Shown here piece after piece: positions 1-64,000 of a stretch of DNA of 64,000 nt (position 1 is its first letter; each line of letters begins with the position of its first letter). The DNA comes from Camelus ferus (lineage: Eukaryota), in contig NC_045696.1 in the NCBI RefSeq assembly GCF_009834535.1, forward strand, positions 71,922,001 to 71,986,000, written 5' to 3'. The notes below the pieces were generated by a model, which saw nothing but the letters and a program-made list of their open reading frames with translations, made no database searches and was not told where the DNA came from. Both the position numbers and the translations under genes were made by a program.

Positions 1-200
1 CCCACCCCAGCATCGCCCGGCGGAGAACTTTAGCGCAGCTCCACACGCGCCTGCGCAGGCGCAGGAACGCGGGTGCAGACCCCGCAGAGACACTCGGGTA
101 GCTCGGCACGCGCTTGCGCAGGGACTCGGCTCAAGTCCCGCGGAGAGCCTCGAGCTGCTGGACACGCGCCTGCGGAGGTTAGCGGAGCCCAATGTTGGAG
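1..200. other. Edge of a CpG-rich segment, possibly the 3' CpG island of the upstream gene (MCF2L2 by recalled mammalian synteny)
   Basis: High CpG density. The identity is inferred only from expected gene order; no coding match was established. Confidence 0.35.
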
Positions 201-208
201 TGTTCGGT

Positions 209-435
209 GCAGGGTTTCTCGGTATTGGCACTTTTGACTTTGGGGGCTGGCATAATTCTTTGTTGTGGGGGCGGGGGCTGTCTTGTGCACTGTAGGATGT
301 TTAGGAGCGTCTCTGGCCTCTACCCTCTAGATGCCAGTAACGCCCTACCCACCTCCTGAATTATGACAATCAAAAATACCTTCAGAGATTGCCAGATTTC
401 TCCTGGGGTGGCAATGAGCTGGAATGAGAAGCTCT
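209..435 (-). mobile_element. MER20-like hAT-Charlie DNA transposon
   Basis: Diagnostic ggctgtcttgtgcactgtaggatgtttag...ctagatgccagta with cagggtttctc terminus. Confidence 0.8.
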
Positions 436-554
436 GGTGCGGGCCGCTCAGACTCCACGGGGCACACCTCTCCTCTTCCCCCTGAATTCCCGCAAGAATG
501 CCAATGTGGTGCCTGTGTTACTTTGTTCCAGGATTGTTTCCTTTTAGTGATGGT

Positions 555-1372
555 TGGTTACAAGTTAACTTCTGAGGTATTTACGTTTAGATTTATTGGG
601 TTTTAAGTTAGTTTAAGTTATTTCAGCTATTTATTTATTTTATTAATTAACTTTCATTTATTTTCATTTTTCTAGTTATTTAAACTTTAAAGCTTTAAAG
701 TTACCTGTTTATAATTATTTTGTCTTTAAGGTTACTTCGTTTTTGAGTTATTTATTTTCAGTTACTTTTTATAGTCACTTTATTTTAAGAGTTATATTTT
801 CCAAATTAGTTAGCTTTAGAATTATTTATTTTGAATTATGTATCTTTACAATCATTAATATCTGAGTTATTTATTTTCATGGTTATTCTGTTTTTAATTA
901 TTGGCATTCTTGAATTATTTATTTTTACAGTTACTTATTTGAATACCAAAAAAAACTCACTGGAGCTTTAGAGTTATTTATTTTCAGAGTAAAATATCTG
1001 TAGTTATTTTGAGTTTTCCCCTAAGTTCGGGTTAGAGTTACTTATAGTTACTTATTTTCATTTACTTTAGATACTGGGTTATTTTTACAATTCACTTAGA
1101 CTATTTTTAGTTATTTAGTTTTTTTAAGTTATTTGGTTTTAAATTATTTTGTTTTCAGTTACTTTTGAAATGCATTTTGAGCATTATATTTTGAGTTTTT
1201 ATTTTCAGAGTTTTTAAGAGATTTAGTTTTGAGTTATTTTGAGAATTATTCTCAGTTAATTGTTTTCAGTTATGTCTTTGCCATTCAAAAATTTTTTCTA
1301 TTCTGTATTTTTACTTATTTTATTTTCTGGTTTATTTATTTTCAGAATTATTTAGTATTAGAATTATTTCGT
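555..1372. repeat. Degenerate T-rich tandem / low-complexity array (GAGTTATTTATTTT-like units)
   Basis: Recurring (g/c)AGTTA(T/C)TTATTTT units, e.g. at ~745, 862, 910, 970 and 1032. Confidence 0.8.
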
Positions 1373-1373
1373 C

Positions 1374-1959
1374 TGTCAGTCAGGGTCCGGTCAAAAGAGA
1401 GACACTATACTAGTTATTTTAACAGAGAGAATTTAATGTAAGGAAGTATGATCCAGCTATTGGAGATTTTAGTGGGAAAAAAAAGTGATAATGAGACATA
1501 ATTTAACTGTAAGAAGCAGCTACCAGCCCGAGGGCAGAGGGAACAAGGAAAGAGGCTGGTGGCCCCACATGGCTGAGGGTAGCCCTCTATGGGGGAGGCA
1601 GTCCCCAGGTTCCCCCAGGAGCTAAAATGTGGGCCTGAGAACTGGGTGTAGAACTACCCTCCTAGGGAGAGGGCGCTGCCATCTCGTGCTGGAAGAAGGG
1701 TCCTGATGAGGCTGGTTGTGGAAGTTTTAGGAAAATGACAAATTGCAGCTACTGGAACTCACTGTGACTCTCATTGCTAGAGGAATGCTGACAGGAACCC
1801 ACGCACCCAGGGAGGAGCATAGCCCTCTCCCCTCCTCCAGCCTCTCGTGGTCTGCCCTGTTGGCTGAGCCTGACACTGAGCAGCTGGTGGAGGTGAAAGC
1901 CCCAGTCACAAAGCAAAGGGAAGAAGGGTGGGTGGGGAGCTGAGAGATCATGGCTAACA
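1374..1959. mobile_element. Ancient solo LTR (ERVL/Gypsy-like class)
   Basis: TG...CA ends; opening tgtcagtcagggtcc...agagaatttaat resembles the element at 61658-62135; interrupts the T-rich array. Confidence 0.55.
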
Positions 1960-4900
1960 ACGAGCACCCTGAGCTCTGGAATTGTTTAGTTTTAGAGCTA
2001 GTTTTGGATTTAGTTTGTTTGGTAATTGTTAGGGTGATTTGATTTTAACTTTTCAGTGGATGAGGGATCTGGCTGAGTGTTGGGTCCCTGATTCATTCCT
2101 GGAATGGAATGGGTCAGCAAACACCTGGGGAGATTTCCCATTAGACTCAAGAATATCACTGTAGAATTCAAGAAAACCAAAATAGTGTGTCCACAAAGAA
2201 GCCCTTTGACTGTGTGGCCAAAAAAAAAGGCAGAGACTAGGACAGATCATCAGGGAGGGGCTCCTTAGCACAATTGTTCAGCAGAATAGTCTTTGAAATT
2301 TTTCAGAAAGTTCAGCTATTTTGGGGGGCCACCTTTCATGCCCCTTTTTCTAACAACAAAGTATCTTTCCTGGTAGAGTGTGTTTCAGATTGGTAGGATA
2401 CACTGTTTATTATTTATTAAAATAAAGTTCTTTCCAAATCTGTAGGATATCTTATTTCCTTCTACCTGCATTATTTTCCAACCCATATTGTTTCATTTCA
2501 ACCATAAGAATATTTATTTATGTGTTTATGTATTCTCTCATTTCATTCAACACCTATTTCCTGCGCACCCCCATCCTAAGGAAGGTGCTGGCACCAGGAG
2601 AGACCAGGGAATTATGAAGATGAATGAGACATTCCTCAGTCCAGTTGGGGGAGACAGATGTGGAAACAGGACATCACAGCTCAGTGTAACATACTGTGGG
2701 GGCATGGAACCCTGCTGCTGACTCTTCCTGATGTAGTCAGGGAAGAGGTGACATCTGAACAACCATTTTCTCCAGGTGGAGAAGAAGAAGAAGGACATCC
2801 TGGTTGTGGCAGGCACAAAGGAGTGATGTACAGCAGGGAGGATGCATTGGCAGAGGGTTCAGAAAGACACTAACATTAAGGGCTGGCCCTGGTGCTTGGA
2901 CAGATTCGGCCTCAGTTGGTCCTTGCAGCCAGTCTGCAAGAGACTAGGAGGCGACCTCTTCGGTCAGTGCTCTTCCTGATCTCACTGCTCCAACCAGTTT
3001 ACAAGACTCTCTGACTTGCCATGTCTGGAATTCTTCAGCTCATTTCTGGCTTTATCCTTTGTCCATTCACTCCTTCCTACTTACCCTTGGAGGTGAGTCC
3101 CTCCCTCCTCCACCTTTTGATTGCTGCTTCTTAAACATCTGCAAGGAAGGAGGAGGGCTGAGACCAGCCAGCTGTGAAGTGCAGGTGTGGGAGAGACAGA
3201 ACAGAGGAGACATACAGCAGGGTCTCAGGGCAATTCTGCAGACCAACATGGTGGGAACAGGTTCTTTGCGAACCAGTCCTAACATTCCACACGTACATTC
3301 AGCAACCCTTGAAAGGTTGTGTGGACTCCTTTCTCAAAGATGGGAACCTGTTTTAGATCCAACCCAAGCTTGTGAATCAACAGATTGGGATTTTTCTAAG
3401 CATTAACAGCATTGAGCATGTCTAATCTACCAAGTCAATCTACAAAATCAAAAGGAAGTTCTGCATAATCTCTCATGGTACGTTTTAACTTTTTGTAATA
3501 CATATTCTTACAGTCACTCTTTAATATACAGATTTCCCAGCTGATTCTTCTCTGCTTTGGTATCTCTGATTATCTTATCAATTACTGTGTATACATTTCT
3601 CAATGAGAATATGTAAGAACTAGACCTGGACAGAAAAATCTTCTAGATTCTGACTATTAAAATAGTCAGAAGACACATCACTTGGATGGTCTTAAACACT
3701 TTGGCCAGTGGTTGGCCAGCTGCCCACCACAGAAACAGCCCAAAGCTTTTTCAATCCTTTGTACCTCAGTCATGTTCTGAATCTACAAAAATGGCTACAC
3801 TGGATGCTACTGGCAGAGTGCAAAGTGCCCAGACCTCCCAGGCCTCACAGGAAGAACTTCTCCACAAATCTGTCACAGGTGGGCCACCAGAGGAGCCATT
3901 TCAGTACCAGTCATCATTGCTGATGTCCCGCAATGGTGCCCCCAGGTCTCCAGGATGGTCCACTCTGACCTTCCACTCTGGCATCCTTACCCAGGCCCCA
4001 CACTGCTGCTCTGCCTACAGGTGTCCTCTGAGAGAAAACCCCTCTGCTGGGCTGGAGCAGTCAGGCTCCCACTGAGCTCATGGTGGACTGAGGGGTCTAT
4101 AAGGACAGTGGAATAATTCTCCTATAGCCATGCCAGATACATAGTAGGTCCCTGGTAGACACTGCATCCCCTGCCTCAGAGCCTGGATACACTGCTCCCT
4201 CGGGAAATAGTTGTGAATCTTTTAGATGTCTTAGAAACCAGTGGAAAATAGAGGGTGACTCTTCTATGAGTGAAATTTGTATCATCTTTCCACTTGGATA
4301 AATGGAAAAGAATCCAAAACCATCAAATAAAATCCTACAGCCTTCTTTTACTAGAAGTCATTATGTTGCCTGCTGTCCACCAGAGGGACTCATTTCAACA
4401 CATGGCTGAGGAGTGGGAAAGCTGTAGCCCCAGGTGTAAGTGCCCTGGCCCAGGATCTGTGAAGTCTGGTGGAAGTGTGAGTCACGCTAAACACCAGCCA
4501 TGACCATGAAATGATAGAAAAGTTAGAGGTCCTTAAACCAGCATTTCCCAGAGTATATTTTGCAGAAATAGGCTGAAGAGTGGAAGAGTTCAATGAGTTA
4601 ATCCCACAGTGGAAAAGAATTATCTAAAAATAAATACATTTTTAAAAATACTATATATTCTACTCATCTCTTGCTTGATCCCAATTAATATATTAAAGGA
4701 TCTGAGAACTCTTTTAGGAAGGAAGTCTCAATGCTTTTGTTAAACTCGTGGTTTCCTAGAGTTATTTGACCACAGAACCCTTTTTTTCTGTGGAATATAA
4801 TGTCATAACGTCCCATGTGTATTCGTAAGGGGAAAGACTATGGTGCTGTAACAAAGAGATCCAGCAATATAGTGACTTAAAGAATATGAAAAGAGGCAAA

Positions 4901-5208
4901 ACAATGATACATCATTTTTCATTATTAGACTTCCAACATTTAAAACTTTGATAATACCAGTGTTGGAGAAGGTATAGGAAACTCAGCACTCATACACTGT
5001 TGGTGAAAGTATAAATCAGTACTGGCTTTTTAGAAGACGATTTGTAACAGCTTTCAAAAATTTAACATAAGTATTTGCTTTGATCCAGAAATTTATTTTA
5101 ATGATACACTCATACAAATGAACAAAGATATGTATGTACAGGTGTTCATTTGATCATCGCTTCTAACAGGAAAACAAGTAGTGAGAAATGAGGAGCAGCC
5201 TAAATGTC

Positions 5209-5712
5209 TGTGGTAGTGTTAAATTTTATCCCCAAGTTGATACTCCTCTCTCCAAAGTCCCGCATCAAATTATCTTCCCTTTAAGTGTGGGCTGTGCTAG
5301 TGACTCTAGTAAGTAGAATGTGGTAGAAGTGATGGTAATCAACTTTTAAGACTAGGTTGTAAAGAGCATTTTGGTTTCTTCCTTATTCTCCCTCTTGGAT
5401 TACTCACTGTGGAAGAAGCCAGCTACCATGTTGAAAGGACACTGAAACAGTCCAAAGGAGAGACCCACATGGCGAGAACTGAAGCCTCCTGCTGACAGCC
5501 ATGTGTGCGAGGCACCTGGAAGGTAGATTCTCCAGCCCTAGTCAGTCCTTCACATGGCTTCAGCTCCAGCTGAAACTTCACAGAGACCCAGAGCCAAAAG
5601 AACCCAGCTAAACCACCCTTGAATTTATTACCAGAGGGCCGTGAGATAATAAGTGTTTGTTGTCTTAAGCTGCTAAGTTTTGAGGTAGTTTGCTTAGCAA
5701 CAATAGATAACA
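5209..5712 (+). mobile_element. MLT1 (MaLR) LTR inserted into an old L1 3' fragment
   Basis: tgtggtag start; 3' end aagctgctaagttttgaggtagtttgcttagcaacaatagataaca. Confidence 0.8.
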
Positions 5713-5789
5713 TATTAAAGTTAAAAAGCTAGTTAATAAAGTATTGTACTGACATACAATGGAACTCTATGCAACTGTTAAAAATAATA

Positions 5790-8700
5790 TCTTCTTGAGA
5801 TGTAAAAAGCTAAAAGGAGCACTATCCCCACAATTGCAGATCAAAAAATCTGAAAAATATGCAACTTCATAACTTCTCTTGGACCCATGAGAGAGCTAAG
5901 TTCACAGAGCAACCATCTAACCTGAAGTCAGACACCTACAAAGAGAAGCACCTCAAAGAGAGATGGGACTCCAGCACTTTCTCATGTGGGGCAGGCACTG
6001 CTGTACACTGGCAAGGAGAATTCAGCTAAAATTGTTAATGGCCCAGTGTGGGCTTCTAAGAGAAAATAGAAACCCTGGGGCCACAGATTTGCATCCACTT
6101 GCAGACTTTTCTCCATGGTCTCACTGGGCACTCACAGAAAAGACTAGTGAAAGTCTTGAGAAAGCATCCTTCAGGGCATAGCCCAGGGGAGGGGAAATAT
6201 TAGTTGCTGCAGGAAGCGATAAAACTATGTTCAGATCCTATTGTCCGATCTTTCCTACAGAAAAAAAGCTGAACCAACTGCTGAATGAAGGGCAATAAAC
6301 ACTTACACCCTTACAGGGCTGGTAAATCCAACTGCAGCTGGAGAAAGATAACAATAAAAACCAAACCTCTGATTCTGGCAGAGAAGTGGGAATATATGCT
6401 GAGGCCAGAACTTTTGCTGGGGGCACGGTAGAAACACTTTGAAGGTCACACCCCCTCAAGACCCAGGGACAGAATGCCTGCATGATTGAGACTTAATCAG
6501 AACAGAGAACCTCACTCCCCAGCTCCCACCACCAGGCTAACTAACGAGCACTGACTATCAAGTAACAGTGGAATATGCTGGGAAAGCTACAAGAGCATGG
6601 AGAGAGAGAGAGAGACTCTGACACACGCCAGGGAAGACCTAAGCTGAGGGTGGAGCAGACACTGAGAAAAGCATTTGGGCAAACAGGCCATATCTTAAAC
6701 ACAAATAGCACTTGAGGAATCTGAAGTGTGTGATGCACTCCGGGTAGCTATAGCAACAACAAATACAAGGATCTAACAAAGGACTGAAAACTGTGAGGAA
6801 TGATAATCACAGGAGTAAGTATAGAAGTTTTTCCCCCTTATTTACATCACCTTAAAAGATAATTGACTATTTAAATAATAAAAGTATAACAGTATGTTGT
6901 AGAGTTTGTAACATATGCAAAATTAAAATGTATGACAAGGGAACAGAGGCCAAGAGGGAAGAAACTGAAGTACACTGTTGTAAGGTTCTTATATGTGAAG
7001 TGGTATCAGATCATTTGAAGATATGCTGTGATACCTTAAAGACATACTATAAACTCTAAATTACAAACTCTGAAAGCAGACACTAAAATAACATGACAGA
7101 GTTATAACTAATAAGCAAACAGATGAGATAAAATGGAATTTTAAAGACAACTAATCCAAGAGTTGGTAGAGAAAGAGGAGAAATGAAACCAAGAACAGGT
7201 AGGAAAAATAGAAAACAGTTGCCAAGATGGTAGACATAAATGTAACCATTTCAATAATCATACAGTCTGAATACACCAGTTAAAAGGGAGTGAGTGTCAA
7301 ATTGGATATTTGAAAAAGAAAAAAGACCACCCTTCTGGCATACAAGAACCCACCTTATTGTTAAATTAATTAAATAAACAAGGGGGCTTTTAGACTGGGG
7401 TGGCTTTAATGCCTTCGTAGCCTGCATAAGCAGACCAAAACCTAAGTCTGAAGTGCCTCAAGGTTAGGAAACTGAAACCCAAGGGCAACCAGTCACAGAC
7501 AGCCAACTTGTCTTTCTCTAGTTATGCAACCACTTAAGCTCTAGCCAGTCAAATAATTTCCTTGCTTTGCTTCCACCTCTTCCCCTAGTGTCTGTCAAGG
7601 GAGCACTCCCAGCTACTTCTGGGGAGGACATACCAATCCTAAATGTTTACACATCAATAACAGAACTTCAGAATACAAACAGCAAAAACAGCACTGCAAA
7701 GAGAAATAAACAAATCCACAATTACAATCTGACATTTTGACCCCTCTCTGTAAGAACTGATAAAACAAGAGAAAATCAGTAAGAATACAGAATAGTTGAA
7801 CAACACTATCAACCAATTTAACCTAATTAACATCTATAGCACACCGAATCCAGCAACAGAATTCTGTTAAGTTCACTATGGAGCACTTAACAAGACAGAC
7901 CACTGTTACGAACTGAATCGTGTTCCCCCGTGTTTTGTTGGTCCCAGCCTATTGTTGACTGAAGAAAAAAAAAAACGCACAACCTGAAAGATGAGAATTA
8001 TGTTTTATTCCGCAGATTTTCAGAGGACTTCAAGCCCAGGTGACAGCCTCTCAGAGAGCCCTAAGGGTCTGCTCCAAAGAGGTAAGGGAGGAACCAGGAT
8101 ATGTAGGGGTTTTGCAACAAAGGCCAGGTAGTTGGAGCATCAAAAGATTACTGTTAATTAAAGAAAACCAGATATCTAAAGTTAAGGAATTTAGTGCTTT
8201 TCTATGTATGGGAAGATGCAAGAGTCTGGGTTCACTGAAACCGTTCCTTTGATATGCACCTTAACTGTCTAAAGCCAGTATCCTGCTTTCCACCCTGAGT
8301 CCCCTCAGGGTGCACCATTGGGGGCTGCTATCGTGGCTTGATGGGTGCAGCATCCTTTGTTTACTGGTCTGCAGGCAGCATTTTTCATTCCCGCTATTGA
8401 TAGTGATGTTCTCCACTAGGGACTAGGAATGCCTGAGGCACTCACCCAAGCCTGTGGGGCCAGTGTTGTGGTTAGCCTGGCCCATGTGGTTCTTATTATG
8501 ATTTCAGTACACACTTCAGCAAGAAACCTTCAGAGAACTTAAAAGAACAAGATTTATTACTCAACATCCTGGAGGGTACACAGCACACCCAAGGGCCACA
8601 AAGTGAGGTGACAGGTTGAGAGAAATAGAACAAACCTGGGGCTCTGCCCTTATTAGGGTCTGAGGGTGAGGTGTCTAGTATTTCACAGGTTCACTCTTTA

Positions 8701-10915
8701 TTGGCTAATTTAAAGCATAAGAGAGGGAATTAGGGAATGAGAAGGGAGAATCCAAAAGAATGTTGAAGAACAGATTTGGAGGGCGGCTAATAATACCTCA
8801 TTTCAAGGTTTATTATAAGGCTACAGAAGTCAAGGCAATTTGATCTCGACATAGAGATAGAAAATTATATAAACAGAATAGACCTATATACATGTAGACA
8901 ATTGATATTCAACAAAGGTAGGGAAGAAAAAATAATCTTTTCAACAATTCGTGCTGGAACAATCAGTTATCTATATGCAAAGCAATGAACTTTAATCCAC
9001 ATCCCCAATCATATGAAACTCTCAGTAAGATTAATTAGATTTCTCGCCAGAAACCATCAAGGCCTGAAGGCAGTGAGATGATATATTAAAGTGCTAAAAG
9101 AAAAAGCCTGTCAATTCAGAATTCTATATCCACAAAACTGTCCTTCAGAACTGAAGGAGAAATTAAGACATTCCAGATAAACAAAAACTGAGATTTACCA
9201 CCAGCAAGCCTGCCCTACAAGAAATGCTAAAAGGAGTCCTTCAGGCAGAAATGAAAGGTTACTAGACAGTAACCTTTCAAACCACATGAGAAAATAAAGA
9301 GCACCGATAAATGTAGCTACCTAGGTAAATATAAGAGATTATAAATGTATTTTTGTTTGTCTTAGTGAGATCCAGCTGCAAGTCACCATAGACTGGGTAG
9401 CTTAAACAACAGATTTACTTCTCATAATCTTGGAGGCTGGCAGGCACCAGCGTGGTTGGGTTCTGGTGAGGGCCAACTTCCTGGCCTGTAGACAGCTGCT
9501 TTCTCACTGTATTCTCACTTGGTGTAGAGCAAAGAGAGGACTAACTCTCTTCCTCATCTTAAAAGGACACTAATCCCATCATGAGGGTTCCACCCTCATA
9601 ACCTAATTACCTCCCAAAAGTCCCCACCTCCAAATATCACCACATTAGGGCCTCAGTATATGAATTTTGAGAGAACACAAACATTCAATCTGTAGCATTG
9701 TTTGTAACTCCTTTTTCTCTTATTTGATTAAAAGACAACTTCATAAAGCAGTCATTATAAGCCCACTAAGGTAGATATACAATGTATAAAAGTGTGATTT
9801 ATATGGCAATAATAGCAAGTAGTAGAAGGAGACAGTGGAGACAGAGAGAAGCAAAGTCTTCATATACTATTGCGATTAGGGTAGTAATACTCCAAACTAG
9901 ATTGCTATAGGTTGAGATGTTCAATAATCTTCAGGCAACTACTAAGAAAATAACTTTAAAAACTGTGGTAAATGGAAGGGAGTTTAAATTGTAGACCAGA
10001 AAGTATCTATTTAACACATAAGAAGAAAATAATGCAGGTGCAGAGGTACAAAAAGCAAAATGGGAGGCATAAATCCTACCTTATAGTAATTACATTGAAT
10101 GTAAATGTGTTAAACATTGCAATTAAAATGTGGGTATTGGCAGAATGAGTGAAAAAAATTATCCCACTATATGCTGCCTATAGAAGACACACTTTAGACT
10201 CAAAGATACAATTAGATTGAAAGCAAATAGGTTGAAAAAGAAATACTCTGTTCAGAGTAACCAAAGGAGAGCTGGAGTACTCAGTAATATTTGACAATAT
10301 TTGACAATAAAACAAAAATTGTTACTAGAAACAAAGAAGGACATTTTCTAATGATAAAAGAATCATTCTATCAAGAATATATAAAAATAATACAGAGAAG
10401 CCTAATGACAGAGCTCCAAAATAAGTGAAACAAAAACTGAAAATAGAAGGGAGAAATAGATAATAAAAGAATAATAATTGGAGTCTTCAATACTCCACTT
10501 TCAATACTGGATAGAACAACTAGCCAAAAGGCCAAGCAGAAAATAGTCGTGAACAGCACCAAAGCCTAACTAGAGCTAACAGACTTCTAATAGAATGTTG
10601 CATCCCCAAGAGGAGTAGCATACACATTCTTCTCAAATGCACATACATTTTCCAGGATAGATTATATGTTAGGCTATAAAACAGACCTTAATAAATTTGA
10701 AAAAACTGAAATCTTAAGTATGCTCTTCATTCATAATGGATGAAATTAGAAATCAAGAAAATTTGGGAAATTCACAAGTATGTGGAAATTAAAGAATAAA
10801 CTCAATAATGGGTCAAAATAGAAATCACAATGGAAATAAAAATAATTTGGGATGAATGAAAATGAAAGCACAGCATACCACAACTTGCAGGATGCATCTG
10901 AAACAATGCTTAGAG
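5790..10915 (+). mobile_element. Old fragmented LINE-1 (ORF1/ORF2-endonuclease remnants) with nested LTR insertions (~7358-7612, ~7905-8750, 9358-9697)
   Basis: A-rich decayed L1 motifs: ccagaaaccatcaaggcctgaaggcagtg, gaaggagaaattaagacattccagataaacaaaaactgag, acattcttctcaaatgcacat. Confidence 0.75.
9358..9697 (-). mobile_element. MLT1A-like MaLR LTR
   Basis: tgtcttagt...accatagactgggtagcttaaacaacaga...ctaatcccatcatgaggg...acattcaatctgtagca. Confidence 0.8.
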
Positions 10916-11482
10916 GGTCCAGCTGCTTTCTGGGACACCCAGCTGTGGCATCTCTCCTGTAGTCGGAGGCAGGAGCCCTGAAAAACAGCTTCAAGACTCT
11001 CATTCTCTGACCTGCCCAGGAGCCTGGTTGCAGACATCTGACAGTACATGTTGACTGGATCAATGGATGAGCCTTCTCGCCTCAAAGCCACACAGCCTGT
11101 ATCACATGTCAGGCTAACCCCTGCTTCTATACACAACTTCTTCCTTCAAAGCCTTTGGCAGCCCCTATGTCCTCTTGGCTTGAGACTGGACTCATCTGGC
11201 TTTTTGGCCTCTCCAAATGGCACTAACTTGACCTTTCAACTATATTCCCCACTGCTCCCTAGTCCCCTCCAGTCAAGCTTATCACCACTCAAGAGACTTT
11301 GCTCCCTGTGGCCAGGAGAAGAGGCACGGGCTTCAGGGCTAGACAGGCCATGATGCAGATTTTAGCCTGTTATGTGATGTTGGGTTTCCACATCTATAAA
11401 ATGGGGATTTAAAAAGTGTACCCTATAGAGGTGCCATATGCATTACACAGTATCAGGTACATAGTAAGGATTCCATATATAG

Positions 11483-11520
11483 AATATTATTATTATTATT
11501 ATTACTACTACTACTACTAT
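11483..11520. repeat. Compound (TAT)n(TAC)n microsatellite at the tail of a MIR
   Basis: tattattattattattattactactactactactat; source of the poly-Tyr run in spurious ORF 11416..11628. Confidence 0.9.
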
Positions 11521-11769
11521 TCTCCAACTATCCAGATCCTCTATGACCTTCAAAGTCTCCCCAAGTTTCAACTACCACAGAAAAATGTCACCTCTGACTA
11601 TTTCTTTCCTCATCCAGTGTGGCTCTAAGCAGCAAACAATTGATCACTCACTCTCTGGCTATTACTGTATATCAATAAATGTTGTTTCTCAACTAGGCAG
11701 TAAGCAACTTGAAGGCATATATTATATTCTAGTTCAGAACACCTCTTTAGCAGTAGTACAGCACAATAC

Positions 11770-11980
11770 TTAAAATCCTAGACTCAAGCAAGACTGAATT
11801 CATAGCTTGGTTTCTTCATTTATTACCTAAGTGACTCGGGGCAAGTCACTTGACCTCTCTGTGCTCAGTTTCCCCCATCTGTGAAATGGGACAACAATAA
11901 TACAATAGTGCCCACATAGAGTGGCTGTGGGGCTTAAACGGAATAAGAAGAGTGCCTGGCCTGTACTATCTGCTTAATTA
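11770..11980 (+). mobile_element. MIR SINE
   Basis: ggcaagtcacttgacctctctgtgctcagtttccccatctgtgaaatggg core. Confidence 0.8.
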
Positions 11981-12879
11981 TTGTCTATTGAATAAATTGA
12001 TTCAAAGGCCAGAATACTAGACAGGATGTAGCTGAAATTAGGTCAACTGACACAGTTAATCTTCACCTGCCGCCATAAAAGTCCAATTTGGAAACACACC
12101 ACTTGTTTTGGTAAACTTGCTTGATCAGAGTGTTTAGAGCAACATAGTAAGACCAAATAGTTGCCAAAGTTGTTTTTCAGGAAATGATTTGAGACTAAAG
12201 TGAAAACTCCAACCCCAGTGATCAGGAGGGTATCCTAATATACTACCTATGTGTGTATTCCTCACGGGGACCCACAGCCCTGAGAGATAGACCATCATTG
12301 TTTTGTCTAATTAATAGAGGAAGGAGATAAGGCATGCAATGTTTGCCTTTCGAAGATACTGAATATTATTTGTGTTCCAGGAAAACCACCTGGGAGTAGG
12401 CATTATTATCCCTATTTTACAGCAGAAGAAACTGGGGTTCTGAGAGGTTACCCAGGTCATACAGCTGATGAGTTGGCAGAGCCAGATTCAAACCCAAATC
12501 TACCCAACTCCCAAGCTTGTACTCCTCCCATCCCAACCAGGTGAGGCCCCAGGTGAGGCTGCCATGATGAGAGAGCAAGGCCGCCTCTGACTTCCTATGA
12601 ATACACACACAGACAGATGGTGCTCTAGCCACTGAGTTTTAAGACTCTTGCTCAGCCTCATGACTGAGGGACCGGTTTTCTCCTGGCTGAGCAGTCTCTG
12701 GGTTTACTGAAATGTACTCAAGATCTTAGAGAAAAATGGAGACCCAACTTATGAGAGAAGGAAGCTGGCGCTACCACAGATCCACCACATCTTGTGGAAA
12801 ATGATGACAGATGCCCCTCACATTGGCCCCGGGGGACATCTGCCCTCTCACATCCAGCCCTCACAAACACTGAAGACAG

Positions 12880-13132
12880 AGATTAAGTGCCTGCTTCCAC
12901 ACAAGGGCCACTTGTGGTTTCCCTCCCCTCTGAGCGCACCACTTGGGAGGGCCTTTCAGTTACTTCTTCTAACGTAAGTGACTGGTTTCTCCGTCACAAG
13001 TGAATGAGGGGCAGAGGAAGTGTCTGCTCAGTTGCCAGGAGCCTGCCCAGGAACCAGCCTCACACCATTTGGGGACGCAGCTGAGCGTAGCAGCCCCTTG
13101 GCAAGGCAGCGGTGCTCCCCGGCTCCCCAGTC
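12880..13132 (+). promoter_or_regulatory. LAMP3: LAMP3 proximal promoter / 5'UTR
   Basis: Immediately upstream of the ATG. ETS/PU.1-type AGAGGAAGTG (13013-13022), CAAGTG/CACTTG cores (12909, 12940, 12997), IRF-like CTTTCAGTTACTT (~12953). Confidence 0.55.
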
Positions 13133-13181
13133 ATGTCCTGGCAGCTCTCTGCAATGGTGGTGCTCTTCGTGTCCCTGGCTG
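13133..13181 (+). CDS. LAMP3: LAMP3 coding exon 1 (signal peptide [16 protein letters not shown])
   Basis: ATG at 13133, hydrophobic signal-like peptide, donor G|gtgagt; phase 1 matches the exon 2 acceptor. Confidence 0.92.
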
Positions 13182-16100
13182 GTGAGTGACACACATGACT
13201 TTCCATGGTGAACTATTAAATCTAAGTGCATTCTAGTGCCACTGACTGGGTGGGACAGGACAGACTGCAGGTGGTGGTAGCGGCTTCAGCTACTGTGGGT
13301 ATTTGACTGGAAAATGTCTCCTCCTTATTACCTTCCACACGGAGCACACCTTCGTTTTTTCCCAAAGTTTTCAGAGTCTGGGCTTGTTTTCCATGAGTCA
13401 GGCAGAGTAGGTGTCAACCCCAGTAGACAGTGACATTATTTCTGGTTCCCAAATGGGTTCGAGGCACCAATTAGTGAGAATTTGTAGAAATCACTTCAAG
13501 TTAAGAGATGGAGGGCTGAGCCAGGGCTCAGAAATGGGGCTCTTGCCACACTGTCTGCGGAAAGCAGGGCATGCCTTGCTTTTCCTGTGTTTCTCAAGTG
13601 AAGCACTATGTTTATATTCTATAAACAGTGATCTGTGAAGATGAGGGAGGTGTGGTTTGACAAACTGCCATTTCAGAAAGATGTAAGCCAGGGCATCAAG
13701 GATTTCTTTTTTAATTACCAGTGTACTTCAGATCAGAGAGACTGTCTGGGAAACTGAGCTTTTAAAATGGTTATTTTATGTACCCACCCACTGCTTTCAT
13801 CAACAGCATTTTCTCCCTAGGACACTGAGTTGTCTTTTTGCTATTATCAAGTTTGCTGGTTGATTTACAGTTCCTTCTGGAACCACTGAATTGAACATTT
13901 GAGAGAACTAGTTCTGTCCACGTCCACATGGCCCCACTAACACACTCAAATGGGGGGCACAGCTGCACTTGAGCATAACATGAATTGTTATGAAAGTTGG
14001 ATGAAGGGTCAAAGGCCAGCTGTCCTAATCCAGCCTGTTGTTCCTTGTACCACACTTTCAGAATTAGAGTTTCACATTCTTTTGGAGGCAAATGGAAAAG
14101 TCCTCATTATATTTAGCAGGACAAGCTAGTAAAAAAGCAAAAAATCTCAATTTATTTTTTTCTTGTATTTATTTATTTATTGAAGTACAGGCAATTACAA
14201 TGTGTCAATTTCTGGTGTACAGCACAATGTCCCAGTCATGCATATACATATATTCATTTTCATTTTTTTCATTAAAGGTTATTATAAGATATTGAACATA
14301 GTTCCCTGTGCTATACAGAAGAAACTTTTCAAAATCTGTTTTTCTATATAGTGACTAACATTTGTAAATCTCAAATTCCCAAATTTATCCCTTCCCACTC
14401 CCTTTCCCCAGTAACCATAAGATTGTTTACTATGTCTGTGAGTATGTTTCTGTTTTGTAGATGAGTTCATAGTGTCCTTTTTTTCTAGATTCCATATATG
14501 AGTGACATTATATGATATTTTTCTTTCTCTTTCTGGCTTACTTCATTTAGAATGATAATCTCTAGGTTCATCCATATTACTGCAAATGGCATTATTTTAT
14601 TCTTTTTATGGCTGGGTAGTATTCCATTGTATAAACATACCACAACTTCTTTATCTAGTCAATGGACATTTAGGTTGCTTCCATGTCTTGGCTATTGTAA
14701 ACAGTGCTGCTATGAACATTGGGGTGTGTGTATCTTTTTGAATTAGAGTTCCCTCTAAATATATGCCCAAGAGTGGGATTGCTGGATCATATGGTAAGTC
14801 TGTTTTTAGTTTTTTGAAGAATCTCCTTACTGTTTTCCATAATGGCTGCACCAAACTACATTCCTACCAATAGTGTAGGAGGATTCCGTTTTCTCCACAC
14901 CCTCTCCAGCATTTATAGTTCATGGGCTTTTGAATGATGGCCATTCTGAATGGTGTGAGGTGCTACCTCATTGTAGTTTTGATTTGCATTTCTTTGATAA
15001 TTAGTGATATTGAACATTTTCTCATGTGCCTATTGGCCATTCATATGTCTTCATTGGAGAATTGCTTGTTTAGGTCCTCTGCCCATTTTTGGATTGGGTG
15101 GTTTATTTTTTTGTTATTAAGTTGCATGAGCTGTTTATGTATTTTGGAAATTAAGCCTTTGTCAGTTGCATCATTTGCAAATATTTTCTCCCATTCCTTA
15201 GGTTGTCGTTTTGTTTTGCTTATGGTTTCTGTTGCTGTGCAAAAGCTTACAAGTTTAATTAGGTGCTATTTGTTTATTTTTACTCTTATTTCCATTGTCT
15301 GGGTAGACTGCCCTAGGAAAACATTGCTAAGATTTATGTCAGAGAATGTTTTGCCTGTTTTCTTCTAGGAGATTTGTCATTTCTTGTCTGATATTTAAGT
15401 CTTTAAGCCATTTGAGTTTATTTTTGTGTGTGGAGTGAGGGAGTGTTCTAACTTCATTGATTTATATGTTGCTATCCAGTTTTCCCAACACCACTTGCTG
15501 AAGAGACTGTCTTTTCTCCATTGTATATTCTTGCCTCCTTTGTCAAAGATTAATTGACCATAGTCTGTGGATTTATGTCTGTTCTGTTCCATTGATCCAT
15601 AAGTCTGTTTTTATGCCAATACCATGCTGTTTTGATTACCATAGCTCTGTAATATTGTCTGAAGTCCAGGAGGGTTAAAGATTTCGGTTTAGCAGTAACC
15701 CTCAGTGTCCTGTGCATGGGTGCCAGTTCAATGGCTGGCAGATGACTGGTGGATTTGGGAATGCAATGAGTGTGCAGTATATGTACAGGGAGGTAGGGAG
15801 GAAATGCCTACACTGCCCCCTCCTCTCTGACCTGCACATTCTCGGAGGCGAACTGAGTGACTGAAGCATGTGGAGGTGTCCATTTTTCAAGTGAGGAGAC
15901 TGAGACAGGTTGTGGATTTGCTCATGGGCACTTAGCTAGCAAATAGCAGCCCTGAGATTGGCAACCAGGAAGCCTGGCTTTGGGGTCCATGCTCTGCACT
16001 CCTGCACTACACTTCTGCATACATAAGTTCAGGAGATACTTGTTGAACTGACATGAGCAAAAACAATAGACATTTTGCTGGGAAAGACATGGCTTTTAGA

Positions 16101-19100
16101 TAAGCTAACTGTGCAAGTCTTTATCTAGTCACTTTGCTTCCCTGGTATCCAACTGCTCCTCCATAAAATGAGGGGATTTAAGTTTGTGTCAGTTAAGGTT
16201 CAGCAGCACATAAGAGACAAACCCCAAATAGCGAATTAAACAAGGCAAATGTTTGCTTCTCTCTCATGTGAAAACAAGTCCAGAGGAATTCAGACCAGAT
16301 CTGGTTTACAGACTCATTATCATGGACCCACCATCCTGTGTGAGACTTCCACCTGCAAGGCCTCCTCATGGTTCTAGATGTCTACTGGAGCTCCAGCATC
16401 ACATACACGTTGTGGGCTGGCTAAAGGAGGAAAGAGGAAGGCAATGAGGAGGACACAGAGGTGACTGAGCTCCCTTCCAACAGCCTTCCCAGAAGGCCCA
16501 CATAGCCCTACCACTTCTATTACTTTGGCTTGAATTTGGTCACACATTCCCACCCAGCTGGAAAGGAGGCTTGGTTGTAGGGGGCTTTGTTCCAGGCAGC
16601 AAGTGCTCAGCTTAAACTCTTGGTTCTGTTACTAAGGAAAAAGAGGAGACTGGATTTGAGGGTAGTCAGCCAGTAGACTCTGCCACAGGGCGAGAGCCCC
16701 TTCTGTTTGAGGGTTCCCTTTGAGTTTCAAGTCCCACAGGAAACTTAACAAAGGTGGGATTTACATCTTTCTGCTAAAAGGTCTAAGATTAAACTGTGAA
16801 ACTGAGCAGAATCTTGCTAAGGGCCCACCCCTGCCGACCCACACATCCAGAAGCAGTCTTCCTGCTGCACCCAGCTGGGGCTGCTCATGCTGCCCAGGAG
16901 ATGCCAGAGAAAGTGCTCAGGGACTAAACTCAATTCCCTGCCCCTGGATATGGCCCCAGGGTTTACTCTCCAGCTGTGGTCCTTAGAGTTCTGCAAAGTG
17001 TAGCCTCCAAGACCTGCCAGGCCTGCTCCCTGCTGGCCCCCAACCTGACCCCCTTTTCCCCATGCTGCCCCCGACCATGTTCCCATCATGCTGAGTTCCT
17101 TGCTGTTCTCCAGACATATCTGGCTCTGAAGCCCCTGTGCCTTTGCACGTACTCTTCCTCCTGCCTGTGGGATGCCATTTACTTTCTTGTCTGCCTTAAG
17201 AATTTCTCCTTGTGCTGGATTCCCCGCTCCACCCCACAGCACGTGGGACCTGCTTCAGTAGTAACACCTGTCACACTGAGGAGTATAGTCCATTTCTGTG
17301 TCTGCCTCACAAGGCTTTGTGCCCCTGAGAACGAAGATCTACTCCCAGTGCCTGGCCTGTTGCTTGGCTCAGAGGAGGCTCCTACATATCTGTTGAATTG
17401 GGTATGGCAGGGAAACCAAATTAAGGCTCTATGCGAAGGCCTGACTGTCTGGGAAATACCTAGAGAAGAAGCCCTTGTGTGGTCACAGGCTTTCCCAGGG
17501 CCTGGCCCAACAAGTCATCTCTCAGCTACTCCTGTGGGTTGTATGGGAACCGAAACCTTCTCATGCCCCTTCCTGCAGCTCACCATCTAGAGGAGTCCAA
17601 GGAAGGGATTAAGGCTCTGAGATCCTCATTTGCTGTGTCTCTTGCATCCTGGAGAGGAGCTGCTGGGGGTTAGGGGGTGGGAAATTTACAAATCAGCATG
17701 TGGATTCCAGACTGAGTTCTTTTATGTAGACAGAGGGTCGAGAGATTCTGAGCTATGGCCTGCCCTGGCTTCTGCCCACTGCCCTCTTTGTGAGTCTCAG
17801 ACAGACCAGTGAACTTGCCTAAACCTCTTGGGGGCCTAAAGATCCTGTTTTAAAGCTATGACCCAATTTTAACAAGGATTGGTCATATATGTGTGGTCAT
17901 ACTCATAAATTTTATACAACAGTATTTTTCAAAGTATTATTTCCACTGAGTACCTAACAAACATATGAACTTCCTGGGACATATTCCAATGCACAGCATA
18001 GGTACCCCTGTCTAAGTTCTATCTAATCACCTGCCCGTCTTTTATAGCCCACACTCTTAGCGGGAAATGGGGAGAGGAGGGTCGGAGGCAGAGACGGGGA
18101 GGAGAAGAATATTAGAACAGTATTTCCCAGTTTAATCTGTAATGCTCTGTCACTTTTGGTCACTTTTAGTCCTGCCACCTACCAACTAGGTTTTTGTTCA
18201 CCACAAAGTCACACACCATATGGAGACACTGTGACCGCCATCATCTCTAGGCACGATATTTCCTATCCACCAAGCACAGCTTGACAGGGTGCCATGAGTC
18301 TTCTTGTCCCGTTTGGGATGCTGTGCATCCATGAATGGCCAGTATGCTTTTACCCCCTTATCTGAGTTCATTCATCACTACTGAGAGAGGAGTTCTAACT
18401 GCATTATGAAGAAGGTTCCCCTTTGAAAGAGTATGCTACTTAGTTGAGGGAATTCTACTCAGCTGAGAAGATCTGCTTTAGCTCATAAGCATAAGCTGTA
18501 TACAGTGGGATTTTATCAAGGATCTAATCTTACTGGGAGAGCAAAATACAGGTGGTTCCCAGTCTCCCAGAGTTCTCTGCAGCAGTCTTTGCTTTTTACT
18601 ACAAGATATTCCTGGACACCACATCTTAGAGTGAATTCTATTTCTCCATATTAGTATTAATACAATGGACCTAATGGGGTTCCCATTGGGTTCTTGACCC
18701 AGAAAACCACAAATCAGGGTCAGCCTAAATGAATTGTGAAAATAAATCTTCAGTGACTGTCAACCTTCATAACAATCTTGAAAGGAAAAATCTTGCTCCA
18801 AGCTCTACAATGTAGGCATAAAGTTTCCACATATAGTGATTTTACAAAGATTTGCAAAGTAAACCTACAGCCCAAAAAATTTACAACCCTCAAATATCAT
18901 ACTTTTTAATTGTCCAAGTAAACATTTTAGATACAAAAAACCCTATAACAATAGTCTTCAGAAACTAAATGTCATTAATAGTAAGTCTACTTAATAGTAA
19001 GGCAATTTGAACGGATACTTTTGTCTTTCCCATTTTGCAAACCAACTATCAGAAATAATTCGTAAGTGTTACTACTGGGTTTAAAGTTAGAACTTTTCTT

Positions 19101-22100
19101 CTGGAAAATAATTACTATTTTAGCATGTGGGTCTTTGAAAGCCTCACTAAGGATCACCATTATGAAGCTTTGGTGAATCAGGGTCACTGCAGAGACAACC
19201 TACCGGTCTCCCCTCTGCTTGTGTCTCTTTTCTCCCCATTCTTCCCAGTGACACACACCACCTCCACCCAACTCCAATCCAAGGGCAGGCTTTGGCTCAG
19301 ACATGGGTTTAAGCCTCAGCTCCAAAACTGACAGGTTGTGTGATTATGGTCAAGTTAATAGAATTTTCTAAACCTGAGTTTCATCATCTGAAAGGCAGAT
19401 AAAGATAGTACCCATCAGAGGGTTTTTGAGAAGAGTTGGTGAAAGATGGCCCTTGGTCTGAGGCCTACGATGTAGTAAGTGTTCAGTAACTTGGGATTTT
19501 TATTGTTATTATTATGGGAAAAGTAACCACTTAGAAATATATTGAATGAAAGAAAGAGATAGTAAAGGATTTTAGGGATGATTTTGATTTGCTATGAATT
19601 TCAGGACTCTATAAACACCAGCATAGAGTGACATTCTTTCACTTTTCCCTGTGTTTTCCCAAGTCACTGCCTAGCACTGGGGAGCTGTTGCTCCAATGAG
19701 TGAAAATACAATGGGTAAACGCAGTGAAACCATGGCATTGTAGGGACAGAGCCATGTCTCAGAGTGCCTGATCATGAACTCTCAAGGAACATCATCAGAA
19801 CTTGTCCACTTTCTGGCTTGCTATGTGCCTGGAAAGAGGCAAGAACAGAACTATTCTGGTTGAAAAAGAACCAGAGGCCTTCCTCCCTGAAGGGACGGCC
19901 CAGAAGAGAACCTGTGACAATAACTCACGCTCTTCATATGCTTACTGATCCAGGAAGGCTTTCGCTTAAACCAGCTTGCTAGAGCCTTGCAATAATCCCA
20001 AGAGGTCTATAGTGCTATAGCCCTCATTTACCCAGTCAGTTATTTAGGCAATCGTTCCACGTCCCCTGAACGCTTTCTATGCACAGACTCTGGTGGTGAA
20101 AAAACACACACAGTCCCACCTTCAAATTGCTTTTAATCTAGTTGGAGAGATGCACAATCAATTAAGCAACCAATAAATAAACATAACCGGGGCCACTGTT
20201 CTGCTCATACACACTGTCTGGCCACGCATGGTGTTAAATATTTGAATATCATCCCCTTAAACACTTACGAGTTGTGATTAGTGCAGTGAAAGCAATGAGT
20301 ATAATGATGTGATGGGGATCTGTGGGGGTGGGGAGCTCTTTTATATGGGGAAGACTCTTTGAGGAGCTGATATTTAAGCGAGACCATGAAGGACAGCACA
20401 GCAGATGTAGCAGAACAAGCACTTATGGACTAATTTACCTTCTCAGTTGAAAAAAGCTGGGCCACTCAAAAGGTTAAGTCAGGGAATAACACGAACTGGT
20501 TTATATTTAGAAAACTGATGGCAAAATAAAAAATGGAAAGGAACTGAATCTCTTGTCATTGGAGGTAATTGAGCATAGTTTGGATGTATATGTGGCAAAT
20601 ATCCAAAGGTACAATTCACACATGAGATGACGGTTTGTACTAGATAATCTTTAAGGCCCCATTCGAACCTGGAATTATATGATTCTCTGAAAACTGTACA
20701 ACTCGGTGTAAATCTGTATCACTGGTATTCCTGCTGCCCCTGCTCTGTCAGGTCATCACAGCAGCGCCCTATACGGGAATGCTCTCCACCTGGGAACTAT
20801 CTGGATTCACACTTGAAGATGGAAAATGAAGAGGCATTGGCACTTAGATAACTAGCTGAGCATGATTGCTTTGGGGTGCTAGGACCACAGCCCATACAGA
20901 CAAAGGGGCAGAATATCTACAGTGTGATCACAACACTGTAAAAACATGGGTGCAACCAAATCGTTAAAATTGTGGCTCGTGGTAGAATTTTGAGTGATCT
21001 TCACATAACTGTTGGATCCTTGTAAATGTCCCCCAGATCTAAAAAATGCGTATTAATTTTTAATGAGGAAACATAAGTGTGGAGTAGGGGCGGGACTCAC
21101 TAATGTGAGCTATTAGTTGTTGTGTTAATATTTTTGTTTCCTAATTTGCAGTGATCCTGCATTATGGTGGTCACACGAGAGCCAAGCTGTTTCCAGAAAT
21201 CTCAGGCTCTTCTCCATCCACAACAGCAGCAACAGTACAGGCCCCAGCAAAACCTTCTCTCCTGCGGCCCACTAACCATGTGCCTCACAAAACTTTGGCA
21301 ACAAGATCAACGGATGGCCATGTCACCTCTCAAATAGCTTTCACAACCTCCAACTCTGAGACCCTGACCACCCACACAACCATAAAAATTCCAGCAACAA
21401 CTTCCCTGGTAACTACAAACAGCACCTCATCTACCAGCCCAATAACCCACACCCTGGTCACAACCCTGGCCGTACCCAACAAGTCACACACAACTTCAGT
21501 CACTGAGGCTACAGTCGGTCCCAGCATGGGTCCCAGTTCATCACCACCTACCATCACCCCACCAGCCCACACAACTGGAAACAGGCCCTCGACTGTCAGC
21601 CACACCACTGGGAAAACCACCCAACCCAGGAGCCAGACCATCCTTCCAGCAACGCTGTCTGCCTTACCACACAGCAGCACAATTAGTCAGAAGCCTACTC
21701 TACCCACCAGCACCCCAGGTCCAACCACAACCGCACATAATACCACCCAAACAGCCTCACCTGCTCCCACAGCTCCAGGGCCCACCCTTGCACCTCAGCC
21801 GTCATCAGCCAAGACTGGAATTTATCTCGTTCTAAATGGAAGCAGGCTCTGTATCAAAGCAGAGATGGGGATAGAGCTGACAGTTCAAGATTCAGGGACG
21901 GTAAGTCAAGGCCATAGGACGCTATCTTCAAAAAGTTTGAGTGGGAGTGCCTGGCTAGGAATGAACACTCCCCTGTATCCTGTATCTTGAAATAAAACTG
22001 CGAGCTCCTCTTTCTCCAAGGTGCTCCATTAAAAGGTGAATCTGTTTTAGAACACATATAAAAGTAGCAACCGATAGTGATTGTGTGGATCAAAGAAAGC

Positions 22101-25100
22101 ACGCATCAAAATTTTAAATACGCACACCCCTCAGTTTCAGCCAGTATGGGCAGAGTGTGTGTCCAGCGTTGACCCCAGCCTGACTCTGCCCCTCTGGATG
22201 ACTTCCAAGCCTCAGCAACTTTCCTGTGAAACGAGAGGTTTGGATTAGATTGTCTCCATGGTTCCAGCCAGCTGTGACATTAATATGACAATAATATGAA
22301 AAATCCAACTTGACAAGAAGATTGGAGGGAATAGGGTGGGGGCTAAGGGTATTCAATTTGCTAAAATAATCACTATAAAGATAACATGTCCCTTTTTGGC
22401 ACAGTTTTTATGACTTCGAAGAAACCTTCCACATGCAGGTTTTTAATTTGAAACAGAAGGGTAGCAAACTGGGTAGTAAAACCTATCCTGTAGTACCCTT
22501 CAACATGTTTGATTTAACAAAAATTAAATTCCACGTGGTTTATCAAGAGTATACTTGCCATGAATTATCTATCAAAGAACTCCTTCAAAAAATCTTTTAA
22601 ACAAAAGAGTTTGGAAATAAGAGGTGTCTTTGGGGACTTTGAAATTCTCCAGTGAACACTCACTAGCCTTGAATTTCAGGCCCGCTTACTGGCCTGTGCT
22701 TCTAGTCTCTCCCAGCTGGAGTTTTCTTCCACGGTTCACTGAAACAACCTCCTTTATTTGGTTTAGGTTCTTTCACCCCTAAGATACTTCAGCATCGACC
22801 CCAATGCAACTCAAGCCTCTGGGAACTGTGGCTCCCGAAAATCCAACCTTCTCTTGAACTTCCGGGGCGGATTTGTGAATTTCACATTTACCAAGGTGAG
22901 GCTGAGCTCCTTCACTCTACCTGGCTCTAACGCCGCTTCCCCTAACCCTCACCCTGGGGCTCGGTGGTGCAACCCTCCACTTCACTTTAAGTGCAGGGGA
23001 AATAGACCTCAGAGACTTTTGAGATCTTCTCTGATAAGAACGAGGGTCGTGGAGACGGAGAAGGCAAGTGTCAACATCTTCTGTTTGCTTTCCTCCCTCT
23101 TCAGCCCCCTCAGTGCAACCTAAGAAGGGCTTTGATGCCTCTTGGGGGAGGCTTGGCCTTGGGGAACCTGGCCGCAGTGCCCCTTGCAAGCCACCCAGAG
23201 GAGGAAGTTGTACAGATGAACAGACCCATAGAAATTCCCAGTGGGCATGAAGAAATGTGATTACACTAAGACCAAAATTAAATGTCACAATGGGTTCTTT
23301 CCAACCACAGCAGGCAAAATTCAGGGACAAACCAGGCACAGGGTTTTCCAGACCAGATCTTGGGAGGGGGAGGCAACGGAGTAGAGTGGAAGAGCATGGT
23401 TGTGGGGCCAGAGTCTTTGCTGTAAATTTGACTCTGTCACTTGCTCTCCTTGTGGCACCAGGCAGACAGTTTTACCTGTTTGAGTATTTTTTTTAATCAT
23501 TTGAAAAATGGGGTAAAGTAATTAAAGATCCTTCCTGTACAGAGTTTTGTCCAGTACATGGAAAGTGGATGTTCAATAGCCAGTAGCTGTTCACAATGAC
23601 TGAAATGGGCAAATGTCCTGGGAACACAGTGATGGTCATCTCCCCCTGTCAAAGGAGAGACTTGCCCCTGCATGCCCCAGAGTGTCCTTCAAATAGGTCA
23701 AGAGGACCCTTGCAGCTGAAACTTGATGGGGGCCTCCTTCTTGCCTGTCTGACATGACCCCTGAAGTTAGAGGGTCTTGGTTAGCAGATCTTGGAGAGCA
23801 ATGAGCATAGACTTTGGGATTAGAGAAATCAAGACTGACTCTCAGCCATAATACTTAGGAGCTGCATGATCTTGGACTAGTTGGGGTTTGTTTCCTTCTC
23901 TATAAAATGGAAATAATGGCAGCTATTTAGTAAGACTCTTAGGAGAATTAGAAATGCTATACGTAAACCATCTAGCACAGTGTGTGGTACATGCAATGGT
24001 CAATAAAGAGGAGTTATTAACTTGGCCTCACAGGCTTTATCCTCCTCATGCATGCTTTTCTCCTTAAGGTAGTGATGCATTTGAAAAGTTGATATTTTCC
24101 TTTCAGTACCAAATGGAAAAACACATAATCCTTCACCAGAAGAATATTCAGGGCATAATAAGTGCTCTGTTCCTGGACAACTGAAGTTAATCTAGAAAGA
24201 TGTCAGGAATCTTTAAAAAGTCACTTCAGCAAAATGGCAGCGGATAGGCATAAGCATTTATGCTCTAATTTAGGGCTTAATCCTACCAGACCATTGCATC
24301 TGTGAAAAACTGCCTAAGGGAAGGCTTCCGAAAACTCCAGTGTTCATCTGTGGCACACAGTGGCCACGCTGCCAGGCCATGGACAGAGCTGTGAGCAGGA
24401 GTTGCTTTGGCACCTTTCCCTGTCTCTTTTTGCTCTTTTCATCTGTTTCTTGGAACGATGCCTTCAGGCTCAACTCTATTTGATCAAGCTCCACTCAAGT
24501 GTTGAATCCCTGCCTTTCTGGAAATCCTCTATGCCTCCAGAGGCTGGACAGGAAATGAGTGCCCAGTAGCGCTAGAAGGACCAGTAGGGCCCCCTCTTCC
24601 CATCCTCCTTCAGGAAGGAATAAGGTGAGCCTCTCAGTTCATGGCTCCAGGTGTTGCAACAGCAGCTTTGCCGAGTCTCGCCAACCACATTCACCATATT
24701 CATTCCACTCCCAACACCACTTCCCAAGGCAGCTGACCTTGGCTTTGTCACAGGAGAAAGCAGAGGGGCTCATAGAAAGTAAAAATTCCCACCACCCTTA
24801 ACCCTTCTGGGGGATTTCCACATTTTAAAAGAGAAATTGTTTAAGCCAAAACAGTGGCCACAAATCCAAAGATTACAGGGACTAAGCATAGAACTTAATG
24901 AGTCAAGTGGTGAAAAATTAAAAATGTCTTTTTCCTGGTAATGGGCAGTCCTTATTTTTTATTTTCCCACTTTTGATGAAGACTTCATTCTTCCATTAAA
25001 TCTGTATAAGAAAAATGTGAGCATAAGCATGTGATGGCAAGCCTCAGAGGGAGAGGTGAGGAGTGCCCTCCTCCTCTGCAGGGCAGTTAAGTATTTTACA

Positions 25101-28100
25101 TCTCACCTCTGTCAGGTGGTGATGAGAGACCAATGTTTGTCAACACTGACTATTCAAGAGAAGTCAGAAATCCAGATCTTTTTATAAAAGCACATGATTA
25201 TTGAGTGTTGACAACACATTTTTAAAAAATTTGGCCAAACAAAACACAACTATAGGCCAGACTTGGCCTGTGGATCCTGGCAATATGCCTTCTACCCGAA
25301 CAGGTGAACTATGTGAAATGTATTTAGACAGGAAAGTTGTCTAGATTCTTCCACAAGAGAAATGGGCTTAACAATTCAGTCAGTCAACTTTGCAAATGTT
25401 GCTACCTTCTATGCCAGTGCTTCTCAACAGCAGCAGTATTAACATCTGGGTTAATATGGATAAGTCTTTGCAGTCGGGGCTGTCCTGTGCCTTGTGGGAT
25501 GCTGAGCAGAATCCCTGACTGCTACCTACTAGATGCCAGTAGCAACACCCAGCTCCAGCTGGGACAGCCCAAAATGCCCCCAGATGTTGCTGAATGTCCC
25601 CTGGAGGGCAAAACCACCCCCTGGTTGAGAATTAGTGTTCTAGAGAGAAAAAGAGCCTTGGAAAATAGAACTACATGTTAGTTATAATGTCATAGATGTT
25701 ATAAATGTGAACCAAGTATAGAATGATAAATGGATGCTGATTAGCAAGACTGATTTGTCAACCAATTTATCAATAAGAATTTACTGAGCACCTATTTTGT
25801 CCCCAACACTAAGCTCAACATAATGGGAGAAATAAAAGAAATATAAGACAGGGGAGGGTATAGCTCAAGTGGTAGAGTGCATGCTTAGCATGCATGAGGT
25901 CCTGGGTTCAATCCCCAGAAAATCCATTTAAAAAAAAAACTAATAATAAATAAATAGATGTAATGACCTCCCCCCCTAAAATAAATAAATAAATAATTTT
26001 AAAAAGAAATACAGGCTATAGTTTTAGGTTTCAAATCAGGTACAATAATTTATAATTTTTAAAATTGAAATATTGCCAATGACAGAAACATAAAAAAAAT
26101 TTGCCTCCTAAAAAATCACTTGAAGTTGTTCAGGCAAGACTTAACTTATGCATATCATTTCTGTGTGACTGTGGACAAGTTGCTAGCTCTCTCTCTCTGA
26201 GCCTCAGTCTCCTCTTCTATAAGATGGGCCCTCCAGGACCTGTTTTGTCTAGCCGGACGCTGGGCTGGCGTATGTGAGGGTGAGCTGGGCTGGCGTATGT
26301 GAAAGTGCTGAGCATGGCGTCTGGCCTTTAGTGGGATCAGGAGAGGTGGGTTTCCTTTCTCATTTCCCTCAGTTTCATTTTTTTAAAAGCTGAAAACCTT
26401 TCCATGTCAGTGTCTCATTTGATTAAGGTGACATGCTGAAAGCTGTTCAGACCCTTCAGGTGCGGGGTAAATATATCTCCTTTCCCCTGCCACTCCCCAC
26501 AACTTCCTTCCTGCTCAGGATAGTTGGTTTTAAAAATATCTTTCAGACACTTTGTGTAGAGTTGAAGTTTCTGCTCTCAACGCTATGCCTTTGTCATCCA
26601 CCTGATTGGCAGGCAGCACAAGTTTGCAGCGCTGGCTCTGGGACGTGGGAGAAACCAGTCACCAAGAGGGAGGGGCAGCAGGGTCAGGCAGCACATGGGC
26701 CACCTGCGGTCTGGAAGTCTAACTGCCCAGCCACCTGGTGTTACCCCCAGGGCCTTTCAGGGTGTTTGGAGCCCTCTTAGCTGTCAGACTCCTGTAAACT
26801 GTTATCAGTGATCAAACGTTAACACCTTCAGAGCACACTATTTAGAACTTCCCGAGGATGCCGCACCCTTCATGCCCTGTTTTCCCTTGTGGGCTCCCCT
26901 CCGCCTGGAATGCCCCTGCCACCCCTAAGCCCGCTTTTCCATTCATCCTTTAAGATGACTCAATTATTGTTATGCTATGAAGTCTCCCCCACCCACCTCC
27001 ACCTCCATCCCAAGTTAAACTGGGATGCTTTCTTCTCTTGGTTCCCTGACCCTCCATGTGTTCCCCATTCAGGCCTTTACTGTGCATTTTGCCATCCTGA
27101 AGGCAAATGTCTGACGTATTCACATTCCTCTGTCTAGTGCCCCACCCTGACTCTGTATATAGTGTATCTTTAGCAAATGTTTGATGAAGAAATGAATCAA
27201 TAAAAGAGAGAATCTAAATTTCAGAGAACTCTGTGCCAAGTTGCCAAAAAGTAGGTCAGCTGCTCTAAAGACACAATTCTTTGGCTTCCTTTTGTTACCT
27301 CCAGAGCAGAGGTTTCTTGATGAAGTCAAGACAACACTGAGCAAAAAATACCTGATTGATGTTGAAGACGCAGTCCACATCCTGAACATCTGTGACTGTG
27401 AAACTCCCACAATGCATTTTGCAGAAGTTGAGGAGAGAGGACCCTAGGCCTCTCGGTCATTGGCGTTATGACTTCCTGGGCAGGCTTGACTGGCTGGCTT
27501 GCTCTGAACCTTGTCCTCCGCTAAGGAAGGTGTTTAAGATCTCTTTCATGAGCTATTGCAGAGCTCCCTTTAGACACTGGTAGTGAGGAGCCACTGTGTC
27601 TAGATTCATCAGTTGAATAGTGAGATGAGATTTTACAAGCAGCCCATTCAAATGGACAAGCCGTAAGTGTTAAAGTACCGTATTTGGCTGTTAGGAGTCC
27701 TCGGGCCCTCTTTTGTCAATGCTGATGAGTACACAAAGGATTTTTACTTTGTCTTCAAGAACCCAGCATGATAAACATTTGTCACTGTCCAACTCGAAAC
27801 CCAAATGAGAAAAACATTTGGAAATTAACCCTGTGGGTGTCAGAGGAGTGAGCACACACTATAAATTGCTTAATGTATGGTATGTAATTTCCCTTGGGCT
27901 TTGGGTTAAACCTGACACCTGCTTGAAGCAGTCAACCTCCCCCTCCCCACCACCACCCTCCTCTGTATCCACCCCATTCCCATCCCCCAGAGCTGAGGTT
28001 TCAGCCTGGTTCTCTATTAACTTTAATTTATTTCTTAATTTACTTTTATTTATTTTTTAAGTTTTGTTGAACCCAGGACCTTGTGAGTGCTAGGCATGCA

Positions 28101-31100
28101 CTCTACCACTGAGCTATACCCTCCTCCCTTCTCAGCCTGGTTCTTTAATACATAAGGGTAGCTGAGCTTAATTCACTGGCTTAGCTCTCTCTTTCTTGCT
28201 GTTTGCAGTGAATCTGAGCTCTGGGAGCTAGGTAAAAATGATCATTTGAGCTCAGTGAGAGAGGTTTACTGGGCAGGGACAATCTTATTATTACTGTTGT
28301 TAGTAACACCAGTTAAAATTTGAATGACGACTCTGTGATAAGTCTTTTATGTGATTTCTTTATTTAATCTTCACATCAACCTAAGAGGTAAGTCCTGTTA
28401 TTATTGTCCCATTCTTGTACTGAATAAAGTAAAGAATTAAAATTTTGGAATGTTCACAGAGATTTGACAACTCAAAATAGGCTACATGGAAACAAAGACT
28501 TTTTTTAAGTAGTATTTAAAAATTCTTAGCAACCTTTTATTCTTACAAATGTTTTAAAGAGAGTGGTTAACAAACTGATTTGTTCAGCAACTTTGTTTGT
28601 CATTGATGGTGTAAACTAGGAGTCGATAAGCTATGGCCCCCAGACCAAATCCAGCCCACCAAAAAAATGTTCAATCCACAAGCTAAGATTGGCCTTTACA
28701 TTATGTAATGGTTGGGAGAAAAAGATTATTCTGTGACACATGGAAATCATAAAAAATTCAGATTTCAGTGTCCATAAATGAGCAGGCCACACACTCATTT
28801 GTGTATGTGTGGTCTGTGGCTGCTTTTGTGCTGGAATGACAGAGCTGAGTGGTTGCTACAGACACCCACAAAGCCTAAAATATTTGCAGGAAAAAACTTG
28901 CCAACTCTTCATGTAGAATAAACTTCAGCCCTGTTACTGTTCAAATTCCACCAAATTTTGAATTTCCAAGTTAAAAAAAAAGTGCTTTGCTCCTGTTTAA
29001 ATAAAAGCCAATTTTATTTCCTTTAAGAACATCCTATAACACCATAACTCAATGGAAAAGATAGGTACCATGGTCTAAGTAAGACTCATTTGATATCAGC
29101 AGCATAAATTATGTAAAACTTGCCATGTCAAGGAAACTAAACATCCCCCTGCCCTTTTGTAGACATCAGTTCACCTAACAAATTTTCTTCCTTCCTTATG
29201 AAGATACACAGCAGCTCAGTTGCCGTCAGCGTTTGTCTAATTTTGACTCAGTCAAAATAGAAGCAAACCTGGATTCAGGCTCTGGACTCTGTCCTGTTCC
29301 AGCCTAAGATGAACTTGCAGTGGGTGTGAGCACTGCCATCTGCTTTGGAAGGCCTCACCTTGGGCATTAGTGCCAGAAAGCACCAGCTCTAGAGGGGCAG
29401 GGCCAGGCCCCCTTCCTGTCAGGGCCAGCTTCGTGGGCACGCGACCTGAACAGTGGGGAGTGCCCATGCTTGGTTTAAAGCTTTCCTGTCCCTCTTGGGT
29501 TTCTCAGTGATTTCTGATCTTGCATTTTCGTTTTGTACTAGGCTCACAAATGATGTGGCCAGCCCTGCTTCCTAGAGATGGCTATATATCTAGGCAATTA
29601 CATTTCAGGGAATGTGGAAGAAAGTTCTTGCACAACACATTTTTCCTCTCTAATATCCCATGAAGGAAAATGTAGAGCAGGACCCTATAGACAAGATCTT
29701 GCTTTGTCTCACCTACAAACAATGTACCTCAGAAAAAGATGCTAGGCTCCCCTGAGCCTCTTTGTTCTCTGCTGTAAAATGGGCTAAGAATATTTACGCT
29801 GCCTCAGGGAGTTGTGAGGATCAAAGAAGGCCACGTAGGTGAATGCATGCACTTAGTAACCTGTGAAACCCTTAGAGAAGTACATAGCACCCTTTCCTTA
29901 CAGCCACGAGGATAGGTTGAGGAGATGCCACAGGAGAGCAGATTCCAGGAGGTCTCCCACGGAGCTCAGAGCTGGCCCAGTCACTGTTCTCCTGCTGCTC
30001 CTAAAATCAGTCTCGCACTGCAGCCCAAGCAATTTCCAAAAACAAAGCCATGCTTATGTCACTGCCCTGCTGAAAACCCTTCAATGGATTCTCTCTGCCC
30101 TTAGGATGGGGCAGAGTCTTGTAACAGTGACTACGAGCCCTGACGTATAGGTCTCTCTTATGCTAAAAGGGACACCAAACAAAGAATAACCTGAACAAAC
30201 TGTATGTGAAAGAAGCCCAAGAAGGGCCTGGGTCACAGTTATTTTTCTCTAAAACAAATGGATGGTCCAAGTACATTGTTCAACTTGTTCAGACCCAAGA
30301 CTGAGCACTTAGAATGAGGCATCCAGACAGAGAAAAAATGTGACAATGAGTGTGTATATGTCCATGAATAACTGAAAAATTGTGCTGAACACTGGTAAAA
30401 AGAAAAAAAAAAAAAAAAAAAAAAGAATGAGGCATCCAGATCTTATTCTTCTCCCAGAACCCAGAACAGTGCCTGGTCAGGAGTGGATATAAGAGAAGTT
30501 AAAGGCTAGCCTGGCAGCTTGGGGTCATATCTTCCCCAGCCACCTATTAGGGCTGTGACCTTGAGCAAGTCACAGTCACTGCAAGGATTAAATAAGGCAC
30601 GGCACAGAGGTGTCTGTCCCACGAGCTGAGAAGCTCCCGGCACAAGGTAAGAAGCCGGTCTGTGGATGTGCTGCTCAATGAGCTGTAGGATCTACAGTTC
30701 AGTGGATCGATAGTGACCTCACTAGAACAGCCTGTATTTCTGGAACCCTTATTTGTGCAAGGAATCGTCATTTCATCCACAAATAATATATAAATTATTT
30801 TATATAGAATGTAATCAAATGTAATCAAATTATTATTAAATTTCTTTAATGACTAGATTGTAAACAACTTAAAGCAATTCAGTTTCAGATTCTGATTTTG
30901 GTTGCTCTACCATTTTTGGCAACTTACATGTGGACAGTTTACTAATGAATGTTCAAAAGCAATAACACCTACTTTAAAAAATAAAAACTCCTTTTCCAAC
31001 TTACCCTTTCGTACCACGATTCAATTTCTTTTAATGTTCCATACCCTGAGAGAAGTTACAGGGATGTTTTGTAGGGTTTTCTTGTTTGTTTTGTTTTTCC

Positions 31101-34100
31101 AAAGGGACAATCCCTAGGTAAAAAGTGGAACATTGCTTTATATTTCTGAACACAACAACCTGGGGTCCTCTTTGGAGGACCAGTGATCTCAGGGTTAACC
31201 ATTTTTTTTTCACTCCCTCACGGTGGCCCCATCTAACCATTTTGGAGGCACAAACCCATTAATCTGTTTAAGTAGCTGATATCCTACCCAGGAAAATGCG
31301 CACACAATTCTGCATACACTGTTTTTCCCAGAGGGTTTATGGACCCCATGAAGTTCCCCCATGGTAGCCTTAAGGGTGAGTGGTCTCAGTTTGACTTCTA
31401 ACCTTAATTACTAGGAAAAGCTTAATGTACACCCACCAACCCATCCACCTTCCAGATGTATTTGCATTTTAACAGTGGAAAACTTGGCCCAGCTGAAGGG
31501 ACTCAAATTGTTTGTACAAGTGGAATTTGAATTTCAGGTTCTAGCAACAAGTATGCAGTAGAGAAATGTTCAGCCGCAGACAAGCTATTACTTGTTATTT
31601 ATTTATTGTGTGATATGTTTACATTTTTGGAAATTTCCAAACACAATTATGGCTCCATACCAACACACCACCCAACCCCCATGTCAAGGATTTAATAGCT
31701 GCCTAAACAGTCTGTAAGCTAGGATCGTAAACATAAAAATAGAGATTATCCAAAGGTTAACATACTGCTGTTTTACAGGATGAAAACTCCTATTATATCA
31801 GTGAAGTGGGAGCCTATTTGACTGTCTCAAATCCAGGTAAGTTCCACAGTTTCAACTTTTCATCTCATTGAATTTGCTAATCTTTGATGCTGCATTTGAG
31901 AAACAGACTGAGAGAGTAGACAACAATGTAACTTTGGGGGAACTTACTACACCTCTGTGTGCTTCAGTCTGCTTGTCTGCTCATGAAGCAGATTGAACTA
32001 TATTATGTCGACGATCATCATTGGCAGAAAAAGAGCCGAGTAGCTCACAGATTTGCTGTTAATGATCCAGTTTATTCAGTACTCTCAGAATCATGCATTC
32101 ATTCTACGAGAATGTAGTTAGTGCCTGCTGGGTTCCGAGCCCTATAATAGGTACTGAGGATCCATAATTATCCAAACATAAAGTCCCTGCCCTCCTGGAG
32201 CTTAGTTTCTAGAAGGGGGACAGGACCATAAACAGACACATTCAATTATTATAATACACAGTTAGACAGTGATAAGTTCTATGAAGAAACACAAGCAGAA
32301 TGGGGTGGAGAGGACTAGAAAGGGTATTAGGGAAGCTTTCAGACAGGAAGGCCTCTCTGAAGATGGGAGGTTTGAGCAAAGAGATATCCCCATTTGGGGA
32401 CATCTGGGCCTGGGGAAGCTCTTTCCAGGTGGCAGGAACAACAGGTGCACAGGCTCCAAGGAGTGAGCTTGCTAGTGTGCTCAAGGACCGGGAGGGCCCA
32501 GTGTGCTGGCGAGAGAGAGGAGTGAGGGGCCGGCAGGCCCGAGCTCGGAGGGCAGTGGGCAAGGCAAGGTGAAGGCACTGGATTTTATATTAAAGTGTGA
32601 AAGGATGCCATTGGAGGGCTTGGGGTGGGGAAATAATATATAAGATTTACATCTATAAGGGTTCACTTTGGTTGCCATACAGAGAATTGTGCAAAGTGGG
32701 GCAAGTTGAGAGAACTCCTACGATGTTCACTTTTAGAGAAATAATGCTCCCTGCCAAGTTGGGGGAGTTTCTCAGAGGCCTTGAATGTTTCTCCAGAAAG
32801 CCTTGACTTAGATAACAAACCGCTAGTGAGCAGCTCTTCTGTGCCACGCACTGAACTAAGAGTTTTCATGTCTGTTTTCTCCTTTTCAAAATTCTCTTGA
32901 CTGGCTTACACTTATTATCTTATTAACTAAGGAATTTATACTAAAGAAACTTGCTAAGAAATGAAAATGTAAGGAAAGGTCTGTTTTAAACACGAGCTGT
33001 ATTACACTGGCATTGCTCAAGAGGATGTTGTCAGTGATTATCGGTAAAATGTAAGTAAGATGTCACAGTTGACAGTTTTATAGACATTATCTCACTTAGA
33101 CGAGCCTCCTCATATAGGCTTGGGATTAAATATTGTGAATGGTAACATAAATTAGCTAATGTTATCACTAGCTAAATTCTAGCTAGTGACGGGTAGTAAT
33201 ATCTCAAGAGGCAGGAGAGGGGAAAGTCAGACCAGAAACTAGAGGCTGAGAGAGGGATAGAACAATCCTAAGTCTCCAAGATCGAGGCTCGGCAGTCCAA
33301 ATACCACTTACCAGCTGCATGATGCTAGGCAAACGTTTTCAGCTCTCCGACTCCATTTCCTCATCTGCAAAGTGGAGACAGTAGTACCTCCCTCTAAAAA
33401 GTGTGAGAATTAAGCAGGAAAGTGCACAGAAGTGCTTGCACAGTGCAGGGCACACAGTGAGCAGACCCTCAGTGTGGGATGTTATGTCAGACGCAGGCAA
33501 AGACACCCACAGAGGCAGGAGAGGAGGGACGTCTAGACTCTCTCACTAACAGCCCACGGGTGAATTCACTGAGGTCCACAGTCTGTTCCTCAGCCCTGGG
33601 AGGTGTCGGCACATCCTTAAGTAGTGGCTGTCTCTTCAAGTAAACCAGGATCATGAAACTAATGCATAAAATCAGAATGTAAATTTGTTCATTTGTCATG
33701 CTCCTGTTTCTTACAGTAACTGCAAGAGGACCAGACAATTGGGTCCTCTGGCCAGTGAATTTTCTCCCATTCAGGAAGCCCAAGTGTACTCGGAAGGGAG
33801 CTTGGTGGAGGTGGAATTATAGCAAATGGAGTTAATTATATAAGTAAAAGGTATAACCCATGTGCCTTGAAGCATACACCTCCTTGGAAAGGGTGCACCT
33901 GTCACAAAACAGGGCCAGTCCTTGAGCAGGACCGTCTCTCCCAGCAGCGCTCAGATGGATGGGGATGGCCCTCTCCCTTCTCTTTGTTTCCACGGATAAC
34001 CCCTCCCAGCGACAGGCTTAGTCCTTCATTTTGCTGTATTAATGCATTCAGTCTGGGGATATGCAAATACTTGGTAACTTTGCATGTCTCTGCTCTGATT

Positions 34101-37100
34101 CATTATGAGTTCATGTGATTTTGTCTCAGAGAACAATCTTACATTTTTTATTACTGAAGTTTTTGTGGGCACTTCTCTGTCGTTCCCCAAGCATTGACAA
34201 GAGTCCCCACCAACTCTGCCCCCAGTGATTTAAAATAATTGAGGAAAAGATTGCCAAAAGTTTCATTTCAATGTTATCACATCCCAGTTTATGTGAGGCT
34301 GCCCCTGTATATTCCAAACAGAGCACCAGAAAGAAGTCCCCCAGAGGGCACTAGGGTGACTTTTCATGAGGAGAAGGGGACAGAACTCCAGAGAGCCACA
34401 TCTAAGGAAGGCCATTTAACGGCATGTGGCCACTCCACAACAGCTGGGGCTCAATGGATATTTGCCAGGATTCTTATATGTCACTGTTTCACCTTTGTTG
34501 TTTTCAGAGAAGGTTTACCAAGGAATGAAAAATGCTGTGGTGATGTTTGAGACTGTGGTCGGGCATTCCTTCAAGTGTGTGAGTGAACAGAGCATCCAGC
34601 TCTCACCCCACCTTCAACTGAAAACAACGAATGTCCAACTTCAAGCCTTTGATTTCGAAGACGACCACTTTGGAAATGGTAAGTTATGGGTTCATCGTGT
34701 CACAGACATAAACTCCTGAGACCCAGGGGCAGTTTCAAGTTGTTTTCATTTGAAGCTTTCAAAGGGATAAGAATCACATGAATGTCCTAGAACAGTATGA
34801 TTCCACAAAGCTCTTAGGGTCAAGTTTCTCAAGGCCTCCCTCTTACTGTTCCTCTGTGCCTCAATACCAACCTCGAAATGAGACACCTTAACTCACTCGT
34901 GTTCACTGCCTTCGCATAGCAGAATACATTCCCCTTGTCTGACCAAAAGACTCATTCTGACCCTTTTAAACATGCACACACTCAATCCATCAAAAAGTCA
35001 GAAAACACCATTGGCAACCTCCCCTACTGTTCAAGCTGTTGAGTACTGGTAAACTCAGGTGTCTTTGGGGAACTTTAAAAATCCTGCGTATTAGTGATAC
35101 CTAAAATTCAGGATTTCAGGGTAGATTCTTTCCCACTTGCAGAGGGAAAAGGAAAAGCTGTAATAATTTTAGACAGAAATACACTCTGTTGAATCCCCTC
35201 TTCTCGAATCCGGGCTGTTCCACCTGACTGGTGCTTCCTCATAGTTAGTTTCAGTTTCCATGAAACTTCTGCTTTGGGTTTTTACCACTAGAGAGGGAAG
35301 CAGGTCCTAGGAGGAAAGTCAGGGGCAGCCCAGGGTGACTTTCCAAAAAAGCCCTTTCCTCCCCACCAGAAAAACAGTATTGCAAGGATTTCCACATATG
35401 GGCAGGAATTGAACTTCAGTTTCTAAAAGCATCTCTCTTACAATAATTCAATGACATCATGAGTACCTCTCAACTATCAAAAATAGAGTTAGCTACAAGT
35501 TTAGCTATAATTTAAATTTCTATACTATGAATCTGATTTCTCTTTGAATCCCATCGTAAAGTTGAAGTTGTGTCTGGCAGGAAACTTCAGATATACTCGG
35601 TGGAGCCCATTTAGCAAAGGAAGGATTAAAATGTTACTTGCCTTGGATCGCCCTGGTTTCTGCTGGTTTTGTCTGAGTTCTACAATCTCTATCTTTGTTT
35701 TGGAGATTTACCACAGTAGTAAGATTAAGTGCTAAAATTTGCTGGTGAGTGTTGCCCCTACTTTGTCATCTTGTCTCAAAATATCCAATATGGGGAACTC
35801 TTAAAAATTTCTTATGAAGGCTCAAACAAACTCTGTATTTAGTCATGTGGTCTTAAAAATAAGGCACACACTTGCTCTTCCTCCTCTTCAGAACCTGTGT
35901 AGAAGGAAGTGAGCAGGTCTAGGAAACCTCTTAGTGGCAGAGGTGAGAAATAAAACCTTTCAGCCGGACACCTGGCCTGTTAGCAGTGCTCACAAGGAGA
36001 TGTAAGAAAGCTGTCTTCGTTTTTCCCTCGCCCTCCCTCACCCTCCCACATTCATAGTCACAAGGCCCTATCAGTTCTACCGCCAGATGACTTCTCTTGT
36101 TCGTTCCACCGTTGCAGCTTCAGCTCAACTCCATAGTCCCAGTCTTTGTGCTTCAAATTTCACTAAAGATGCTCTGATGTGAAGTTGTTTGTCATTCTAT
36201 AGGTAATATTTTCTACCCGAGAGTATGAGAAGAGGGAAAAAGGAGCAAGTTAAAAAATAAAAGTTACCGTGCAGCATGGTGTTCTAAAAGGCCTAATGCA
36301 AAGGAAGGCCTGATGAACATAGCATTGCGGGGAGGGGTCAGGGAAGTCCTGACCAATGGCTGGGGCTCCAAGAACTGGAGAGGAGTCCAGCAAATGTAAA
36401 TGCCCAGCCTTATCAAAGAGACTGTTGTCCCACACAGTCGGCTTCTGACCCCCACATTCTCAACCTCTTCTCTGTAAAATCTCAGCCTGCAAAGTTTCCC
36501 CATTACCAGGAGCCCAGGCTGTCCAGCAGCCGCTTCAAGAGGCACAGAGTTGAAATAGAAGACTTTGGCCACGTGACTTGGTGCAGGTCCCTGTTTCCGA
36601 AGTTGGGAATCAAGGCTCCCCGGCTTCCTCTCGCTTGAGAGTCAATTCTGATTCAGGCCCTCTAGACTGAACCAGTGTTTCTCAAAGTTGAGTCTGCCTC
36701 CCAGCTACTTCAGAATCAGCTGGGACCCACCTTCAACCCGCTGAATCATAATTGCCTGGGTGTGGGGCCTGGGGATCTGCAGTTTAATACACCCATTAAG
36801 TGAGCACAAGCACTGCAAGTAGCACTGTCCCCGTCCTTTCTCATCTCCGCCAACTGTGGGTCCCTGGCAGCAAGGGGGTAGGCCCAGCCGCTCCATCTCC
36901 CACCTGGTTTCCTCCCGCATGAGGCCGAGGTGGGCTGGGGCAGCATCACTTCCCAGCATTGTGGCCAGCCCATAACACCTGTTACTCTGACTTCAATTAC
37001 AGCGGATGAATGCTTCAGTGACAGAAACAGCAGAGAAATCCCTGTGGCTGTGGGCCTGAGTATCGCAGGACTGCTTGGCGTTCTGCTAACAGCATGCCTG

Positions 37101-40100
37101 GTGACCAGAACGAGGCCCAGTAGAGGATATGAACACATGTGAAGCCCCACCTTTTTCAAAAGGTGCAAGGTTATGGCCTTGGAAATTCTGGCTGCATGAT
37201 TAGCCCTAAGTGAAGGGATGGACTTTTCCAGTCGCCTGCTCCATTCTCCCAATCTGATTAGGAAACTAGCTCTCCACCAAAGGGCCATCGAAGGCTAACT
37301 CTAATGTAGCCCCTACCCCACTTCTTCCCATTAGGGCGACGAGGTTGTGCCGTATGGGCTTGAATGCCGTGGCCCACACCTGATAACACAGGCCAGGCAG
37401 AGACAATTAGGGACAAGAAGCAAGGATGTGAGCAAGGTCCTTGTGAGGAGAAAGCAAACACCCAAAGGGAGGATTGTGGGAAAGACGTCTTCAAACTGCA
37501 CGGATTTTTCTTACACATTTTTAAGAGTCTCAATATCCAGTTTCTTTTTTTTAAAAAGTATTACTTTAAGAAAAACCAATCCATTTCAAAATAAATTGTA
37601 AAATGATTTTGAACACCTGGTTTTTGCCCAATTCCTGATTTACTTAAATTACCAATTGTCTTGATAGACTATCGTTTTTTCAAAAAGACATATTCTACAC
37701 TATTATAGTATATTATTAGTAGAAAACTTCCCACCATTTCACTTTTTCTTTTTTTTAAAGGGATGTGCTGGGGATTGAACCCAGGACCTCATGCATACCA
37801 AGCACACACTCTACCACTGAGCTATATCCCTCCCCCACCAACATTTTCTTTTTTTAATGTGAAGGACATACCAAAGATCTTGGCAAACAAAAGAGACTTA
37901 ATAAATGTTAGTTCTCCATTTCCTTCAGTTTCATTTGTTATCTGCCTTCTTGACACCTTTTTCCTGTTTTGTCTCTGTTTTTCTTTGATTTTAGTTTACC
38001 CCTGTAGACTTGTTAATTTGGGCCATTGGAAAGCAGAGGTAGGCAAAGCATCAAAACAATAAGAAACGGCAAGCGGAAGAGGTAGATCTACCCAGGTTGT
38101 TGTCCACTTGACTTTTAAAACAACATTTACCAAAAAAACTGTAAACCAGAAAATTCCTGATTGGGAGTGATTGTTGTTGGGAGGAGAATTTCTATTAAAC
38201 TGTTGCTTGGAATGTTATTCCCAGTTTTCTAGTCCATGGACTGCTTACATATGAGAACCAGGGTTTTTATTTCAGAGGAAGGGGAGAGTAATGGACTTCT
38301 GGGTGTTTTTAACTGCTTTTACCAACAGAAAGTTTTCTTGTCTTTCTACACTTTCCAGAGGTGCCATTCATTATTTTTAACAGGAAGTTTATGAAAGGCT
38401 GGCGACCACTCTATAACCACTGCTTACCTAGGATGTGTACTGGTTCCTTTGAGGCCTTTCAGCTCTCTCCACTTTCTCAGGAGTGAGAGGGGAGGGCATG
38501 CGGCTGCTTCAAGAGTGCTTCAAGAGTCCTTGAAGACGGCTGGAGTGTGAGGACATTCCTGTTTCCTCCTTGCAGCAGGAGGTGTTGGTGCAAATCTGGG
38601 ATGTGAGGACCCAGTGTTCCCCAAAGTGACTTGGGTTGAGCAGCAAGGACTTGGCTTTGGAGAGATGCCATCTGTCTCCATCTCCTCCCTCCAGCAGGCA
38701 CCAACCAGTGCCCTGCTCGAGACTCCCATTTCCAGTTCAGCCTCAAGTGTACTTGGAAGGTTCTATACCGCAGAGCACGGGCAGCTTATTCACAGGTGCC
38801 GCACACCATCCTGTAGAATGACTAGAGGAAGGTTGATCTTCTAGTGCGGACATTTCTCCCACAGCAGATGCAAAAAGCAGTGGATTGAAATCAGGAAGAG
38901 TGGGATAAGGCAGGTCACTTGAGGTTAGTTTTCCATTCTACCATCTTCAGTGAGTTCTTTGGAGTGATGGCTGGCTTAGACTCCTGTGATCTACCCCTCC
39001 TGCCCCCCACGCCAAATGTCTTTAAAGTGACTTTGAATTAACCAAAAAGAGCTCAAGTTTCATTTGAATGACTAGTAAACAACTGCGTTATCCTCTCGCA
39101 CTTCTGCTTACTGTCTGCAGGGAGTCCTGAGAGGGTCCCTGCGGGGAAAGTGCTGGGATTGAGACTTCAGTAAACTGGGTGCTGGAAGAGGCCCCTCCGC
39201 CCCCAGGGTTGTCTCTTCCCACGGAAGCTCCAGTGGCTGAGGGGCTGTTGTCGCTTTCTGAGGTTGGGCCGGAGGCTGCCACTCCGGACTCCGGGAAGAC
39301 CCCTCACAAAGGGGCCTCTGATCCTCTCTGGCAGCGCTGTCCCCTTGCCATTGGCTCTCCTGCTGTTTTCTGATCCTGCTAGTTTCAACTCAGTTACTCT
39401 CTTCTGCTGATGGTGGAACTCCTGAATTCACCCCTTTCTCTGCAACCAACCTAGAGATAATGGAAACCTTCACTAATGCCCACCTGGAGATAACCTATCC
39501 ATTGTTCATTTTGATGTACCCTTGAACAAGGCTGGGCGTTGGGGCACCCACCCTCCAGCAGTTGAAAATCCGTGTCTACCAGAGTTGGCCCCCTTCCCAG
39601 TGGTTCCCTCTATACCTGCTTTCCTCAACCACCTTTGGAGAGAGGAGTACTGCAGTATTTAATACCAAAAAATTCCAACTATCAGTAGACCCAGCAGTTC
39701 AAACTGGTGTCCTTCAAGGGTCAACTGTATTTCCTTCTCGTGAATACTGTTTTACAAACTGGAGGCACACAGAGGACACCATTTGGCATCTTTTTCACCT
39801 GTGCACTGTAAGTATCTCTCCGGGCTCCTAAATGTGCAAAGTGCCATTACCATGACCGCTATCCCGAATGTGCTCTCAACATTATACAGTTATTTACTTA
39901 ACTCTTCTGTTTTTATTGGGAATGTTTGTTGTTTCTAGGTTTTCACAGTCATAATGTGAATAAAGAATTATGTGATGAATTCTATGCAAAACAAACATTG
40001 ATTGACAAATGCATATAGATATGTGCCTGAATTTTGGTTTTGCCTCATAAACCGTTTGAAATGGTTATAACTTATACTTCACTACTAATTCTTAATTTTT

Positions 40101-42145
40101 AAGAAAAAATGGGAACAAAATAAATACATGTAGATTGTTTTTAAAAAAAATTAAGCACTACAGAAATATATGAAATGAAAGATTGGAGTTAAAATAGTGA
40201 CTAGAATTGTCCACACAGAATTTTTCTTCCTCATTATCTAACAGACTGAGGGGGAACTTTAAAAAAAAAATCACTCTTAGCGGTCAAAAAGACATAACCT
40301 AACACAATGAACGTTCTGAACTGGTGAACAACAGAGATACAAGACTCAGAGGAAGAGTGGAGAGGGTCAGCCAAGGTGGTACCGAACCCTGCCTCTCCAA
40401 CACACCTGCCCCAAGAAGCTGCATGATGATAGAAAAACAGCCTGTGAGTGCTTACCACTGTTACTAAAACTGGAGAGAAAATGGGCAATCACTTTATCTC
40501 CTCTAACCAGGAGTAGTGAAAATGGCCTCTGCAAAGGCTAGGACATGAACAGGAGCACTAACCCGGGGCCAGAGGACACCTCCAGGCTTAGCTAGTTCCC
40601 AAGGTACAGAAAAGAAGATAGAATCCAAATGGTGAGTTCAATAGGGAACATGAACTGATGCCAGACACAATGGAATGAAAGGCCCTGGTTTACCAGTGGA
40701 TATTATAGGAAATGCAACATCTGGATGAGATGCTCAAGCTTGAGCAAGATGAAAGCAAGCCATATGACCACTATGCAAAATCACTGCAGCGAAATAACAG
40801 TATAAGTCTAAATTGAATTGTGGGTAAAGAGTTTTCATTCTGCTGATGAAAAAAGTTCTGGTGATGGACAGTGCTGATGGTTGCACAAAAATGTGAGTGT
40901 ACTTAATGTCACTGACATGTACACTTAAAAACTGTTAAAATGGTAAATTTCATGTTATATATATTTTACCACAATTTTTAAAAATTAAAGGAGGGAGGTT
41001 AGAAAGGAATATGGTCTATAAAATACAAGGAAACCATAACTCAAGAGACAGAGAGAAATCCCTGTCAATTGGTTTTGCTGAGAATCACTTAATAAGAATG
41101 TAAATTCTATAAAACCAGAGCTTATAGATGAAAAATTACAGTGAAAGAGTGAGATGAATGCGAGATTTCACTCCTAACACAACAAATCAAGTATCCAAAC
41201 AACACACTTATGTAGTAAATAGAAATAGTAAGGGTCAGGATAGATAGAGCTGAAAACTGATTTGTCTTCACAGAGAAAAAGACTGAGATAATCAGTTAAT
41301 GCAGATAAAAATTAAGATTATAACATAGGGAAGATGCTAGGTGTGAAAGATATTCAGATCATCTAAAATGAAGACTACTGGTGCCTCTGAAGTACAGAGT
41401 TCAAAAATAAGAAGACCATATATTTGGATTTAAGAGGTTTTCCTTAAAATAAATAATTGAAGTTGCAGATTGAAACTGGAGCACAGTGTATCCCAGAAAA
41501 AAAGAAAAAAACTAATGCAGAAAGCTTAACATTAAGACATATCCAAAGTCGGAGGGAGGGTATAGCTCAAGTGGTAGACCCATGCTTAGCATGCATGGGG
41601 TCCTGGGTTCAATCCCCAGTACCTCCTCCAAGAATAAATAAATAAACCTAATTACCTCACCCCACCAAAAAAAAAAGTCATTGAACCTTAAAGATAAGGA
41701 ATTCTTTAAACATATAAACTCCCCCTTCCCCTCAAAAAAGCAAATCACCTATAAAGGAGGAAAGTTAAAGTTGGTCTCAGATTTCTTTACAATAATATTT
41801 AAAGCCAGCAAAAAACAGACCAATGTCTACAAAATCCTAAGGGAAAGAATGGCTCCAAAATATTATTTGAGTAAAAAGTTAATAGGCAAATATCCTCAAA
41901 CATGAAATAATTCAAGGGATACAACACCACTGAGCTCTTCTTAAAGATACTGCTTGACAATGAAATTTGATGAGGTCAGAGAGAAGCCACATTAAACAAG
42001 AATATCAGCACACATCCCTCAGGAATAGAGAAAACACAGGTTGTTGTTGTTTTTTTTTTAAGGAATTTAATCTATTTAATGAGTTAAATATAAAAAGCAT
42101 TAAATAATTATGGATCTGAGATTTTATCATACCTTCTCACATATG

Positions 42146-42182
<37 letters not shown>

Positions 42183-45100
42183 GCTTATTCATCACAGCAT
42201 TATTTGTAATATTAAAAGATTAAAAACAAACCAAAGAATACTATAGTTGTTAAAAAGAATGGAAACATACATGTTTATGTATGTCTAAAGAAAATTATCC
42301 AAAAATATTGTTAAATAAAAAATACATAATGCATAATTGTGAGAAAAGTGGGAAATAAAGTTTATTTTCATTTTTGCTTGTATCTGAAACATTGGAAATA
42401 TCATATAAGAAACTAAGTAGTTATCGAATAATGGCAGGGGGAACTAAGTAGTTATCTAATAATGGCAGGGGGAACTAAGATGTCACAAGTGTGGAAGTGA
42501 AACTTATCAATGTGTATAGCATTTTGTATTATTTTAACTTTAAATTGTGAATGTGTTCTATGTTTGAAACAAATTTTTACAAACCATAGGAATTATAATT
42601 ACCAACTAGACTCGAAATATTGTAAACATGAACAATGTTTTTAAATATATATATGTAACTATTCAAAATTTGAGTTGGGAAGAACAGAGGTAGAAGGAAA
42701 TCAGCTACTGTTAATCTTTCAAAACAGAATCAATAGATGTCTAAATTGGAAACAGAGTTTAGAAAACACATGTCTTTAATTTATTTTATAACCTCTTTAA
42801 TGCATTTCATAATTTTATTTATTATTATCTCTTTTTGTACCATATAGAGATCTTTTATGCAACAATATTTCCCATGTCAAAGATACATTTATTTGAAGTG
42901 CAGTAATTCCTCCAGTTTTGTTTTGGTTTTTTTCTTCTATGAAGTTCAAGTAAAATTAAATGAACAACTTTGGTCAAAATAGCATTTGTATGATTCCACT
43001 TTGATAAAACTACTTCTATTTATTTTTCTACCCATCTATTCTTATAGTTGTGAAGAAAGATGCCCGAAATAATGTTTGTCCATGTTTCAGCAGTGATAAT
43101 TTCTGGGTAGGAGGTTTTCAGGAGATTGGTTTTTACTTTTTTATTTGTGATTTCTAAATCATTTTAGTTATTTATTATGAGCATATATCTTTTTTTAAAT
43201 ATAATGATTTTTCTTTAAGCATACACTGTGAGCATGCACACACGTACAGAGGGAACAAATGCTTCAAAGGTTTATAGTGATTAATTCAAGTGAAAGAAAC
43301 ATGGTGATTGGATAATATTTTCCCTGTTTACTTTTCTGCATTTTTAAGACAGAGTATAAAACTGTTTGGAAAGTGAAATTTGCCTCTATTCCCATCCCAG
43401 CTTCTTGTGTATTTTTTCAGCTCTAGATATGTATGAGATGCTTCACAGATCTTAGGGAACTTCCCTGACAGCACCTGGAAATCTATCACATTCTTCTTAA
43501 GGGCTACATCATAGTCTATTGTACGAATGTATGATAAAAAAAAAAATTTAAGAGGAGCTATTTTATTTATTTATTTATTTTTAATGGAGGTACTGGGGAT
43601 TGAACCCAGGACCTCATGCATGCTAGGCATGTGGGCTACCACTGAGCTATATGTACCTCCCATGATTTAAAATTTTTGATGGATATTTAGAGTGTCCATT
43701 TTTCTCTCACAAAATGGAGATTATTGTAACATTGCTTTGTGTACTTTATGAATATATCTTTCGGTTTTTTTATTTTTAATATATTTTTATTGAAGTATAG
43801 TCAGTTTACAATGTTGTGTCAATTCCTGCTGTACAGCGTAATGATGACTGTATCTTTAGTTTAAATTCCTAGTGGTGGAATTGCTGGGTCGATAGGTATG
43901 TGCTTTACATTTTGTTTGGACAATTTTATATTTTTTTCCGAATTATTTTATCTTCTAGCTTATGTTCTTTTTTATCTAAGAAATATATATGTAAATATTT
44001 ATATATTCAATATTATATATAATTAACAAAATTATATATTAAGTTTAACAAATATATAAATAACAAAACTGTCATGTACTCCAAAACTTTTATCATAAAC
44101 AGCAACATTTCCCTGTCCCTCTTCTTATAGACAAAGCACTTTAACTAGTTTTAATAGTTTCTTGTGGTAGCTATCTCCATAAGTCTATAAAAAATATCTA
44201 GAAGCTTATCCTACTATTTCTTAATTTATCAGCTTTAAACCTCTTTCTATAGCAGATAAGGATTTAACACTCTTGCAGGATTCTTTTCATGGTTATATCA
44301 CTGTTTTTTGTTAAATCAATAAGGTATGCATTGGTATAGTTATGTAAATATTGTCCACTGCCAAAATCAAATAGTGTACTACAAGCATAGTTCCTGCCTT
44401 GAACAGATTTTGTTTTTTCCCTGGGGTGTCTAATTACCATTCCCTCTTCCCTGGCCCCTTTCTGGTTCTTTTTTCTTGAGCTCAGGTGAGAATTGGGTTA
44501 ATGGTGATCCTTGATCCAGGACACAATTTCAATATTGGTTCTTAGAAGACCCTGTGGATATATCTTCTTACCTATCCTTGAATAAGATATAGATGTAGTT
44601 CTCCACTTATTTGTATTCAGTCAAGCTCCCTTTTATCCCCATCGCCTTCCATCTTTCTCCAGCCCAGACTGATTACATCTTAAGTAAATTGAGTAAGTAT
44701 TCTCTAAGGGAATAAAGAAAAAAAGAGTTTTGACAAATTCACAAACTTTGACTTTTATGCTCTCATAAAACTAGGTCTATTTTTTAATACTTTTTTGCTC
44801 ACTAAGAGCAATAAAAGAGAACTTTAATTATGGCAAAAAAAAGTTTTATAAAGAAACATCATGTTTTTTCAAGAGGTCATTTTTATGGTGAGATGAACAG
44901 TCTGTTTTACATGTAAGCACACCCCACTTTGCAGAGAGCAACACCAGAAGAAAACAGGGCTAACAATTATTAAATATCTATTAATTATTGAGAAGAGAAG
45001 TTTATCTTATTTCATCCTCCAACAATTTTATATGTTACTTGCTTACTTTATAAATTGCAAGGTTAAATAACCCACCCAGGTCCACACAGTTTGTGGTGAA

Positions 45101-45350
45101 ATTAAAAGTCAAGCCCAGGTCTGACTCCACAGCTCATGGTCTCCACACGCTAGCCTGCTTTCTAATCTCTCCTCACTAACCCTTACTGGCTGTATTGTAT
45201 TTGTTTTTTCTCTTAGTGGACGAGTGTTCATCTGACTACACAGTTATGCTTCCCGTGATTGGGGCCATCGTGCTTGGGCTCCTCACTGTGGGTTTGATTG
45301 TCTACGGAATCCGCCTAAGGCGTGAATCATCTGGATACCAGAGATTCTAA
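13133..45350 (+). CDS. LAMP3: Lysosome-associated membrane glycoprotein 3 (DC-LAMP/CD208), 6 coding exons: 13133-13181, 21152-21900, 22767-22895, 31779-31836, 34508-34678, 45217-45350; 429 aa
   Basis: Exons join in frame through GT-AG introns (49+749+129+58+171+134=1290 nt). The product has a signal peptide, a Ser/Thr/Pro mucin-like region, a single LAMP domain with 4 Cys, a TM helix and a GYQRF tail. It lies next to MCCC1, as in other mammals. Confidence 0.97.
14150..15677 (-). mobile_element. Relatively young 5'-truncated LINE-1 (ORF2 C-terminus plus 3'UTR) in LAMP3 intron 1
   Basis: Minus-strand peptides VQPLWKTV...[13 protein letters not shown]...[21 protein letters not shown] and [30 protein letters not shown]-rich tail near 14150. 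Confidence 0.95.
16186..16688 (-). mobile_element. MLT1-type LTR
   Basis: tgtgtcagttaagg...ggtcacacattcccacccagctggaaaggaggc...tctgccaca. Confidence 0.65.
17880..18770 (-). pseudogene. Candidate decayed ENDOD1-like DNA/RNA non-specific endonuclease (NUC domain) sequence, antisense in LAMP3 intron 1
   Basis: Colinear minus-strand motifs broken by frameshifts and stops: [19 protein letters not shown] (18548-18491), VEFPQL (18458-18441), GYKR/GQV (18049-18028), [19 protein letters not shown] (~17976-17918). Confidence 0.45.
21152..21900 (+). CDS. LAMP3: LAMP3 exon 2 (mucin-like domain and start of LAMP domain)
   Basis: Acceptor tttgcag|, ORF 21151..21990 (ILHYGG...[29 protein letters not shown]), donor |gtaagt at 21901. 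Confidence 0.97.
22767..22895 (+). CDS. LAMP3: LAMP3 exon 3
   Basis: tttag| [43 protein letters not shown] |gtgagg; 129 nt, phase 0-0. Confidence 0.96.
25416..25638 (-). mobile_element. MER20-like DNA transposon
   Basis: cagtgcttctcaac...ggctgtcctgtgc...ctagatgccagtagc...ggttgagaa. Confidence 0.8.
25851..26005 (+). mobile_element. tRNA-derived SINE (camelid vic-1-like)
   Basis: ggggagggtatagctcaagtggtagagtgcatgcttagcatgcatgaggtcctgggttcaatcccc (A and B boxes) plus (AAAT)n tail. Confidence 0.9.
28020..28128 (-). mobile_element. tRNA-derived SINE (same family)
   Basis: Reverse-oriented copy flanked by the target-site duplication tcagcctggttct (28001 and 28132). Confidence 0.88.
28617..28910 (+). 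mobile_element. MER58-like DNA transposon
   Basis: ctatggcccccagaccaaatccagccc...gtctgtggctgctttt...aagcctaaaatattt. Confidence 0.7.
30311..30440 (+). mobile_element. Short L1-3'UTR-derived retroinsertion with poly(A) and 17-bp TSD
   Basis: TSD agaatgaggcatccaga at 30311-30327 and 30424-30440; ~28-nt A tail. Confidence 0.85.
31779..31836 (+). CDS. LAMP3: LAMP3 exon 4
   Basis: ttttacag| [19 protein letters not shown] |gtaagt; 58 nt. Confidence 0.95.
32090..32690 (-). mobile_element. LINE-2 fragment
   Basis: cattcattc...tagtgcctgctgggttcc...ccctgccctcctggagctta...ggaaggcctctctgaaga...ggattttatattaagtgtga. Confidence 0.75.
34508..34678 (+). CDS. LAMP3: LAMP3 exon 5
   Basis: ttttcag| [57 protein letters not shown] |gtaagt; LAMP motifs GHSFKC and VQLQAF; ends in phase 1. 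Confidence 0.97.
36673..36815. mobile_element. MER5-like DNA transposon fragment just upstream of the alternative LAMP3 exon
   Basis: cagtgtttctcaaagt...agaatcagctggga...ggggcctggggatctgcagtttaa. Confidence 0.6.
37003..37142 (+). CDS. LAMP3: LAMP3 alternative terminal exon (proximal '6A'): TM helix plus GYEHM lysosomal sorting tail; 431-aa isoform
   Basis: Acceptor ctctgacttcaattacag|, phase 1 compatible with exon 5; encodes (A)[45 protein letters not shown]. Confidence 0.82.
37590..37905 (+). terminator. Candidate poly(A) signals for the proximal LAMP3 terminal exon
   Basis: AATAAA at 37590-37595 and 37900-37905; the second is followed by a T/GT-rich tract. Confidence 0.45.
37743..37836 (-). 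mobile_element. tRNA-derived SINE (same family)
   Basis: ggggattgaacccaggacctcatgcat...ctctaccactgagctatatccctcccc. Confidence 0.88.
41551..41676 (+). mobile_element. tRNA-derived SINE (same family)
   Basis: gggagggtatagctcaagtggtaga...gggttcaatccccagtacctcc plus A-rich tail. Confidence 0.9.
42150..42179. repeat. (TA)n microsatellite
   Basis: About 15 perfect TA units. Confidence 0.95.
43560..43661 (-). mobile_element. tRNA-derived SINE (same family)
   Basis: ggaggtactggggattgaacccaggacctcatgcatgctaggcatg...accactgagctata. Confidence 0.88.
45217..45350 (+). CDS. LAMP3: LAMP3 canonical terminal exon ('6B'): TM helix plus GYQRF tail
   Basis: Acceptor ttttttctcttag|; (V)[43 protein letters not shown], matching the recalled human LAMP3 C-terminus (...SSGYQRI). 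Confidence 0.96.
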
Positions 45351-46990
45351 CTGCTGCCAGGGGAAAAGAATACCATGGAGTTTAGAGGATTCTTTCATCG
45401 TTTCCTGGATGTTGAGGACTTCCCTTAGTGTGGTTCCTTCCAACAGCGTAACCCATCATCTTTCACAGAAACCAAATCATTTCTGATTTAAGTTCAAGCA
45501 GCATACCAATTTCTAAATATTTTTTGTTCGTCTTACAAAATATCTAGTGTGCTTTTAAAAAATATGTTCTAGTTTCCTTGAAAATATTTTAACCACTCAA
45601 AGTCAACATTTGAGATACATTAACATAATGTATGTAAAATGGTATATACTCCGAATTATAGTCCAAAGCAGCAATTGTAATTAACGCTACTTGTGTTCAC
45701 ATTGGGGGTTTTATTTTATCCTTAACCTTCTCCATTTTAAAAAATGCTTCTGTTTTGTCTATAAAATGGATTTTCAATGCTTTTACTATCCATGTTTTAT
45801 ATGATGTACATTTGCCTGGCAATTGATTTACCTCCTTTTCCACTTCAAGTGTTTTCTAAAAAGCATCAAAAAGAACAACATATCACAAGTTGTCTAGGTT
45901 TTTAATGTGACACCAGGAGGAATAAATCAGCTTATGTTTTTATCTTGGTGAGTCCTGCTCCAGAATCACTTAAGACTAAGAACTAGGTGGCTACGGACAA
46001 CAGAATAAGCATGAAACAATAATAATGGCCCTTCAATATTGACCACATATGTGCCCAACACTAGGTTAAGCACTTTATATACATCTCATTTAACTTTCAC
46101 AACTTACATATGAGTAAACTCAGACTTAAGGAAATTAGTCACTCAAATGTCATCCAGCTCACAAATGACAGAGCCAGAATTTGAATTACTTTTGGTCTGG
46201 TACCAAGGACTCTGGTCTTTTCCACTACAGCAAGGGGCCTCCAAAAACAATGACTCTAAGTGCTGCCTGAAGCCTCACACCGGCATATGCTCCCTTCTTA
46301 AAGAGGAAATGATTTTGTCCAGAATCATGAGAGATTAGGGTCCATGAAAGGAGGGCTTAATGGAAAATGAAATAGCCTGTCTTTATAAAGTGCTTCAGTC
46401 CCTTGAAAGAAACTGAGGGGCTCTATAAAATACTCATTTCTCATTCTATGGGATTGTTAAACTGTGATTCTAAGGACAAAGGAATGTAGTAAACTTCTCA
46501 AGGTATTTTTTTTTATTTCTTTGATAGTAGAGAAATCTAACTGCTAACCAATTTTTCTTTCCTGAATGTAGATCCCCCTCTTGTGGTAATTTGCCTCTTC
46601 TGCAGTATATAGCCACATTTTCTACTCTAGTTCACTTTATTCTGTGGAGCAGCCTGCTAAGAGTTTTATTCCTCCTTGTTTTTACTACCAAAAAAAAAAA
46701 AAAGGAACTAAGTCAGGATATTAACAGAAAAGACCACACACCCCTATCATTTTTTATTAAAGGAATAATTGAAGTCACCCTAGAGAACATATTGACTTCC
46801 CTGAGTTGTTCTCTTAGGACTCAATAGGGTTGGCAAGGTCCTAACTTTAGTCTTAATAGAATAGTGAATTGTTTTAAAAGTTTTGTAATTAAAAACTTAT
46901 TTTGGAGATTTGTTTATGTCATTCATTTTTTATAATTTGTGTTATTAAAATTTTGTTTACAATTAGTGGAGGTTGTTCTTGAATCAAATC
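45351..46990 (+). other. LAMP3: LAMP3 3'UTR of canonical isoform (approximate), with poly(A) signal candidates
   Basis: AT-rich sequence after the stop codon; AATAAA at 45921, ATTAAA at 46888 and 46944, followed by T/GT-rich sequence. Confidence 0.5.
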
Positions 46991-47277
46991 AAGTCATCTT
47001 TCTATAAATAATTTATTTTGTTCTAGTCTCCATTGCCACATTGTTAATAGGCAGGAAGACCTATTTGAGAGAAACTGAATTTCTGAGAAGATAAACCACA
47101 TTAAAGTTACAAATTAAAATTCTCAACTCTTAGTCCAGGATACCTGACTGGATTACTGGTTTATTTAAGTGCTGCCACAATGTATCCATTCATTCATTCA
47201 TTCATTCAACCAGCATCAATTAAGGACTTTCCCAAATGCCAAGCATTCTGGTAGGGGCTGAGCTAAGTAAGAAGTTA

Positions 47278-47722
47278 TGTATTAGTTATCTATAGCTATG
47301 GGACAAATTACCTCATGACTTAGCAGCTTAAAACAACAAATGTTTATTATTCTCACACAGTTTCTGAGGGTCAGAAATCTGGGAACAGCTTAGCTGGATA
47401 GGTTCTGGCTCAAGGTCTCTTACCAAGTGGCACTTCAGCTGTTGGCCAGAGCTGCAGTCATCTGAAGGGTCAACTGGGGCTGAAGATTCTGCTTCCAAGT
47501 TCACACCAGATGGCATATCCATAGGGATGCTTACAACACGGCAGCTGGCTTTCACCAGGGCAAATGATCCGAGGGAGACTGACCACCTAATCATAGAAGT
47601 GACAATATCATCATTCCTGCTGTGTTCCAGTGGTCACACCGACCATCCCTGGTACAAAGTAAGAATGAAGACCAGGAGAGGTGGAAATCAAAGGGGGCCA
47701 TCCTGATGCTGTCTATCCCACA
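47278..47722 (-). mobile_element. MLT1-type MaLR LTR
   Basis: tgtattagttatctat...acaaattacc...cttagcagcttaaaacaac...ggtcagaaatctggg. Confidence 0.8.
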
Positions 47723-47984
47723 TCCACTGTCAAAGTGGAATTACTGGTTTGCTTTTTAGAGGAAACTCGGGTATGTAAATTCCAGTACATACGCTAAGGA
47801 AAATAGTTTAATAGGAACCTGTAAAAGGGTAATGGGAGCAGGGCCCATTCCAGCCTGCTTCCAACTCTGCCCTAGGTGTAGCCCTTACCCGGGAGAGAGC
47901 CTCTCAACTCCTGGACCAGCAACTGCTCAGCTGACTTGCCTCTCCATGAAGTCTGGTTGTTGGCCCATTGTTCTATGACATTTA

Positions 47985-49200
47985 TTTATAGCTTTGCCTC
48001 AGGAATTTGTTAACTCTCCTGTCCTCTGTCATAATCCAAAGAGATCTAGACCACACAGACATCCCATGGGATCTCACACTGAACCGCTACATTGACAACA
48101 TCATGTTAATTAGACAGGACAAGCACGAAGCAATTATTATGTGGCAGGCCTTGGTTAGACACATGTTCCAGGAGGTAGGAGACAAACCCTAGGAAGATCC
48201 AGGGATTGACTACTTCAGTCAAGTACTCAGGGGATCAAGGGCATGCCAGAATATCCCTTCCAAAATAAAACACAGATGTTTTGCATCTTGCATCTTTTCC
48301 ACAAAGAAGGAAGCACAGAGCCAGGTAGGCCTCTTTAGGTTCTGGAGGCAACATTCTACAGCTGGGAAAATTCCTCTGGCTCATTTACCAGGTGACATAA
48401 AAATCTACCAGTTTTGAGTGGGACCGGAGCAGGAAAGGGCAGCACAACTCTAGGCCACAATGCAATCAGCCCTGCTGCTTGAGCGGTACAATCAGATGGA
48501 CCTTATGGTGTTGGAGGTCTCAGCAGTGGGAAAAGGTACGATATGGAATTCTTGGCAAACTCTAGTGGTAGAATCATAACACAGGCCCCAGGCATTCTGG
48601 AAAAATGCTAAGGCCATGCCATTTGCAGCAGAGAAATATATGCCCTTTGAGAAACAGCTTTTGGTGTATTACTGCATCCTGGAACTTTGAACTTGGGACG
48701 CTAAGTGACCATACATCCAGAACTGACCACTTTTTTTCCCCTGGCATACAGCATAGTGAGTCAGTTATCCGTATATATTCCTTTTCATATTCTCTTTTAT
48801 TATAGGCTATTACAGGGTATTGAATATAGTTCCCTGTGCTATATAGTGGGAACTTGCTGTTCATCTATTTTATATGTACATGTATATGTGCAAATCCCGA
48901 ACTCTGAATTCAACCCTCTATCCTTTGTCTCCCCACTGGCAACCACAATTTTGTTTTCCATGTCTGGGAGTCAGTTTCTGTTTGTAAATAAGTTCAATTG
49001 CCTCATTTTTTAAGATTCCATATATAAGTGATATCATACAATAATTTTCTCTTTCTGGCTTACTTCGCTTAGAATTGACCACTTCATTTACTTCACAGAA
49101 TTGACCACTTTCGAGCTAAATTCTGTCAAATCCACTAAGTAATATGGTTGGATGGGTCTAGCAGTAATCAGTTGCAAAATAGAACTGGTATGGAAATGAC
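47985..49200 (+). mobile_element. ERV-L pol (reverse transcriptase/RNase H) remnant, interrupted by an L1 3' fragment
   Basis: Decayed frames QRDLDHTDIP..LTLNRYIDNIMLI, KKEAQSQVGLFRFWRQH, FEWGPEQERA, PFEKQLL, typical of ERV-L RT and connection regions. Confidence 0.88.
48731..49074 (-). mobile_element. L1 3'UTR fragment nested in ERV-L
   Basis: Same 3'UTR motifs as the 14150-14560 L1; flanked by agaa(c/t)tgaccact repeats. Confidence 0.8.
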
Positions 49201-50659
49201 ATGCCCAGGATCAAGCCCAGTTTACTCTGTTCTTTTCTACATGTATGTTTTTGCTGTGCAGATTTTTAAAAATTATATAGTTGAATTTATCAGTTCTTTT
49301 TCTGTTTCAGTTTCTGAGTATTGTGTTACACTTAGAAAATCCTTTCCTCCTTTAAGATATCCCTTGATGCTTTCTAGCACTTTTATGCTTTCATTTTCTA
49401 TATTTAATCTTTTATCCATTCAGGACTTATTTTGGTGCTAAGTGTGAGGAGTGAGTAGGGGGTCAACTTTTTTTTTCCTCAGAGTGCTTGCCGTTTTCCC
49501 CAATAACACTTTTTGAATATTGAGTATTAAAATATAGAATGAATGTTGAATTTTATCAAAGACCTAAAAGCATGTATGAACATGATATAATTTTTCTTCT
49601 TTTAAACTACTAATCAGATTAATTACTTATATTAATATCGAACCTTCTTACATTTCTTGAATAAAACTTAGTCATGGTGTATTACTCTTTCCATGTTACT
49701 AGATACTTTTTGAATAATATATTGGGATTTTCCATTAATATTCATAAATGAAGAAATTTAACTATTGTGTGTGTGTGTATATATGCTACCTTTGCTAGAT
49801 TTTGGTAGTCATGTTATGATCATTTAATGGAAATATTTTGGAAGACTTCCAGTTTTTTTCTGTGCTCTGCAACAGTATTAATACATTGGAATCAACTGCT
49901 TTTGGTGGAATTTCCTTGTGACACAAGGTGGGCCACGTGGTTTGGAGGTGGAGGTGAAGGTGGAACTGAAGGTAGTAAGAGAGATAGGTCTTTGACAATA
50001 ACATTCTCTAGTTCTTTTATGGTAACAGTTTGAGTAGATTTTCTATCTCAAGATCTATTTGGGTAAATTGTATTTTCTTGTCTTGAACATCATCCATTTC
50101 ATCAAGGTCGTCAAAGTTTATTCACTTACAGTGAGAAAAATAGTCTTACAAATTTACAATTTTTTTCTATACCTGTACCTTTTCTCACTTACGTTTTTTT
50201 AATCATAGCAAGTGTGCATTTCTCCCCTTTACTTCTGATTAACTATTTTTTTTTTGGCCTTACTTTCTGAACCTGCAGATTTATTGGTGCTTTGATATTA
50301 GTTCTCTTAATTCATTAATTTTCATCTTTAATAATTTCTTAATTAAAAAATTTAATTTCCTTGTGTATTTTTTTTTCTAATCCTTGAATTGGAGGCTTAA
50401 TTTACTTTCACTACGAATCCTCCTGTAAACTCTGCTTTAGTTATATGAAGTCAGCATTTATACGTAGTGTTTTCAGTACTTTTATTTCCTAGATATTCTG
50501 CAATTCAGTTTTGACTTCCTCCCCCCCTCCCCACCCCCATAGACAATGAAAACACTTTTTAAAAATCTCGGGTGGTTTTAAATTATATTTTAGTTATTTG
50601 TTTTATTTTATCCATTCTTGAAACCACTATTATCTTGCTCTCCACCCTAAATGACTTTT

Positions 50660-51460
50660 CCCCATGACTCCGCCTCCCCGGCTTCCTGGTAGCTTTAATG
50701 ATAATGGTCAGGAGAATTCCAGAACGTAGGAACGCCGGGGCCAAAGGGAAAAACAATGATCCGGGTCTCAAGGAGGCTGAGGGCGTAGCCGACCCCTCCT
50801 TGAGTTAGGCGCAAGGGGCGGAGGAAGCTGGGACTACACCACCCGATTGGCCAATCGCAGCCATCGAAGCTCTGCTCTGTTCTTTGATTGGTTTTGGTGG
50901 CGACGCCCCTGCCACGCTGCGGTCTGCCTATTGCTCAGCTTTGACCTGGACGGTGGCCCGCGGAGGACAATAGGCTTGCGGAGCGGAGGCAAGGTGTTGT
51001 AGTGAGTGGGTCGCAGGTGCTGTAACTACGAGTCCGAGGGCGGCCGGGCTGCAGGGACATGGCGGCTGCCTCTGTGGTGTCGGTGCTGCTCTTGGCGGCG
51101 GAGAGGAACCGGTGGCAGCGAGTCCCAAGTTTGCTGCTGCTGCCCAGGTAACGGCGGGTGGAGGGGCGATGGATAAGTGTCGGGGCCCGCGGATAAGTGT
51201 CGGGGCCCGCGGGTGAATGGACTCGTGCACGCTTTGGGAGGCGAGGCGGGGCGGAGGGCCGAGGGGCGGAGGGGAGGACGGTAGGAAAACTCCGACCCAT
51301 TGCCGGGGGCCCTGCTTTCATACTCGGCGTCGGGAGGGAGGCGCACTCAGCCCTTCCCTTTCTTCTCCCTGCCACACGTCCACCCTTCAGCCCTCTGCCC
51401 GTTTGTGAGGAGTGGGTGAGGGGTGAAGCTGGACCTGTCGTCTCCTTGCTCCCCTCGCCA
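50660..51460. promoter_or_regulatory. MCCC1: CpG-island promoter of MCCC1
   Basis: Locally CpG/GC-rich; GC box GGGGCGG (~50815), ACTACA motif (50833), CCAAT boxes on both strands (50844-50857); no clear TATA box. Confidence 0.85.
51059..51147 (+). CDS. MCCC1: MCCC1 exon 1 (mitochondrial targeting peptide)
   Basis: gacATGG Kozak context, 89 nt, donor AG|gtaacg. Confidence 0.95.
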
Positions 51461-54400
51461 CAGGAGCAAGGAAAACGCTTGTGCAGCTGCTAACCATTAG
51501 CATTGTGCTTTCACCGCATTCCCTCTGTGGGGAGTGTTGCTATAATCCCGGTTCTGGTGAATGAAGTTCGAAGGGGTCGTCGGTTTGCCCTGGTTTACAC
51601 TAGTTGTAAGAAATGGCGCCAGGATGCCCTCAGGCCCTTTTAGGTTCAGCTGAAGACTCTTGGAGTACTTTCTCTTCTCTGAAATGAATCAAGTTAACAA
51701 AACAAGTTTGTCTTCCATAGGGCTGAGAGGTTATTTTGTCATAAGCTTTGTTGTACACAAGTTTGAACAAAGCTATCAGATGACGCACTCTAGCTAATCT
51801 GACTCCAGTTTCAAAATTTAAACTTTGATGACAGTAACTTTGGTAGTGAAGACACCCTCAGGTAGCAGGTTTCTTTAGCTTTCTTTGTCTCCCCCTCCTC
51901 CATCATTCCAGAAAAATTCTGTAGCTCAGTGCTGAAGCGCACAGACTCTGCAGTCAGAAGGCAGGGGTCTCGTCTTTGTACTCACTAGATGTGTTAGAGC
52001 AACGTTGGGCAAATTGGGCAAGTTACTTAATATCTCTCTGCTTTAGTTTCTTTATCTAGGGGGAGATGATGATACAATCCTTTGAAGAGATAACACTAGT
52101 ACCTTGGATTGTGCGAATTAAATGAATTAATACATGTAAAGAGGCTTAAACGGAATTTGGTGCATATGAATCAGTCCATAGATACAGCCTTTGTAAACTC
52201 AACCATTTAGATCAAGCTTTTTGTTTGCTTTTATTTTCCATAAGTTATTGTAGATGTATGCAGATTTCCAGGGTCTTAATTGTGGGACTAGTCCCAGAAC
52301 AAAATTAAGACAGTTGGTGAAAGTGGTGTTAGTGCTCTTCTCCTTTTCCTGATATTTCTTAAGTTTCCAGGGCTCTTCAGATTATTAAACAGACCCATTT
52401 TCTCTCACTTCCCTCCCCCTCTCAAATCTTAGCTGTTATGTATAGAACTATTCTCAAGTATTGTCACCCTGGAAAATTGTTAATGGCATGTAGAATTAAA
52501 AATCTTTTTGGTATATAGAGTGTTTACATGTCTTTTTATGTCATGATTCTCTAGTCACTCAGAAAAGAAATCTGTCTAGTGGAATTTTTAAAATGAGGAT
52601 AAACTGGTATAGAAATTTTTGAATCAGGGTGGAATTATCTCATGGAAGCAACGGCTTAATATTGTTTAAGCCATTGTTTTACATTGTAGTTTAGATAATG
52701 GTGGAAAATGGAAAAGACCAATCAGAACATTATTAGAATAGAAGATTGCAGTTAAAGGGGGGGGGTGCGCGCATGCGCACGCACACATGTGGTTGTCTGT
52801 CGGTCTTCACTGGAAAATGGCAGAAGAGAAATTTAGTTCAACAGTGTTCTTAACACTTAATCAGAGGCTGAAGCTGGATTTACCAAGAAGTAGTCATTTT
52901 CTAGACACATTGACCAGAACAGTCCTTGAATCTATCAGTAAACCTATCAAAGATTGTGATAGGAAGATGCTGTGATTCCCCCTCCCCTTGAAGATCAAGA
53001 AAGTGAGATCAGTTGATTGGAAAGATGTGGGTAAGCAGTAGCCTTCTGAGAAAACCATCTTGTAGAGCTCAAGTACCAAAGCTGTGGGTCTTTTCACAAG
53101 CCCTTGGTGGATGTCAACATCTGGTTCAGTGTGCATCATGGGGCTGTGAGTGTATGGTCCACTCTAGTGATCTGGCCTCCTACATCTCTACTCCAGTGAA
53201 AGGCTAGTTCATTCAGCTACACAGTTTTTTATATATAGTATATGTATATAGGACACATACATAATTACATAGTACCTAATATACATTGTGCTTTTTATGA
53301 CCTGCTTTGTAAAGGGTTTAAAATGGTTAGTTCTTTGTAACTATAGTTTTGTCATATCTTCCAGTTACGGACAGAAAAGACTAAGGTGAAATTGCTTCTG
53401 CAATTTGTTGGTTTGTCAGTGAATTTGTTTTCTGAAAACTGGGTTCACCTTTTGGTGGATGTTGAGCCAATAGACAAACCAAGCCAGAGATCGGGAGAAG
53501 GATTATTATTTGCAAGAAGTAAGGAGAGCACTGTGGATCTTAACCCAAAGCAGTGTCTCCCAGAACAGCAAAATTAGGGAAGTTTGAAGCTAAGGGTACT
53601 TGCATATTCATAAAGGGGCTTGAACAGAGGAGAATTCAGCATAGAATTGGGGCAAAGGTCAACAGAGTCCCAGTAGTCTTGGTTGATTGAAGTCAGGAGA
53701 GTCAACACTCAGGAGAATCAACATCATCAATCCCTGTTCTCCTGGATAGGGGCCTTAGTTCCTGCAGAAGCTCAAGAATATACTGTTATGTTTACCCCTT
53801 GAGGAGGAACTAGGACTCTGCTCTGTTGCTGCACTACTGTTTGACTGCCTTTTCTCTGTTCCCAGCATTCTTATGGGACTTAAAAATTGTTTCTAGACCT
53901 TAATGAACTTCTGCCTGGTTAAGACACCTCACACAAGTCTTTAGGCTTCCTGCTTCTCCATTTCTTATTTATACAAGAATTCAGAGTAAAATTGTGTACT
54001 TTTAAAACTGAAGAGTATCTTCAAGATCACCACTTACAATCTCCTCCTATCTATGTGAGGACACTGAAGCCTGAGCTGTAAAGCGAAAATTAGTTATTGA
54101 GAGAGCAGAAAAACCTTAGATGTTAGCAGAGTTAGTGGCTCTCCAAAGCTCAACCCCTTCTACAAAATCTTATTCCTTAATATTTATGTTTTCACATTAG
54201 AGGGCCATAATGGAAAAAAGATTGAGAAATACTGATGTCAAGTGACTTGTCTGTGGTCACCAGCAGCTGGTTGGTGGGGCCCCTCCAGCCCCACACCCAG
54301 CATTCTTTCTGCTCACCTTGCTTGGCTCCTTCCCTTTACTTCTCTGAGCTTAATTGTTCAGACCTGTGTTATCAGAGAGGTGAATTAGATCAGTATTTTT

Positions 54401-57400
54401 CAGATTATAGTTTGACCAAGATTTTATTTAATAAAGTGGAATAGAACAGAAACTGTCAAAATGCAGGGGAAATTTTCTTTCTTGAAACTTCTGTGTGTAC
54501 CAGGGTTGTGAAGTCAGACATAGTTTTTACTTCAGATTCTAGTCAAAAAAAGTTTGAAAAAGCTGAACTAGATGATCTTAAAGTGCCTGGGCTTTCTACT
54601 TGTCTCTGAGTCCGTTGCCAGGGTCAGCTGCCAACCAAGGAGCAAGCATGTGAGGTGATCAAGGACAAGTTACAGCCAGAACTGTAACTTCTGATTTCTA
54701 GGTTAGTTTCTTCCCACACAGAGAATCTTATTGAATCACTTTGTGGGTTTAAGGTTTAACTAAGATCGTATCTGGACTTGGTTTCAAGTTTTTAAAAATT
54801 GAGATTCTTTTGAAAAAACAATGATAGTTCTTACATGTCCTGTTTAATTATTACTCCGTTTGGATTCTTTTTATAGGGGATGGACTTGGAAGCAAAGAAC
54901 CATGAAGTATGCAACATCCACAGGTACTGACAGTCTGTCCTATTTGGCTTTGCTTCAGACTGTGAGTAATGAAGGGAAATGTGTAATTATTTAATGTGTG
55001 CTTAGTAGAATTAATTTTTATATACTTTTGAAGTTTTGGATTTTCATGATCATTTTCTTTCTTTTTTTTTTTTTTAATTAATTTGGGGAGGGGGAATGAT
55101 TAGGTTTATATATTTATTTGCTTTTAGAGGAGGTACCGGAGATTGAACCCAGGACCTCATGCATACTAAGCATGTGCTCTACTACTTGAGCTATACCTTC
55201 CCCACCATGATCATTTTCTTAGTAAGTATTGAGTCATGGTTTTCACCTCTTTTATGTCAGATCTCTTGCTGTGAGTCTGAAATACATAGGGAAATAGTTG
55301 AGGACATCATATTTGTGTTGTTACTTGTTTGGCCCTCTTTAGTGCATTGAATTGGAAAAGCATAAATATGATGGTCTAAATCAATGCTTTGAAACAGTTC
55401 TTTCAAATAGCAGAACTTTTTTTTTTTTCAAATAAAATTTTATATGGAGTTCCCAGCTATAAACACATAAAAGTGTAATTTCTGGTTGATTTGAGTATAG
55501 CCCTTCCCCCAACACATGCATGCATACATACTTCATCCCAGCAGCCCCTGTGACAACTTGGGCTCTATTAATCCCTATTGAAAAACATTGTTTTAACTTA
55601 TATGAAAATTTATTTTTGGAGAAAAATAAATATTATAAACTGTCAAAGACATTTATTTGATGTGTGTTGATGGCAGTGCATTTTATGCAGCTTGTCATGT
55701 AACACTGATGCTGGTGAACTGGTGCAGTACTGGCTTATATTGCAAGAGAACCACACGCCCTGTGTGCAGAGGGATAGAGGCAGTGGAGCAGAGTGACAGA
55801 GAGCTCACATTCTGTAGTGAAGCTAACGTGGGTTCAAATCATGGATCTACCATTTCTTTCAGCTGTAATTTCAGGAAAGCAGTATCTCTTTTGATCTTAA
55901 TTTCTTCATTTTAAAAATTGAGATTATAATAATAGTATCTACTTCGTAGGATTATTGTGAGAATTTAAGTTCAGATTGAGCCTTTAGCAGAGGACCTGAG
56001 GCATAGAAAGTACTTATTAAAGTATAGCTATTATTAATTATGATGGGTTTTTTTAACTATTATAATTTGATCTTTGATACAACAAAGCGTCTTTTAATTT
56101 TATTTCAAATTGAAAAAGCTGAGTAATTTAAGAATTTATATTTTTAATAAGAGTATCTTGATTTCATGACTTCTAAAGGCTTATTAACAGCTCTCCCTTA
56201 TCTGATCATACTGATGTTGATTTTAAATTGAGGTCAAAGTGGAATGCAAAGAAGATAGCTTGGTTTACCCAGAAAAACAACCTACAATAAGAGGAAAAGA
56301 CAGTATAAGTTAAAGGTATAACTTAACCTTACACAGCAACATCTACAAATACTGGACATTGAAAAGAAATGCACCAATATTAGCTAAAATGGTTATTGGA
56401 GGCTTCATTATGCTGATTTTACCAAATAGCTATGTCTATCAAATATCATAGAATATTTACAGTTGGCCCTCCAGTATCTGTGGGTTCCACATCTGTGGAT
56501 TCAACCAGCCATGGATCACAAATATTCGGGGGAAAAAATTCCCGGAAAGTTTCCAAAAGCAAAGCTTGAACTTACTGTGCACTGGAAACTATTTACACAG
56601 CATTTACATTGTACTTAAAACTACTTATGTAGCATTTACACTGTATTAGGTACTATAAGTAATCTAGAGATGATTTAAAGTAAATGGGAGGGTATAGGGT
56701 AGGTTATGCAAATACTACACCCTTTTATATAAGGGATTTAAGTATCTGTGGGTTTTGGTGTCTGTGGGGTTCCTGGAGCCAATCCCCCATGGATACAGAG
56801 GGCCGACTGTATTTTGCATTCTCATTCCTTGTTCCCCGGTAACACTTGTATATCATTTTCATGGTATTTTAAACAGGACGAAATATTAGCAGGATCCTCA
56901 TTGCAAACAGAGGAGAAATTGCCTGCCGGGTGATACGAACAGCCAAAAAAATGGGTGTACAGTCTGTGGCAGTTTATAGTGAGGCAGACAGGAATTCCAT
57001 GCATGTAGACATGGTAAGTTGTTAAAAACTGAAGTCAAATTTTTTAAGTGATTGTATTCATTTATTGTGTCAGTATTTTTACTTCTTTGTTGACAGTTTG
57101 TATTTGCTAGTGTTAACGGTATTTAAGTAGTTAAGTTGAAATTGCTAATAATTTATCCTGGGAACCTTTTCAAACATAACACCAGTGGAACTAAATAGTG
57201 TGCTTAGTGGTATAGTTAACTTACAGGCAAGGTCCTGTCTTGTCAAGGATTGGTTACAACAGTTTAGAGAACGTGGGTGACCCACAGGTCACATTGTGAG
57301 TGGTGTCTATCTAGATTCCGAGGTATCAGAAGACTGGAGGTCAGTTTAGCAACTACCACTTACTGGCCAAAGGATCTTAGATAGGTCACTTAATGTTTCT

Positions 57401-60228
57401 GAGTCTTGACTTAACTGTAAAATTATAACTGAAAGGACCCTACTCTTCTGAGGTTTGTTAAGTGTTACCCATTGTTACTAACTGTTAACCACCAGACGGA
57501 ACCCAGCCATGGGTGAATTCAGCTACTGGCCTTCTTTATGGCTGCAGCAAGACTCCAGGCACCGACATGAATTCATGGTGGCAGCTTCCTGGGCTTTCTG
57601 CACTGTGCAGCAGTCCCCTGCCACTCTCTAGCCACTTTTCTCTTGAATTCTGTGCAGTGACCATCTCAAACCTGTTTTGCTCCATTCCAACCTGTGGTTC
57701 TCCCTCTGCCCCCTCTTCTCAGCAGGTGATCTTGAACACAGAGCTGAGCTCCCTGCCACAGAATCTGCTCGCTTGCATCTGCACGTGTCCTCTTCCCATC
57801 CAGGGCTGGTTGTCTTCCTGGGCTGTGGAGTCCTCCTCTCCCCTTTTAAGAAACTTCCATTTTCTTCTTTTTTTCACTGTATACTCTCACTCTAAATGAT
57901 ACCATGCACTTCTGTGGCTTTTCTAAAAACTTGCAAATGTCTATTTCTAGCTTCGACTTTCTGTTTGAATGTGGTACACGGCTGTGCAACCTTGGGCTCA
58001 GCATCTCCAGCTGGATGTGTCACAGATGCCAAACCACAATGTCCAAAAGTGAGCTCATCGCCTTTCATCTGTACTGAACCTGCTTTTCCTGCAGACTTCC
58101 CTAACCGGAACATCATCGCTCATAAAAATAATAATGCTAGAGATCTGAAAGTCTTTGAACATCTCCCCTCCTCCTTCCTGGTTCTACCCTCTCCCCCATC
58201 TAGACAGTTGCCAAATGCTGTTAATTCTGCTTCCCAAACATCTTCCATTTCTTTCTGCCCTCCACTGCCTGCACCTTAACTCAAGCCATTATCATCTTTG
58301 CCTGGTCTGATGCTGTAGCCTCCTACACAGTCTCCCTGCTTTTACTCTTGACCTCCTCCCACAATATTTTTTACACTTCAGCCAGACTGATGGCTAAAAA
58401 TCAGTTTCTTCATGTTATCCTCTGCTTTAAATGTTTTAAACCTTTTTATCATCCACCAGACTAGCAATAATTTGAAAGATGGAAAGTATTTGGTGTTGGT
58501 TGATGTAGTTAGAAATTAGTATACTGATGGAAATGTATATTGGTGACAACATTTCAAGGGGTGATTAACCAGGAGCAATTAAAATGTCATGTCTTTCACT
58601 GAACCCTGCAAACATTCCTCTAGATCTCTGTCCAGAGACACACTTACACATATGTATACCTAGAAGCATGTACAAGATGCTACCGGCATCCATTTGCCAT
58701 TACAACTTAAATGTCCGTTAAGAGGTACGTGATTAAATGAACTCAGAATAGTGTGGAACATTATGCAATTGTTATAAAAAATGAGGTAGACATATGTGTA
58801 CTAGTGCGGAAAGAGCTGTCAGGACATACTATTAATGAAAAAAAACAGTTGCAAAAGATGACTCTAGAGTTTGATCTTGGTAAAAACAAAAACTAAAACT
58901 ATTACGTGTTTATGTAAATATATATAAATAAATAAGAATATGGATCTAGAAAGTTATGTCCCAAATTGATCATAGAGGTTATATCTGGAAGGGGTTTGGA
59001 ATGACGGAGAGGGCCAGTGCCAGGGGCTCCTTTGCTTTTGTATTGTTCACATTCTTTAGAATGAGAATAGATTTGTGTTTTGTGGAATTAAAAGTGAAAA
59101 AAAAAAAAAGCCAAGACCTTAAACAAGTCTCATTATGTGTCCCCTTGAGAGAAAATCCAAAGCTTTAACCTCCCACAAGGCCCTCTGAAATCTGCATCCC
59201 CCTGTCTGTCCAGCCACATCTCTGGTCCCTGACCCCTTGCTCACTGTGCTCCAGCCACATGAGCCTCCTTCAGTCCCTCAAATGGGCCAGGTTTCTTCCC
59301 ACCCCAGGACCTTCATATGTGTTGTTTTTTCCACCTGGGAGGCTTGCCCCTATCTCCACTCTGGTTCCCAGCTCCATACCCTCCAGCCATTTGCCTGGCC
59401 GAGTCCTGATCATTCTGAATGAGCTCCCTGACTTTCCCTTCAGGCCTTCTGACCAGCCTCTGGCCTCATTGTCTTGCTCTTACCTGCATTTTGTCCTCTG
59501 TTTTCCCTTCTTGGCCTTTTACTGATGTACAGGCTCCCACCTCAAAGCATGGCACAATAGTGGGCTTTCAGTAAGGCTTTGAATGGATGAAAGACATTTT
59601 CTATGTGGTCTGCTTCAAGGTGTGCTGTGATTTTGTGAAAGTTTTAAGGGACAGTAGAAGATAGTTCACAAATGTATAGGAAGGGTATTATCATACTCTA
59701 ATAATTATATAAATTTTAGTAAACTTTGTAATTTTCTTGCTGTATACGTCTGTTATATATTTTGTCTCTGTTGTCAAATTGTATATTTTTGGCATTAAAT
59801 ACATTTTTAATAAGGTTATTATCGTTGCTAATAATATTGTGGCTAATGCCTGTTGCTTTCTATCCTAAGGCACTTTATTTTACTTTCACTCTGAGTATGT
59901 GTTTTAGACATAAAAATTAAGTTTCGGCATCCTCATGCAAAAGACTCTAAACTGACTAATTCTTACAACATCAACATGAACTGGTGCTTCTGTTTCTAAA
60001 TTCTACATTGTTCTTGAGGAGCCAGCATTTTTATTTATAATAATAAGATGACCCAGCAGCAGTTCTGTACAGTGTCCTAGTGTGTACTAGCTGTGTGGTC
60101 TTTTAAGCAAAAAATACTCATTCCTTCAACAGGCAGATGAAGCATATTCCATCGGTCCCGCTCCCTCACAGCAAAGCTACCTTTCTATGGAGAAGATCAT
60201 TCAAGTGGCCAAGGTCTCTGCTGTGCAG
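51059..60228 (+). CDS. MCCC1: Methylcrotonoyl-CoA carboxylase alpha subunit, exons 1-4 (51059-51147, 54877-54923, 56877-57013, 60133-60228); gene continues beyond the window
   Basis: Spliced translation [123 protein letters not shown]: mitochondrial presequence plus biotin-carboxylase N-terminus (IANRGEIA). Confidence 0.97.
53460..53880. mobile_element. ERV1-like solo LTR in MCCC1 intron 1
   Basis: tgttgagccaatagacaaacc...gggccttagttcctgcagaa...ccttgaggaggaactaggactctg pattern of artiodactyl LTRs. Confidence 0.5.
54877..54923 (+). CDS. MCCC1: MCCC1 exon 2
   Basis: tttttatag| 47 nt |gtactg; keeps the reading frame. Confidence 0.93.
55061..55203 (-). mobile_element. tRNA-derived SINE (same family)
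   Basis: Reverse copy with TSD catgatcattttctt (55046 and 55207). Confidence 0.9.
56460..56809. mobile_element. MER2/Tigger2-like MITE
   Basis: Terminal inverted repeats cagttggccctc...gagggccgactg with TA target duplications. Confidence 0.88.
56877..57013 (+). CDS. MCCC1: MCCC1 exon 3
   Basis: aaacag| [18 protein letters not shown]...HVDM |gtaagt; 137 nt. Confidence 0.97.
60133..60228 (+). CDS. MCCC1: MCCC1 exon 4
   Basis: caacag| [32 protein letters not shown] |gtaaga; 96 nt. Confidence 0.97.
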
Positions 60229-61179
60229 GTAAGAGTTGTGTAGAGGTTTACATTGCAAAAGAAATAAGTTTTGTATGATTTACAGAAAATTATTTATTAT
60301 TTACAAAACTCATTTTCTATTTTCAGCCATTCCCAAGATTTTTACATTGGATTCTGGGGTTGTCATTGTAAACTAGGCGTGTCCCTTCTCAGTCCTCAGC
60401 CACTTTTACCTTACTGCTGAATCCTGTGTACTTTAGGGCTTTGGCGAGACAGGTGGAGGGAAGGTCTAAATTATAAATTTAAATTAAGAGGGAATTCAGC
60501 CCTTTTACCTTTAAAACCAGATACTAGGAACATCAGATCCTCTGGGGGAAATAGATGGTGTTCTAGATTACCAGGAAAAAATAGAATCAAGAAAGGAATC
60601 TTTTTTTCCTCTTGACTTCCCAGTCTCACCTTAGGATCCTACTATGGTTTTCCAATATCGTAGGCTCAAAACTTTGATGTTATTACATGTCTCCTTCATT
60701 CTTCAGAACAAAATAGGAACCAACTTGTGTTGAATCTTTTTTTAAAATGTCTCTGGAAGTTTTTTTAATTATACAGCCAGACTTAATGATCTCTTAATCT
60801 GGATTTCTGGTTCTCAGCTGATTTCCCTAAGTCCCTTACCCATCCAATGAATTCTTCATACTCCTGGACAAGTGTTTCTTAAACACTTGTTTCATTACTA
60901 TCCCCTGCTCTTTTTATTTTTTTATGTATAACTTTGTCCTTTTCTCATCCTATCCCCCAGTAAGTAAATCTTCAGTGGTTACAGGATGAAGTTCAGACTC
61001 TTCAGCCTAGCATTTAAAGAGTTTCCAAAATTTGTCAAAACTCAATTCTCATCACTGGTTCTTTATTATAGTTACAGTAAACTTTTCTCCATCTTTACAC
61101 ACCATGCTGATTTCTTCTAAGCATTTGTTTATATTGTTCCATGTGCCTGAAATGCTCTTTTCCCCCTTCTCTTATCTTT

Positions 61180-62660
61180 TATGCATTTATTTGCCTAGCA
61201 AGCATTAACTGATCTGCTTTGTGCCAGCTACTAAACATGGATGCAGTGATGTCTAAGACACAGTTCAAACCTTATGAAGGTTCACTCTTGTAGATGAGAC
61301 AGATAGTAAAATTTTATACAAGTAAATAATACAATTAAGAATGTTATAAGTGGTAGGAAAAAATAAACAGGTAAGAGGATAAAGATTGGTTAGGAGATGC
61401 TTTTATTTTCATGTATTTATTTTTTAAAACTGAAGTATAGCTGAAGGAGATGCTTTTAAATAGGGTGGTCAGTAGAGGCCTCTCTGAAGAAGTGACCGTT
61501 GAACAGAGACCTGCCTGATGAGAGGGAACCAGCTGCATGGAGAACTGGGAGAGGAAGGTTCAGGCAAATGGGATGGCCAGGACTCTGAGATGAAAGTAAG
61601 TTTGGTGTTCAAGGGACAAAAATATTAAGTGTGGATGGAGTGAAGGCAGTGAGGGGCTGTGGCCTGCAGAATCCAGTCAGCGAAGCTGAAATGCCAGTAG
61701 GTATTTCAGCAGAGGGAATTTAATCTAGGAATTAGTTCCGCCGGTGTTAAGTGTTAGAGGGCTGGAAGGGAAAAAAGAGTGTGTTGAAATTACCTAATGA
61801 TAAAAAACTACAGAAATCAGACACCACCCCTTGGGCTAGGAAGAGATTGGCTGAAGGATCTTCTGCAGCTGTTGCTCAGTTCTCTGTGAAGCGGCGCTAC
61901 CTGGCTGGAAGGGGCATAATGAGGCTGGTTCTGGAAGTTCTAAAAAGAGACTACAGACTGAACTGCTGCTGCCCAGGATGGGAGAGCAGGAAGCTTCCCC
62001 TGCTTCCCTTTTCCCTACAGTGATCCCTGCTGGCAGAACTTGACAGGAGGCCAGCTGCCAAGAAGGGTAATATGCAGAGCCTGGGCACAAAGTGGTGTGG
62101 AAGGTTGGGTTTGGAGCTGGGAAAACCAAATGACACTGGAAGAAAGTGGTAGATGATGAAGCTGAGAGAGAGAGAGGCAGCATCATTTAGAGCGTTATAG
62201 GCCTTGGAAAGGAGGCCTCCACTGACCCCTATTTAAAAGCATCTCCTTCAGCTATACTTCAGTTTTAAAAAATAAATATATGAAAATAAAAGCATCTCCT
62301 AACCAGTCTTTATCCTCTTACCTGTTTATTTTTTCCTACGACTTATAACATTCTTAGTTGTATTATTTACTTGTATAAAATTTTACTATCTGTCTCATCT
62401 ACAAGAGTGAACCTTCATAAGGTTTGAACTGTGTCTTAGACATCACTGCATCCATGTTTAGTAGCTGGCACAAAGCATTTTGCATTTCATTCTAAGTAGC
62501 TATTGGAGGATTTTAAGCTGGGAGTGAAGTGATCTGATTTACACTTTAATAAGGTCATTGTGGCTGCTGGTGGGGAGTAGGCCAGTGGGATGGGGTCAAA
62601 GGTGGGGCTGATGACAAACAGAGCAGGCAGAAGAATTAGGAGTCAGTTACAGTAGGCCTG
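61180..62660 (-). mobile_element. LINE-2 fragment interrupted by an LTR (61658-62135) and by an inverted self-copy (62212-62477)
   Basis: L2 motifs agggtggtcagtagaggcctctctgaagaagtgac...gaacagagacctg; resumes as gccttggaaagga|...|tttgcatttcattctaag...gaggattttaagc. Confidence 0.75.
61215..62477. repeat. Long inverted repeat: 61215-61482 vs 62212-62477
   Basis: Reverse-complement comparison by eye: about 5 substitutions and one 2-bp indel over ~267 bp. Confidence 0.95.
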
Positions 62661-64000
62661 CCCTTCACTGGCATCAGAATTCCTACCTCTTATAGTTTCA
62701 TTCAGATATCCCCCACTTACATAGATGTCTCCCCTTTCCTTTACCAATTTTTGATTTCCTATTCCAGTCATTTTAATACTTAATTAGCTATTATCTTGTT
62801 TAGTGATTTTAATGCCTATCACGGCTCCTCCTCAACTCCGTCGTGCTTAAGAACCCACATCTGAGACTTACTTTTCTGTACTTACTACCATCCCAACAAG
62901 CTGGTACATGGGGTCATTAATTTGAATTAATGAATATATGCAGTTGTTTTGCATTTATGTTTCTCTGTATCAGTGTTTTCTTATTTAGAATCAGTTTCTA
63001 GACTGAATAATTTAGGAATTAATTTATACACACAGATACTTAAATTTTTGCTTGTTCCTAAAACATTTTAATTATTGACTGGAGTAAAAGGTCCTTAGGA
63101 GGGGAAGGAGATGATAATAATACATAGGCTTTATATACTTCCTTAGGAATCCAGTCACTTTAATTTTCAATTTGTATTTATCTCGTGTTTGAGCTTACAT
63201 TAAATAATATTATTACCTCCATTCTACAGGTGTAAAACCTAATGCGCAGGGTACGTGATACCCAAAATCATCTAGTCTTACTGCTCAGAGTGTGCTCCAT
63301 GTCATCATTTGGGAGCTTGGTAGAAAGAAGCAAATTCTTGGGCCTCACTCCAAACCCACTGTTATTTACATTTTTATGCATAATTTGCACTTTTATCAAG
63401 ATCCCCAGGTGCTTTGAAAGCAAAACTTGTCTCATCCTTGAAAGAGAAAGTATTAAACAAGAGTCTCCTGACTCTCAGCCTGGCTGAGCAATAGAACTTT
63501 ATTGCCCTGCAATTTGGGAAAAGGGAAGGTGCTGTTTAATCTGAAATTTCAATTAATTAAAAATAACTTATTTTAAGCCAGCTAGCTTCCTTATTTTATC
63601 ATTGCTTCCTCTAATCAGTCTTCTCCTTAGAGGTGAAAATTCTCTCCCTTTATAGTGACAGTTCATTAAGACCATTTTTCAATTTAAACAACAACCCTGT
63701 AACAAATAAATGATATGCTAATTCTGGGGAATTTTGTCAACTCTGTGCCTGTCTGGATTAGTATTATGTTGTATAGATGCTATAATAACACAAACAGTGA
63801 GAGAAGAATAAAATAGGTTTCACACATTTTGCCTGTATAGTCAAGATTTGAGTTGGCTTCCAAACATTACAGATAGTGGTTAGGACAAAGGATAAAAGCA
63901 AAAAATAAGTAATAGGGGACTATTTTGGGGGGATAGCAGTTGGCATTTAGTCAGAAAACTTAGGCCAAGGAAAGCTACTTTAGTTCTTCCTAACAACCCT

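Follow-up and report, generated by a model that had tools for sequence, protein, structure and literature searches.

LAMP3, also called DC-LAMP, is in wide use as a marker for mature dendritic cells and for type II cells of the alveoli, and as a rule it is regarded as a single protein with a single sorting tail. To our knowledge no isoform-specific function of LAMP3 is known. The canonical protein (NP_055213.2; luminal domain in PDB 4AKM) is described with only one C-terminal segment, here called tail B, that ends in GYQRI in human, whereas a second segment, here called tail A, is absent from that description; the luminal domain is the same in both isoforms. The closest described arrangement is that of LAMP2A, LAMP2B and LAMP2C, in which a common luminal domain is joined to alternative exons for the transmembrane (TM) helix and tail, and PMC9221867 states that the LAMP2 variants differ in function. 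LAMP3 of the camel has the same architecture and splicing logic, but LAMP2 has three tail exons and LAMP3 has two homologous ones. Human LAMP3 isoform X1 (XP_005247417.1) has the same exon as the one called 6a in the camel, and nothing essential differs between them.

Structure of LAMP3 in the camel window

The window, which is the whole stretch of 64,000 nucleotides of Camelus ferus that was analysed, carries LAMP3 on the forward strand (Table 1). The five shared exons were joined to either of the two terminal exons, 6a or 6b, with GT and AG checked at every intron, and the spliced translations were identical, residue for residue, to Camelus LAMP3 X1 (P0160) and X2 (P0159). It is this exact identity to X1 and X2 that assigns the gene as the LAMP3 orthologue. 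A preliminary description of this DNA had claimed that exon 5 ends in phase 1 and is followed by two intact last exons to which it can be spliced, and the reconstruction of X1 and X2 confirms this.

Table 1 Positions of LAMP3 features, counted from the first nucleotide of the window
Feature	Position	Strand	Remarks
LAMP3 exon 1, coding part	13133..13181	+	ATG 13133, signal peptide; residues 1-16 of P0160/P0159; GT after 13181
LAMP3 exon 2	21152..21900	+	Ser/Thr/Pro-rich mucin-like region and start of LAMP domain; open frame; spliced translation equals public models
LAMP3 exon 3	22767..22895	+	LAMP luminal domain; splice reconstruction
LAMP3 exon 4	31779..31836	+	Splice reconstruction
LAMP3 exon 5, last shared exon	34508..34678	+	Phase 1 end, donor GAAATG/GTAAGT; Cys of FKCVSEQ
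Terminal exon 6a (tail A, proximal)	37003..37142	+	Isoform X1, 431 aa; profile E 4e-24
Candidate poly(A) signals for exon 6a, AATAAA	37590-37595, 37900-37905	+	Hexamer scan
Third predicted terminal exon	38359..38486	+	Dromedary isoform X3; exact match to P0162 (427 aa)
Terminal exon 6b (tail B, distal, canonical DC-LAMP tail)	45217..45350	+	Isoform X2, 429 aa; profile E 1.1e-18

The acceptor side of exon 5 reads AG/AGAAGG and the exon ends one base into a codon. Exons 6a and 6b, of 140 and 134 bases, lie in tandem after the donor at 34678, and both are in phase 1. The proximal exon is preceded by an AG at 37001-37002, closes with TGA at 37140-37142 and encodes the split-codon A and 45 further residues, in which the DEC cysteine and a 22-residue TM helix are followed by a cytosolic part of 12 residues that has a basic stretch and ends in GYEHM. 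The distal exon is preceded by an AG at 45215-45216, closes with TAA at 45348-45350 and encodes the split-codon V and 43 residues with the DEC cysteine, a TM helix of 22 hydrophobic residues and a cytosolic part, also of 12 residues, ending in GYQRF. Because each terminal exon has its own stop codon the two proteins are mutually exclusive; the whole luminal part is common to them, and only the C-terminal 45 or 43 residues are different, namely the juxtamembrane stretch with the cysteine, the TM helix and the 12-residue cytosolic tail with its terminal GYxx-hydrophobic motif. The LAMP luminal domain (PF01299) was found at residues 237-379 of X1, X2 and X3 with 156.6-156.7 bits (cut-off 27.2), and the alignment to the solved LAMP3 domain (4akm_A) extends through DEC, which is supplied by both 6a and 6b. 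The membrane-proximal cysteine that is predicted to close the last disulfide of the domain comes from the terminal exon, be it 6a or 6b.

The pyrimidine fraction of the acceptor is 0.65 for 6a, 0.80 for 6b and 0.85 for the third predicted terminal exon, which is non-homologous to LAMP tails and encodes neither a cysteine nor a TM helix. The camel introns between exon 3, exon 5 and 6a measure 2.3-8.9 kb. Downstream of LAMP3 on the same strand are exons for the N-terminal part of a biotin carboxylase, which we take to be MCCC1, the usual neighbour of LAMP3. The ORFs at 47368-48414, retroelement-like by eye, had no match in Pfam.

Homology and origin of the two terminal exons

A profile built from 164 LAMP-family tails was run against the 2228 stop-to-stop ORFs of at least 20 residues on both strands of the whole window. 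It matched only 6a and 6b, the next best ORF having an E value of 0.17. Within one species tail A and tail B are 26-37% identical (10 species). To judge from these comparisons, 6a and 6b are homologous to each other and their resemblance is not due to chance, and the earlier claim of homologous, mutually exclusive TM/tail exons holds, both exons being matched by the LAMP-tail profile. A third homologous tail exon, as in LAMP2, had appeared at 38313-38483 (E 6e-4), but this match was gone once P0162 was removed from the profile; it was an artefact because P0162, whose own end is encoded there, sat in the tail set. Poly(A) hexamers were likewise rejected as support for 6a. Those reported in the preliminary description are indeed present downstream of 6a, but they have no evidential weight because AWTAAA occurs 262 times in the window and one within a few hundred bases is expected anyway.

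Tail A resembles the TM and tail segment of LAMP1: its helix opens with the IP.AVG...AGL that is typical of the family, a basic stretch is present, and the C-terminus is G-Y-x-x-hydrophobic. The LAMP2 transmembrane model PF21222 gave 18.8 bits with tail A (E 0.0015, below the cut-off of 27), 24.9 bits with bird LAMP3, which is of the tail A type, and no match with tail B, so that the proximal tail may be called LAMP1/LAMP2-like, as had been proposed, on the strength of a weak, sub-threshold match. In a tree of tails, for which the reference tails P0219 and P0226 were checked as LAMP1 and LAMP2, tail A groups with the LAMP3 tails and not with LAMP1: the A and B tails of LAMP3 came together, apart from the LAMP1/2-like tails, with support 97/99 (starred, 46 columns), and all B tails formed one clade (85/82, unstarred). 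A shared origin with the alternative exons of LAMP2 did not appear in this tree, which with its 46 columns is indicative only. Since A and B group apart from the LAMP1/2-like tails, the LAMP3 duplication looks independent of that in LAMP2. The tree suggests a duplication within LAMP3, parallel to the alternative exons of LAMP2, and with 46 columns this too is indicative only. With the 46 columns, AU tests of separate duplications gave no significant rejection, either for mammals (p 0.061) or for amphibians (p 0.109). The second tail has probably been kept since early tetrapods at the latest.

Distribution and conservation of tail A and tail B

A search with the 6a peptide found 33 matching proteins among 133 candidates, and a profile of 12 tails found 64 tail-A proteins among 8000 scored, with a terminal GYxx[ILMVF] in 61 of the 64. 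Tail-A proteins that are named LAMP3 come from primates, carnivores, bats, horses, ruminants, cetaceans, pika, tree shrew, dugong and elephant, from rodents (marmot and two mole-rats) and, beyond placentals, from three marsupials, echidna and four birds; squamates too are among the sources of the 64. No murid rodent was among the tail-A matches of the peptide and profile searches, which is weak evidence; if murid rodents lack 6a, work in the mouse would have missed the tail-A form. Identical luminal sequence is found under both tails in human, macaque, camel, narwhal, horse, Myotis, possum, tortoise, Xenopus and caecilian, the human pair being XP_005247417.1 (P0138, 418 aa) with tail A and NP_055213.2 (P0129) with tail B. 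Tail A was the only type seen in the LAMP3 proteins of birds (4), squamates (5) and teleosts (4). The tail-B matches examined numbered 63.

Among camelids 6a is identical or nearly so in the models of Camelus ferus/bactrianus, dromedary and vicugna, and human tail A is 83% identical to the camel 6a peptide. The camel tail differs from the mammalian consensus at three positions, with S for R, T for K and H for R, and it ends in GYEHM where most mammals have GYERM. Damaged tails were also seen: that of the elephant ends in GCEYT, and that of the tamandua is without the GY motif. A sea-lion model extends 5 residues past the motif, and in the X1 model of Emydura the reading frame is lost about 10 residues into tail A.

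Conservation was compared in 10 species (45 species pairs) for tail A, tail B and 170 luminal residues. Mean identity was highest for tail A (0.63), followed by the luminal residues (0.58) and tail B (0.56), and tail A exceeded tail B in 39 of the 45 pairs; between possum and placentals tail A had 0.76-0.83, tail B 0.48-0.59 and the luminal residues 0.55-0.58. By this measure tail A is conserved no less well than the luminal domain, and it is no relic. The earlier view that an old duplication has been kept by selection gains from this conservation and from the isoform pairs in amphibians, tortoise, marsupial and placentals. In the helix of tail A the small or polar residues G17, S19, T29 and C31 are invariant across mammals, a pattern that would fit a helix that packs onto one particular partner or, as is said of the LAMP2A helix, self-associates.

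Transcript and protein evidence

Four of the 13 tail-A ORFs derived from Logan (P0002, P0018, P0104 and P0108), which come from species other than the camel, are spliced through exon 5 into 6a, and the other nine are unspliced and could be genomic or pre-mRNA. The spliced ORFs begin in exon 3, except that P0108 begins instead in the intron just 5' of exon 5, and their contigs are short (0.9-1.8 kb) and transcript-like. For tail B, 11 of 12 ORFs were flagged by script as spliced, and P0039 reads in from the intron. The end of exon 5 is common to P0002, which has tail A, and P0084, which has tail B. This tally of ORFs, which is not quantitative, suggests that tail A is the minor form. Read-through from the intron flank just 5' of the 6a acceptor (...TPVTLTS..) is kept in eight of the nine unspliced ORFs and in the camel.

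Peptides on the alternative helix of human tail-A isoform X1 are reported in a preprint (PMC11601488). According to its authors, the spectra of this class of peptides were uninspected by them and the class had not been validated by GENCODE; the isoform is covered there by one sentence and a figure, without expression pattern, function or evolutionary comparison of the tails. No title or abstract opening among the literature matches listed has LAMP3 splicing as its subject. The splice variant in PMC5215401 is that of HLA-DRB1 and not of LAMP3, and LAMP3 is absent from the main text and one supplement of PMC9741552, which is reference 47 of PMC11601488. The two-tail arrangement is already known, from the public gene models of many vertebrates including human and from one preprint, and is functionally unstudied. 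As the preliminary description had surmised, the proximal isoform was to be found in annotations, where it is a predicted LAMP3 isoform in many mammals, human among them.

Explanation of the two tails

The most likely explanation, to which we give a probability of about 0.8, is that 6a and 6b are diverged copies of one ancestral LAMP3 last exon that are used as alternative last exons. By one route exon 5 would be spliced to the weaker acceptor of 6a and the transcript would end at a nearby poly(A) site; by the other 6a would be skipped and exon 5 joined to the stronger acceptor of 6b, 8 kb further on. The strength of the splice sites together with the choice of poly(A) site may set the ratio of A to B. 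The public gene models suggest that camel tissues may use 6a, and by analogy with LAMP2 the two tails may sort or assemble LAMP3 differently. The preliminary description had proposed a difference in trafficking, for example between the lamellar body and the MHC-II compartment.

It could be argued that 6a serves mainly as a regulatory exon for early termination, by which the output of the canonical form is lowered, and that its own protein is unimportant. The order of the exons and the weaker acceptor of 6a (pyrimidine fraction 0.65 against 0.80 for 6b) would agree with this, as would the conservation of the intron flank, a usual trait of regulated exons, and the lower number of spliced contigs with tail A than with tail B. 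However, a regulatory exon need not keep its peptide, yet the cysteine, TM helix, basic stretch and GYxx-hydrophobic end (61 of 64 proteins) have been kept in species as far apart as echidna, birds and human, conservation of the peptide exceeds that of the luminal domain, and PMC11601488 reports human peptides on the alternative helix. We consider this explanation very unlikely. Also very unlikely is that 6a of the camel is a relic, still intact but out of use, with X1 models that are driven by homology and expression of 6b only. The three departures of the camel tail from the mammalian consensus would be in its favour, but the exon has an AG acceptor and a frame that is open throughout, it is identical or nearly so among camelids, one would not expect 138 bases of unused exon to survive undamaged in camelids and related species, and spliced transcripts are found in relatives. 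That tail A is mainly a product of read-through from MCF2L2, the gene upstream, and not of LAMP3 proper is hardly credible, for although two of the 64 tail-A proteins are MCF2L2 isoforms that enter LAMP3 at exon 2 (Aotus P0109 and Fukomys P0120) and none of the 63 tail-B matches is such a fusion, these two are predicted models from two lineages, ordinary LAMP3 models that start with the signal peptide of LAMP3 are among the other 62 tail-A matches, and when P0109 and P0120 were compared with the window by tblastn only their LAMP3 part was matched, and no MCF2L2 exons.

Conclusions

One can speculate, and we do so only tentatively, that the C-terminus of LAMP3 under the stronger constraint, and the one typical of the family, is tail A and not the DC-LAMP tail of the textbooks, and that each isoform would take LAMP3 into an assembly or compartment of its own in type II cells of the lung and in dendritic cells. 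What this analysis adds is the confirmation of the two tails in another species, the finding that of the two copies tail A is conserved better, and the indication that LAMP3 and LAMP2 underwent their duplications independently. Reagents directed at the canonical 3' end, be they antibodies, tagged constructs, knock-outs or expression probes, may miss some of the output of LAMP3, and by analogy with LAMP2A, LAMP2B and LAMP2C the two forms of LAMP3 could do different jobs.

The LAMP3 gene and its two tail exons

LAMP3 is complete in the window and lies on the + strand. The coding exons were placed by short words of a public camel LAMP3 protein and their limits were set by trying adjacent boundaries, GT/AG being demanded at every intron. 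It had been claimed in the preliminary description that exon 5 can be spliced to two separate intact phase-1 last exons, here called 6a (tail A) and 6b (tail B), and this is borne out exactly. Exons 1-5 joined to 6a give 431 residues identical to P0160, the LAMP3 isoform X1 of Camelus ferus/bactrianus, and exons 1-5 joined to 6b give 429 residues identical to isoform X2, P0159. The window is accordingly of Old World camel origin. A single donor (34678) stands opposite two terminal exons that are homologous and have one stop codon each. The further claim that both exons encode the same set of tail elements agrees with the sequence: each has the DEC cysteine, a transmembrane helix of ~22 hydrophobic residues, a basic stretch and, 12 residues after the helix, G-Y-x-x-hydrophobic as the final five residues. 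The 6a acceptor comes first and has the poorer tract, with a pyrimidine fraction at positions -23 to -4 of 0.65 versus 0.80 at 6b. The first two bases of 6a (37003-37004) are CG, and the junction codon there is V in the dromedary X1 model (P0164) and A in the window and the C. ferus/bactrianus models; this is the sole difference between P0164 and the window and could have arisen by a CpG transition. The biotin-carboxylase exons downstream of LAMP3 on the same strand are presumably the start of MCCC1, its usual neighbour, and a G+C-rich stretch upstream of them (~50700-51500) resembles a promoter island.

Coding features of the window, all on the + strand
Feature	Position	Strand	Basis and remarks
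LAMP3 exon 1, coding	13133-13181	+	splice reconstruction
LAMP3 exon 2	21152-21900	+	splice reconstruction
LAMP3 exon 3	22767-22895	+	splice reconstruction
LAMP3 exon 4	31779-31836	+	splice reconstruction
LAMP3 exon 5	34508-34678	+	splice reconstruction; end GAAATG/GTAAGT, one base into codon
LAMP3 exon 6a (tail A)	37003-37142	+	after AG; (A)DEC...GYEHM, stop
Third predicted terminal exon	38359-38486	+	with exon 5, exactly dromedary LAMP3 isoform X3 (P0162, 427 aa)
LAMP3 exon 6b (tail B)	45217-45350	+	after AG; (V)DEC...GYQRF, stop
Biotin-carboxylase N-terminal domain exon	56873-57022	+	Pfam PF00289, E 5e-16
Biotin-carboxylase N-terminal domain exon	60091-60240	+	Pfam PF00289, E 7e-07

The window has 2228 stop-to-stop ORFs, and all were searched with a profile of 164 distinct LAMP-family tails. 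Since the profile matched 6a and 6b only (E 4e-24 and 1.1e-18; next best E 0.17), there are exactly two homologous tail exons and no third one in the window, whereas LAMP2 has three alternative tail exons. The Pfam LAMP2 transmembrane model matched tail A weakly and below threshold (18.8 bits versus a cut-off of 27) and did not match tail B; the family-typical helix start is kept in tail A. The third predicted terminal exon has an acceptor with a strong pyrimidine tract (0.85), but its 42 residues have neither a cysteine nor a hydrophobic helix nor any likeness to LAMP tails. Its protein would therefore lack the domain-closing disulfide and the membrane anchor, and this exon is probably splicing noise. 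Poly(A) hexamers, to which the preliminary description had also pointed, are indeed present 3' of 6a, at 37590 and 37900, but they carry no evidential weight because the window contains 262 copies of the hexamer. A tRNA-derived SINE-like stretch, recognised by eye (…GGGATTGAACCCAGGACC…), lies between these candidate signals at ~37745-37835 (+).

Distribution of the two tails

The 45-residue 6a peptide alone matched 33 longer proteins (133 candidates), and a profile of 12 tails A matched 64 (8000 candidates scored); those that have a name are called LAMP3 or LAMP3 'isoform X1/X2/X3'. They derive from camelids, cetaceans, ruminants, horses, many bats, bears, otter, badger, walrus and sea lion; from macaque, marmoset, mouse lemur, marmot, naked and Damaraland mole-rats, pika and tree shrew; and from dugong, elephant, tamandua, three marsupials, echidna and four birds. 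The human protein XP_005247417.1 ('LAMP3 isoform X1', 418 aa), in the macaque cluster, ends in tail A, and human NP_055213.2 carries the canonical tail B. A bonobo X3 model in the macaque cluster has the same length as the human X1 protein, the two being compared by length alone. No mouse, rat or hamster tail-A protein was among the matches of this word-based search, which is only a hint that these rodents are without tail A. Two models named MCF2L2, P0109 (Aotus) and P0120 (Fukomys), start in that exchange-factor gene, continue into exon 2 of LAMP3 and finish with tail A; no such fusion was found in 63 tail-B matches, and no MCF2L2 exon in window positions 1-13000.

The 129-residue spliced tail-A fragment P0002 was compared with the whole library and matched 357 proteins at E <=0.001, and the C-termini of the best 150 of these sort into recognisable types. 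Names were retrieved for 20 of the best 150. Among these 20, LAMP3 with a tail-A-like end was found in five squamates, four teleosts and, in hybrid form, the coelacanth; in possum, two turtles, Xenopus, axolotl and a caecilian the LAMP3 end resembles tail B (…KRKSSGYQRI). In possum, tortoise (Chelonoidis), Xenopus and caecilian the counterpart isoform, identical in its luminal sequence but ending in the opposite tail, belongs to the same 90% cluster. Amphibians, turtles, marsupials and placentals therefore all have both tails; the LAMP3 proteins retrieved from birds, squamates and teleosts showed tail A only.

Conservation of tail A

Conservation was compared at the protein level in 10 species with both isoforms, giving 45 species pairs that are not independent of each other. 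Identity averaged 0.63 in tail A, 0.56 in tail B and 0.58 in the 170 luminal residues that precede them, and tail A exceeded tail B in 39 of the 45 pairs. Five of the six exceptions include Myotis brandtii, whose model has its acceptor two codons upstream. The clearest contrast is that of possum with placentals (tail A 0.76-0.83, tail B 0.48-0.59, luminal 0.55-0.58). These values are evidence that tail A is the better conserved copy. The C-terminal GYxx[ILMVF] is kept in 61 of the 64 tail-A proteins, and 138 neutral bases would not be expected to remain open with their motifs over such distances.

The vespertilionid models P0015 (Myotis) and P0009 (Pipistrellus) have an extra VT before ADEC, and their acceptor appears to lie six bases further 5'; the camel read-through of that stretch is in frame (...SIT-ADEC). 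Elephant tail A (P0032) ends in GCEYT whereas that of dugong is intact, tamandua tail A (P0122) has no terminal motif, and the X1 model of the turtle Emydura (P0316) has lost the frame. In one sea-lion model (P0119) the tail extends five residues past the motif, which other carnivores keep terminal. These losses could be lineage-specific decay or errors of model or assembly.

Transcript evidence

Exon 5 is joined directly to 6a in 4 of the 13 tail-A ORFs derived from Logan contigs. Three of the four (P0002, P0018 and P0104) start in exon 3 and continue through exons 4 and 5 into 6a, and P0108 enters from intron sequence 5' of exon 5. Their contigs are 0.9-1.8 kb long and must come from spliced RNA because the matching camel introns are longer (8.9, 2.7 and 2.3 kb). 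The cluster of P0002 has three more members, each on up to nine contigs. P0002 has its exon-5 end in common with the tail-B ORF P0084, and therefore both forms occur in one species (or two close ones). The remaining nine tail-A ORFs read in from the intron, whereas exon 5 is joined in 11 of 12 Logan-derived tail-B ORFs, the exception being P0039. This fits tail A being the minor form but is not a measurement of it. An in-frame …TPVTLTS… read-through of ~30 bases 5' of the acceptor is kept in eight of the nine unspliced ORFs and in camel, so the intron flank of 6a is conserved. Conserved intron flanks are common for regulated exons.

Origin of the duplication

A maximum-likelihood tree was built from 40 tails and 46 columns, two of its outgroup rows being verified as LAMP1 and LAMP2 against solved structures. 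All B tails lie on one side of a branch (85/82, unstarred; amniote B 97/95, starred) with a shark tail as their sister (87/84, long branch), and all A tails group with the teleost tails (92/92). LAMP3 tails are split from LAMP1-like and LAMP2-like tails (97/99, starred). The tree favours, on thin data, one old duplication within LAMP3, separate from that behind the LAMP2 A/B/C exons. AU tests left the alternative of separate duplications standing: p was 0.061 for mammals (22.9 log-likelihood units worse) and 0.109 for amphibians.

Proposed mechanism and significance

We propose that two competing routes would set the isoform ratio. In one, exon 5 would be joined to 6a through its weak acceptor and the transcript cleaved at a proximal poly(A) site; in the other, transcription would continue and exon 5 be joined to 6b. 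Both products would be type I membrane proteins with a common luminal domain and distinct helices and tails. Adaptor binding and the balance between lysosome and cell surface are tuned by the residues flanking the tyrosine of such motifs. A review (PMC9221867) describes three LAMP2 variants with a common luminal domain and different transmembrane and cytosolic regions, LAMP2A serving chaperone-mediated autophagy, LAMP2B macroautophagy and LAMP2C nucleic-acid uptake. That LAMP3-A and LAMP3-B may likewise differ in sorting or assembly is a reasonable analogy, nothing more.

Two-tail LAMP3 is already known from RefSeq models (human and dozens of species) and from one preprint; the suggestion that tail A might already be a predicted isoform was thus correct, XP_005247417.1 included. 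This preprint (PMC11601488; bioRxiv 10.1101/2024.11.14.623419) reports PeptideAtlas support for 278 splicing events outside GENCODE and maps peptides to the alternative C-terminal helix of XP_005247417.1; it states that the isoforms are unvalidated by curators and that spectra of that class were not inspected by its authors. LAMP3 is absent from the main text and one supplement of PMC9741552, which the preprint cites for its evolutionary claim. Full-text literature searches brought up this preprint as the one relevant work and found no publication dealing with the tail-A form's expression, trafficking or function.

The structural and evolutionary parts of the preliminary interpretation, an old exon duplication kept by selection, are supported. 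What our analysis adds to existing knowledge is modest: it confirms the arrangement exactly in camel, finds no third homologous exon, gives evidence that tail A, though neglected, is the better conserved of the two, and offers a tree suggesting that alternative tail exons were gained independently in LAMP3 and LAMP2.
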